A DNA stretch of 62,256 nucleotides, counting the filler, from Dugesia japonica (lineage: Eukaryota), in the NCBI GenBank assembly GCA_001938525.1. It is 6 parts of 6 records of this genome, joined end to end, with 100 filler letters (N's around TTAATTAATTAA, not from the genome) between each part and the next. Parts side by side here need not be neighbours in the genome. Positions count along the whole stretch, not along the records: positions 19,586 to 33,401 come from MQRL01645486.1; 5 more parts are not named here. One strand, given 5' to 3'. Below, piece after piece: positions 1-62,256 of the stretch. Within the stretch, counting starts at the first letter, position 1. Each line of letters begins with the position of its first letter. The position numbers and the translations under genes are program-made. The notes under the pieces were generated by a model. The model saw only the letters and a program-made list of their open reading frames with translations. It was not told the origin of the DNA and made no database searches.

Positions 1-29
1 TTAACATTTTTTCTATTGGTGATTTTATG

Positions 30-560
30 TTTACATATTTAGAATCAGTGAAAGATTCTCTATCGAATAAATACTTTGCTGACCAATTTTGGGATACATT
101 TTTAATTTTCGAAAAAAGTTACCAAATCTGAGAGGACGTCTGAATATCTTCGTTAGGAAGCATTTTTCCCGAGATGATATTTTAACTTTGTGCAGTCACT
201 TTTTCCTCCTGAGTAAAATAATACCAAATTTGAAACTATACGAATTATGNNNNNNNNNNNNNNNNNNNNNNNNNNNNNNNNNNNNNNNNNNNNNNNNNNN
301 NNNNNNNNNNNNNNNNNNNNNNNNNNNNNNNNNNNNNNNNNNNNNNNNNNNNNNNNNNNNNNNNNNNNNNNNNNNNNNNNNNNNNNNNNNNNNNNNNNNN
401 NNNNNNNNNNNNNNNNNNNNNNNNNNNNNNNNNNNNTATTTGTGAAAAATAATCTCCATCAAATTCTCCATCGATTGATGTAAAAATCTCGATAAAAAAT
501 TTTTTCAAAAGTTTTCGAAGTTTTGGATTTTTTCCCAGACTCGCACAAAAATTTGATTAA
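30..560 (-). repeat. Dispersed repeat, inverted copy of the family at ~39900-40750
   Basis: ATCGATTGATGTAAAAATCTCGA (~472-494) is the reverse complement of TCGAGATTTTTACATCAATCGAT (~39989-40011); TCAGTGAAAGATTCTCTATCGAATA near 46-70 matches the reverse complement of the GATAGAGAATxxxxCACTGATC motif repeated at 40100-40720. Confidence 0.65.
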
Positions 561-654
561 ACAAATTTAAAAATCGTAAAATTTAAACAAAATGACCTAA
601 TTTCACCAAGTTTACCACAAAAGTTTAAAATAATTTTAAAACACTTGAAAATTT

Positions 655-1045
655 CAGACCAAATTCGTCAGAACCAATCAAAATTCAACCTCATTCGACC
701 TTACCGAGGAAATTTTGGACCAATTTCACCTAAATCACCCAAAATCATCAATGCCGAGGAAACAAATTGACCAAAACGCCCAAAAATTACCCAAACCTGA
801 GGAAATATTTGACCAAATTCCCCTGAACCAGTCAAAAATTGACCAAATTCCCCTAAATCACCCAATATCATCAATGCCGAGGATAAAATTTGACCAAAGC
901 GCCCAAAAATTATCCAAACCAACCAATACCGAGGAAATAATTGACCAAATTAACCTGAACCATCCAAAAATCAACCTTACTGAGAAAGTTTTCGACCAAA
1001 TTCATCAGAACCAATCAAAATTCAACCTCATCGACCTCACCGACG
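655..1045. repeat. Degenerate tandem repeat (GACCAAATT..CC.(A)AA.CA.. units)
   Basis: Recurrent TTGACCAAATTCCCC / CCGAGGAAA / AACCAATCAAAATTCAACCTCAT units; explains repetitive ORFs 701-922 and 715-1059. Confidence 0.75.
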
Positions 1046-1056
1046 CAATTCCTAAC

Positions 1057-1376
1057 TAAAAAGCCTAAAAAATATTACCGCATAAAAAGCCTGAAAAATT
1101 TTCCCAACTAAATACAGAGGGAAAATGTAACACCACATTGCCGTCTAATAAGCTTGAAAAATTTTCCCAACTATATACACAGGGAAAAAGTAACACCACT
1201 TATGTAATAATTCTCGCGACAAGATTAATTACATTATGTAACGCACACAAATATGTGCCGCCGCCTATTTCAATTAGAAAAATTTAAAAACAATTATGTA
1301 ATAATCCGATTACGTATAGGGGGCGGGGGGTTTTACTGAATGTGTGCATGGTGCGGACTGCTACTATCTATCTACT
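1057..1376 (+). mobile_element. Polinton/Maverick terminal inverted repeat (element end ...CTACTATCTATCTACT)
   Basis: Highly similar copy at ~33570-33937, and both stop abruptly at CTACTATCTATCTACT (reverse complement AGTAGATAGATAGTAG), the AG/AGT short-repeat terminus typical of protein-primed Polintons; G-run subterminal. Confidence 0.75.
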
Positions 1377-3411
1377 TTTATACAAGGTGATGAAATTGTA
1401 ATTGATCATAATCACTGGAATGGTCATTTTAGAGGATATTCACATAAAGAATGTAATCAACAAGACAAGTCAATTAAAAATTATTTTGTTCCAGTTTATG
1501 CACACAATGCAGCAAAATTTGATAACCACTTTGTTTTTACCGAATTGTGTAAATTACATCCTTCTGAATTAAAAAATCTAATTCAGTTGTCTACAGATGT
1601 TTACATTTCATTTTTATTTTTACATTTTAAATTTCTAGATTCATACAGAATGTGTTCTGGTCATTCTGTAGAAGAAATGGGAATAGATTTAAGTATATCA
1701 AAAAATCACAAATATTTATCTTTACACAATTTACAACCAAAAAAAGGATTTTATCCATACAGTTACATTTCTGGAACTTGGTCAGAAATAGAAGAAAAAA
1801 TGTTAAATTACACTCCAGATATTAATCACTTTTTTAATTCTCTAAAACAACAACACATGACACAAGCAGATTATGAAATATTTAAAAATGAATATTCCAA
1901 ATTTAATAATCTATTGGAATATACATTATACTACATGAAACTAGATGTACTAATTCTTACGCATGTCTTTGAAAATTTCAAACAAGTATCAATAAATAGA
2001 AATGGAATAGATCCAACATATTGTTATTCTGCTCCAGGATTAACATGGGAAATGGGAATGAAGCCATCAAATATAGAATTAAAATTTCCCAAAGAATATA
2101 ATTATGATATATATCTAACCATTGAACAAGGACTACGTGGAGGTTATTCTAGTGTATGTGGTAATAAACATGTAGTGGCTGATGAACATCACACTATAAA
2201 ATGTCTAGATGAAAATGGTTTATATTCTGCATGCATGACTCAAAGATTACCATTTGGTCAAATGTGTTGGGCAAATGATTTATTATATCAAAAGACAACT
2301 AACGATTTTATAATAATAAAACATGAAAAAATTTATACAGATTATATTTACATGTTAGATTTACATTATCCCGATTCAATAAAAGAAAAAACAAAATATT
2401 ATCCACTAGGATTAGACAAACAAATTGTAAATTATAATCAACTATCAGATTATCAAAAGAAATTATTAGGGACTAGGAAACAAAATAAATATCCAAAATT
2501 AATCATGAATCAATTAGATAAAAAAAATTATGTATTACTAGGCACAGTATTAGATTTCTATCTTAAACAAGGAATGCAATTAGTGAAAGTGCACAAGAAA
2601 ATTATTATAAAAACTAAACACTGGCTTAAAGATTATATTGAATCAAATATTAAAAGTAGAAATATTGCTAAAGATAATAAAGATAATTTTCACAACAGTT
2701 TCTTTAAATTATTAAATAATGCATTTTATGGCAAAACTCTAGAAAATGTACGTAATCGTGAAAACTTACACTTGGCTACATCTGAAAGAATGATTAAAAA
2801 TTCTGCTTCAAAACCGGCATTCAAATCTTCAATTATAATTACTGACCAAGTTGCTTTGATTAAAAATTACAATTCATCAATCATGTATAATAAATTTCCC
2901 TACATTGGTTTCTTTGTTTTGGAATATGCAAAATTGATCATGTACAAGTTTGTATATCATGACATGGAAACTTTGATTCTAGGACAATACAAAATCCATT
3001 ATTCAGATACACATTCTCTAATGATGGAATTTATTCATCCTGATCAAACATGGAAGGAATTTAAAATTAAAATTCAACATTTATTTGGGGAAAATCTATT
3101 TCAAATGAAGGAAGAATTTCCAACTGAAGTAATTACTGAAGCCTTTTTCATCAAGGCAAAATCTTATTGTGTAGTAAAGGAAAAAGAACACACCAGACAC
3201 AAGGGAGTAAGTAAAACAAATCTCTTGATTAGTTTACATTATAAAAATGTCTTGCTAAATAATCCAAGGAATAAATTATTCTATAAATTCTAAATTACAT
3301 GTAGTAAAGAAAACTAAATAAGTGAAAAAAGCATTAACTCCTTTTGATGATAAAAGATACATTTTAAGTGATGGTATTACAACTTTACCATATGGTTATT
3401 ATAAAAATTAA
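1377..3411 (+). pseudogene. Polinton/adintovirus protein-primed DNA polymerase B (5'-truncated, frameshifted near the C-terminus)
   Basis: ORF 1344-3293: DHNHWNGHFRGYSHKECN (EndoVII-like), ExoII YAHNAAKFD, FKFLDSY, KGFYPY, ExoIII YYMKLDV, motif A LDENGLYSACM, motif B KLLNNAFYGK, motif C YSDTHSL (D>H), KAKSY; C-terminus continues in another frame 3301-3411 KKALTPFDDKRYILSDGITTLPYGY*. Confidence 0.93.
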
Positions 3412-3498
3412 AATTATACAAGCTCAACTAAAAATCCATTTTTGTAAATTATTCAAGTCGATTGAAAATCCATTTTGTAAAATACCAATTAAAAATTA

Positions 3499-3733
3499 GA
3501 GTAGATGAATAAAGGCGGAAATAGATGAACCTTTTATTTTTTCCAGTGAGTAGTCAATCAAACACTGATTTTTTATAGTTTACCATAATGAATTTTCATT
3601 TTTATTGCAAGAATTGACTAAAGTTTGAAAATTCATAATTGACATACCCCCAGGATCAATTTTCACTGTTTAATTGTAAAAAGTGGAGGGTATGGGGGGT
3701 GGGTCATCTATTTCCGGGTTTATTCATCTACTC
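3499..3733. mobile_element. MITE with ~33 bp terminal inverted repeats
   Basis: GAGTAGATGAATAAAGGCGGAAATAGATGAACC (3499-3531) vs GGGTCATCTATTTCCGGGTTTATTCATCTACTC (3701-3733). Confidence 0.85.
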
Positions 3734-4670
3734 AGCCTATCATATTAAAAACATGTAAATTCGGATATTTATTGAAGGATATTGATGAAGATGATATCTC
3801 GCATTTAGATAATGTATTGCCTACCATTCTTGTTTCTATTATCTTTGATAAATAAAATTTCAATTTATTTTTCTTAATTTTATATATTAATTTTATGATA
3901 TTTTTGGGGTTGAAATTGTAATATAATTATTCTAGAATTTCATTAATTAAAAAGAAATAATAATAATTATAATAAATTACATATTAATATTAAATTCAAA
4001 TTTTATTTTAAACGCGATTATTTTAAATGATTTTAATAACTAAAAAGTAATAATAATTTTGCTTATAAATGATCATATTTAAGGATAACAAATAAGTTTT
4101 AATTATTAAAATTAGAAGTAAAGATTTTTTGTCTTGGTTAATTTAAATAATTTATTAAATAAAATAAAACGATGATCATACTAATAATAATAATAGCTGG
4201 AGCTCATCATACATTGAACAATGTCTTTCATTGTGTGAAATCAATTCATTGTGATTTTTAAACTATGTGTACACTGTTTATATTTATGTAAATAAAAATT
4301 TACAATTTTTGTTTTATTGGCTAATAATAGTACTAATAAATAAAATAATTATAATGAGGCTTATCCTTGTCAATTCGAAAAATGATGCGTGGCGTTCATT
4401 TTACATTACTTTAATGTTTGATAAAAATTCCGGAAGTGTCGATCATGGTTTATTAATTTATTATTTTTTATTATATGTATCAATAATTTTACATTTGATT
4501 AATATAATTCATCATCATACATCTTTCATTCCAATATTTATTTTTTCGGAAGTGGTGCGCATGGTTCATTAATTTAATATTGTGTAAAGTAAATTAATTA
4601 TATGCATCAATAGTCTAAAATTTGATATATTGAATTAATTATCTATATCGTGTGAAATAAAATTATATTA

Positions 4671-6748
4671 TGTATAATGATATAAAAAATGGCGCTCGCA
4701 CATTATACGGAAATAATTATTATTTAATAATTTTGAGTCAATAGAATTTGAGTTAATTCTAGATAAAGATTTTTAAGCTACTATTCAATTATCATTTCTC
4801 TTTTTAAATTTAGAGTTGAAGTAGAAAAATAAATAATGTCTAAAAATATTAGTTCTGATTTGAATAACCAATTACCAATTGAAGATTTACCAAATATGGT
4901 GGCAGCGGTAAATAACGATTCTATTACAGAGAGGTTATCGCCAAAAGTGTTCTGTAGAAGAGATGATATTGACAAATTCATCAAGCGACGTGAATTTTAT
5001 ATTAAAGCTAAAAACATCACCTATGTGAAACAACAGGAGAGATTAGTCTCTTGTTTGTTAGATGAAAATTTGTTGAAAGAATATGTAAATACGTTTAAAA
5101 AAGTTGAAAGTTTCCAGGCTCAGTTAAGTATGGCATTTGAGAAAGTGTAAGATGTTATCAAAGATTTTCAAAATTTGATTAACTACAGGCATGGAAATGT
5201 AGAGATTCAAGTTTATTTTAAAAATGTAAAAGATTTAGTAAAAAGATTATTTACAAGTAAAGATTTTACTGAGGAAACAATGGTAGCAAAGATGCTAGTA
5301 TATTTTTCAGATAACAAAAAAGTTAAAGAAGAAGTAACTTTGCAAAAAGAAGAGAATATAGAAGAAATTGAAGACACGTTAACGTTAGTAGTTAGTTAGA
5401 GAAAAAATGAGATCAAGTCAATGCAGTTAGAAGTTACGCGAGAGTTACAAGTCAAAATTATCAGAAACCTGTAAATCACACCGTGAATAGACATGTGGAT
5501 CAAAAAAGGAAAAACAAAATATCAAATGTTGGTTATGTCATAAGATCGGTCATAATAAAGCAACTGTTCAACAAAAAAAGTGGTAGAGTGTTGGAGTTGT
5601 CATAAAACAGGACATATAAGTTGAGATTGTCCAAATAAAAAACCAACAAAATGTTTTTGTTGTGGAAAGGTTGGTCATATTAGAAGGTTATGTCAAGAAG
5701 TAAGGTGTAAACGATATGGTAATGGTGGACATTGAGCAAAAGAGTGCTACACAAATTTAAAAATGAAAAGAACAAGTGAGAAATTTATGAGTGCAGAAAG
5801 ATCAAGAAACCGATATAATCGAGTACATGAGATTGAAAATGAATATGTTAATACAAACGACGAATATGAGTAAGTGTATGAAAGTGATTCTGAAAGGCAG
5901 TACCCAAAAGGCAGAGCTCCACTAGTAGAGAAGTTGGTTGGAGCCATCCATTGTTAAATGAAGTTAGTAATTATCCTCAATGGGCCGAAAAGTGAGATGA
6001 AATAGTATAGAAAAGTATACAGGTTCTTAAAGTGGGAAAATTTTGCGGATGATAGAAAATTAGAATGGGTTGGAAAGGTTGAAGCAGAAAAGAAAACAAA
6101 TATGTCGTACCATAAATTGGACGGCAGACCAAGTGTTATGGTATCACTTCAAGGAAATAAAGAAGAATATTTATTAGATACAGGGGCTAGAGTTAACGTT
6201 ATGAGTTTCAGTTGCTTTAATAAATTACGAGAAAAGGATTTAAAAATGAGTGATGTAAGATTGTGTTGTGCAAATAATAGTACACTTGAAAATGTTGTGA
6301 AAGTTAAAATTGGAGTGATAATTGATGAAGTTTGCAAAGAGATTTCTTTCTAAGTTGCTGAAAAAGTGACACCAGATCTGATAGGAGGAATAGATATGCA
6401 GAAGATTTTTGGATATCAGCTTAAGCAAAGGATTGACAGCAAAATGGATGAAAAGTAGAAAATTACATTTGTAATATTGAAGGAAAATTTGGAAAACAAA
6501 TTAAAAAAGGAGAGCAATTAACAAGAGCTTTTAATATTTTGAAGATTAAAAAGGATCAACGGTTATTGAATATAATTGAAAGTAAAAAATATGCTTTTAT
6601 GGCAAATAATTAGGATGTAGAACGCACACATTCGATTAGACACAAAATAATCACATTGAACCAATCAATGTAAAACAGTATAGGCAACCAATGAACTTAG
6701 TTCTGATTTGAATAACCAATTACCAATTGAAGATTTACCTACCACACA
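4671..6748 (+). mobile_element. Internally deleted Ty3/Gypsy LTR retrotransposon (5'LTR, PBS, gag, protease, 3'LTR remnant)
   Basis: LTR ~4671-4896 matches solo copy 56465-56652; PBS at 4897; gag with four CCHC-like knuckles (5527-5746); protease LLDTGARVNV (ORF 6102-6353); LTR 3' end repeated at 6697-6748. Confidence 0.9.
4897..4909 (+). promoter_or_regulatory. Primer binding site, tRNA-Leu type
   Basis: TGGTGGCAGCGGT immediately after LTR end; complementary to the 3' end of eukaryotic tRNA-Leu(AAG/TAG) ...ACCGCTGCCACCA. Confidence 0.8.
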
Positions 6749-7529
6749 TCATATATAAATTATCTTAATACACACTTTCCGGAAATGACGTTAGCGCTTT
6801 ATTAATTTATAGTGTAATAACAGTTTACAGTTAGTGACGCTCAGGCTTCATTAATTTATTGTCAATTAATTTTCATGGTTAATTAAAAATTAATTATGTG
6901 TGAAGTGACCTGTCAATCATCTGGTCTGGTGCATATGCATCTACCTACTATAATAGAATTTATATTTACTCAGATTATCAATCTATTAGGTGAACAAGTA
7001 TGATTCCACCAATATTTTTGATTTAGGAAATCAATTGCAATGTAGATTCTGCCTATATTTTTATTACAAATATTTTCTGTCATTATTATCAATANNNNNN
7101 NNNNNNNNNNNNNNNNNNNNNNNNNNNNNNNNNNNNNNNNNNNNNNNNNNNNNNNNNNNNNNNNNNNNNNNNNNNNNNNNNNNNNNNNNNNNNNNNNNNN
7201 NNNNNNNNNNNNNNNNNNNNNNNNNNNNNNNNNNNNNNNNNNNNNNNNNNNNNNNNNNNNNNNNNNNNNNNNNNNNNNNNNNNNNNNNNNNNNNNNNNNN
7301 NNNNNNNNNNNNNNNNNNNNNNNNNNNNNNNNNNNNNNNNNNNNNNNNNNNNNNNNNNNNNNNNNNNNNNNNNNNNNNNNNNNNNNNNNNNNNNNNNNNA
7401 GAACTATTGCTAGTAACTATCTTTCTTACCTCATTAGGCTTTTTTGATCCCTCTACACACGCAATAAAATTTCGTTCCATGAAAACTGCGTTTAAATAAA
7501 TAAATTCAAGTTTCATTGCCTGTAACTAT

Positions 7530-7965
7530 GCGATGCAGGAAGGGCTTTTTTTCTTTATATCAAAATTTTGCACGTAGTCTTTCTCTGATGTTTATTTCTT
7601 TCTGTAAATTTATATGGCACTTACTTTCCATCCTTCTAAATGTTTCCCATATCACGTAATCAGTAGAAATGGATTTTATATATATTCAATGAAGCAACAA
7701 TAACTCTTGCGTTTGACAATCGTCTTTGTTCAATAACACTTGCAGTTCATCGTATTAAAATATATTTTGTGATTTCACATGTTCCTTTTTATTCATCTCT
7801 GGTTTTAAATCGTTAAAAGCTTTCTCGGCAAGTTCTTTCACCCAAAGAATGATTGCTACAAACTTCTACAAAAAATTTATGTACATCAATAGCACTGTTT
7901 TTTAAATTGAACAGAAACTGTAATGCTTCCCGAAAATGGTTATTTTTAGGCAAAAATGTTGTCAT
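7530..7965 (-). pseudogene. Mariner (Mos1-like) transposase N-terminal HTH remnant
   Basis: MTTFLPKNNHFREALQFLFNLKNSAIDVHKFFVEVCSNHSLGERTCRESF*RFK aligns with Mos1 MSSFVPNKEQTRTVLIFCFHLKKTAAESHRMLVEAFGEQVPTVKTCERWFQRFK; stops and frameshifts downstream. Confidence 0.85.
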
Positions 7966-8375
7966 ATTAAATCCAAAATAAATATTTTGTATTGTAAAAT
8001 TGTACGATATAAATAAATGGTGCTTAAATAACATATGTATATTACAAACACGGTTAGAATGATTTTTGTCGGGAATTGGAAAATGGTCATTGTAAACGAC
8101 TGAAAATTTTAAATCAGTATGGGATTATATTTAAAATTTTCTTTAAATATGCATCTTTTCTACAAAAATGTTTTTTAATTTCGCCTTGTATGCAGTANNN
8201 NNNNNNNNNNNNNNNNNNNNNNNNNNNNNCCACAACAACCTAGTGATGTCTCAGCTTGTATGTATTACGAATAAATAAATAAATTTAATTGACTTTAAAA
8301 TTTATTATCATTACATTTAAAATAACGACATTTTCTAAATTGTCTTTAATTTGTGGAACTCGATAAATTCTAATC

Positions 8376-9359
8376 TTAGACTTTTGATAATTCATCTCGA
8401 GCCTTTTGTAATCTATTGATTTTATTTTGTAAATTTATTCTTTCATCACGAACAATCCAATTTTCTTCAATTTTTATATTTGGGGATGCGGCAAACTCTG
8501 ACAATTTTCCTTTTAAGCTTTCGCTTAATTCCACATGTAAACATTGCCGAATCGACATTGGAATCAAATCAGACAAACGTGAGTTAACAATCTTTAGAAA
8601 AAATGAAACATAAAATAAAGTATTATGTTATTATAATAAAATATTAGTAATATACTNNNNNNNNNNNNNNNNNNNNNNNNNNNNNNNNNNNNNNNNNNNN
8701 NNNNNNNNNNNNNNNNNNNNNNNNNNNNNNNNNNNNNNNNNNNNNNNNNNNNNNNNNNNNNNNNNNNNNNNNNNNNNNNNNNNNNNNNNNNNNNNNNNNN
8801 NNNNNNNNNNNNNNNNNNNNNNNNNNNNNNNNNNNNNNNNNNNNNNNNNNNNNNNNNNNNNNNTTACATTTATTATCAATTAATTATTGAATCATTATTA
8901 TTTTAATTAAAAGCAAGTTTCCGTAATAGCCGACTCATCAACTTTTAAAACCAAATTAATCCAAAATTACTCGGCTTATACACGAGTATATACCGTAATA
9001 AAAACTTTTACACACCTTGCTTCTTCTCTAAGAACAAAAAGAGGCAAGGTTTTGTTTTCAACTGATGTAAAAATTTCTAAAAGCAAAAAAAACATGAATA
9101 AAATAATAATTAATTATTTGAAAAATTAATTAAAAAATTAATAAATAAATAATTTAATTAATAATAAATAATTACTTAATTAATTCATTAATAATTAGTA
9201 ATTTTAAAAAATTAATAAATAAATTAATTATAATTAATAACCATTTTCCTTCTCAAATGTAGAATCCATGGTGAATACAAGCATTTCTTCTTCGAATATA
9301 ATATTTATTCTTTCACTACTTATTTTATAGAATTCCTCCAATTGATTAAGAACAATTTG
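8376..9359 (-). CDS. Mx-like dynamin-superfamily GTPase, 3' exons (9359-9242, 9076-9016, [exon likely in N gap 8657-8863], 8591-8376)
   Basis: GT-AG bounded exons, first two phase-compatible; stalk SVKRINIIFEEEMLVFTMDSTF (cf. Mx LIRLHFQMEQIVYCQD) and GED IVNSRLSDLIPMSIRQCL...IEENWIVRDERINLQNKINRLQKARDELSKV*. Confidence 0.8.
8918..8997. mobile_element. Probable pogo/Tigger-type MITE end in Mx intron
   Basis: CGGCTTATACACGAGTATATACCGTA resembles Tc1/mariner-superfamily MITE termini. Confidence 0.4.
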
Positions 9360-9513
9360 CTACAAATTTACTTTAATATATAAATATTAATGATTATTAA
9401 TATAATTCATTTATTTATCAAATACATTTGAACCATTTGTTGTTTTTATTTTCTTTATTAATTAATATAAAAAATTGTTAAAAATTATTATCACTAATAT
9501 TAATAAAAATTCG

Positions 9514-10122
9514 NGCAACATCAACTCAAAACCTCTAGAAACCTGTTGTCCATTGTTATTAGGAAACTGAATTATCTAACAAGAATCATATAAAAGTGCC
9601 TCTAATGAATATGGTTTATAATAATAACATTTTCACCTTTAATCAAATAACACTCTCTTCAGACAAGTTATTTCTAGTTATTTCTTTACTATACCTTAAT
9701 TTAAAATACATCTTTTCAATGTCTTTATTATTTTTAAAATCTTTAAAAAGGTATAATACCTGCACTATTCATATCATTCTTTAACTTATTGAAAACCAAA
9801 TCTTTTTGCCACTTCTAAATTTTCAAATTCAATAACATAATCATGATATTACTATTACTATCATATCGTAACCATTAACTATTTCAATTTCTTGATCCTC
9901 AAAAATCAATTTATTATCTCCGTTTGAAATAAAAACAAGAATATTCTTAGTTTCTGATTTTCCAGTATCTATTTTAACCATTGCTTTGCTGTAAAGTGGA
10001 AATGTATTATATAGAAAAGTAAAGTCCATCAATATTACTTACTAATTTCCCTTCAAGTAAATAGGATTATCAAGTTCAACTATAAATTTACTGGCTTTAT
10101 TATCTGGATGAATACGTGGACA
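9514..10122 (-). pseudogene. Polinton minor capsid (penton)-like gene remnant
   Basis: CPRIHPDNKASKFIVELDNPIYLKGN**VILMDFTF matches the Polinton penton N-terminal pattern PxNxxxxFxxxLxxPIxLxGxWxVxLxE; truncated by contig end. Confidence 0.7.
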
Positions 10123-10222
10123 NNNNNNNNNNNNNNNNNNNNNNNNNNNNNNNNNNNNNNNNNNNNTTAATTAATTAANNNNNNNNNNNNNNNNNNNNNN
10201 NNNNNNNNNNNNNNNNNNNNNN
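10123..10222. other. Artificial contig spacer (N-TTAATTAATTAA-N)
   Basis: 100-nt block with six-frame stop linker; recurs at 19486, 33402, 42986, 52978. Confidence 0.95.
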
Positions 10223-10295
10223 ATTTTATATAAATGTCGACCCCCCTAGATTCAATAACATAAATCGTCAACATAAAAAAGGGTAAAACCCCAAC
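10223..10295 (+). mobile_element. LTR terminus (…GACCCCCCTAGATT…AGGGTAAAACCCCAACA)
   Basis: Same terminus at 37650-37744 (+) and 33102-33190 (-), all ending CCCCAACA. Confidence 0.7.
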
Positions 10296-10299
10296 ACTT

Positions 10300-11965
10300 C
10301 TATAATTTGTTTATCTAGTGAGCGACTATAAATGGGAATTGGTACTAGATAAGAGAACTAACCGGATGATATTCAAACGTTCTCGAATCCTTTCAATAAA
10401 TCGGTCGGCATATTAGTGGACCGATCAAATTTATCTTCTAAAAATTTATCTGATGAAAGACGTTGGGACGTGATGGAATGACAATCCTATCATACATGGA
10501 CAAGCCCTAACTGTAATGTTGAGACACTAACTTACACCACGACTTCCACAGTAGTTGCTTCAGGAGAACGCCATTACCATGGGGAATGGCAGACGGACTA
10601 CTCTACAACTACTCTTCTTCCTATGCATTCTCTTACTCCCTTCAAAATGAGTGAATTAATTGAGGATATGTTATGGAGTGCGAGGAGCTCCAATAGTGAA
10701 TCCTAATATCTTTTGTTTATTTAGTGTAATAAATCTTTCTGTTCAGTTTTCACATAAGTGTTAATAATTCAGATTTATTTCGATAAAAATTAGATTAGCT
10801 TTTTATGTTGTTCTTGAATGAGTTATGTTCCTTAATCATGGCGTTATAATAACATAGAATATACTGACTGCTGCTTTCATCTTATTACGTTTATTAATTT
10901 ACTCTTCTATCTTTAGTGAACTCTTTACGCCAGCGAGCTATTTTTTCCAAAAAACAGATACGCAAAGATAGTGAGGACATCAGCATGTCCTGGGATTTGT
11001 ATCGCCTGAACAAAAGAAAATGAGAGGCGGAGATTACTACTGCTGAGACCAAAGTTAGCCGTTACAAGTCCTGTTGTCGTGAACATCGGTTGGAAGCGGA
11101 AGCTTCACACTCACAGGAGCGCGTCTGGACGCACCAGCTTGAATAATTCGCTGATGTCATCCGGTCCCTTCATGTCCGTGAAAATAAACTGGTCTTTGAT
11201 CTTGTGGAGTTGCGTAAGTGCATTCCTTTAGAACCGCTTATGGTTGATTAATCAACACAGATCCATCGTTTCTGACGTGGTTATGATATTCTGCTTCAGT
11301 ACAAGCTAAAATTGTTATAGAAATAAAACTTCATGGAGTTAAACTCCTATTCTTGATTTATAATTTAAATTTTCTAATTTAAGTCCTTTTATGCTCCAAT
11401 TATGATTGATTGTATTTCTGTTTAGTGCCAACAATAGTCTTCCAAATAGTCTACGCCGCTGTCAAAAAATTATTCAAAACTGTTGTTGGAACGACAATTT
11501 TCCAAACGACGTGAACGATCGCTGTTGCACCATCTATCTCAGAGCAATAGACTAATAAAGAAATTAGAAAAAGTGAATAAAAACAAGATTAATTGGCAAA
11601 TCTAGTAAAATGACTCCTTTCTCACAAAATTAATTTGTTGGAAAGGTACATCACTGACCTTTCCATCTGCTTAGAGCTCGAAACGTGGATACGGTGGAAC
11701 AGTGATGACGACGAGGCCGCATTCGACTTTTCAAATGGTGAGCCAGCCCAGAGGCTCTAAATTTCATGAAGATTAAAATGTTTGTACAAAATACATTTTT
11801 CTTACAAATTTATTAAATTAATTGGGGAAATCTTAAACCCTAATTAAAGGTGTACAAGTGTGAACTCTAAGTAAGTGCAGGGAGTCAACCACTTTACACC
11901 AAAAACCTAAATAAGGACTTTAGGTAAATTCTTCGAGGGGTTTCCTGGGGGTTGTTTTTTCCCAC
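10300..11965 (+). mobile_element. Probable long LTR followed by tRNA-Arg-type PBS
   Basis: GC-richer non-coding block ending ...TTTTCA-AA then TGGTGAGCCAGCC (11736-11748), close to tRNA-Arg(ACG) PBS TGGCGAGCCAGCC. Confidence 0.5.
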
Positions 11966-12049
11966 AGCCATAGTTTTCTTATCCTGAACTCAGGTTGTAC
12001 CAAAACAATATTATTGATTTAATTTTAATAAACTTTGATAATGTTCTCT

Positions 12050-13240
12050 TTTGAAATACAAAATCTAACTATAGTTTCTGTTCACTTATATTAATGTTGA
12101 AAATGCTTCCTCACATTGATCATTCCACATTAATTTATTAAATTCGTTTCCACATAATCTTTTCAATACTCTTGAATATTATGAATAATCTTTTATATAG
12201 TTCCTGTGATAGTTACCTAATTCTAGAAAACGTCTTAAAAGATTAATGCAATTTGATTTCTGAAATTTCATTATTACTGATATCTTCTCCCAATTAGTTT
12301 ATATTCCTACTTCTCTAATAATATATTCTTAAAATTTAATCTTTCTTAAAAATATTTACATTTTTCAGGACTTATTTTTAGACCAGTTTCTTTGATTTTA
12401 TGAAATATTTTTTCTGAATCATTGGAAGAACACATGAAAAAATTAGAATAAATAAGTATATCATCTAAATTAACCAATGCATTTTTCCAATTTAAAGAAC
12501 AAAGCACAGTAATCATCAATTTCTGAAAAGTTGTAGAAGCTACAAAAATACCGAAAGGCATCCTCTTGAAACAATATAGACCTTTTTCTTAGACTTTTCT
12601 TTTGATTTTTTAAATCTAACTTAACTTGTGAATATGCGTTTTCTAAATCAAATATAGAGAAAAATTTTGATCCATAAAGTACTTCTAACATGCGATTTAC
12701 AATTCAGCTTTCCATATGCAGTATGGCTACGTATTTGGGTTATCCCAATTAAGCATCCAATTTAATGCTTGATGATCTGTTCCTACCACAAATAGTGATC
12801 CAATTAAATAGTGCCTAAACTTCAGTACAGGCGCTCTTTTTTATGATGTAGTACTGTCTCTGACTTTTTGTTAATGTCTTCGATGCATAGTATAATACTT
12901 AACAGAAGCAAATGCACCTAAGATATATTATCCATCCTTTTTTTGGCAAAGCTAGTACTGGTGGTTCCATCAACATTTTACGTAGCTTGTAAAAATATTT
13001 TTTATTTGTCTACTGAAATTTGTTTTCTTTTTTAACTTTGAATTAAGTGGTACTGATAAATTTGAATAATTATTTTATCTCTTATAATAATTAAATAAAA
13101 AACAAAAATGTTTGAAGTTCTTTTCGGCATTAAAGAATCTCACATTTCTATTGCCATTATTTTATCAGGATTTGTTGCAATTCCATCTTTAGTTACTATG
13201 TGTCCGAGATTTTGTATTCTTTCCTATAAAGTTTCTGCTT
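12050..13240 (-). pseudogene. Gypsy reverse transcriptase remnants
   Basis: FSIFDLENAYSQV, MPFGIFVASTTFQ, ALVNLDDILIYS, GLKISPEKC; LGHIVTKDGIATNPDK near 13160-13210. Confidence 0.85.
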
Positions 13241-13439
13241 ATGTTATATAAATATAAATATTAAATAATAAGATTATGAAATTTAAACCTTTATTTCTAA
13301 TAAAATAGCTATATTAAAACATATCAAATTCATTCTAATATTTGGAATGTATTTAAATTTAAATATTCAATTGTTTGAATTTCATATATTTAAATATTAA
13401 TATAATTAAAATATATCGCAAAGACAGTTCATCTACGCT

Positions 13440-15170
13440 TCTTTAATTTGTACTCACACTAGGTCTGTGTGAAGTCTGTTGCACTCAATTGGTAGTTGTT
13501 CACTCTCATCCAAAACAGTTATTGAATCAGAGATTATTCCCTCGTCAAAAGACTACACTTTAATCTAAAACATTTCTCATCTATGAACCCCACAAATTTT
13601 CAACTCTGCAATTTCTGACAATATTCTGCAGAATTGACCTTTAATATATAGCTGAAACTAGCTCCTTTACTCTCAAAGACCTCTAATTTGGGTAAAATTT
13701 CTTCTTTTACATCGGGTTTAATTCCTTATTTTCATCTAAACTCATTTCATTCTCGACTACTTTCATCTATCTGTTTCTATTATCTTGACACCACATTTTG
13801 AAATTTCTCTCATTTGATCCCTGATTAACATAATAATTTTTATCTATTATCATAGCACCTTTTCCTTTATTTCCAAATCTACTGCTCAATTCTTATCAAT
13901 CCTGACTAATATGACATTTCAATCTGCACCAAAACATTGTATATGCCGTCTTCCTAAACACTCTTTATTCACATGTCCTTCTAATTCACATGCCAAACAT
14001 TTTATCGCTAGTCTTAAAGGCAATCCCATTTTAAATGACTTTATTGCTTCCACTACAGACTTTTCCTTATTTCACCTGTATTTTCTTATCGCTTTTCTTC
14101 TTAATTTCGTATATCTTACCATTTCCTTGTGACCACATTAGCGAAACTTCGCACCACATTAAATAAATATTCCATTATTCCTACTTTATCCAATGATCTC
14201 AATATTTCATTATTATCTTTCACATTATTTACTTTGTGCAATCAAATTTCATCTTCACCTCTTTTAATCAGTGACTATGCTGTGAGTTTTTATCGCTTTA
14301 ATTTCTCCACCGTATTCATATAAATTTCAAAATTTTCAGCACCCCGTCTATGTTCGAAAGCATTTCTCATATCTTTCAAAACATCTCGCTCCGTATCATT
14401 TGCTCATCTTAAGTGTTCCTGAAAACTATCAGGAAAATTATTGCGAGAATAATTGTTGGACATAACCATTGATCATTTTATAGGATTCATTTAATAAAAA
14501 AGCTTTGATCAAAATTTTGGGGTTTTTATTGATATTGGATAACAATTCGATATATCGACCTTGTCTTCGTCAGGAATTGACTTTTTTGACAACTATTTTT
14601 CATTGGTAACTATTTTTTCTTGTTCTTTTTTATTTGAGATACCTTTTACTTCAAAGCATACTTCACATTTTTATTAATTTTTCAACGTCATTATTTCATC
14701 CGAAAACCCATCTGTTAGAGCGTCTGTGTTAATCGCTGCCACCATGTTAGATATAGGTGCAACGTGTTCAAACGACAAAACTTTAATTTTAAAAAAGGGA
14801 TTCATATCAATAAAATTAAGTTTCTTTTAATCTTATTTGAAAACAGATCTATTGGATTTTTAAACGCATTTAATTCAATCTTAATACTTTCTTTCTTTTT
14901 TTCTTAATGTCTTTCCAATTTACTAATTATCAACAAAGTAAAAACCAAACAAATTCAAGTAAAAAACCCAATTGACACAATTCAAATATAAATAAAATTA
15001 CATATGTAAATTACAAAAAAATTCAATATACTTAATAGAAATCTTTATTTAATTTAATTTAATAAATACGTCAATAATTATTTAGTTGTTAATTTAATCT
15101 AACTTAAATATATGATTTTGTATTACCAAATATATTCTGTGAAGACTTTAGTTTATAATAAATAAACGGC
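13440..15170 (-). mobile_element. Gypsy 5' region: LTR, tRNA-Leu PBS, decayed gag
   Basis: Minus strand ...CTAACA-TGGTGGCAGCG (PBS 14744-14734); decayed gag with CX2CX4HX4C-like knuckle near 13960-14000; LTR outer boundary uncertain. Confidence 0.7.
14505..14590 (+). repeat. Short dispersed repeat, also at ~54115-54185 and ~57785-57860
   Basis: Shared AAAATTT..GGTTTTT..ATAA.AATTC.AT..T.GA..TTGTCTT...(C)AGGAATTGACTTT. Confidence 0.6.
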
Positions 15171-15592
15171 AGCGACGAAGTACAGCAATAATTATTGAGA
15201 AAGTTACTATTTTAAATAATAAATAACAATTCTATTTTTCCAAATGGAGTATTAAATAAAATGTTAACTTTAAAGATACATCATTAATTTTCTAAACGAA
15301 TTAAATTAAAAAGAAATTATTGCAATGGAATAATTTAGTCGTAATTTTACGTAAATATAAAAATTAATTATTATATATTATATAAAAGTTGAAATAATAA
15401 TTTACTTTGACTTAAATCATAAATTGTAATTAAATTAAAACATTTGGACTTTGTTTAATTGCATTTATGAGCAAATATTAATTTTTTAAATTTTATTTTT
15501 AATAATTTATTTAATAAATTTTATTAGTAATAATATATTACTGCAGTTTTTGAATAAAATTTAATTTCAAAATAATTTTTCTTGTATTGTAA

Positions 15593-16111
15593 ATGGAATG
15601 CCTCAGCCAAATTCCTTACACGTCCGTTATTGGATTTATATCTGTAATGATAGGATGTGCAGTAACCGGTGCTACGCTATATGATTCTATTAATCGAACG
15701 GATGAATTATTAACGAAATATTTTTTTAAAATCAATTTTCTGGGAACAGCACTTATCACCTTTACAGGAATGTCTGTAGTGTTGGTAATGATCTGTGTCT
15801 TTGTTCTAATTTTTGCATTTATTGGTACATTGGCTACTAGAAACAAAGTTTATCACAGATCACGATGCATTTTGGGAGGACGAAAAACTGCAGCTTTTGT
15901 AAGAAGTGTTGATCACAATGCTAATTTATTTCTGCAATTCAGTTGATGTGCGTCTTATTTATAGCGAACATTGTGTGGATAGGAGTGATGTGTTTGCTAA
16001 TGGTTCCAGTTTTAGCATGGTTGATGCTAAGTAGTACATGCTTCAATGAGATCTCACAGCATCAAAAGTCGGTGAAACAATTTTCATATAATTTCAGCTT
16101 GAATAATTATG
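15593..16111 (+). CDS. Myelin proteolipid family (M6/GPM6/PLP-like) membrane protein, exons 15593-15898 and 15943-16111
   Basis: CLSQIPYTSVIGFISVMIGC (cf. CLGGIPYASLIATIL), GTLATRNKVY..CILGGRKTAAF, hydrophobic TM segments; 44-nt GTAAGA..GCTAAT..TTCAG phase-0 intron; GTAAG donor at 16112; downstream exons not identified. Confidence 0.85.
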
Positions 16112-16127
16112 GTAAGAATAAACTTCT

Positions 16128-17450
16128 TATAAATACTACTTATAAATATTCATAAATATTCATAAATATTATTCATAAATATTATTCATGAATATTATTC
16201 ATAAATATTCATAAATATTATTCATAAATATTATTCATAAATATTATTCATGAATATTCATAAATATTATTCATAAATATTATTCATGAATATTCATAAA
16301 TATTATTCATAAATATTNNNNNNNNNNNNNNNNNNNNNNNNNNNNNNNNNNNNNNNNNNNNNNNNNNNNNNNNNNNNNNNNNNNNNNNNNNNNNNNNNNN
16401 NNNNNNNNNNNNNNNNNNNNNNNNNNNNNNNNNNNNNNNNNNNNNNNNNNNNNNNNNNNNNNNNNNNNNNNNNNNNNNNNNNNNNNNNNNNNNNNNNNNN
16501 NNNNNNNNNNNNNNNNNNNAATATTATTCATGAATATTATTCATAAATATTCATAAATATTATTCATAAATATTATTCATAAATATTATTCATAAATATT
16601 CATTATATTATTCATAAATATTCATTATATTATTCATAAATATTATTTATGAATAATATTTATTATTTATATATTTATTATTTATTAATTATTATTTAAT
16701 TAATTATTTAATTAATTATTTAATTAATTATTTAATTAATTATTTATTTATTATTTATATATTAATGAATAATATTTATGAATAATATTTATGAATAATA
16801 TTTATGAATATTTATGAATAATATTTATGAGTAATATTTATGAATAATATTCATGAATAATACTACTCATAAATACTACTCATAAATACTACTCATAAAT
16901 ACTATTCATAAATACTATTCATAAATACTACTCATAAATACTATTCATAAATACTATTCATGAATTCTAGTAAATACTACTTATAAATACTACTCAAATA
17001 CTACTCATAAATACTATTAATAAATACTACTCATAAATACTACTCATAAATACTACTCATAAATACTACTCATAAATACTATTCATAAATACTACTCATA
17101 AATACTACTAATAAATACTACTTATAAATACTACTCATAAATACTACTCATAAATACTACTCATAAATACTACTCATAAATACTACTCATGAATACTACT
17201 CATAAATACTACTCATAAATACTACTCATNNNNNNNNNNNNNNAATACTACTCATAAATACTACTCATAAATACTACTCATAAATACTACTCATAAATAC
17301 TACTCATAAATACTACTCATAAATACTATTCATAAATACTACTCATAAATACTATTCATAAATACTACTCATAAATACTACTGATAAATACTACTTATAA
17401 ATACTACTCATAAATACTATTCATAAATAATATTCATAAATACTACTTAC
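16128..17450. repeat. 13-bp satellite: (ATAAATATTATTC)n, inverted block, then (ATAAATACTACTC)n
   Basis: Directly visible tandem units. Confidence 0.95.
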
Positions 17451-17689
17451 AAACATTATCTCAGAAATATTGATTTTAAGTAAAATTATTTGATTTTTGT
17501 TAAAAATATGGATTTTCTATTAGATTTTTGAAATAGAATTATCAATTTTCTAATTTATAAAAGTGATTTTGGTATTGTTCTACTTACATAATTTCCCCCT
17601 ACTCCTGTACATATATAAGCACTATTAATTTAATTAAAACCTCGAGTTAGTCCAATAGTGGGGCCATACTTTGTTCGTGCAAATCTCCA

Positions 17690-18292
17690 TAATTTGATAA
17701 TACGACAAATACTTCGATAATACGACAAATACTTTGATAATACGACAAATACTTTGATATGGCAAATACGTTTATATAATATGACAAATACTTTGATAAT
17801 ACGACAAATACTTTGATATGGCAAATACGTTTATATAATATGACAAATANNNNNNNNNNNNNNNNNNNNNNNNNNNNNNNNNNNNNNNNNNNNNNNNNNN
17901 NNNNNNNNNNNNNNNNNNNNNNNNNNNNNNNNNNNNNNNNNNNNNNNNNNNNNNNNNNNNNNNNNNNNNNNNNNNNNNNNNNNNNNNNNNNNNNNNNNNN
18001 NNNNNNNNNNNNNNNNNNNNNNNNNNNTTTGATAATACGACAAATACTTTGATATGGCAAATACGTTTATATAATATGACAAATACTTTGATAATACGAC
18101 AAATACTTTGATATGGCAAATACGTTTATATAATATGACAAATAATTTGATAATACGACAAATACTTTGATAATATAACAAATACTTTTATATAATATGA
18201 CAAATACGTCGATAATATGACAAATACTTTTATATAATATGACAAATACGTCGATAATATGACAAATACTTTAAATATAATATGACAAATAC
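17690..18292. repeat. Minisatellite of 19-22 bp units (TTGATAATACGACAAATACT) with ~61 bp higher-order unit
   Basis: Directly visible; generates spurious repetitive ORFs. Confidence 0.95.
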
Positions 18293-18412
18293 TGCTTATA
18301 AATATAGTCAGCCCCGTCTGTTCCAATACCACAACGCCCCTATACCGCCAAAAATATTTATTTTAAGCAATTCCCGAATTTGGGCGGTATAATTTTTTAT
18401 TCTCTCATTATA

Positions 18413-18490
18413 CAGCCACCCTCATTACACCGCGATAAATTTTTGTTTAAAAATTTGCACGAATTGAGGCGGTATAATGAGGGTTGACTG
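18413..18490. mobile_element. Tc1/mariner (Tigger-like) MITE with TA target duplication
   Basis: TA-CAGCCACCCTCATTACACCGC ... GCGGTATAATGAGGGTTGACTG-TA. Confidence 0.75.
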
Positions 18491-19485
18491 TACCACTTAC
18501 AAATAGATCTGAGAAATATTGATTTCAAGGAAAATTATTATTCTGATTTTTATAAAAATGTGGTTTGTCTATGACATCTGTGAAATAGAATTATCAATTA
18601 TAGAATTATCAATTATAGAATTATCAATTTTATAATTTATAAAAGTAATTTCATATTTTTCACGTAGCCCAACATGAATAAAATCTATTGGTGTATTATT
18701 ATATTGGGAGGATGAGATTTCCTCATAATCAGTCCATCTCATCCTATCCAGCGATCAAGAAAATTTTTATTTTAAAAAGTCACTAACATTTCTTCCTCAA
18801 TAAGGTGGTGCTGGATATTCTTTACAATATCTAGTTTTATAACACATTATGTACCTTTTCTTGCGGAGTAGTCATCTAGGCGATATTTAAAAAATAATTC
18901 GCTAACCAAAAAGTAAATAACATTAAAAATTTTCAATATCATTTTGAACAAAACATTAATAATGACTGATTGATAGAATTTATATGAAAACATTGTGCAT
19001 TCATATTTAATTAACTTTTAATAACTTTCTAAAATTGTCTTAAAATACTTTATGAGCACTTCGTATTACAACATTTAATAATACTATTTGATGGAATTCA
19101 TTTAGATGTAGATTTATATTTATTTTTATTTACAAGTGTTATGAAAATTAGATCATTTCTATTGAAATTCTCAGAAGTTTGTGCCTCCCAGTTTGGAATC
19201 ACCGGTATTTTGACTAAAACACTGCGTCCATTTATATACATTTTTTCTTGAAATATCTACTCTGTTTTTCTTTTATTTGCTTTTGTTAATTAACATTTCC
19301 AAAACTATCGAATCTCAGCAGTATCAAATTTGAAAATGAAAGTTCTAAAATCCAATTATAAATCGTATTAAAGAAATTATCATATTTCTCATTGACCAAG
19401 AGATATATTCAATCTCAAATTCTAATTATAAATAATTATATGAAGGAATACTTATAATATCCAATTTATTCTTTCATTAAAAAAA

Positions 19486-19585
19486 NNNNNNNNNNNNNNN
19501 NNNNNNNNNNNNNNNNNNNNNNNNNNNNNTTAATTAATTAANNNNNNNNNNNNNNNNNNNNNNNNNNNNNNNNNNNNNNNNNNNN
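19486..19585. other. Artificial contig spacer
   Basis: N-TTAATTAATTAA-N. Confidence 0.95.
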
Positions 19586-20260
19586 TTTGCCGGGTCTGGT
19601 TGTTTTCCTTGATCTGATATTAAATGGCCCAAATATGTCACTTGATTTTTCGCACATTCACACTTTGTAGGTTTCACTCTAAGGTTCCACAATCTTTGTC
19701 TCACAAATATATTTCGTAAATCCTTTAGGTGCTCCTGGAATGTTGTTGAGAATATCAATAAGTCGTCAATATATACCATACTCTGTGGTATCCCGTGTGT
19801 CACAAAATTCATCGTTTGCTGAAATGATGCCGGAGCATTTGTTAATCCAAACGGCATCCTCACAAATTGATACAAATCCTTTCCTGCTGAAAAGGCTGTC
19901 TTCTCTTTGTCTGTCTCTTCTATTTTGATCTGCCAATATCCACTCCGTCAATCTAATGTTGTGAAAACTTTTGCATTACACAATAACATCAACATCTCAT
20001 TGAAATCCGGTAACGGGTATGTATCCTTTTTTGTCTTAGCATTTAATTGTCGATAATCAATACGAAATCTCGCAGATCCATCTTTCGACTTGGAATTGCC
20101 ATGGAAAACAACTGGGTTCAATTACTTTACTCTTGAGCATCTAGTCAATTTTCTCATCACAAATTCCAATATTTACTTCTGCTTGTTTATAGGTTTTCAG
20201 TTTCGCCGGCGTTTCGTCTGTCAAGATAATCGCATGCTTCATTATGGAACCTGTTCCTAG
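19586..20260 (-). pseudogene. Gypsy-type reverse transcriptase
   Basis: DGSARFRIDYRQLN, DTYPLPDF, FTTLD, MPFGLTNAPASFQ, VYIDDLLIFS, VKPTKC, VTYLGHLIS. Confidence 0.92.
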
Positions 20261-20610
20261 TTCGTTATCAGTCCACGCAAATATATATCTGAATTCCTCT
20301 AGTAATGCTAGTAATTGCCTTTTCTTTGATATCGTCAGTAGTGGTGATTCAATTTAAATGTTCAATCTACCTCTTCTCTTTTTGGATCTAAATCGATTTC
20401 CATTCATTTCGCTATTTCGCCTTTAAGTACATCCATTAATTTCTCTTTATTATCATCAACTGTCTCGTCTATTTCGTCCATTGGCGTTAATTTTACAATT
20501 TTTGAGGTGGATATATCGTAATATCTTTTTCCATCATATTTAATACATTTACTGGTACTTTACCAGCTTCCAGTATTTTCGTTTTGAGAACCCTTCATGA
20601 GGTTCAAACA

Positions 20611-21110
20611 TCATTTGTCCTTCCTAATCTGCATCTGTTTTTGCCATATATAGAATACCTGACTCCTCCTTGGTATTAAGATTTTTTTATTCGTATACAC
20701 TTCATTTTCTTTTGTATGTAGGTTCTCTCTAGATCCGGTAATTTGTAGTGTGGTCATATCTAACACTGCATTCTTCATTATCAATCGTATCAAATCTGTT
20801 CTAATTATGCATTTTTCGCTCATTTTCATTATTACCATTTCTTGCATCACAGGTATGTCTTGGAATTCTACCTCGCATTTTAGCTTTCCAATTATATTTA
20901 GCTTACCTCCGTCTGCCACCACGACTTCCGTTTTTGAAGGTGTGATATACGGCCATTTTAACGTTGTCACTAAATCACAATGTAGTACTGATATTATTGC
21001 ACCCGTATTCAATAAAGCTGATATTTTCCGTCCATCAACTGTTACATCTATCATTACTCTCGACCCCACATTAGAACTGTTGTAGTATAAGTATTCTTTC
21101 TTAATTGGTC
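20611..21110 (-). pseudogene. Retropepsin aspartic protease 2 (catalytic D>N)
   Basis: VTVDGRKISALLNTGAIISVL ... VVADGGKLNIIG ... CIIRTDLI. Confidence 0.88.
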
Positions 21111-21239
21111 GTTCAAGTTCACTCACTATAAGACTNNNNNNNNNNNNNNNNNNNNNNNNNNNNNNNNNNNNNNNNNNNNNNNNNNNNNNNNNNNNNNNNN
21201 NNNNNNNNNNNNNNNNNNNNNNNNNNNNNNNNNNNNNNT

Positions 21240-21420
21240 TCATTTTCGCATGTTCCAATAGTATGTCCTGTTTCTCCGCAATTAAAACACTGATGTATAG
21301 CTTTCATACAACGCTCTGTTGTATGATTCATTAAATTACATTTTTCACATCGCTTAGTAAGTTTATTATTTTACCAACAATAATCTGATTGATGGTTAAT
21401 CTTATCACAATGTATACATC
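21240..21420 (-). pseudogene. Three CCHC zinc knuckles (nucleocapsid-like)
   Basis: CIHCDKINHQSDYC, CEKCNLMNHTTERC, CFNCGETGHTIGTC, in the same frame as ORF 21449-21733. Confidence 0.88.
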
Positions 21421-21448
21421 TTGGATGTCTGAACTGAATTTGACTCCT

Positions 21449-21765
21449 TCAATTACTACTAAATTGATCCAAATCTATTTGTCCATCTGGAAATACTTTT
21501 GGCATTATGTATAACCCAGTAATACATTCAACCATGATATTATCCATTATCGTCATTGCGTGCATGAATCGTCCTCGGGACGTTAGTACTAGACAATCTA
21601 TTTCTCCGACGGATTCTATTGCTTCGCCAGTTATCATTATTAGTTCATCTGATGTTTTTCGTCTTTTTAATTTATCTACTTCATATAACACCTTGAAATT
21701 TATTATCGAGCTACTTGCTCCTGTGTCTATCATAAAATCTAAGATTTGACCATTTATTGTTAATC
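21449..21765 (-). pseudogene. Retropepsin aspartic protease 1
   Basis: LTINGQILDFMIDTGASSSII ... MITGEAIESVG ... CITGLYIM. Confidence 0.88.
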
Positions 21766-21857
21766 ATTTCATTAATACTTTGTATCCTGGCGATAACAGT
21801 GGGACTAAACTTTGTGTATCATCTTTTCTGACATCTTCTTCACTTTTCGATATAATA

Positions 21858-22451
21858 CTATTGTTGTCGTTTTTCCTGTTCCACCACTTTTCTTGACAAT
21901 TCATCATACACTCCAAATTCGTCTGTTTGATTTTTATTTTCGTAATAGGCTCCTTGCCATTGTGATGCAGGCGGTATACCTTTTGACTGATTCATTAACC
22001 ATTGATTATATGCTGATGCCGATGCTCCTTCCATTATTTCTTGCAATTCTTCGTATACTTCTTCATCAATGACCGGGTTATATTCCTTTTTCTCGTGATA
22101 TGCATCGGTCCATAGTTGCGCTTGTTGTACGTTTCTCGTCTGTTCTCTTACTCTTTGATTATACTCTGGGGTTGACTCTCGAATCTTCGGCCGATTATTG
22201 TTTGGTCTATCACTGTCATCGCTACTACTATATTGCCTTCTCCGCGGTTTGAATACATCAAATATCGTTGTCTTCCTTTCTTTCCGTTTTCTCATATCTT
22301 TACATATTGCAGGAATTTGATTGATTATCTGTTCATTCGTTCCTCTAATTTGGCTCATATATCTCAGTAATCTTCTTGTGTCATGCAGATTTTTTGAATG
22401 ACTACTTAATACTACTGATTTTGCCCAAGCCGGAAACAATCCCATCATCAT
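21858..22451 (-). CDS. Unknown hydrophilic ORF after the env TM (cytoplasmic tail/linker)
   Basis: 197 aa ORF, basic/Ser-rich; directly follows hydrophobic env C-terminus. Confidence 0.5.
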   Translation of the reverse strand: MMMGLFPAWAKSVVLSSHSKNLHDTRRLLRYMSQIRGTNEQIINQIPAICKDMRKRKERKTTIFDVFKPRRRQYSSSDDSDRPNNNRPKIRESTPEYNQRVREQTRNVQQAQLWTDAYHEKKEYNPVIDEEVYEELQEIMEGASASAYNQWLMNQSKGIPPASQWQGAYYENKNQTDEFGVYDELSRKVVEQEKRQQ

Positions 22452-22454
22452 TGA

Positions 22455-24390
22455 CTAAGATAACTTTCTTTCTTTCTTATATAAATCGAAACACGCTAGT
22501 AATTGTGTTAATATNNNNNNNNNNNNNNNNNNNNNNNNNNNNNNNNNNNNNNNNNNNNNNNNNNACTTTAACTATTTGTACTATGAATATTATTCCTAAC
22601 AATCCCGCTATTGCTTGTCCAAAAACTATTTATTGACCCCACATTTTCTTCATCACATTTACTGTTGCCATCTGAAAATGATCTGGTGATAATAGTAATT
22701 CGTAGTTTGGTCTACCGTCTGATGTGAATCCTCCTCCGGCTATTTGTACAAGATTGGATAGAATTTGGATCCTCTTTACAGGAAATAACATATGTTCTCG
22801 TGCTCTATCTAAGTCGTCTTGCTGGTAAATTCCACCTTCGGCTACATTTAACGGTGTAAATTTTGCTCCACCTTTTAATTGCAATCGTGAAAAATTTCTG
22901 ACTCCTGTTACTGGAAGTCTTCTCGGAAATCGTACCCATTTATTGTTATGTAGTTTAAAGTAATGTCCAAATAGGTTTGAACAACTTATCATGTTCGGGA
23001 CAAATCCTCTTGGTGATATCACTCTGGTGATTGACTGCACAAATCGTCTTTCTCTGTTATATATGATTTCCACCTCATTATAACATTAATTATGTTCTTT
23101 TGGTGCCAACGTTGCGTTCACCTTTTTGCATCGATATATGAACATTACCTCTCCCACAATTCGTGCAAGTTGTCCTTCTTCTATCGGTAATAATGGTGAT
23201 GCATTACCTGGATTTGTAGTTGCTGTTGCCAATTTCGTCTTTAGTATTTCGTTATTTAATGTACAATCGTTCCACACTAGATCATGATATATTTTCTCTG
23301 TTGAGGCTTGTGTTAAATGAAACAAATAATCCACTTTATTATTAATATGGAGATGTACCTTCGTATCCTCTGATGTGATTCCTGCTTTAGCTCTCTCTAA
23401 TCTTGTTTTTGATACCCATAAACTTTTGTAATTCGTTTTGTACACTAATTCTTCACATTTCGATTTTGTTTTCTTTCGTATTAATCGTATCATATCGTTT
23501 TTGCCAGTTGACATTAAGACTACTGGGGTTTCTACCCAGTGTATTTCACCTGTTTTTGGTTTCATTGCTTCATCCATCTTACCTTCTGGTGGTATCGTTT
23601 CCTTTTCATCTACTTCAATAACTTTTTTACCTTGATATTCGTCAAACACGGTTTCTTTTAGAAATGACATTGCACATTCTTGATGATTAACATTATATAC
23701 TAAAGTTGACATTCCAGTATCACATGAAATATCTGACGCTTTACACATAGTATACATTTTCATCAATTGTGTNNNNNNNNNNNNNNNNNNNNNNNNTTCT
23801 TTTAATTCTACTCGATAACTTTCTATCGCTACCACATAACTGGTGACTACCCCCTTTACAGTATAGGTGACTCGAGTACATGTTCCATGTTTATCCGATA
23901 TGCTTCCTGCTGCGAATATTCTTGTTTGCATGGTCTGTCCACTTTTAGCATTAACAATTTTTCCTTCAGCTACTCGTATCTTTCCGGTTATAAATCCTTC
24001 TTCTCATTGCTGTCCTGTTAGATAAATCTATCTCACTTCTTGTCCGGTTTCGATAATTGCTGTATAGCTTCTTGTCCCACAGTAATACACAAAAACTGTC
24101 ATGGTCGCTCTACATTCTCTCACCTTTATCTTGTAATAATCTGATTCCTGATACACAAATATGGTATTGCCTTTTGAAATATTCTTTGTTCTAATTTCAA
24201 TGGATTTGCTTATGGACATTCATCCACGTCTACTAGTGAGTACACTGTTTCTCTAATATCCATTTTATCGCAATCATATGCTTTTANNNNNNNNNNNNNN
24301 NNNNNNNNNNNNNNNNNNNNNNNNNNNNNNNNNNNNCTCGGCCCATCAGAAGCATTATCATTAATACCATTAACATTGATTGTATGCCGT
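22455..24390 (-). pseudogene. Envelope glycoprotein, chuvirus-G/gB-like class III fusion protein
   Basis: Signal-like MLMVLMIMLLMG; KAYDCDKMDIRETVYSLVDVDEC; VYQESDYYKIKVRECRATMTVFVYYCGTRSY; AGSISDKHGTC; NNKVDYLFH; DCTLNNEILKTKL; GQLARIVGEVMFIYRCKKV; RFVQSITRVISPRG..ISC; GGIYQQDDL; TM FGQAIAGLLGIIFIV. Confidence 0.85.
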
Positions 24391-25330
24391 TTGTACTCGT
24401 ATTCGTTCTTGTGCTGCTGTTAGATTCCGTTCCTATTTCATCTATATAATCTTTCATTAATAATCGCGCTCTTTCTGCTAAATTTCGTTGTGGATTCGTT
24501 TCTGGTTTTAATTTTTCTATCAACACTGACCATCCTCCGATTTTCAAAATAAGTGGTTCAATTCTATCATTTATTATTCCAACGATTGGCAACATGTTTA
24601 TTTTTACTTTTGCACTTGGATTATGATGTACTAGCGCCACTTGTGTCTGTTTACATAGGTATGCCAATGCCGTTGCACTTTTCGACGCGCTTGGACATTC
24701 TCCCAATGTTCTTTCGACTGCATATTCCACTTTATCTCGTTTTCTCAGTCCTGTACATTCGAATGCTGGTAGTTTCTGTATTATAGATTCCAATATTGCT
24801 GCAATTTGTTTACACTCCACCGATATTTCTGTATTTCCAATCCACATTTTTAACTCCGGATATAATATTAGTAATACTTGATGCATCCTTTTTTCCGTTG
24901 ATAGTTNTGATAGTTCACAATTCTCCATGATCTCTTGTGATACTGTTACTAATTGTTCGTTTTGTGTCGGCTTTCGACGTGTTGCTCCTTTTGTCGTAAT
25001 AGATCCTCTTGGTCGTCCACGCGCCTTTTGTTCCATTTCTGTCTCTACATCGACCATTATTCTTTGATATATTTCGTGATCTGTTGTTTCTTCTTGATTA
25101 TCCGTAGTTTCGATTGCATTATCTGTTGTCGTTATTTCCTCTTCGAATTCTACTGGTGGACATATATTTTCTCCTCCAAATTCGTATTCTGATGTAGTTG
25201 GCATCCTTGAGTTTTGCTCGAATTCCATTAACGGTATTCTCTCCTTTATATCTCCAATTGTTTCGTATGCCAGACCGGTTATCTTAGTTTCGTATCCTTT
25301 CGGATCTATTATTTGAAAGCGGTATTGTCG
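24284..25330 (-). CDS. Accessory ORF: Ubl-like half domain, acidic linker, AT-hook, Bcl-2-like domain, then env signal peptide
   Basis: YRFQIIDPKGYETKITGLAYETIGDIKERIP (in frame upstream of ATG 25228); KARGRPRG; INDRIEPLILKIGGWSVLIEKL (BH2-like). Confidence 0.6.
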   Translation of the reverse strand, partial: RQYRFQIIDPKGYETKITGLAYETIGDIKERIPLMEFEQNSRMPTTSEYEFGGENICPPVEFEEEITTTDNAIETTDNQEETTDHEIYQRIMVDVETEMEQKARGRPRGSITTKGATRRKPTQNEQLVTVSQEIMENCELSXLSTEKRMHQVLLILYPELKMWIGNTEISVECKQIAAILESIIQKLPAFECTGLRKRDKVEYAVERTLGECPSASKSATALAYLCKQTQVALVHHNPSAKVKINMLPIVGIINDRIEPLILKIGGWSVLIEKLKPETNPQRNLAERARLLMKDYIDEIGTESNSSTRTNTSTNGIQSMLMVLMIMLLMGRXXXXXXXXXXXXXXXXX

Positions 25331-25396
25331 AGGTTCAATTTCATCAGTTTCTAGATCTCGTCATTTTTTAATGGTTGCTCTGAACTGTGATGGCCT

Positions 25397-26956
25397 TCAC
25401 TCACACTCTTCCTTAAATCGTGATATCTCAAATATCAGTTCTCTTAGTTCGAATATTGATAAATCACTATTCAGAATCTGTTTGGCTAATTCTTGAACTT
25501 GGTCCCTTGGAATATTTGTTTCATTAATTAATGATATAAATTGTTTCACTATTTCTGATGCATAGTCGTTTGTTTTCTTTATATGTCTTATCATTGCTAA
25601 CCTCTCTACTGATCCGTATAACTCCTGATTGGATCGGTATTGACAACTTAATGTTTTTCTTGACAGTAACATTGTCACTTTGCGTTTTGCTTCGACACGT
25701 CTTTTTACTGTTTCCATATTTTGCCATATTAATTTGTCTCGTTCATTTATTCTGGCTACATCAAAAAGTTTGATATTTGCTAATATTATGAGATCTCGAA
25801 GTATATTTTTGGAGTTTCTCTCTTTTGCATGACCAAATGCCTCTGCTATATCCTTTAATTTAACTACTTGATTTCTTAGTTGTGGTGGTTCATTTGATCT
25901 TGGTCTACCTCTCGATCGTCTCGCAGTTTCTTCATTAGAAGTGCCTGGCTCATCTGGATATCTCGGCTTCTATGATTTTGTATTTTTAACTATATTTTTT
26001 ATTTGAACCGGTTGACTTGCATTTTCTATTTAAGCTGGTTGGTTATTGTTTCTTACCTGGGCTTGTTGATTATCGGCTGGAGAATCTAGTTCTTAAAAGA
26101 TTTTCTTATGTGGGACATATCTCTTTTCTTTTTATCTTTTATTTCTTCTACTATATCTTGATCAAAAAGATCTAATATTTTATTCATCGCTTCCTGCTGT
26201 CCTTCGGATAATCTATTTATTATCTTGACTTTTATATGATTATCACCTTCAGTAATAATTCCATATTCCATCAATCTTTTATTTTCAATTAGCTCCTGAT
26301 TATAGAAATATAATTTTATTTCATCATCCTCTTCTAATGTTATCAGCCATTTTGCTCTTATTAGTTTTCGTAATTTTTCGGTTTTTGTAAGCGTATGTGT
26401 GCTTATTATTACAGCTTTTATATTGCAGCTACCTGGTTCCGTAGAAGCTTGTATTATTATAGGTTTCTGCCACTCTACATTTTTATGGCAAATTCACTGT
26501 ATTTCTTTATTAATTCATTCATTATTCTATGAATTTCGTCAAATCCTATCCTGTCTTTCACTTTTACTAGTGGAATTATTAATTTCTTTAATTCATGATA
26601 ATTTATTGGGTATTCGATTATATCTTTAAATATTGTATTAATCTAAGTTCATTTATATTCTCTTTGGCCATTTTATGTCTTAAATTTCCCATTATCGATT
26701 TTTGTTTACTCTCATCTACTTGCTCATCTAAATCTATGTTAACTGATTCATAAGTATTTATTTCATANTCATTGGTCTCTTGTTGCCTCTCTTGCATTCT
26801 CTCACATCTGATTCGTAATTCTTGTAATTCTGCTCTCATATTTTCGTATTCATTATTTTGAGCTACTTTAATAACGTTTACACCTTTTGTCTCAGGTCCA
26901 AATGATAATTCTTTCTTTATTATACTTATGGGATCTCGCTGCTGATTCAGACGCAT
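25397..26956 (-). pseudogene. Decayed accessory ORF(s) between gag and env, incl. AT-hook
   Basis: Co-directional ORF fragments 26618-26956, 26086-26274, 25397-25717; RRSRGRPRS at ~25897-25922. Confidence 0.55.
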
Positions 26957-27998
26957 TCTGGCTAAGTGCCCATATTTGTTACAGTTATAACATTTTATCT
27001 GTTCTCTGTTATTTACTTGATCTCTCCCTTCATTTGAATAATTACTGTTAGTTCTGTCAGTATAGTTCCTCCTTGGACTTTTATTATATCTATAGTTTGA
27101 ATCAGATTCTCTTTTAGGGCTATATCCTCTATTATTAAATCTTGAACTCGAGTTTCTGTAACCTCGAATTATTATTTCAATTTCCCCTTGGACTGGAATT
27201 TCTATTCATGTAACCCTTCTCTGGGTATCCTTAAATTCGGACTTGAATTTTTATTATATTTATTTTTGTTATCATTATAATTATTTTTTCTATTATCTTG
27301 ATGATTTTTATATGCTCGTTTCATATTACCCCATTGCGTAGGTTCTCAATCATCTGACATGTTTGTTTCTATAACATAAATTTGTTTATCCTTAGGTTTA
27401 TGATTATAATTTGACTCAATCCTTCGGGCTTTCGTCATCAACTCTTCAATATTTTTATATTCTACTGTTATCAGAGCAGATTTTATATAGCTATGTATTC
27501 CACTTATGAATCGGTCCTCTATAACGTGTTCAATATCATCGCCTTCTCCCAAGGCCATTTTAGCTAATTTTTTTAAATCGTATAAATATTCACCTACATT
27601 TTTTGTAGCTCCTTGCATCCTATTTCGAAATTTTTGTATACATATCCTTTCTAACTTTGTGGGACTATTATAAGCTTTCTGAGCTCTTTTATTAGTTCAT
27701 TAAAATTCTTGGGTGGATTTATTAAATTTTTATAACTTTGTAATGCAAACCCTTTTAAATACAATGGTACTCTTTTTACCAATTCATCATTTGTCCAATT
27801 GCACGCTATTACACAGATGGACATTTCTTCAAAATATTCGTCAAATTCTTCGGGTTTCCCGGAGTACTTTTTTAATGGTAAATAATTCATTTTATTTCGA
27901 TCACCAAAGCCAAACATAGGCGCTATATTAAAACCGTTTTCTTGTTTATTTACATTGTCGTTACCTTTTTGAGCCATAATTATATCTCTGCTTCTCAA
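26945..27998 (-). pseudogene. Retrotransposon gag (capsid + CCHC)
   Basis: LKKYSGKPEEFDEYF..CNWT..LYLKGFALQSY; QGATKNVGEYLYDLKKLA..DRFISGI; CYNCNKYGHLAR near 26955-26990. Confidence 0.9.
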
Positions 27999-28436
27999 TT
28001 TATATACAATGTTATCGTTTGTATCAATTGTTTATATTATTTGTTATATTCACTTTATTTTTAAATATTCGTATTAATGTGTCTCTTTTATATACTTGTA
28101 AGAATATTAAATACAAAACTGTCAAAAGAATCCTTATATAATTTAAGATCGTTATCTTATTTAAAATATTTAGTCACAGGGTATCACTTTAAATTTTAAA
28201 TTCTTAAATATTTTCACAAATTTAACTATATTGTAAATTTCTTTTCAACTCGTAAATCAAAAATTTTCTAAATTATATTTCAATCAGGTTTCGTTTCAGT
28301 TTAAAATCAAATTTTATTTCAACTTAAAGTCAGTTTTCATTTTATTTCTCAAAAGCAAATTTTATTTTTAAGTTTCAATTTTAGTTTTGAACACTTGTAA
28401 ATTTGAATATATATATTATATTTTACTTGAATTGGC

Positions 28437-28454
28437 TCCTCACTCGGGGCCCCA
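28437..28454 (-). promoter_or_regulatory. Primer binding site, elongator tRNA-Met type
   Basis: TGGGGCCCCGAGTGAGGA after LTR end CTCAACA-AATT; near match to complement of elongator tRNA-Met 3' end (TGGTGCCCCG.GTGAGG). Confidence 0.7.
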
Positions 28455-28458
28455 AATT

Positions 28459-29450
28459 TGTTGAGATTTCTTTAGGATTTCGCAAAGGCAAATCAACAAG
28501 ATCGTGAGTTTAGTTTCATAAGAAATTTGAATATGAAATCCGAATATATTTTATATATGGCTTTCCTAAAAATGATTAATATAAATGTAGCAATATCGTA
28601 TAAATACACGATATAGTATTCCTTATACAAATAAATAAAAAAAGTTTTATTAAAGTTCAACAATAATTTGAAAAGTTTCTCAAGTTAATATTTTTATTCT
28701 NTGGTCTGCAACTTTAGAAGTTTTAGACCTTATAAAAGAATTTAAAATGAGGGTGATAAAAATAAAAATAAGCTCTCTATTTATACTAGAGAGATACGCA
28801 TGCAAATTATCGGAATTTGTAAAAATTCATAAGAATAATACAATAATTTATTAAAAATTATAAATATTTACTAAATTTATCTATTAAAATTTTTATTTTT
28901 ACAAAATTGTTTATGATAAGAAATTGTTATTTAATAATATCCGTTAAATCGAAATTAAAATTAAAACCAAATAGAATAATTAAATTATATTTTACATAAA
29001 GAATTAAGAAAATCAATAATATAATAACCTGCGTATTATTTAATAATATCCGTTAAATCAAAATCAAAACTGATTAAAATTAAAACCGAATAGAATAATT
29101 ACATAAATATCCATTAAATCGAAATTAGAACTGATTTCACTTTTAGAACTGATTAAAACCGAATATAATAATTACATAAAGTGTAAAAATAAAATTGACA
29201 TAAATAATTAATAAAAATTCAAATCATAAATAGTCAAATATAAAAAGTCTGATGTCAGGTTGTGAAAAATAAAAGTCAAAAATAAAGTCTGATTAGTTTA
29301 AATTTTTGATCACTTTGAATTGTCGAATCCATTGTTTGATTTGGGCAGCTACATTGATATTGAACTGAATGTGTTGTTTGTGTATATGTGTATTTATTTA
29401 TAAGCTTATAGATTTGTTGTTAGTATATTGTTAGTATATTATTTATGTGC
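28459..29450 (-). mobile_element. LTR region (outer boundary uncertain) with internal ~70-100 bp degenerate repeats
   Basis: Ends CA before the PBS; ATATCCGTTAAATCGAAATT..AAAACC.AATAGAATAATT repeated at ~28935, 29045, 29107. Confidence 0.5.
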
Positions 29451-29454
29451 TAAT

Positions 29455-32180
29455 TTTCCTCAACATTTATATTGGAAATCATTCTTTTTTATTTTGTGTG
29501 GTTCTACACGAACTACCATCTACTCCCCAACTTGGAAAATTTTCTGTCTACGCTTTTCATTTTCAAAAATTGCCATTTTATTAGCTGCTCCATTTAAATT
29601 TTGTCTAACTTTCTCTAAGTTAACTGTTTTGTTTTAAAAAATGGTTTTCGTCTTTGCATGCAAATTTATACGCATTCCAAAAATAATCTCTAATGATGAC
29701 AATTTTGTCGACTCTTGAATAGTAGTGTTTATACTGAACTCACATCTTGGAGGTAATGCATCCCAGTTTTTCTCATTACAATTTTCTTTTAGTGAAGNNN
29801 NNNNNATATCTCTTATCGTACGAATCATTCTTTCTACCAGCCCATTCGATTGGTATTGTTACGGAGAGCTGAACTCTTGTTTAATATTAAACTTCGCTAA
29901 CTTATCTGACATGTATTTACTCTCAAACACTCTTCCTCTGTCGGTTGATATGCTTTTCAGTTTGCCAAAACGATATATCCATTTGTTCAAAATTATTCCG
30001 ATAATTGTTTCTTCATTTATCTTTGATACCGCTGATATATTTACCAGTTTGCTAAACCAATCTATAATCACCACCATATACTTTTGTCTGATGCCACTGT
30101 TTCCATATGTGCAATATCTACCACAATTTGTTCCAAAATATCTTGACACTTTCTAAGTAATATAAAATATTTTATTCTTCCTTGATCAATTCTCCTTTTT
30201 GCACAAATCAGATATTTATTCAAGTTATTTTTAATAGTCTCTATTAGGTATTTTTAAAAAAGTAAATTTTTAATTGTTTTTAAATGTAAAATTGCAAATT
30301 ATGAAATTGAAATTTTAAATATTAATTTAGAAATTAGTAGTCTAAATNNNNNNNNNTTATTAAATGAATTTTAGATATAAATACGTAATGTAAAACTTTT
30401 TATTCAAATTTATAATTGGAATTTTTTTTAATTTAGATATAAAATTTAATTGAAAATTTGGAAAATTATTAATAAATTTGAATTNNNNNNNNNNNNNNNN
30501 NNNNNNNNNTTTATTTTTAAATAAATTTGTATTTTATATAATTTAAATAATTTAATAAAATGTTTTAAAATAATTTGTTTAAATTCATTATTATTTTGAA
30601 AACATAATTGGGAAAGGCAAGTGTTGGATGAAGCATTCAAAAAGCAAGAAGAATTTCAAAGAAGAATTATATGTATTTTAAATAAAGTATTGAATCAAAA
30701 GTCTTGTTTTGGTCGATTTAAATGAAGAAAACAAATAAAGCTAACAGTCTCCATCATTGCAGGCCAGTAATAATTATTCTCTAAATATGAAAATATCTTC
30801 TTTTTTCTTAAATGACATAATTCTTCATGAATATATCTGATCATTTCGTTGGTTATACTCGTTGACACTATTATCAAATTTTATTTTCTCTTTCTACGAC
30901 TAACAATTCATCATCAATTTTCAATTCGCAATTAAGTTTATCCAAATAGTTTCTCTGAATGATCTTTTCTGCTAGTCGTACTTTGTTTTGCATTATTACA
31001 ATTATTCTTTGTATTATGGATCATCTTTCCTTGCTTTCCTAATTTTTTCTACGATGTTTTCATTCTGTTGTATGCTGTTATTATATTTTACTCTTGATTT
31101 TTCTTTCTTGGCATCCAAATGTACAGTTTGGCATTGTGAGCATAAACTCTGATTTAACTGCGATAATTCATCAGCATTGTTGTGTTCTCGCTCTTTGCGA
31201 TATTTTAACTTAAAATCATATTCTCCCAGATTTGCAATCCACGTCTTATCGTTTTTTTGTGTTATTCATAAATATTAATGCTTTGTAATCTGTTCTTGCT
31301 AAGAATTTCTTTCCATATAGATATTGTTTGAAATGTACAACATATTCATGTAATGCGAGCAATTTGTTTCTTGTAACACAGAAGCCCTTTTCATGAGCAG
31401 TAAGGTGTCTGAATCCATATGCTATCACCAATTCTTCTCTATTTTCTGTTCTTTGTATTAATATTACACCGATAGCTCCGAAACTTGCATCAGTATCTAA
31501 GATAAACATTCTATTTTCTCTTGGATAATCTAGAATTGATACATTACATAATTTGTCTTTTAAGTTTTCAAACTTTTTTCTGCATGCTTCTGCTTACATC
31601 AAAGTTTTGTCACATCCTGAAATAGCTTGATATAAAAGTGTTGCAATTCTTGGCATAATCCTTGATAAAACGCCTGAAGTAATTCGTTAAACCAAGAAAA
31701 TACCTGAGTTTAGATGAACATTTTGGTTCTTGAGCAATTTTTATCACCCCAATCTTAGTTTTGTTTGTTTTTATTCCTTTTAGGCTTATTGTGTGTCCCA
31801 AAAAGACCAGTTTTTTTGGTGAAATTTACATTTTTCTGGATTTATCCTCAAACCCGATTCTGTTAAAAACTTTCAAAATTTCATTATGATCTACGACTGT
31901 TCTTCCATACACTAATATATTATCTAGATATACGATGACACCTTTAAAAATCAACCCTGTTAACATATAATGCATCAAATTTTGAAATGTTGCCGGTGCC
32001 GTTGATAATCCGAATGGAATCTGATTGAACTTAAACTGACCCTTTTTTGTACTAAACGCTGTTACATCTCTCGAGCTTACTGATAATTTTACATGGTAGT
32101 AAGCTTGTCCTAGATCAATTGAAGAAAATATTTTTGCACCTGCTAAGCAATCCAATAATAACCGGATGCCTGGCATCATA
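29455..32180 (-). pseudogene. Gypsy pol (RT-RNaseH-integrase), interrupted at ~30245-30720
   Basis: SSIDLGQAYYH, IPFGLSTAPATFQ, VYLDNIL; FILDTDASFGAIG..ARTDYKAL; HEELCH..YYWP; IIDWFSK..ISTDRGRVFES. Confidence 0.9.
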
Positions 32181-32657
32181 AATGAAACTTTTTATTTATT
32201 ATTATAATTATCATTATTATAATTATATATAAGTAGATTTATTAGGATTTATCAGATTTTTATCGTAATTTAAGATTTAAAAAAAATTATTTTTAACCAT
32301 TAAGAAAGGATTAAAATTATTAAAAATACGGGAAATTACTGAATATTAAATAGAATCAAAGTCTACTCAAATTAATTCAAGATATTGATTCGGGAGATTT
32401 GTTCAACTCAAGAATACTACATGACGAAATATTTCCAGATGTGTTGGTGGAGTTTTAATGTAAGAATTAAATGATAATAATGTAGTAAGTTATAATATGT
32501 TTACTAAGCATTTATAATAATAATATTATATATTTAAATAATTGATTAAATTGATGTTGATAATATTGTGTAATTGTGAAAATTGTTTGTATTTTCTATG
32601 ATTTGTTGAGATATAAATTTATAGCAAATGAAATATTTGAGTTATATGTGGAAATTT

Positions 32658-33075
32658 ATGAAGGAAAATAAATTTCAATTAATAGATGAAGTTAATAATT
32701 ATTTGATTTGTAATAAATATTTGGTGAAGGCTTATAATGCTTTTTGCGGTTACAAATATTGCTAAAAAATTGCATAGAAAATAATTTAGATGGTCANGAT
32801 AAGTTTTCAAAAAAAATTAATTTTGTCAAAGGAAAACACATGATTTTGAGAAAGATGTTGTTATTTAGAATTAGCATTGAAAATTCAGAAATTGTTGAAA
32901 AATGTCGAAATAAATATTTTGAATTCACAGATGAGTTGGGTTTGATAGAAAACCATATGGGAATATGCGATAAGAACCCAACAAGTTGTCCATATTTCGA
33001 AATAAGATGTAAGAATAATGAGGTGTTTAATGGTAAAACGAAAAATCATCTTTGTACATGGATTTAATGTCACAC
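32658..33075 (+). pseudogene. RING + TRAF-type zinc finger gene (TRAF-like) pseudogene
   Basis: YLICNKYLVKAYNAFCGYKYC*/KNCI (decayed RING); VEKCRN...LGLIENHMGICDKNPTSCPYFEIRC...KNH (TRAF zinc finger); stop and frameshift. Confidence 0.7.
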
Positions 33076-33101
33076 TAAACTATTATTAGATTTTATCAAT
33101 A

Positions 33102-33401
33102 TGTTGGGGCTTTACCCTAGGTGGGTTGATTAAATCTAGGGGGTCGAAACTTTATAGGAAATTAAGTCTACGGTAATTGACCTGGTAAAACCCCGCGATG
33201 AATTTTAATCTGGTGTCCTTCAAAATTTCCAGATCTTCGGAATAGAGCCGTTGACTCGGAATCCGAGTACAGACTCGCATTCCTTTGGTTTGGGTTCGTA
33301 TTTCATGACACTCGCTTGATTTTTAACTCATACTTATCAATTGTTGATTTATTCGATTTCAGCTTATAACTGGTTTTATTGTATTTTTAATTTATCAGTC
33401 C
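33102..33401 (-). mobile_element. LTR terminus, same family as 10223 and 37650
   Basis: TGTTGGGGCTTTACCCT..AAATCTAGGGGGTCGA..TTTATAGGAAATTAAGTCTACGGTAATTGACCTG. Confidence 0.7.
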
Positions 33402-33501
33402 NNNNNNNNNNNNNNNNNNNNNNNNNNNNNNNNNNNNNNNNNNNNTTAATTAATTAANNNNNNNNNNNNNNNNNNNNNNNNNNNNNNNNNNNNNNNNNNN
33501 N
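33402..33501. other. Artificial contig spacer
   Basis: N-TTAATTAATTAA-N. Confidence 0.95.
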
Positions 33502-33937
33502 TATATTATTTAAACAACATGTCCGAATTTCTATAAAAAACTCCCATAAAAAATATTTTCCCATTCAAAAACCTTAAAAAAATTCTACTGCTTAAACAGC
33601 CTTTAAAAAATTCTACTGCTTAAAAAACCTGAAAAATTTTCCCAACTAAATACATTAGAAATATTTAAAAACAGTTAATCCTATTACATAAAATTTCACC
33701 GATGAAATTAATCTCATGACATAATTTTTTTTTAAATTTTTTATTTACATTAGAAAAATTTAAAAACAGTTATGTAACAATTCTTGCGACAAGATTAATT
33801 ACATTATGTAACGCACACAAATGTGTGCTGCCGCCTATTTACATTAGAAAAATTTAAAAACAGTTATGTAATAATCCGATTACGTCGGGGGGGGGCTCTG
33901 CATGTGTGCTGTTCTTTACAACTACTATCTATCTACT
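33502..33937 (+). mobile_element. Polinton terminal inverted repeat, second copy
   Basis: Similar to 1057-1376; ends CTACTATCTATCTACT at 33937. Confidence 0.75.
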
Positions 33938-36900
33938 CAGTGACACTACATGATGCGCTGGCTGCATTGCAAATTGTAGCAGATAGGCCATCCGAACGAA
34001 TATTCAAAGTAGAAGGACAGATAGAGGAAACTATACCACGGATATCAGATTTCATACCCAATACACAATCAATGATGAAAACTCTGACCCCAGAGCAGGA
34101 ACGAAATAAACGGAATGATAGATCTGATTAGCCCAGAGGAAATAGTAGAGGATTTAATGCACCACGGAATAATTGGCAAAATAATCGAGACATCCAATGT
34201 AATACCTGCGAAAGAAGGGGACACATAGCTCGCGACTGTAGAAGTAGAGATAATAATAGCAATAATACAACAATCGATTTTGTCCCTATTGCAAGAAGAC
34301 CAACCACAATATAGAGACGTATTTTTTGAAAAATCTGACGGTCTGTTATAAGTGTAACAGAAGAGTAGATATAGCAAAAGAATGTCCAAACGGAAATCAG
34401 CCAAGTTACAATAGAAACCCAAATGCAAATTTGTATAATCTAATGCAAGAGAATGAGAGATTGAGACAATGAGTAAATCAAAACAAGAGACAAGTCAATA
34501 TAGTTCATCAAAGTACTTTCGACAATGTGTACCACAAGGTGCAACAGGAAAATGACTGGCTCAAGTGGCAAAACCAAGATTTGCAAGTACAGCAGGAGAG
34601 ACTAGCCAAAAGGAACTTATTAAATGAACCCCACAAGAATCAGTGTAATATGATCAGGACACACAGGCAAATTTATAACCAACATGATAAAACAACGGAA
34701 ATTACTGGAATGGAAGATACTCGAAAATGAATAGAGACTACGTCACCAGAATTTGAGTGGACTGAAAAGATCATCTATAAAACAATAAAAAAAAATCAGT
34801 AAAAAATCAGTAATGAACCAGTTACTTCGCTTTTACCAGCACCCACAAGCACATGCAAAAGTAAAAGCTAACTGACAGAAAACAATATCAAACTATATTG
34901 CCGAATTATACCAAGAAACTCAGCTAGAGGATTATGAGTTCGAAATTCAGTATGTATGGCATGGCAAAATAGACGTCATCCCAAAACGGCTAAAGTTACC
35001 ACTTAAAGGAATGACAGTACGACATTTGAAAGAAGCCATCAACGAGATAAAATGGAGTGAAGTAGATGGTATCAAGGGTATGACGGTAAACTCGTTTCTC
35101 GAATCACCACCATTTGACGTTCAGCAACGATGGAATGGAAAGTGGAATGAGCACAAATTGCAATTAGATAATGTAGGAATCAATATCCTGCCAGATAATC
35201 AGAATCTAATATATTACGGAGCACGACCTCATGAAACTACCATAATTAAATTTATAAATTGGGATTCGGTATTCCGATCACAGACAGTAACTCGGGAAAT
35301 AGAAACAGATGAGCTATATCATAATCTCGAAGAAACATTCTTAAAGGAAATCGTTCCCCTCCAGTCTCAAACCTACATGCGGAAAAGATTGGGGACAGTA
35401 AGGCTAATGGACTATCCTGAATTGGAACGAAATGAAGCGTCATGACTATCCCAAGCCCGAATCGATGAAATACTGATAGCCGCTCAGAAACTCCATGCTA
35501 CGATAAAGCAAGAAGTATACTTAAAATTGACAAATCAATTGGTCGAATTATTGAAGTTTTACAACTGATCACCGAATGCGAAAGCGATTGGACAGAATGG
35601 TTACCAGTGCATTACGAGTAGGTAATATCCAACCTGGGATTATCAGATTACCAAGTATGGTTATATAACCCTGAAGGAAATATGAAGCTGACGCTCACGG
35701 GATCGATGGTAGAAGATCTAGAAACTGCATTTAATCAAGCAGGTTCTCCAAGTATAACCGATAAATATGTATGTACTCCAAGTGCTATAATAGACTTCAA
35801 CGCCAGAAAAAGACATCTATACGATTTTGGAGTAAACCTTGGAGAGGACATTGAAATTGTAGTATTAGACAAACATTCGGGTATCGACTACGACATCTGG
35901 ATAACGAAAACCGGAAGATCAGCGTTAGAAATCATGGGGGAAATGGAGTATTTATATAAACAGAATGTGGAACCCATTAAAATAAAGATACTTTCCACGG
36001 TCTTCGGGTAGAAAGATGAACTGACAACGGAAGAAAGGAAACAGCTACTAATGACGCGTAACGATTTCCTTAGATAACGATTAGAGAGAAGAGAGGGTAA
36101 ATGCAACATGATAAGAATGCAACAGATGCCATCGAGAGAGGTAATAGCAATGTGTATGGTGGAATAAATGGTTAACCGGGTACAGATGGAGAAGGAGAAC
36201 TTACCTCGAGAAACCTATTAGATGATAATGAATAGAATCTATGACATATATGATGGGCTGGAAATACCGGAGGAAATTGAGAACCAATGGTTCGTGATTA
36301 GACAGAAGTATGCCGAAGAGATACTGACAACTACTAAAATTCGGGACTATCAATTAAATTTGAATATAGGTATAAATGAACAAGAACTGACTAAATACAG
36401 CCGATTAAAACCACAAGGTATAACCATGATGGATCTAATGGATGCTGTTACCGACAAGTGGCGTTAACAGGGACTAAATATGGTACCTCTGTTCATAAAT
36501 GACAAATTAGTCGAGACAAAAGACGAGGATAAACACATATTCCAATGCCATGCAAAGCCCGGAGAAATATGCGAGTTAGATGTAGAGGAGGGATCACCAA
36601 CCAACCAGACACCCGGTCTCGAAGAACGAATGGAAGAGATAACAGAATTATATGTGACTGAGGTATTGTCTGGCATAAAGGAACAAGTAAAAGAAAATCA
36701 AAAAATACAGAATATCGATAATCTGCCCATAATTACCACAAAATCAGTGGAATTTCCAGAAGGGACACCAACAATACGCGATATTCGAATGAACTATATG
36801 AAACCGATAACGGAGGAATCTGCCACATTTCATGCTATCAACAATCTCTTACGAGTAACCCGAGAAACTCAACAAGTAGTAAACATCAAGGTATATTGGA

Positions 36901-37744
36901 AAATGATGAATAACCTACGGGATTTAGCAATATATGGACAACTCAGCTTATGGGCTCGAGCACAATGGTGGAAAGAGAAAACCTTATATGAAGAGGAAGT
37001 ACAAAATACATCTACAATATCCGACTATTCTATCAGAATTAGCCTCCTTAATAAAGAGGGAATCATAAAAAAGGTAGATATGATAACGCTGGAAGGGTTA
37101 ACGATCAACCATATCATAAAACCAATCAAGAAATGGCTATCAAGATATGGCTATCGCTTAAATCCTATAAAATACAGGCAGGAGCAACAATGATAATATT
37201 AGCCAAGAAAGAGGACCACGTCTTTCTACATAATATCAAACCAGGGTAGATCACAGAAATCAAACTAACACCAAGTAAAATGACCATAGACATCCCGATA
37301 CCAAAAATGCCAGACACCGACCAACTCATATTCAATATGATGAGTTTATATCTACAAGAAATACTACCGGTAGAAAATGAACGACTGATAAACACGTATG
37401 GGGAAAACAAAGTCCAAATAAACATGGTTCGGGATAATAACCGAGGCACTCCAGATTTATCATCAGATGAAGAAGAGCAGGAGGAAGAAATCTCGGAGGA
37501 TATTGGCCAACCCCGGTTGTTACCATTTAAACATGAATTCACTGGCCCTTTCAGTTTCCCTCAGACGGAACGGATTTCAAAGATAATTTCCGATTTCTGT
37601 CATTTCCTAGAAAGGATACCTCGACCAGTGTTTTGGAAAGCATTAAAAGCAGATCAATGACCCTAGACTTGATTTTATATAAAGATCGACCCCTCTAGAT
37701 TTAATCACATAAACCAATAACGTAAAAAGGGTAGAACCCCAACA
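33938..37744 (+). mobile_element. Decayed LTR-element: gag C-terminus, long accessory ORF with ubiquitin-like domains, LTR end
   Basis: CNTCERRGHIARDC at ~34198-34240; co-directional ORF fragments to 37660; ends in CCCCAACA LTR terminus; no pol seen. Confidence 0.7.
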
Positions 37745-37749
37745 GTAGT

Positions 37750-37930
37750 TACAAACTCTAAATAAAGTTATTAATATTTTTTCAATACATCCTTTTTAGC
37801 GTCGCTCAAATTTAAATTACCACGAACAATATTTACAAAAATCTCAATTAAATCATCTATAATATATGGTGAGAATGATTGCATAATTTTAATTCTAGAA
37901 AATTACGATGATTTAATTCAACGCGGTGAA
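37750..37930 (-). pseudogene. Conserved small Polinton ORF typically next to the ATPase
   Basis: IIDDLIEIFVNIVRGNLNLSDAKKDVLK resembles the Polinton pattern ExxLNxLxGNxxLxxxxKxxL. Confidence 0.55.
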
Positions 37931-38219
37931 AAACAGAGTACTTATTTCTGATTTCATTTTTATTTCAATAAAACATACCTACCAAAGAATCGTTTATAAT
38001 GAATCGTTCTTTTCAGTATCTTTCTGGAACTTTTTGCAAGTTTTTGAAACATATTTAATTGTTTTTTGTTATTTGCAAATGTCTTCTTATACGATTGTTT
38101 CGTCTTTTGTTTAACAACAGGCATTTTTGTTGTTTAACAAAATCACAGTTAATAACTGAATAAACTACAATTTTCTTAATGTATGCCATTTTATATATAA
38201 TATTAAGAACATTACCTAT

Positions 38220-38800
38220 TTTGTTTATACACAGTTATCCCATAAATATATCAGTTCTCACTTAACAATCATCTGGACATTGTTGTGTAAAGTCAAAAAA
38301 TAAATATCCATTGTGAATTTCTGTTGTATTTTGAAATGATTCAATCAAAAATTGTCTGTTATTTGGATATGCTTATCTTGCTAGAAAATCAACGACAGTT
38401 TGATCTCTAGAATCTTTGAATAAAACCAAGTATTACACATTTAAATTGCATGTTCTATGAATACCTCATTGATGAAATAAAGGTTTAGTAATAAATATTA
38501 CAGTAACATTATTGAAATCGCTTTCTTTATTTGCCCCCTGTCACAGGTTGTCAACAACAATAACATTACTTGGTCTCAATATTTTGCTCATATATTTATC
38601 AAAACCATTTATAATTTTTAATTTAATATTACAAAATTCAGATTTAGTTAGTTTATGTCCTTATCCGTGCTCCTATGCCAGTGTATTTGTTAAAATTTGA
38701 ACTTGAATAAATTTGATTGGAATAATTTACATATAATTTACCATTATCACTAAGCCCAAAAATTTGATAGGCTCTATCCTTTCTTAATTTCTTCATTTTG
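38220..38800 (-). pseudogene. Polinton packaging ATPase (A32/FtsK-like), copy 2
   Basis: YQIFGLSDNGK, IINGFD, VIVVDNL, VIFITKPLFH, HRTCNLNV*YLVLFKDSRDQTVVDFLAR, GYLFFDFTQQCPDD; clearly homologous to 42148-42762. Confidence 0.88.
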
Positions 38801-38865
38801 TTTTTTCTTTAATTTATTCATAATTTAGTATACCGAAACCCCAATGTTCCTCAATTATTCATAAT

Positions 38866-39240
38866 TTGTCATTAATTGTGATAACCAATAGTAAATACAG
38901 AGGTAAAGTGTCGCAAGAAGTAACGAAGAAAATGAGCTTTCCTACAGGTAAACCATATGAATTCAAAGTGAAAATTCACAAGTTTACAATTATATTCTTC
39001 AAATAAGGGAAATATCGAATAATGGGTTGTAAGAAACCATTGGAACCACATGATTTGAACTTCTATGATACAAAAGATTTACAATTACAATCGCTAAAAA
39101 TTGTTGTAAGTATAAGAGTTTCAATGAATTTGTATAAATTAGCACAAATAGTCAACTGTTAGTTTGAACCAGAGTTATTTCACGCTTTGAGATTGGTGAA
39201 ATATGATTCTTTGTGTGTAATTGTGTTCTAAGCAGGTAAA
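38866..39240 (+). pseudogene. TATA-binding-protein-like gene, intronless, 3 in-frame stops, 3'-truncated
   Basis: Single frame: ...FTIIFFK*GKYRIMGCK...LQLQSLKIVVSIRVSMNLYKLAQIVNC*FEPELFHALRLVKYDSLCVIVF*AGK; cf. TBP ALIFSSGKMVCTGAK and YEPELFPGLIYR..VLLIFVSGK. Confidence 0.8.
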
Positions 39241-39244
39241 AGAT

Positions 39245-39525
39245 CTACCCAATTTGTTGACTTTCTTTTCTGAAGTGTTGCATGAATTAAATCTCCAATC
39301 GTCCTGAACTGTCTCTCAATTTACCCGTTTGCATTGTAGTGATAGGGACTCGAAAAGCAAAGTTTAATATCTAGCTTCAGTGCAAAATCTCTCATAACTC
39401 TGGATTGAAAAGCTTTTCCACAATCTAGTCTTATTTCTCTTGGACATCCAAACCTCAATATCCACTTTTCAAAAATAGCTTTTCATATTGTTTCTTTGTC
39501 TTGTCTAGGCAATGGTATAATAAAA
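39245..39525 (-). pseudogene. Gypsy integrase fragment
   Basis: Reverse-complement match to 49580-49780 (KWILRFGCPREIRLDCGKAF). Confidence 0.85.
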
Positions 39526-39539
39526 TGGTATATAAATCA

Positions 39540-40790
39540 TAAAAGCTTGGAACATTTCCATAAAAAACATATTAGCTAGAACTTTTCTTAGCAAAATGAT
39601 AAAAACATAGAACTTTTCTTAGCAAAATGATAATAGCATTGAACCTTTTCGTAAAAAAATTCTTGAAGCGAGGAAACTTTGTTCAAAATAATTCAAAAGT
39701 GCACAAATTTTCGTTGTGTTACAACCATATTGCATACCTATTGCATTCATTAAAAATTCCCAGACAAGTGTTGCTAGGTTGCATCCCCATTGCATTTTAT
39801 TTGACAAGGATGTTGATTTTGAGTGATTTTTGACAATAATTTCCTCGGATTGGGCTGTTTGGGTTGAATTTTTAACGGAAAATCGTGGGAAATAGACAAA
39901 TTTGTTTAAATAATTCAAAATAATTAAACTTTTTATAGGAATATGGGCTAACAACCCAAAATCTGAAAGATTTTTGAAAAAAATTCTGTCGAGATTTTTA
40001 CATCAATCGATTCAAAATGATGTCAGGTTCATTTCTAGCTAAAAATATTTTATTCGAAAATTATTTACTACTCGAATTTGATTATAAACTAATCTATTTG
40101 ATAGAGAATCGTCCACTGATCATGAATAATCTAGATAAATAACATGAATAATCATGTTGGATGCTGAAGAAATTAAGAAAAACATGATTTTTAGAGAATT
40201 TTTGAAAGTTTTCCTTCTCTGATCGTAACGAAACTAACATTATTTGATAGAAAACTTTAACTGATCAGGAAATTCATTACCTAAAATCTCCAAACTTAAT
40301 ATTGACTGAGAAAAATTGAATATACGTTGTCAAAATCCCGAGGATGCTTAACCGACCAAAATAAAAAATTAGTTTTTTTAAATTTCATCCAAATTTAATG
40401 ATCTAAGTAGTATTTGATAGAGACATTTTCACTGATCAAGAATATATAGGATAAAAAGTATCAATTTAAATTACTTTGAAAATATTTTACATTTTGTAAT
40501 TCTAATTAATTATTTAAAAATAAAAAGTATCTCAAATATAATAATTAAACTATCTATTCGATAGAGAATTTTACGGTGATTAACAATATCATCATTTTTT
40601 ACATAAGAAAATTTATTGAAAAACAAGTACATAGGTTTTGAGTTTCCCTGAGAAAATAATGAATTTTGAAAGAGCAACTCGAATTTAAACATTAAACCAT
40701 CTATTCGATAGAAAATTTTACGGGGAGTAATAATATGTAAAATCATCAAACCTTAACATTAATAAACTAATTTGATAAAACAAGTATTAT
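39540..40790. repeat. Non-coding dispersed repeat with internal degenerate subrepeats
   Basis: TATT(T/C)GATAGA.AA.T..(C)ACTGAT motif at ~40095, 40240, 40410, 40555, 40703; inverted homolog at 30-560. Confidence 0.65.
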
Positions 40791-42147
40791 TGCGGGTTGT
40801 TCACAATAGTTGGTTTTATTTTAAATAAATTAATTTTAAATAATTCCAAATAGAATATTCTAGAATCAATTGTTTTACTGCATCAACAACATTTAATTAT
40901 ACACACATGTTTTAAAACATAATTTTTAATTTTATTTTCATTGTTTTAAAACGACGTCAATGGTATTGACTAGAGATAATGCGTCTACATTGGTTTTCAA
41001 ATGTGGAAAACCAACCAATTACTTTAAATATGAATTGTTTAACTTTAGGAAACCAATCATGTACACATTTCAATTACTTTTATAATTATTAATTACTTTA
41101 TTAAAACTTTTATTTAGGACCTAGTAAAACTAAAACAATGCTTGTATGATGTATTGATTTCAAACCTAAGTGCTAATGATCTTAAAACATTAAATGAATT
41201 GTAGGCCAGAGTCAACAGCAATATGAAAATAGACGAATCATCATTCAAAAAATCAAAAGATAATGTTCAAAATGAAAAATCAATGATTAGTGTTGAAATA
41301 TTTGTTAACAAAAGTCTGGAAGATATAGTCAAACCTCTTTGGAAAATTAAATCCATTAAAACTTTATTGAATATTATTATTAATAAATACTTTGTCTTAT
41401 TATTTTGTAAATTTTTATTTTACTTGTTTTTAAATCAAAACATGTATAAAACCGTAAGGTTTATTTAATTCAATCACATATTATTCTATGTTCCAATGAT
41501 TGTTCTGTATAAAATTTGGCAACTGAAATTAAAATATTTAAAATAAATTCTTAAAGCAACAAAGATTACTTAAAGTATTTGGATCTCATTTCCATTCCGT
41601 GATCGTGTTGCTGTCTTAATGCAATTGCAAGTGCTTTTAATTTTACATACATTTTAACTTAATTTATCGACTCTGGGTTTGAATAACTTAAATCATGATT
41701 AACTTTTTTGATTAATGATTCTTTTTCATTCTCATAAAACTCATTTGCAACTGTTGACTGTCAAGTATATGAAATTTAACTAAACTATCCATTAGGAACG
41801 ACATATTTTCTAACGTTTCTGGATTAAATAGTAATTTCTAAATACATTCTATTATTTTGAGAATGTCTAGGCTATCAGTAAATTGAACATGAATAAGCGC
41901 CTGCAGACCTAATTGTAATGTTTCTTCTAATTTATATCGATAAAGGATGATTTTTCTGTTTAATATTTCCACCATTGCATCGATAAATGCATCAAGATTG
42001 AATAAATTTGTTAGATTATCGGTCACATTAACTTTACATTTTTTGAGATAATCTTCATAATTCAACGATAAGCAACTCTTCGTCTCTGTTTATATATATA
42101 TAAACAATATTAATTCAATTGATACGTTTAAAAAACCATTAATTATA

Positions 42148-42762
42148 ATGAAATTAAGAAATGATGCTGTATATCAAATTTTTGTAACTAGTGGTATGGA
42201 AAAAACCATGTTTGTGTGAATATTGTTGAAATCAAACTTATTCAAATCAAAATTCAATAAAATATTTTGGCATAGAGGTGTGGTTAAGGAGCATGGGAAG
42301 ACTCAATCAATATTTTGCGATATGGAAATTACAATAATTAATGGATTTGATGACAATTGGAGCAAGAGATTAAAAACAGGTTATGTGATTGTTGTTGATG
42401 ATCTGTATCAGAAAGGCAATAATAAAATAGACTTTAATACTTTATTCACAAAAATATCAAGATATTGTGGTGCTACTGTGATTTTCATTACACAACATCT
42501 ATTCCATTAAGGTAGTGATCATAGAACTTGTAATTTAAACGTTCAATACTTGGTTATATTTAAAAATCTAAGTTGTCAAACTGTTGTTGATTTTCTAGCA
42601 AGACAAGCGTATCTAAATAATCAATCATTTCTAATAGACTCATTAGAAGATGTGACAAAAATGACTCATGGATATATTTTTCTTGATTTCACACAACAAT
42701 ATTCAGATGAACTTAGAGTTCGAAATAATATTTTTAATTCAAATGGTGTTACAGTTATTTAA
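42148..42762 (+). pseudogene. Polinton packaging ATPase (A32/FtsK-like), copy 1
   Basis: One frame with stops: decayed Walker A IFVTSGMEKT, Walker B VIVVDDL, LFTKISRY, VIFITQHLF, RTCNLNVQYLVIFKN, HGYIFLDF..DELRVRNNIF. Confidence 0.92.
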
Positions 42763-42985
42763 ACAATAAAAAGGTAAGTTGATTACTTTACAAAATGACT
42801 AAATTTTCAAACCTTTTAATAGATCCACATATAATTAAACAGTTTAGCAATCACATAAACAATGAAAATGATTATAAAGATAATATTAATAATAAAGAAG
42901 TCAATAAAGAAGTCAAAAAAATGACAATCAAGGAAAAAATTAAGGAAGCAAACAAAGAATGTAAGTAAGAAACAATCAAAAGAAA

Positions 42986-43086
42986 ANNNNNNNNNNNNNN
43001 NNNNNNNNNNNNNNNNNNNNNNNNNNNNNNTTAATTAATTAANNNNNNNNNNNNNNNNNNNNNNNNNNNNNNNNNNNNNNNNNNNN
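42986..43086. other. Artificial contig spacer
   Basis: N-TTAATTAATTAA-N. Confidence 0.95.
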
Positions 43087-43429
43087 CACACCAAATCTAA
43101 TAAATTAAAAATACATGTGAGGAATAATACCAAGACCACCGATTGATTTCGGCATAGACAAACTCGTTCGGTTGTTTGGTTTACAGTTAAACTTTTATAA
43201 GATACACATTAAACCAGTTTTCTATCATGTCTTTTTTGAATTTCCTGCTATTTGTCGTTATAATTGTTCATATTCACTTTCAATTTGAAAATTATTTCTC
43301 CTAAATTTTCTATGTTGTTTTATTCTCACAGTAAAATATTTATTAATTAATTTGTTATTCGGAACCACTTCATTAAATCTATAGCAGCATATGCGGTCGA
43401 GATCGATTTAGATCGCATAGAGAACAACT

Positions 43430-43890
43430 GTATACAGAGAACGGCTGTATTGACATATTGATAAAGGTGCAAGTAATAAATCGATGTATACCAATCAAAT
43501 TATTTGTGACTTGTAGTTAACTTGCTCAAAATTAGGCACGCTTAAATATATAAAAAAAACAAACAACTCCGCAATGGAGAGAGTATCCCAAAGTGATTTG
43601 ACTAACCTTGGCGAAAGAGCACATGACCTGGAATCTTGAATGGCAAAAATTGTTATGGTACGATGTGGAAAATTCAATTTAGATGGTTTTAATTATTACT
43701 GACAAAGATCAATGGGTTGAGGAAGTGTTATGAATTGGGGTGGTTTTGGGAATTTCGGGAAGTGATATTAGTTTCATTGATACAAAACTTATTGCGGAAG
43801 GCTATCGAGACATGCTTCAAACACATTTTGTCAGCATAATCGAAAGATTTGGCGGTTTAGAATTGTTATTCCAACAAGACAATGCATTTG
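43430..43890 (+). pseudogene. Tc1/Tc3-like DDE transposase remnant
   Basis: KFNLDG (~43670), GSVMNWGGF (~43721), LFQQDNA (~43866). Confidence 0.8.
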
Positions 43891-44221
43891 CCAACAGTCC
43901 AGACCGGGATGGCAAATAGGATTTTATCAAAGTACAGTGCAGTCCCGTTAACCCTATGGTTCTGCTTAACCCGCGGTTCTCCCGAATTTACACATACATA
44001 GCAATAATCCGCGATCAAAAGTACTGTTTTCAAAGAAACTTTCATCGCTAGAAACACATTTCCCTCATCTTTCCGTGCCAACTTTTTTCGTTCTTTCCTC
44101 GATATTCTAATCGGCAATTTCTTTATAGAGACATTTCAAAATGTCGCTTGATAGACGACGTTCACCATGCAATAATTTCCGATCACAGATCGAGACGGCC
44201 ATCTTAAAGTCTAGGTATTTA

Positions 44222-45470
44222 GTCAGGAGATTTTTTATTATGTGAATTTTTATTATGAGATTTTTTTATCAGGAGATTTTTTATCAGGAGATTTTTTATC
44301 TGGAGATTTTTTATCTGGAGATTTTTTATTAGATTTTTTATAAGGAGATTTTTTATCTGGAGATTTTTTATTAGANNNNNNNNNNNNNNNNNNNNNNNNN
44401 NNNNNNNNNNNNNNNNNNNNNNNNNNNNNNNNNGAGATTTTTTTATCAGGAGATTTTTTGTCAGATATTTTATTAGGAGAATTTTTATCAGGAGATTTTT
44501 TATTAGATTTTTTATAAGGAGATTTTTTATAAGGAGATTTTTTATAAGGAGATTTTTTATCAGGAGATTTTTTATCAGGAGATTTTTTATCTGGAGATTT
44601 TTTATTAGATTTTTTATAAGGAGATTTTTTATCTGGAGATTTTTTATTAGATTTTTTATAAGGAGATTTTTTATAAGGAGATTTTTTATTAGATTTTTTA
44701 TAAGGAGATTTTTTATAAGGAGATTTTTTATCAGGAGATTTTTTATCAGGAGATTTTTTATCAGATTTTTTATGAGGAGATTTTTTATCAGGAGATTTTT
44801 TATCTGGAGATTTTTTATTAGATTTTTTATCAGGAGATTTTTTATCAGGAGATTTTTTATCAGGAGATTTTTTATCAGGAGATTTTTTATCAGATTTTTT
44901 ATCAGGAGATTTTTTATCAGGAGATTTTTTATCAGATTTTTTATGAGGAGATTTTTTATCAGATTTTTTATGAGATTTTTTATGAGATTTTTTATGAGAT
45001 TTTTTATGAGAAGATTTTTTATCAGGAGATTTTTTATCAGATTTTTAATTAGATTTTTTATCAAGAGATTATTTATTAGGAGATTTTTTGTCAGATTTTT
45101 TTTGGCAGGAGATTTTTTATCGGGAGATTTTTTATTAGATTTTTTATTAGATTTTTTATCAGATTTTTTATCAGGAGATTTTTTATTAGATTTTTTATTA
45201 GATTTTTTATCAGATTTTTTATCAGGAAATTTTTTATCAGGAGATTTTTTATGAGGAGAATTTTTATTAGATTTTTTATAAGATTTTTTATTAGATTTTT
45301 TATTAGATTTTTTGCCAGGAGATTTTTTATGAGGAGAATTTTTATTAGGAGATTTTTTATTAGATTTTTTATTAGATTTTTTATCAGGAGATTTTTTATC
45401 AGGAGATTTTTTATTAGGAGATTTTTTATTGAGATTTTTTGTGAGGAGAAGTTTTATCAGATTTTTTTAA
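44222..45470. repeat. Minisatellite of 12/15-bp units (AGGAGATTTTTTATC / AGATTTTTTATT)
   Basis: Directly visible; gives (IKNLL)n and (RRFFI)n ORFs. Confidence 0.97.
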
Positions 45471-46004
45471 ATATTTTTTATTAATTTTTCAAAAGGAGAA
45501 TTTTTCTTATGGAATTTCATCCTCCTCCTGGAATATTTGACTGCGAACTCAAAAAAACGAATTATTTAAATGAAAATTTTTTATTTTTAACAGTTTAATT
45601 TAAAATTTTCAACTGAATGCAAAATTGNAATGAAATCAAAGAAAACAATTTATAGCTTATTGCAAAATGTTAAACACGTCAAATGAAACATTATTTTCCT
45701 CATTGTCCACTAGCAATAACCCAATTTAACAAATAATTATCATCAGAGCTGGAGGATTGATTACTCGACAAGTTACATGTTGTCTCTGTTTGTTTTCATT
45801 TCTATTATTACACGCCAAACACGTTATTTCACTTGATTTAGCAATATTTTTACAATTTACTATTGGTTTCACATTGGATTTTAATAATTCATTCAATTTT
45901 AACTGCTATTTTATAATTTTACAATTATCAAATTAATTTCAAGAATTAATTAATAGTAAAAAACAATTCCTTAAAATTAAAATAAAACTAGCTAAGTATC
46001 TCAC

Positions 46005-46358
46005 CTTTATCAAAGAAGACATTGATTTCATTACTTCTGTGCTTTTCTGAAGAGTTCCTGCCATTCGAACCAGAGAAGCTTGATGATTTAAATTCATTAC
46101 TACAGAATTCATCTGAGCTTTTGCTGAATAGAGTCTACTAACAGATTTTCTGGCATTTATAAGCTCTTTAGCTAGAATTTTAGCTGCATCCAAATTTCCT
46201 TGTTTAGCATATTTCTTAATTTCTAATTCCTGCTGTTTCGTAGCTTTGTCAATTGAATTAATATCTCTATCCAATTTTCTTTCTTCTTTTCTTATACAAG
46301 ACTGCATTTGTCTTACTTTTTCTCGAGGATCTGTTTTTTTTTCACCAAATAACCCCAT
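46005..46358 (-). CDS. CHMP3: ESCRT-III subunit CHMP3/VPS24, first coding exon
   Basis: MGLFGEKKTDPREKVRQ..IRKEERKLDRDI..AKILAKEL..RKSVSRLYSAKAQMNSV..AGTLQKSTEVMKSMSSLIK; GTGAG donor at 46004, TTTTAG acceptor just upstream of ATG. Confidence 0.93.
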
Positions 46359-46949
46359 ATCTAAAAATATTGAAATATAATAAACATCTAAATGTTTTGT
46401 TTTTAATTTCAAATGACATTAATAATAAAGAAATGCTTTTTTAAAAGAATTTATAGATAATTTAATAAAACTAATAAAACAATTTTAAAAAATAATCTTA
46501 ATAATTTATAACCGTTTATTTATGTTTTTCAATTGAAAATTTTGACCTAATTTGAGTATTAAAACAAATATAATATTATCTGTAGTTAAAGAAGATCGTT
46601 CGATTGAATAATTGTTTTTGATTGAATAACTGTTTACCGTAAAAATATATAGAGTGTAATCATTAAATAAAAAGAAAAATTTTTAAGAAAATTTTGATCA
46701 AGTCATGGATTAATTAAAATGTTTAATTTCTTCGAAATTAAAACATTTAAATTTAATATTAAATAAAATTAATGATTTGAAAAATAATAAAACTGTATAA
46801 ATGAATACCGGAAAAGAAATGCGCATTTTGAATATGGTTTGGTTCAAGAGATTTTTGCATTAAAAATTATCTAGTTTATATATCAAAATAACAAATACTA
46901 CAGAAAACTAAATAGGATTACACATAAGTTTTTCCTTCGCTTCCCAATC

Positions 46950-47790
46950 AATTCAAATCTCGTCTTCGGAGTCTATCTGATGATCTTTTGGGAATTTATC
47001 AAATTGTTATTTTTTTGAAGATCGGACGGTTTACAATAGTTTTAGTGATTATCGGCTGATGTTGAAAGATTTTTTGATCCCCAGGTGTTTTTGTTCCAAT
47101 TAATATTTGAAGCTATGAAGTGCATTTTAATTCTTTTGATTGATTGATCGCAGATTTTGATAAAATTTTAGGAAACTGTTGTTTTCAGGTCCTCAATTGC
47201 CTAGACATTCAACGATGAACCTAACCTTTAAGGTAGGCAGGAGTATTTGTAGTGCGGGCCTGATTGTCTCACATTTGTCTCTTTTGGCTTTGTTGACTGC
47301 CTCTTTTGAGCTGGTGATGTCATAATAGCTTTTGACAGCGATTAGGCACAGTTCTTTCTTTTATTTGATTTCCATTTGTTGGTAGAAACATAAATTGTTC
47401 TAACAGGATTATTGAAAAATTAGTCCGCGGTGCTGGCTTTTGTAGAGATGAAGTGTGAGCGTGCATTTTTTAGTCGTTATTAGTTCTGACTATATTAGNA
47501 ATTGGCTTGGTTGGTAAAGTTTATGCAAATGGAATCAAGTAATGTTCTTTTGATATTCGTCAAAGAGTTTTTTGTCGAATTGGCTTTTCATTTGGAGACA
47601 TACCGATTTCATTCATGAAAAAATTGAATATTGATATCAGTCTTTTGAGAAATGCTATGCAATTTCTTAATTTGTCCCACTACGAGAAGGAATTGTTTTC
47701 TCGGCCTCGCGAATTAAGCTATTTAAATTGTCTTCGATAGGTAGTATAAAAGAGCTTTTGAGGTGGTGTTGTGAAGTTTTTCTTGTGCTG
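46950..47790 (-). pseudogene. Non-LTR retrotransposon 3' end with restriction-like endonuclease (R2/NeSL-type)
   Basis: KKELCLIAVKSYYD..AVNKAKRDKCETI..VRFIVECLGN*GPENNSFL resembles RLE motif LIDV..A..K..KY..FIVGxLGxW...N. Confidence 0.6.
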
Positions 47791-47794
47791 TAAA

Positions 47795-50000
47795 GATGAA
47801 AATTTGAAAATTACATTTGTAATATTGAAGAAAAATTGGGAGACAAATTTACAAAGGGAAAGCGATTGAGCCTTAAATACTGTGAAGATTAAAGATGATC
47901 AAATGTTATTGAACATAATTAGAAATAAACAGATGTGATGCAAGACTCATACATCTAAAAAACACAAAATAATCACAATTGGTGAACCAAGCAATGTAAA
48001 ACCGTACAGGCAATCAATGAATTTAGAAGCTAAAATTTAAGAAGCCATACAAAACCAGTTTGAGAATAATATTTTCCAGAATTGCAACTCTCCATGAAAT
48101 ACTCCATTGATCTGTATTTGATAAAAGGTTATAACAATAAAGATTTAAAGAAATTAAATGCAGTAACAAGATACAAGATTTTTCGATGCCTAACGTTGAT
48201 AAAATCCTGGAAAAGTTAAATGGAGCAAAATATTTCAGTTCAGTATATTTAAGAAATGCATACTATCAAGTCAAGCTAAAACAGGAAAAACGGCGTTTTC
48301 AATGCAGCATGGAAAATATTGTTTTAATAGAATGCCATTTTGCACCGTTGTGGAACCAGTTATATGCCAGTAGATGATGGCAAAAGTGGTAGGTAAAATT
48401 AATGCAGTGATGGTATATTTTGATGATATTTGGATATTTACAAACAATAAAGATCAACACTTCGAAGGAATTAACAGAGTTTATATGGAAATAATGAAAA
48501 CTGGTTTATGAATTAATCCGGAAAAGTGAAAATTTCTTTAAATCAAAATAAAATTTCTTTACTACATAATTAGCAGAAATGATTCTATATTTTATTCGTT
48601 TAAAATAGAAGCAATAAGAACATTTGAAATACCTAATTGCGTGAAGAAATTGTGATGTTTCTTAGGAATTTTTAATTATTACAATAAGTTTATAGAAAAC
48701 CATACAAGAAAATTAAGGATCTTAGAAAAGTTGTGTAGCAAACTAAGCAACTAGAAGTTAGAATGGACAGATGAAACAAATTATACTTTCGAGATTCTGA
48801 AAAAAGTACTGACGGCGCCAATAAAGTGTTTTGCGGATATATATAGAGAATTTATATTAGATATGAAAACTAGTTTTGGAGCAGTATTGTAACAGAGAGA
48901 TAAGAAAGAAAGAAAAGCTGCTGTTCCCTATAAATCACACTCAATGAAGCGTCATGAAAAAGGAAATTACATCACCTAAAAGAGTTATTGGATGTTTATT
49001 ATTTCTGCATGCATTTCAAACAAAACTTGTCCGGTAGAAGATTTACTCTTAGAACAGATCATAAAGCTTTAACCTTCATGATAAAGACGACGAAACCAAT
49101 TACGTCAATATTTTAGACATGGATTAATTATCTGAGTATTCCAGACATGATGTTGGAATACAGAAAAGGAATTCAATATGGTAATGCAGATATGTTATCT
49201 AGACCAAGATGTGAAGTATTTTTACAATGTCAAATGTCACATGGAGATGATAAGAAAGAGAAGATTTAAACAAAAGTACTTAACACAATAGAAATATAAA
49301 AAGAGGATCAATTAAAAATTTCTGAAGAAAATGATNTTATCAAGAAAACAAAACTTCCGGTTGACAAAATACATGAAACAATAGTTCGTATCTATTAAAT
49401 TTGTCAAAAGACCAAAATAGTGACAACAGCAACTAAAGAAGAAACATAGAGATTTGATGCTATCAGTTGGTTTGAAGTCATATTCAAAAATATATGTGGG
49501 ACACTGCGGGTAACAAGTGGATGGAAAAAATTTATTAGTTCAGTAAATATCTGATTCATATAGCATTGTTTAGATAAAACGAGGAAACAACACGAAAAGC
49601 TATTTTTGAGAAGTGGATATTTAGATTTGGATGTCCAAGAAAGATAAGACTAGATTGTGGGAAAGCTTTTGAATTCAGAGTTATGAGAGAGTTTGCACAG
49701 AAGCTAAACATTATACTTTGCTTTTCAAATCCTTATCATCACAATGAAAACATACAAATTGAAAGATAGTTTCTGACAATACAAAATTTAATTAACGCTA
49801 GACTTCAGGGAAAATTGGCAACAGATTTGGTAGACTGAAAATATAATGATATAAAACAGAAGACGACTGGAAAGAGACCGCTGAGATCGTATTTGGAAAG
49901 AGAAATAGCAGAAAAGCGTTGTATGAGTCAGATTCTTCAAAGAAAATATTTTAGACTCGACTACTAATAGAAAATTCAAAGTAAGAAAGTAAGGTTCATC
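47795..50000 (+). pseudogene. Gypsy pol (RT-RNaseH-integrase), related to the 4671-6748 element
   Basis: 47805-48025 similar to 6460-6700; GAKYFSSVYLRNAYYQV, VYFDDI, LRTDHKAL, GNADMLSR, LDCGKAFE. Confidence 0.88.
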
Positions 50001-50884
50001 TACAGTACTAACTACATTAGTTGAAACAAAAGCATTTCATCATAGTATTCCATTTTTAACCATGGAATTGTACCCTTTTCGTCATCTTACAGAATTCTTT
50101 AGACAACTTAGTTCTTGAATGATGCTTATTTTTTATTTTGCTTCTCTTAAATGGTTATATTGGTTGATCTTCTCCGTTCCACTTTTAATGTAAGAAGTAT
50201 TCTTTCGTATATAATTAGTGGTTTTGGCTTATTTGTAAAATATATCTGTACTCGCAAGGGTATGGTGAAGGTAGGTAATGCTCACATCACATATCATCAT
50301 ACCCATACATTAGTGATAAAAAACCAATTAATTAATATACAAAATAATAACTACCATGTAGCATAATAGATTTGGAGCATCATCTTCGACTGTTCGGGAG
50401 CATATCCATTTATTCCATTAATGTATATTCATCTAACTCTGGGATATATCTCTTCATTTCAAACCAAGCTACATTTATTTATTACATATTGGAGCATCTT
50501 TGTTCACATAATTCATTCTACTTAGGAGCGTTTATTCTTTTCTCTAATCCAATAGCAATTTCGTCTATATAGTTATGACATTGGATGTCACAAAAACATT
50601 CACTTGGGAAGGATTACTTGTTTACCTTCTTTGAAGCTTTGAATTTGTTTGAAATCTCTTTGCTCAAGATTTTTGTTGATTGATTTTTGTAAAATTTGCC
50701 ACTGTATTTATAGTTACTTTCTTCTTATTGGCTACTTTACATATTTTAGTCTTTCGAGGTCTTTCATTGGCTGAATTTGTCTCTCTATATCATACCACTT
50801 CTTCTTATTGACCAATATTTTGGAATTCCAAAACTTATGAAATTTGATTTTCTATTCTTCTAATCCTTGTAACATTCTCCCTGG

Positions 50885-52977
50885 TTGAGCTACGATTTTA
50901 ATTAATTTTTAATTATGTATTTATTTCAATATTTTTCATTTTTAATAATTTGTTCTAATAATTATAATGTAAAAATCGACATTCCTTATATACCAAACTA
51001 ATACAAATTATTACAAATACAAATACAGAAAAAAACATATTTTTAATAATTATTCTAAGTGATTTAGCACAAATTAATGAAAAGAAAAAAAATTTGTGGG
51101 ATTGTCGTGGAGCCAATGTATACACACAATTAGAACACAAGATTCTTNCATAATGTTTATTTTTNAAAATTCAATTTATAATTACAAAACTGACAATATT
51201 TAAACAAAGTTTATAAATCAATTTATAACTGATATATAACTACTCTCTCTACTAATTTTAAGTTTCAATTTTCTTCAGCCATTCCAATCTTCTGGGTTTA
51301 ATTTTTCCTGCAAAATCTTTAAGCGCCTGGTGTGGGCTTATGAATTTAATTATTATATATGAACCTTCATATCTTAAGCCGTCTTTTTTCAGCTTGTGTG
51401 GATCCACCTTTACCAATACTTCTTCCCCTTTATTGAATTTTCTATATGTTCGTCTGTCAAATTCATATTTGCTTAACTTTCTAGCAGCTTCATGTAAGTT
51501 TCCATCTGCTAATTCCTTCATTTTTTATGATCTGAACTTTCTTGTTGCAGTAATCCATGTAAAACTATCCTTCTTCCAAAAATGATTTCAAAAGGAGATA
51601 ATCCAGATGATTTCTGTTGAGATGCATTCATAGCAAATTGTATTCTTGCTAGTAATTTGTCTGAGCTTGCTTCAGAGCATCCATATTTTATCGTTGCTAC
51701 CATCATATCTCACAAAGTTTTAATGCTTCTCTCTGCTAAGCCATTTGATTGATGTTGATATGGCGATGCTAACTCTTGTTTTATCTCAAATTTATCTGCA
51801 AGGGCTTGCATTAATTTTCCTTCAAATATCTTTCCTCTATCAATTAAAAATGACTTCGGTTTACAACAACGATATATTCATTGCTCTTTTATCGCATCAA
51901 CCACTGATTTTTCATCCTGTTTATTCAATGCTACAAAAGAAACTAACTTACTAAATCTGTTAACCATGACAGGATCATATTTTTTCTTAGTTTGTGCTTC
52001 AGGAAAATGAGCAATATCCATGATAACCTGTTCTAAAGGTACAAACTCTGTTCTTGGGATAAAACACTCTTTTGTTCTACCAGTGTATATCTTTCTCATA
52101 TTGCACACCATACATTTTTTTCATTGGTGTTCTACAATCCGTTTCATATTTGGCCAAAAATAACTTACATTTAAATATTCTGTCTGTTTTTGTCCTCCTA
52201 CGTGACATAAATCAATAAGTTCGGGTATCGATTGCCCTGCAAGTACTATTTTCTTTTTGTTATTTTCATTGATAATTAAAATTTCATTATTCATCTCAAA
52301 TTTATCCATTTTTGAAAAATATTTACTTTTCGTCACTATAGCACTCAGCTTACTTTCACTTTTTCCTTTTTCTATATATTCAATAATTTCTCTTGTAACA
52401 AGATCATTTCTTTGTATTCTTTTGATACGACATTTATCAAAATTGGTTTTATCTAATACATTGATTCTTTAAACGCCAGCTCGTTATCCCTTGGCATCGT
52501 GATGTGACGTCTGACATTGTGAACACCATCTTTTGCCTATTCTTGAAAGTCCATCGGCATTCCCATGTGCTGCTCCTTTTCTGAATTTTAGATCGAAATT
52601 AAATTCTGCTAAATTTTTTATCCATGTTTGGAACTGCGAACTAATAGGTTTACTCTNNNNNNNNNNNNNNNNNNNNNNNNNNNNNNNNNNNNNNNNNNNN
52701 NNNNNNNNNNNNNNNNNNNNNNNNNNNNNNNNNNNNNNNNNNNNNNNNNNNNNNNNNAACTCCTTGCGAGTTACGCAATATCCTTTTTCATGATCATTTA
52801 ATGTGCGAGAATTACTCGTTCTAATCCATCGTTTGTAATTTGTCTGAAAACTCATCCAATTACCCCAAAACTAGCATCCGTATCTAAAATCATTTCACTT
52901 TTATCATTTGGAAAAGCCAAGATAGGAGCATTACATAACTTAATCTTTAATATTTGAAAACTATCCTCACATTCCTT
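50885..52977 (-). mobile_element. Gypsy 3' half: RNaseH-integrase, polypurine tract, probable 3' LTR (~51240-50885)
   Basis: ILDTDASFG, HGNADGLSR, CHVG..YFWP, MVNRFSK, GLSPFEIIFGR, LRYEGSYII; AGTAGAGAGAG PPT after stop at 51258. Confidence 0.85.
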
Positions 52978-53077
52978 NNNNNNNNNNNNNNNNNNNNNNN
53001 NNNNNNNNNNNNNNNNNNNNNTTAATTAATTAANNNNNNNNNNNNNNNNNNNNNNNNNNNNNNNNNNNNNNNNNNNN
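52978..53077. other. Artificial contig spacer
   Basis: N-TTAATTAATTAA-N. Confidence 0.95.

Positions 53078-53143
<66 letters not shown>
53078..53143. repeat. (TTA)n microsatellite
   Basis: Directly visible. Confidence 0.97.
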
Positions 53144-53159
53144 GTTCAAATGTACAAAT

Positions 53160-53760
53160 TCTGAAAGAAGTTCTAGTCAATGATGAGTATGGTGGATTAT
53201 AATGAACCTCTAACTTTTAAGTTTTTGGATACCATTTTTGTTTTGTCAAATTGGTTGACTTTAGAATAAGAAATAATTGATTCATTCAAGTGTAGCTATT
53301 GAGATTTTAGTCAGCACTCTTTAACTATACTATCTTTTTCCATTTCAGCAATCCTTTTAAAAAAACGTTTGTCTAATTGATTATTCAATAGTATTTTACA
53401 AATTTGAAACCGTTTGTTTGCTTCAACTTTTTTCAGCTAATAAAGCTCCATTTTCAGAGCTTTAGAACCTTATACAATTGTGAGAAGGTAGCATTGGTTG
53501 GCTGAGGTTGAATAGCCGAATCTACCTGTCAATTAAATTGTAGAGTAAGAGGTATCAGTTCCCATTTACTCTGTCTTCTTATAATAGAGACGGTCTACTG
53601 GAGCCTGACTTGCGGTTGAGGCTGTGTCATTGGTGATGAACTTGTGTTCTTTAATCTCATTTAAACATTTGATATGCGATAAACGGATGACTTCGGAAGT
53701 AGACACATTTTTGTTTTTAAAAATTTTAAAAATTGCCACTTTTTCATATTTTTCTGTCAT
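53160..53760 (-). pseudogene. Highly decayed mariner-like transposase
   Basis: KRFQICKILLNNQLDKRFFKRI resembles mariner RxxxCxxLLxRxxxxxFLxRIVT. Confidence 0.45.
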
Positions 53761-56464
53761 TTTTGGTGCAAAAACTTTCAAATTAGAACAAATATCAATA
53801 AAAATAAAATTTACTTGCTTATTCTTTAAATTATCCAAATTATTAGGCAATAATTGATAATTAATATAAATTTAAAATAAACTGAATTACCTTTAATTTA
53901 ATTCATTTTAGTAAAAACGCTCATTTTTATCAGACATTTTAATAATTAACGTAAAATGTTAATCTATATTAAAAAATTAATAAAAAATTATTGAGATCTT
54001 ATTCAAAAAATGACCCTAGGGGTTGAATTTAAATATCGGTTTTCTTAGCGTAATTTTTTGATAATGTTTAATTATATTATAATTATATATTCATGAAAAT
54101 AAAAGCTTCGATTAAAATTTGTTTTTTTGGTTTTTTTATAATAATTCTATTTTTTGATTTTGTCTTCGACTGGAATTGACTTTCTAAAAGTTTAAAAATG
54201 TTTTCTTAAAACGTGTAATTTTAGGGTTATTTTTTAACTTGTGTTTTTCAATAGTCAACTTTTAAACGTGTAATTTAAGAGTCTTTTATTGGAATTATGC
54301 ATTTTTGGTGTCATTATTTTAATATGATCCCTTTATTGTTTAATTATCGCATAATTTTGTTATGATAATGATGAAAGATATGTAATCATTATAAATTATA
54401 ACAATGCTTTAGATTTTGTAATTAATTCATTTTAGTTGTTCTCTTTATTTATATTTTTGAAATAATAAGACTAAATTTATTACATAATAATAAATAATAA
54501 ATTTCATGTAAAACAGAGGTGACCAACATTTTAAAATTTGGCTTGCAATGAGACGCACTTCAGATAAAGCCGATGCAAAGCACTAAGCGAATAATTTCAA
54601 CCAATAGATATTAAGACATTAAAATAGATATTAAGATATTATTTATTAATGATTAATTTCTATTGGTAATTGTTATATTATAAACATTATAATGTAATTT
54701 GGAAATAAAATACTATGTGAAAATAATTGGTGTGATATGCAAGATCGATTATTTTTAGAAGATGTACCTAACAATAATCATTGTTAATACATATTTTATA
54801 TTTTGCTTACTTATTTTTTTACTGTATTTACTGTTTAAAATAACTAACTACTCATAAAAGTACTCGCTTAAAAAGTATAATGCTCCAAAATATATTGCGA
54901 TACTTTAATATTTAATATCATTTTCAGTACAAGTTATGCTTTAAATTTTTAGAATTATTTAATTCAATTATTTAAAAAAATCATAAAAATAAGAAAGGAT
55001 TAAAAAAATTCTAATTTAATTAAGTTTGATAAATTTTATCACATTTCTAAATTGGATACCTTTGATGTAGACCATGAGCAGGGTCAAATTTGCATTAAAA
55101 CTTCATGGTTTTAGAAGCCTCACAATTTTGAGGTCTACGNNNNNNNNNNNNNNNNNNNNNNNNNNNNNNNNNNNNNNNNNNNNNNNNNNNNNNNNNNNNN
55201 NNNNNNNNNNNNNNNNNNNNNNNNNNNNNNNNNNNNNNNNTTCTTCTTGACAAAAGGGTTTTATTGAATTCAGCCATTAAAAATTTTCATTTGTCATCTT
55301 CACTAATTGTTCTTTTTGTCTCAATTAAAAACATATATTATTATTGAAAAATTTATTAAAATGAAATTTGAGGTATGTTGATTAATCAATTAACTAATGC
55401 ATTGTTTTATTTTAAAATTAATTATTTTTTATTATATTAGAAAATCGTTTAAGCATTTTTTAAACACATGTGTTATAATTATTTAAAATTTATAATGATG
55501 CCTCATTTCCATTTCGAAACAATTGGTTGAGAAACCCTCAATATTACTGAAATAAAAAGAAAATAAAAGAGTGTTTTTATTGTCATTGAAAACTTGGCTT
55601 AACTACATGATTTAAGGGGCCCCAGTGATTTCGTGGTCTGAGGGTACAAATAGTATACATTCGGCCCTGAATATGAGGATATATATGTACGTATGCTAGA
55701 AAAATAGTCCAAAGACAATTTGATTTTAATAACAAAACTATTAATTTCACACATATTTTATTTAATAAAATTAAAAAATAACTTTATAAAATAAATTAAC
55801 GTAAATAGATTTGATGTTGTATTAAAAATATTTTTTACCAAATCTTATTATTTAATGCTTTCCACAATTAATATATTTCCCCCAATATATTTTAAAACTT
55901 TATTAAAAATATTTTTTTTCTAAAAGATTTATAAAAATTTTCATAAAATTTTACATTTTCAATTTATCCTCAAGAACAATTTCAAGTATTTTTTACATCG
56001 CTTCCCATTTTCTCCTTGTACAAGATATCGTATAACGCAAATTTTCTCAATTACACATAGGTAACATCATATTTATATTGACTTTTATTTATTATTTCTA
56101 ATTTCATGAAAACCTAACCTTTTACTTTAAATTTCTTAATAGCTGATATTTACTACTTCAGTAGCATTAATAAAAATTTTCTGAAGTGTCTATATATTAA
56201 AAAAGAAGAATTTTAGAAATAAATTATATTTTAAATTTAAATTTTTTTATATGTTTTAACTGCTTAATAAACTTCATAGACATTCATTAATTTCATAAAT
56301 TTAAAAATGCTTCTTTTAAATCGCTCTAATATTAACTGAAATAAAAAGTAATATGCATGTTTGTATTTTGATGTTAAATTATTTTTTATATTAATTGACT
56401 TTGTCCACCTTTACAAATTCATTTAAGATTTCAATAATTTAAAAAACTAATATTATGTCTATGA

Positions 56465-56652
56465 GGAAATAATTATTATTTAATAATTTTGAGCCAATAA
56501 AAATTGAGTTAATTATGGATAAAGATTTTTAAGCTACTATTCAATTATCATTTTTCTTATAAAATTTAGAGTTAAAATAGAAAAATAAATAATGTCTAAA
56601 AATGTTAGTTCTGATTTGACTAACCAATTACCAATTGAAGATTTACCTAACA
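56465..56652 (+). mobile_element. Solo/partial LTR of the 4671 Gypsy family
   Basis: Near-identical to 4709-4896; ends GATTTACCTAACA with no PBS following. Confidence 0.88.
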
Positions 56653-58344
56653 ATGTCAAAATTTTAATTACAATTGCAATTTTCATGTAATTATAAACTT
56701 AAATGAGCTTTTTGCTTGAGGTTTGGTAAATTGTTCATAGTATGCTTATTTATAGCACTTTCAATTTTTTAGCAAATAATTAAAATGATCCAACACTTTA
56801 ATTATTGCTAAAATCAAATTGTACCAATTTATGCATGATTTAAAAACTCAAAAAATAATTTTAACTTTTTCAGATAAAAAATATAACATCATTCTTTAAA
56901 CGATTTATTAAGTGCGATCAATTTCAACGGAATAACCGTCATTATCCGTAAATTGCAGAATATTATTTATTTTAAAAACCATTTAACAAAAAGTTCAATT
57001 TATTTTAATTAAAAAAAGCATTTGCAAGTTTAAAAAATTTTAATTTCAAGTAGGTATTCAAATTTGTAAATATTGGAATTTATATTTTATAATTAATTGT
57101 TACTTTTCTAATAATATTTGATTTTTTAATATAAATTTCGACTAAATATTATCTGAATTCATTTTGTTGTGGTATAAGCAATTTTTTTAATGGGAAAATT
57201 AAAACTTTTCAAAAGCATATACAGGATGTATAATGCTACTAGATTGAAAAACAACATATAACTTTTTTTAAATTTTATTTAAGCAATTTTACTTTATATA
57301 AAAATAGGATTTCAAAAGTTGTATTTAAGTGTGAAATTGTTTAAATAAATTAATACCAAAAAAAATTAGGCGCAGTGAATTCAAGTTGGTATAATATTCA
57401 CTAATGAAAAAAGAGTAGTGAAGACTTTAACCGACATATTTACAAAATTTAAAAAGATAATAATAATCTTTAAATTACTTCAATATTTATTTTTAAGCAC
57501 ATTTTATAAATCTTTGATAAGAAATTCAAAAATTTAGTTTTATTTAAATATTTATTATGTGGTTAATAAGAAAAATTTGAGTATTTTAATCTAGTAAACT
57601 TTATAAATGAAAACAAATGTACATATCTCAGCGATAAATTTTGTCTTCTGGTTTTTTCTTAAAAATTCCTGAATTATTCTATTAATTGAATCTGAAATAA
57701 AACGTTTTTCATTGAAATTTTTATATTTTTTCTAAATATTTAAACTCGATTTTATTTAAAATACATTAAAATAAAAGNTTTGGTCGAAATTTGTTTTTTT
57801 TTGGTTTTTGATAATAATTCTATATTTGAACTTTGTCTTTATCAGAAATTGGCTTTTTAATCTTAGAAAATTATATCGATTATTTTGTGAAATTCTTCGA
57901 TTTTATTCAACAGAATTATTCCCTTAACCGCATATAAGTTGGAGCAGCATTAGTAATCAATAAATCATAAATCTGTATTCATATAGTGTAAATGAATTAA
58001 TAATTGCTGTTTTATTCTGAAGTTGAAAACACATGTTTCTTGGATATTTTGTCTATAATATCAGAAATTCATGATAAAAAGATATCTGTCAGTATATGTT
58101 ATTAAGTTTTGACATCGATATTCACCATATGGTTATAATATTCATTTGAACAATTATAATAGTAGAGAATCATGTATTGCTTTCTAGAAATATTTCTTTG
58201 GTTAGTAATTGGTCAAATTACTTTTGAAAATCTATTTTAAACGTGCTTGCTGTGCAATCGGTTGATCATGTGTCCAAAATTGATAACTGAACATCTAATG
58301 AATCTAATTCTTCTTTGATTTGGATGGTTTTAGTTAATTTTGTG

Positions 58345-59750
58345 TGTGAGGATCTTTTATATTTATTATAAATGATTATTAAAACTGTGTGTTGCATAAT
58401 TAATATTTGACAATGAGTTCAAATATTTTGTATGTTGNNNNNNNNNNNNNNNNNNNNNNNNNNNNNNNNNNNNNNNNNNNNNNNNNNTTAATATTTGACA
58501 ATGAGTTCAAATATTTTGTATGTTGTATAACAGGTCAATGTTTGTTTGCTGATTGAGGTATATTGATGGCTCAAATTAAATCTTACATTTTTTAATGAAT
58601 CGCTGCGATAACTTTCCTCTCTTGGAAGCTTTTGGGAATCGATCTTTCATAGTTCTGTCATTATCTGTCATCAAATCATCTGAATGTTCATCGTATGCAG
58701 CAAGATTGTATTGACGATAGTCTCTTTTCATATCCGGAATCTCAGCATTGATGTTTAAAATGTTCAGGTCTGTTACACTGGAAACATTTTACATTTGGAC
58801 AATTAACTCTGAAATTTTCATCTTCTTTGCATGCCCAACATCGTTTAGATCTTTATTGAAAATTATTTTCCGTTCTCTTAAATCCTCTTCCGTCAGAACG
58901 ATTAATGGATGCATTTGAATTAACATATCTTCTGGAATTCGAAAATAGGTTTCTGTTGTTTTCCACTCAATTATTCCTTTTAAATGTGACTGGNCGATTT
59001 GGCTGAAAATNATTGAATTTGACAGTTGCTGCTTCATTTCATTTAACTGCTGCAACATTGACTTCTAGATTAAGCTTCTTCTTAATACTGTCAATTTTTA
59101 AAATAATGTCTTTAAATTCTTTATTTGTTCTTCATCCTCAAATTTTTATTTCTTTTTTAACATTCATATCTTCAACACCGCTTTTGCAAAAGAAAACTGA
59201 CGAGATTTTCCTTTGTCAAGTTATTTCTGATTATATTCTCTGCAAGACGATCAATTTTGTTGAAAGACGAATTTAGAGATTCATTTTCTTTTCGATAATT
59301 TATTGCAGATAATAAGTCAATTGAATCATCCTCGGAGTCATATCTTTTAACAGCATCTGAGGAAAGAAATGCTTTGATTAATGTTCTTTGAACATGACCT
59401 TGAGTGATTGTTAGCTCATAAAATCTTGTTATCTCAATTAAAAAGTCTTCCATACCATCTTCAATATCGAAGGTTTTTTGAAAAGAAACAAACGAATTTT
59501 GAATATGTTCTGGCGCAGTCGCCCTGTTAGAAGTCTGTTTCATTACCATAATATTTATTAATTGACAATCTAAAAAGGAGGAATAAATATATATGTAATT
59601 ATGATTTGAGCAATCAACATACCACAATCAGCAAACAAACATTGATATATTATAGAACATACAAAATATTTAAACTCATTGTCAAATATTAATTATGTAA
59701 AATACCGTTTTATTAATCATTTATAATAAATATAAAATATCCTCATACTG
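58345..59750 (-). mobile_element. Gypsy gag (59548-58590, -) flanked by two same-family LTR segments in inverted orientation
   Basis: 59590-59750 is the reverse complement of 58345-58590; gag FQKTFDIEDGMEDFL..RTLIKAFL; end motif PKASKRGKL like that of the 4671 element (PKGRAPLVEKL). Confidence 0.75.
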
Positions 59751-62186
59751 TGTGTTTTACATAATTTGCAGGTATTTACTGATTATTCTTCCGGCTTACT
59801 AGACTTTTTTATCTAATAAAATTCATGTTAGATGAGTTTTGAGAACTCAGATTATCAACATCAAAATTCAACTCCATAAAATTTATAACAAATTAAAAAC
59901 TATCTTTAACACTATTTGTTTATTCAAATAAATTAAAATCCCGTGTTGTATTGTTGATCATTTTTTAAAATTAGCTTACTTTAATTTATCATTAAACCAA
60001 ATATTTGTTATTTAAATTTTTCATCGAGAATTTAAATCTCTCCTTTAAACAAAATATTTTAAAATATGTCCAGCAATCACAAAAAAATTTTAACTTGCTT
60101 TTCAAAACCACTCACAATTCATATCCTAATATTAGTTAACTATTGTCAGTTACCGTAATTTTTCAGCTTAATATCTAAACTAAATTTTAAAACAAGATAT
60201 CTATTAATTTCAGTATAAATCGGCTAAAATTGATTTCTTACAATTTAGCAATTCTTTCATATACATATGTATCAACAGTCACAGACAATAACTGGACTTG
60301 TAAAAATTGATAATATTGTGTCAAATTTGTACATTATGATTCCTGTCGCGGACTTTACTATTATCATAGTTCGTTTCCCGAACCAGAATTGGTTTGATTG
60401 TTGCTTATTTTTAAATGTACTTAGTTTGTGTAATATGTCGCCTAGTCTCATCAAATTAGTAAAAGATTCGTCGTTTGCTAAAACCAAATGTTTATTAGTG
60501 TTTGCTGAAAATGCTTGTAAGAAGTCAGATCAAATTAATGTATCATTATTTGTATTAAAAATTTTCCTGTTGTAATAAATTCGTTGAAATACTTTTTGAA
60601 AATTATAGAATATTGGACGATTGGATTTCTCAATGACAGAAGTCTTTAAATAAAATTATGCTTCAAGGGAAAACGGGAAATTCGATATTTCAATCTTAGT
60701 TAGATATCTATCGAAAGATTTGCGATTAATTGTAAAAACTTTATTTCATCTGGAGTTTAAAAGACTTATTCCATTTGAACTATTGTTGAATTGTCATAAT
60801 AAACGGAAAATTCGACGGTAACATGTTTGCATTCATCTAAATCATTTCTTACACCCATTATTTGATTATTAAAAATCATAACAAATTTGAATATTTATAT
60901 ATTAATATAAACATAATTNNNNNNNNNNNNNNNNNNNNNNNNNNNNNNNNNNNNNNNNNNNNNNNNNNNNNNNNNNNNNNNNNNNNNNNNNNNNNNNNNN
61001 NNNNNNNNNNNNNNNNNNNNNNNNNNNNNNNNNNNNNNNNNNNNNNNNNNNNNNNNNNGTTACTTATTCAAAATAAAAATTAATATTTTAAAAATAAAAC
61101 AAACAAAAAGAATTATTCTTTGTGTACAAAATTGTTTGAAAGTTTTAATTTATGAACAGTTATCTTTTAAATTATTTATCCATGTGAATATTTATTTAGG
61201 ATAACATGTATCCATATACGTTTTCATTTATTCAAGTATTGTCGTGTGAGCATTTTTGTGAACGCAATCATTCAGTCACCATCATTTACATCTTTAAAAT
61301 GTTAGTAACACTTTGCACTCGACTGCCGACATAAAAGCAACAAATACGGTTTGCTATATCACTTTAGTGTCGTCGTAGTTTGTGTATGTTTATGTACGTT
61401 ATGTATATATCGAAATATATATTTTTTCATAAAAACTACTTTTTTTATATTTAATATCCAATTTTTGTATTTTAATGTAAACATTTTTTTTATTAAAAAC
61501 TCCTTTCCAATTATGTTTTTAAAAAAACTCTCGAGTGTAAAGGGTTTATTTAATTGTTATATTTGGAAAATAAAATTATTTATTGGAAAGAAAATTTCAC
61601 AAATTTAAACTAAAAGTTAAATAATAAGAATTATAAATTTTAAAACAGATTCATAATAATAAATNNNNNNNNNNNNNNNNNNNNNNNNNNNNNNNNNNNN
61701 NNNNNNNNNNNNNNNNNNNNNNNNNNNNNNNNNNNNNNNNNNNNNNNNNNNNNNNNNNNNNNNNNNNNNNNNNNNNNNNNNNNNNNNNNNNNNNNNNNNN
61801 NNNNNNNNGATTATTAATCATTAAACAAACACGAATATTCAAACAAATGGAATGAAATCAAGATCATGCAAATTTGTATTTTCACAAAAATAATATAATG
61901 CACTTCAAAATAGTTCAAGCACAACACAAAACGAAAAGAAATTCACAAAAATGATAATTATTTAGTCAAAAGCTGATCAAAGAAATTCTTTTAGAACGAC
62001 AATAATTACATTTTGTCCGTATAACCATTAGCATATTTTTCTTTCTTTATTGTCTTCTAAAATATTGAAATTATTGCGAAATTTTAAATTTGCAAATAAA
62101 TTAATTTTTCTATTTATGAATAGATTTTGTAATACTTTAACATTTCATATAAAAATCATAAATTACCTGTATTTCAGTTTTTAAAA

Positions 62187-62192
62187 ATTATT

Positions 62193-62256
<64 letters not shown>
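62187..62256. repeat. (TTA)n microsatellite
   Basis: Directly visible. Confidence 0.97.

Follow-up and report, generated by a model that had tools for sequence, protein, structure and literature searches.

A decayed, probably Burro-related gag-env-pol element with repeated protease domains in Dugesia japonica

The locus and its parts

The window analysed here is a stretch of 62,256 nt of D. japonica DNA, made up of joined parts, and the element that we describe lies on its minus strand. In order, it reads LTR end, primer-binding site (PBS), gag, accessory region, envelope (env), protease, three CCHC knuckles, second protease, and reverse transcriptase (RT). From gag through RT it covers about 2,800 codons, and its strand composition is even along the element (A 37-48%). 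The element ends in RT at the 100-N gap at 19486-19585; because the sequence stops there, it has no RNase H, integrase, or 3' LTR. The features are as follows.

28459..29465, minus: 5' LTR, with a firm 3' end (...TCAACA) at 28459 and only a candidate start at 29465
28438..28454, minus: PBS-like 17-mer, possibly tRNA-Met(CAU); starts TGG after a 4-nt spacer from the LTR end
27349..27977, minus: gag capsid region, in two frames (tblastn with relatives' gag)
26951..26992, minus: gag zinc knuckle, single and degenerate (zf-CCHC E 8.4e-5)
26150..26430, minus: likely ubiquitin-like domain, weak (PF11620 GABP-alpha E 0.003)
24905..26088, minus: accessory coding region outside known families (no significant Pfam match)
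24482..24904, minus: Bcl-2-like domain directly upstream of env (profile match to Bcl-xL)
24338..24390, minus: env internal signal sequence (hydropathy 2.2)
22565..24284, minus: predicted class III (gB/chuvirus-G type) ectodomain and C-terminal transmembrane segment (TM), broken (PF24664, profile, model)
21861..22454, minus: putative cytoplasmic linker, a 198-aa open frame with no Pfam match
21470..21763, minus: first aspartic protease, DTG triad (PF13975, gag-asp_proteas, E 1e-6; 29.8 bits against a protease profile)
21248..21418, minus: three CCHC zinc knuckles between the proteases (starts 21418, 21349, 21289)
20764..21051, minus: second aspartic protease, catalytic triad altered here (PF13975 E 1.6e-4; 42.6 bits against the protease profile)
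20560..20690, minus: remnant of the protease-RT interval, which is dUTPase-like in Burro; by eye, two short motifs agree with P0004 at conserved spacing
19588..20338, minus: RT, stopping at the gap (RVT_1 E 1e-22)

The succession of LTR end, tRNA PBS, and gag is that of a Ty3/gypsy LTR retroelement, with a single LTR end present. The candidate 5' start of the LTR is placed at a 7-nt inverted repeat of the LTR end at 29465 (chance expectation 0.06 per 1.5 kb). This candidate start falls within the integrase tail of the neighbouring element. By eye, the PBS 12-mer has two mismatches to two Met_CAU rows and one to an unnamed tRNA row in supplement 1 of PMC13524379. The window holds no tRNA or Rfam match, and no second LTR or further copy of the element.

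Gag has no Pfam match in its capsid region; by tblastn it matches the gag of P0004 (31%, E 1e-7), P0047 (E 1e-14), and P0056 (E 3e-14), and a separate comparison with relatives' capsid regions gave E 2e-14. P0004 likewise has one gag knuckle at the corresponding place. From the gag knuckle to env there are 2711 nt. PF11620, the family matched by the likely ubiquitin-like domain, is one that we take to have a ubiquitin-like fold; a PDB sequence search with this stretch had polyubiquitins as its top matches, by summed weak stretches only, and P0043 matched it weakly (E 0.018). By eye, 25163-25360 looked like a further ubiquitin-like domain, but this reading was rejected for want of Pfam support. 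The accessory region carries two RGRPR motifs, near 25920 and 25020, which are presumably AT-hook-like. Directly before env, a profile built from the window stretch and the pre-env stretches of four relatives matches Bcl-xL (E 1.5e-4, spanning BH1-BH2), and P0046 has a Pfam Bcl-2 match (E 1e-3) at the same place; the window stretch by itself has no Pfam match, and a single-sequence PDB search with the pre-env ORF returned 0 matches.

The first-pass annotation had proposed a complete, chuvirus-like class III envelope glycoprotein here. The class is well supported: PF24664 is matched at 211 bits (E 2.6e-62, profile positions 56-565 of 653), with a hydrophobic signal upstream and a TM downstream; an env profile searched against PDB found herpesvirus gB only (34/34 sequences); and the predicted model has a pLDDT of 90. 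The Foldseek comparison proposed as a check also gave a class III match (best E 1.1e-10), gB being found in all 38 matches listed. On this modelling, the envelope is of class III fold. Env is 36% identical to that of P0004 across 546 aa, and the signal stands at the same place ahead of the A-Y/F-D-C start in seven relatives. A single-sequence PDB search with env gave 0 matches, and a protein atlas queried with an env piece gave only scores of 0.82 or less. As for completeness, the glycoprotein is present over its full extent but is not intact, as it contains one frame change, at least five stops, and three small N gaps.

Over the whole copy we counted, by eye, about 18 stops and 12 frame changes. 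It lacks the intact ORFs and several near-identical copies of the GAG-ENV-POL errantiviruses. This copy is dead and can make none of the products proposed below; owing to such heavy decay, the earlier description of a potentially infectious element cannot apply to it. The decay reflects the state of this copy, not its descent.

Intact relatives and the kind of element

P0004 is a protein of 3761 aa in a single reading frame, with the same parts in the same order, and the element is collinear with it from gag to RT on one strand. Its cluster comprises five full-length members on separate 12-17 kb contigs, 99.6-99.8% identical. Word-indexed searches with env by itself found no relative, and it was the env-to-RT query that found P0004; pattern scans of viral and metagenome contigs gave no confirmed relative. 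Pol in the window runs from protease to RT and then into the gap, and the closest relatives (P0004, P0040, and P0045) have the full protease-RT-RNase H-integrase order. Spacings in the window and in P0004 are, respectively, about 299 aa (50 N included) and 259 from TM to protease, 239 and 259 aa from first to second protease, and 110 and 115 from the second protease to the next motif, the spacing of the RT-adjacent protease of P0004; RT motif spacings are equal.

The window RT is 54-56% identical to that of P0004, 53-56% to those of four env-carrying polyproteins, and 43-56% to Gypsy-type polyproteins, and its Gypsy grouping comes from trees without BEL/Pao or Copia references. The RT phylogeny that had been suggested as a check places it with env-carrying Gypsy-type polyproteins (support 97/97 in one tree, 93/95 in another), and the env tree places the window env with polyprotein-embedded envs (SH-aLRT 100).

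These results, with the RVT_1 and other domain matches on one strand, agree with the original call of a Gypsy-type element with its parts in the order given. The gag-X-env-pol order follows from the domain positions and recurs in the intact relatives, and the suggestion of one long polyprotein holds for the ancestral form, as the intact relatives are single ORFs. What does not stand is the idea of a new lineage or an unprecedented order, for the order is in print in the descriptions given by PMC6431247 and PMC13524379.

We consider it very probable that the locus is one decayed insertion of the published GAG-ENV-POL Ty3/gypsy kind, likely related to Burro, in which repeated proteases would likely free the enzymes from a membrane-anchored envelope. 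As env between gag and pol is already known, the locus adds one more decayed example.

Repeated proteases in one membrane-crossing chain

In an intact element of this kind, we infer that the internal signal would direct the polyprotein through the ER membrane and that host signal peptidase would cut at this signal. Gag and the ubiquitin-like and Bcl-2-like cargo would stay cytosolic, and the ectodomain would be lumenal. The chain would come back to the cytosol through the env TM, and Pol would therefore stay tied to the Env tail until a retropepsin cuts. Retroviral-type proteases act as homodimers of one domain. The protease domains appear to have been duplicated in tandem several times, and tandem copies could dimerize inside a single chain, or their specificities could differ. 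In between lie putative nucleic-acid-binding zinc modules, the three CCHC knuckles here perhaps being a second nucleocapsid-like piece; such modules would be released, or would help Env-Pol to bind genomic RNA.

The three-knuckle set (0.007 expected per shuffled copy of the region) is in the frame of the first protease with no N gap between them, and a 103-N gap at 21136-21238 lies between the knuckles and the second protease. Knuckles between proteases were found in 0/12 relatives checked; P0040 has two C2H2 fingers there. Of the 12 relatives that have env and protease in one chain, 6 hold between two and four protease domains, and the triads of nearly all these domains are intact. Four further proteins with two proteases each among the first 26 matches (P0005, P0008, P0009, and P0011) were set aside as joined gene models because each has two RT motifs.

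The arrays are apparently an undescribed variant feature of a known kind of element. Tentatively, the lineage may have evolved them as two to four active retropepsins within one membrane-spanning polyprotein, placed next to each membrane anchor. They would act either as dimers tethered within the molecule or each with its own specificity, and zinc-finger cargo would have a slot between them. That the extra domains do nothing special, having arisen neutrally by template-switch duplication in a polyprotein that tolerates them, strikes us as somewhat doubtful. Such an origin would suit a copy number that varies from one to four, and 4 of the 12 relatives manage with a single protease ahead of RT, so extra copies are not required. 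Some duplicates also look lineage-specific, with within-element protease pairs clustering in P0053 (97/89), P0041 (93/78), and P0043 (b-d, 91/94), and the second protease of the window has an altered triad. Against neutrality, the DTG triad is kept in all 16 domains of the six multi-protease relatives, and P0004 keeps DTG, DTG, and DSG, even though the copies within one element differ widely in sequence. In P0004 and P0040, moreover, integrase is followed by a further protease and, immediately after this, a second membrane anchor. Most of the protease tree is poorly resolved (2 of 26 branches starred), and by pairwise scores the window proteases do not match those of P0004 position by position.

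Known elements compared, and what the locus means

Planarian Burro elements are described as carrying env in frame between gag and pol (PMC6431247), and GAG-ENV-POL Ty3/gypsy elements with an HSV/gB-type env are reported from Platyhelminthes, Nematoda, and Bryozoa (PMC13524379, Chary and Hayashi, eLife). The latter source lists six families in Schmidtea mediterranea, Smed_errantivirus_1-6, in its Platyhelminthes C1a group, with spans of 14.5-18 kb. They share with the element in the window the gene order, a class III env with signal and TM between gag and pol, and a Gypsy pol; by eye only, their env segments in supplement 2 have motif after motif in common with the window env, families 6 and 5 most. 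They are presented there as intact, multi-copy elements, whereas the window copy is dead. In the main text of PMC13524379, the words 'accessory', 'Bcl', 'polyprotein', and 'in-frame' do not occur and 'protease' occurs once, so that it holds no discussion of protease arrays or cargo.

Burro (GYPSM1) is alike in having an in-frame env in one polyprotein, with ubiquitin-like and BCL2 domains before it; in the window, the Bcl-2 profile match is the firmer of the two and the ubiquitin-like match weak. As described in PMC6431247, it also has a dUTPase-like segment between protease and RT, from which we take the candidate label for the window remnant. In that account (Arkhipova and Yushenova 2019), the Burro env has similarity to mononegavirus fusion proteins and is likened to gypsy Env, whereas the window env tests as class III. 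It is unlikely, in our judgement, that the window holds a truncated giant Burro proper instead of a compact relative. The identical cargo order (gag, ubiquitin-like, Bcl-2, env, protease, RT) would fit a giant, as would the decaying Burro fragments that PMC6431247 reports in a third planarian genome. The element, without its 3' part, is much shorter by comparison with the published description: its gag-to-RT span stands against 4,873-5,140 aa for the whole Burro ORF1 (near 5,000 aa, in elements of >30 kb). PBS and gag lie only about 480 nt apart, no accessory ORF stands upstream, and the candidate LTR measures about 1 kb. A single knuckle is present in gag, with three more after the first protease, not the two or three gag knuckles of Burro; there are two proteases where the Burro text names one; and MATH, BIR, ankyrin, and Smc have no Pfam match in the element.

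Two other groups of elements are more distant. Nematode non-canonical ERVs are reportedly the subject of Sacco et al. 2022. In Meloidogyne P0021 and P0038 (the latter 2828 aa), gag, env, protease, RT, RNase H, and integrase lie in one chain as in the window type, but there is a single protease, no accessory cargo, a distant env, and an RT (37-38%) outside the clade of the window. The BEL/Pao elements of mosquitoes that carry chuvirus G (PMC7642597, Dezordi et al. 2020) have likewise captured a class III chuvirus-type glycoprotein, but belong to another superfamily; the window RT groups with Gypsy-type polyproteins, in trees without a BEL/Pao reference.

A junction or misassembly, joining gag-env-protease of one element to nucleocapsid-protease-RT of another, had been raised at the outset and is very improbable. 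In its favour, the assembly is a draft and N gaps interrupt the element, the 103-N gap cannot be bridged by homology, and the knuckles, at a place where none of the 12 relatives checked has them, resemble with the following protease and RT the end of an ordinary gag. Against it, RT and env indicate the same relatives, intact single ORFs have two proteases at similar spacing, homology continues over the three env gaps (flanks compared by eye), and the first protease and knuckles share one gapless frame.

Read as one decayed insertion of a known kind, the locus may matter for how one membrane-crossing chain gets cut into capsid, envelope, and enzymes, a question that the accounts in PMC6431247 and PMC13524379, as far as they concern these elements, leave open. 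Two to four protease copies that look catalytically complete, varying among close relatives, offer a natural comparison for the control of protease activation and cleavage order, as well as for the way in which apoptosis and ubiquitin cargo is carried by planarian elements. If the proposed role is true, protease arrays would be a new answer to the problem of how one reading frame can yield Gag, Env, and Pol.

Layout, state and surroundings of the element

The first-pass annotation placed an envelope (env) between gag and pol on one strand, and the order of parts on the minus strand bears this out:

28459 (-): LTR-type end
from 28454 (-): PBS-like 17-mer
from 27977 (-): gag
26992 (-): degenerate knuckle
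between knuckle and env signal (-): accessory coding sequence, 2.7 kb
24390-22565 (-): signal, glycoprotein ectodomain and TM
between env TM and first protease (-): linker
21763-21470 (-): first protease
21418-21248 (-): three CCHC knuckles
between CCHC knuckles and second protease: 103-N gap
21051-20764 (-): second protease
ending at the scaffold gap 19486-19585 (-): RT

Strand and composition are constant along the element (coding-strand A 37-48%, 19586 to 28000), and the three CCHC knuckles are well in excess of chance, 300 shuffles of the region giving 0.007 each. Traced by eye, the best-matching frame is broken by roughly 18 stop codons and 12 shifts of frame; the copy is therefore dead. 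The gene order flagged at first pass is genuine, and it was known before; the present copy is a dead representative of such elements, with cargo like that of Burro but a compact build. GAG-ENV-POL Ty3/gypsy elements with an HSV/gB-type env are reported from Nematoda, Bryozoa, and Platyhelminthes, with six such families of 1-215 copies in S. mediterranea (PMC13524379). Compared by eye, the S. mediterranea env segments presented there are closely like the window's env, families 6 and 5 most, and the Meloidogyne proteins P0021 and P0038 have the same env-between-gag-and-pol order in nematodes.

Ahead of env, the window and four relatives share a W-x3-GGW-type motif region. A joint profile of these five stretches matches Bcl-xL over BH1-BH2 (E 1.5e-4), and the relative P0046 has a Pfam Bcl-2 match at this place (E 1e-3, under the curated cut-off); the window's pre-env stretch searched alone gave no match. 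On weak evidence, 26150-26430 is probably ubiquitin-like.

A separate, compact, decayed Gypsy pol lies at 29400-32200 (-), with RT (E 1e-16; 30% identical to the element's RT), RNase H (E 9e-24), and integrase (E 3.5e-9). Its integrase tail stops where the candidate LTR starts, which may mean that the element landed in this pol. At 33800-38000 (+), an A-rich decayed coding stretch carries gag-type knuckles near 34100-34270 (match to the relative P0053, E 3e-5), and, after them, four ORFs (129-241 aa) with no Pfam matches; this may be accessory sequence from a related element. The 657-aa open frame at 1320-3290 (+) encodes a DNA polymerase B of the protein-primed type (PF03175, E 1.6e-20), perhaps a Polinton-like fragment. 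Likely host exons belong to the Snf7 family (45942-46418, -; E 2.6e-19) and the myelin PLP/M6 family (15593-15943, +; E 2.7e-9), and indicate an animal host; taken with the low G+C content and the likeness to the published elements, they suggest a planarian. More decayed Gypsy pol/protease fragments occur at 12092-12822 (-), 39231-39518 (-), 47942-49814 (+), 51572-52968 (-), and 6006-6398 (+), and tandem arrays of 10/13-nt, 59-nt, and 12/15-nt units at 16100-17300, 17670-18300, and 44160-45480. The five 100-base gaps (10123, 19486, 33402, 42987, 52978) each read 44 N, 12 bases, 44 N, a scaffolding artefact that accounts for the window's long inverted repeats.

Single origin and envelope class

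Querying with the env-to-RT stretch narrowed 3227 candidates to 26 proteins. Top among them is P0004, a single chain of 3761 aa with env at 844-1469, in the order gag, one knuckle, env, protease, protease, RT, RNase H, integrase, third protease, and second membrane protein; five of the seven members of its cluster are full length, each on its own contig of 12-17 kb. The suggestion of one long polyprotein thus holds in intact relatives, P0004 running unbroken from gag to integrase and beyond. The window is collinear with it in gag (31%), knuckle (27%), env (36%, E 6e-100), and RT (54%). Spacings agree between the proteases (239 aa in the window vs 259 aa), between the second protease and the motif that follows it (110 vs 115), and among the RT motifs, which are spaced the same; the accessory region is the sole difference (904 vs 454 aa).

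An earlier alternative, a junction of two elements or a misassembly across the small N gaps, is not borne out by this collinearity, by the spacings, or by the RT and env trees. Env homology runs through all three small N gaps; the 24-N gap has the same length as in P0004, and the two 50-N gaps look, by eye, like placeholders for shorter stretches. The RT phylogeny proposed as a check was run: the window and the P0004 cluster are sisters in a 34-row tree (support 97/97), and a 19-row tree groups the window with four env-carrying polyproteins (93/95). A quick env tree sets it among polyprotein-embedded envs, a group in which its place has no resolution, and keeps eight stand-alone glycoproteins outside that group (SH-aLRT 100). 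Homology does not bridge the 103-N gap, which leaves a small doubt on continuity there. We nevertheless hold the element's identity and single origin with high confidence.

Profile and model evidence agrees with the class III glycoprotein claimed at first pass. P0003, the window's single-frame env piece (544 aa, stops read as X), reaches 211 bits with PF24664 in a match that takes in positions 56-565 of the 653 in the profile, and HMMER found 713 env relatives at E up to 0.001 among 1.84 billion representatives. When a profile built from P0003 and 97 of these was run against PDB with an E limit of 10, every one of the 34 sequences matched was a herpesvirus gB (best E 0.003). The AlphaFold2 model (mean pLDDT 90) has a central helix of 48 residues, and among the 38 Foldseek matches listed for it only herpesvirus gB appears (best E 1.1e-10, probability 1.0). 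Nearly all of these matches, however, have TM-scores between 0.34 and 0.43 and an rmsd of 12-15, so that the match is one of fold class, not close shape. By sequence profile and predicted structure, the envelope is class III.

Protease arrays and their possible role

Of the 150 top-scoring env relatives, 12 combine env with one or more protease domains in a single chain. Six have two or more proteases: P0040 (two before RT, one after integrase), P0041 (two), P0042 (three, the last partial), P0043 (four), P0048 (two, the last partial), and P0053 (two); four of these six chains stop before RT, making their counts minimums. Exactly one precedes RT in P0045, P0049, P0054, and P0059, and P0047 and P0098 end after one. 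The search profile combined P0004's three proteases with one from Meloidogyne; Pfam independently finds two or three protease stretches in five of the six multi-protease relatives, and every protease of the 12 keeps the DTG triad. The protease tree has little resolution overall, but copies within P0053, P0041, and P0043 each cluster, which suggests repeated tandem duplication.

CCHC knuckles between proteases were found in none of the 12. C2H2 zinc fingers lie between or after tandem proteases in P0040 (1025-1100) and P0041 (near 1275), the two fingers of P0040 falling between its proteases, where the window has its three CCHC knuckles.

The processing route we propose draws on hydropathy and established polyprotein biology, the element's parts and the single-frame relatives being observed. 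An internal signal would direct the ectodomain to the ER lumen and be cut by signal peptidase, and the env TM would bring the chain back to the cytosol; Pol would consequently be tethered to Env. In P0004 (3065-3761), P0040 (2305-2855), and P0045 (C-terminal 400 aa), the post-integrase frame continues into a second signal, ectodomain, and TM, with a further protease ahead of this second membrane protein in P0004 and P0040; in the window, the element's 3' part is missing at the gap. Pol would be held at both ends in such relatives, and its release would need the retropepsins, the extra ones adjoining membrane anchors. Tandem proteases could dimerise in one chain or cut different sites, and the three knuckles may form a second nucleocapsid-like module, perhaps left from a duplicated nucleocapsid-protease unit. 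Counting against a special protease role, a single protease suffices in four relatives, including P0045 with its second membrane protein.

Among the literature matches listed, none described retroelements or Burro polyproteins with more than one protease domain, although figures and Repbase entries may show the feature; the main text of PMC13524379 (eLife) uses the word 'protease' once. The arrays seem not to have been described before, their novelty being uncertain, and that the extra proteases have a specialised role also new to print strikes us as somewhat doubtful. What merits following is the pair of proteases with a zinc-module spacer between them, in principle common to half of the relatives.

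Follow-up and report, generated by a model that had tools for sequence, protein, structure and literature searches.

Burro elements are giant gypsy-like retroelements of planarians in which gag with CCHC knuckles, a Ubi/SUMO-like domain, a BCL2-like motif, env, protease (PR), a dUTPase-like domain and reverse transcriptase (RT) lie in one ORF, as set out in section 7 of PMC6431247. According to that section the BCL2-like motif was "noted in Burro-2, -3, and -4" by Grohme et al. 2018, the env resembles mononegavirus fusion proteins and is placed between BCL2 and PR, and decaying Burro copies are mentioned in another planarian. Further traits given for these elements are an ORF of ~4,900-5,100 aa, long LTRs, a cargo of MATH, BIR and ankyrin domains and a length of >30 kb; the relevant parts of PMC8532177 and PMC10175614 add PIWI control and size. 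Burro1 carries B-IAP, an anti-apoptotic BIR-RING IAP cargo (Lee et al. 2026, as cited in PMC13465017), which is reported there to protect planarian stem cells. GAG-ENV-POL elements with a gB-type env are also described in flatworms by Chary & Hayashi 2026 (PMC13524379, main text and supplements).

As a BCL2-like motif in such elements has been in print since 2018-2019, the novelty implied by the first-pass annotation of the locus described here is not supported, and the stretch is one more example, in a decayed copy, of a kind of element already in the literature. Our literature search found no functional test of the Burro Bcl-2-like motif; Grohme et al. 2018 and Lee et al. 2026, which lay outside that search, may bear on novelty.

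A broken gag-env-pol frame

The window analysed is a stretch of 62,256 nt of Dugesia japonica DNA with a GC content of 28%. On its minus strand follow one another gag, a weakly ubiquitin-like domain, a Bcl-2-like domain, env, protease and RT (Table 1), so that env is placed between gag (28031-26621) and pol (protease at 21763, RT at 19947). The env pieces match PF24664 over 24219-22567 with E values of 1.3e-6, 4.5e-16 and 1.3e-18, and for the ubiquitin-like domain polyubiquitin chains rank first in a PDB sequence search, at an E of 0.024 summed over repeats. Stops and frame changes are found throughout, the collinear pieces fit a former single ORF, and this copy of the element is probably non-functional.

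Table 1. Features of the element and of the Bcl-2-like domain, in window coordinates and in the order of the minus strand
Feature	Position	Strand	Evidence
gag fragments with CCHC knuckle, three frames	26621..28031	-	zf-CCHC E 8.4e-5; frame map
Ubiquitin-like domain (weak)	26089..26493	-	GABP-alpha Pfam E 0.0077, below cut-off
Acidic linker and helical region, same frame upstream of the Bcl-2-like domain, two in-frame stops near 25361-25399	24905..25969	-	
Bcl-2-like helical domain, ~136 aa, 6-7 predicted helices	24497..24904	-	AlphaFold single-sequence models and fold rankings
Helix at about the BH3 position, without Gly-Asp	24779..24820	-	predicted helix; no BH3 pattern match
Helix-turn-helix at the BH1 position, without NWGR	24656..24721	-	sequence and predicted helices
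BH2-like segment, GGW at 24538-24530	24509..24574	-	relaxed BH2 pattern and Bcl-xL end-of-alignment register
Hydrophobic segment, likely internal env signal sequence, possible tail anchor	24341..24388	-	hydropathy; directly before env N-terminal piece
Assembly gap, 50 N, between hydrophobic segment and env	24287..24336	.	
env, Monjiviricetes/gB-type fusion glycoprotein in five pieces with a likely transmembrane helix at its end	22567..24284	-	PF24664
First aspartic protease (DTG motif)	21452..21763	-	gag-asp_proteas E 1e-6
Three CCHC-like knuckles, frame common with first protease	21239..21448	-	sequence; zf-CCHC E 4.4e-4
Second aspartic protease-like domain (NTG), behind 103-N gap	20614..21132	-	gag-asp_proteas E 1.6e-4, below cut-off
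Reverse transcriptase, broken, ends at N gap	19588..20121	-	RVT_1 E 1.1e-22

The minus-strand frame that holds the domain is open over 24284-25360 and, past the two in-frame stops, resumes upstream at 25397-25969; one ambiguous base (24907) lies just ahead of the domain, and the region 24905-25969 gave no Pfam match above cut-off. All three peptides quoted in the first-pass annotation were found in this one frame (24820-24779, 24721-24656 and 24574-24509). The observation behind that annotation is confirmed, the ORF being a piece of a broken polyprotein frame rather than a free gene. Hydropathy within the ORF is highest (Kyte-Doolittle 3.0 over 11 aa) in the hydrophobic segment, which ends 52 codons past the Trp of GGW and is followed by the 50-N gap. 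Contigs of related copies in two of four sequencing runs bridge this gap, with a spacer of a length that leaves the hydrophobic segment and env in one frame.

Downstream of env, over 20614-21763, two protease domains flank the knuckles, PR (DTG) and knuckles sharing one frame and the PR-like domain (NTG) standing behind the 103-N gap, which could be either a native tandem-protease layout or the junction of two elements. A broken region at ~20350-20700 fits the dUTPase position between PR and RT, and the Pfam scan within the protease piece gave no dUTPase match at 20614-20700. Self-comparison revealed no LTR pair within the window, nor was a MATH, BIR or ankyrin region found in it; the element ends within RT.

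The window holds several other features. A separate decayed Ty3/gypsy pol lies upstream of the element's gag (29634-32191, minus; RT-like by tblastn at E 4e-16, integrase rve at E 3.5e-9). At 34000-37660 (plus) lies another element, likewise decayed, in which gag-like CCHC knuckles are followed by long cargo frames with possibly a ubiquitin-like stretch near 35800, and which breaks off without env or GGW; four of its pieces gave no Pfam match above cut-off, and it is possibly another Burro-type family. A 657 aa open frame at 1320-3293 (plus) encodes a protein-primed type B DNA polymerase (PF03175, E 1.5e-20), likely Polinton-like. An exon of a host Snf7/ESCRT-III gene (45942-46418, minus; PF03357, E 2.6e-19) adjoins a 12/15-nt tandem array at ~44160-45430. 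The hydrophobic, host-like exon at 15593-15943 (plus) is presumably, judged by eye, of the myelin proteolipid/M6 type, and AT-rich 10/13-nt tandem arrays of opposite orientations form long inverted arms at 16100-17300.

Putative BH motifs and predicted fold of the domain

The first-pass annotation had assigned BH1, BH2 and BH3 to the domain. For BH2 we used a PROSITE-style pattern (W-x4-GGW), whose relaxed form, with the first Trp dropped, was chosen after seeing the sequence. The strict pattern has zero matches in the whole window, the BH2-like segment failing at the first Trp, and the relaxed pattern has a single one, at that segment; the latter arises in 6 of 20,000 shuffles of the ORF, and when all 181 stop-free stretches in the window are shuffled it turns up 0.013 times per shuffle. 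Across its six frames the window contains GGW only two times, one of them within a long open frame, at the BH2-like segment. There is no match to the BH1 core [NST]WGR in the window and none to a loose BH3 pattern (L-x3-G-D core) in 24400-25000, although the latter has 65 matches elsewhere in the window. Given these pattern and shuffle outcomes, the likeness to BH2 appears to exceed chance as judged from the sequence, and the BH1 and BH3 labels are based on spacing only, their signature residues being absent.

Searches for homologs of the domain were blank in a 5.8-billion set, among sequences of similar as well as greater length, in 1.84-billion representatives, the Atlas, and viral and metagenome contigs, as were those for the env. 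Profile comparison with the Pfam Bcl-2 models (PF00452), which had been proposed as a check, left all three cuts tried without a family at E≤10, under HMMER filters that discard weak matches. Because there is no profile match and neither the BH1 nor the BH3 signature is present, the sequence supports the wording "Bcl-2-like", and the domain is not assigned to the Bcl-2 family on that basis.

Since no alignment could be built from the blank searches, both AlphaFold models of the domain are single-sequence predictions; they are all-helical, with a pLDDT of 45.7. In the fold comparison, also proposed earlier, the Bcl-2 family dominates the Foldseek and VIA rankings, and all scores, those of a viral fold library included, are non-significant. 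Among the Foldseek matches listed against the PDB, the family takes ranks 1-23 and 44 of 46 with model 1 and all 38 with model 2. VIA, run against 48,161 representatives, placed 10 Bcl-2 folds among its best 50, and of the 13 rows among these 50 with at least 74 aligned residues, 10 are Bcl-2 folds; they are sponge, Trichoplax, Hydra, mammalian and poxviral proteins of 8-20% identity, including poxviral proteins solved with BH3 peptides, e.g. DPV022 with Bak BH3. In the viral fold library no match stood above E 1.0, and a named v-Bcl-2-like protein came at rank 43. The alignments end with Bcl-xL 197 on residue 126 of model 1 and residue 134 of model 2 and, if ungapped from there, the Trp of GGW falls in both models on Bcl-xL 188, which we take to be the BH2 Trp.

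Based on the fold rankings, the GGW register matching Bcl-xL and the BCL2-like motif published for Burro, a divergent Bcl-2-like fold is likely, the support from the models being weak yet consistent; our estimate draws on the models and the published motif in equal measure. This much of the earlier interpretation is probably right. A further part, modulation of apoptosis, finds no such backing, as the BH1 and BH3 residues are missing and the copy is decayed. In all, the stretch is best explained as a divergent Bcl-2-fold domain in a Burro-type giant Ty3/gypsy retroelement whose gag-env-pol polyprotein is broken, an explanation in which we have good confidence.

Related copies and a proposed role

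When four public sequencing runs were aligned to 22400-28100, the element family proved to be high-copy, with 4483 and 3841 contigs aligned in two DNA runs; the majority of these contigs show a likeness of 90-95% or less to the window copy. One 427-letter contig covers 24353-24722 with 66 differences and no gap. The aligned copies vary at 966 places, and none of the 40 of these that were listed falls in the GGW codons. From about a quarter of one raw RNA run, 311 reads aligned to the same region, most of them on gag and with a depth of 0-0.1 over the Bcl-2-like domain, and none of the 311 was at least 99% alike to the window copy.

Large DNA viruses characteristically carry mimics of Bcl-2, and divergent poxviral Bcl-2 proteins bind BH3 helices or Bak/Bax-type proteins without canonical BH motifs. 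A retroelement with a Bcl-2-like domain suggests a host-survival strategy shared with these viruses; the decayed copy adds weak structural support for the Bcl-2 fold and is a poor object for a functional test. We propose that in intact copies the domain would likely help the host cell survive while the env signal segment holds it at a membrane, an anchoring that the anatomy of the locus makes plausible. The hydrophobic segment would thread env into the ER and signal peptidase would cut behind it, a step to which we give even chances. After such a cleavage the domain would be cytosolic and C-terminally anchored, the topology of a normal Bcl-2 protein, and the element's protease would free its N-terminus. 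It is possible, though we put this only tentatively, that the domain binds host BH3 helices or Bak/Bax-type proteins, complementing the IAP cargo of Burro1, and it would then dampen host cell death. In its full form, in which Burro-type elements make a functional Bcl-2 tail-anchored by the env signal sequence and thus one membrane-anchored death regulator per envelope protein, a second anti-apoptotic arm beside B-IAP that does without the NWGR of BH1, the proposal is rather unlikely.

The NWGR of BH1 lines the BH3-binding groove, and non-apoptotic poxviral Bcl-2-fold proteins exist, a model for inhibitors of innate signalling. The domain may thus have a Bcl-2 fold and block no apoptosis, acting as such an inhibitor or as a membrane-side scaffold with a matrix-like or env-leader role in particle assembly, a reading we hold for about as possible as the binding of host death proteins. 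The absence of NWGR and of the BH3 Gly-Asp speaks for it, as does the place of the domain between gag and env in one polyprotein, adjoining the signal segment; yet its fold neighbours include BH3-peptide-bound poxviral proteins that share little sequence with cellular Bcl-2 (DPV022 with Bak BH3), and PMC13465017 cites a functional anti-apoptotic IAP as cargo of Burro1. We consider it improbable that an unrelated helical polyprotein domain mimics Bcl-2 by its GGW and helix spacing: for such a chance look-alike speak that every sequence search was blank, that the fold scores are all non-significant and that the BH2 pattern was relaxed after the fact, but two alignment programs place Bcl-2 proteins far above their PDB share, and the domain lies where BCL2-like motifs were reported in Burro elements (PMC6431247, section 7). 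A host bcl-2 gene is ruled out because the domain sits within the element and the family is high-copy, and a stand-alone gene starting at 25228 because the frame continues upstream in a polyprotein layout; no second copy of the domain was found within the window.

Comparison with known systems

A Bcl-2-like domain in a polyprotein of a Burro-type element, as we prefer to read the locus, can be set beside several described systems. Compared with cellular Bcl-xL, Bcl-2 and Mcl-1 and with poxviral M11L, DPV022 and a sheeppox protein, the domain is likewise predicted to be all-helical and is of similar size, with a BH2-like GGW and a hydrophobic segment downstream. It differs from them in its 8-21% identity, in having neither NWGR nor the BH3 Gly-Asp, in being part of a polyprotein and in its putative anchor, which stands 52 residues past the Trp and would at the same time serve as signal sequence. 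With B-IAP of Burro1 (PMC13465017, where it is cited) it would share the nature of an anti-cell-death cargo in the same kind of element, whereas B-IAP is a BIR-RING IAP with a reported function and thus a different protein.

The GAG-ENV-POL order is that of the Schmidtea errantiviruses, whose env is of the HSV/gB type (cysteine class C1a; PMC13524379). By eye the window env resembles the six Smed env sequences given in that paper's supplement, most of all Smed_errantivirus_6, and yet is clearly diverged from all six; "Bcl" does not occur in the paper's main text or seven supplements. This env likeness and the GC content of 28% point to a planarian host. In domain order (gag-CCHC, weakly ubiquitin/SUMO-like, BCL2-like, env, PR, RT) the locus is like Burro/GYPSM1 (Grohme et al. 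2018 and Jurka 2007, per PMC6431247), a likeness drawn from the published descriptions. Unlike Burro, the window copy is broken off within RT, shows no LTR, MATH, BIR or ankyrin part in the window, and carries a protease domain on either side of three CCHC-like knuckles, a layout absent from section 7 of PMC6431247.
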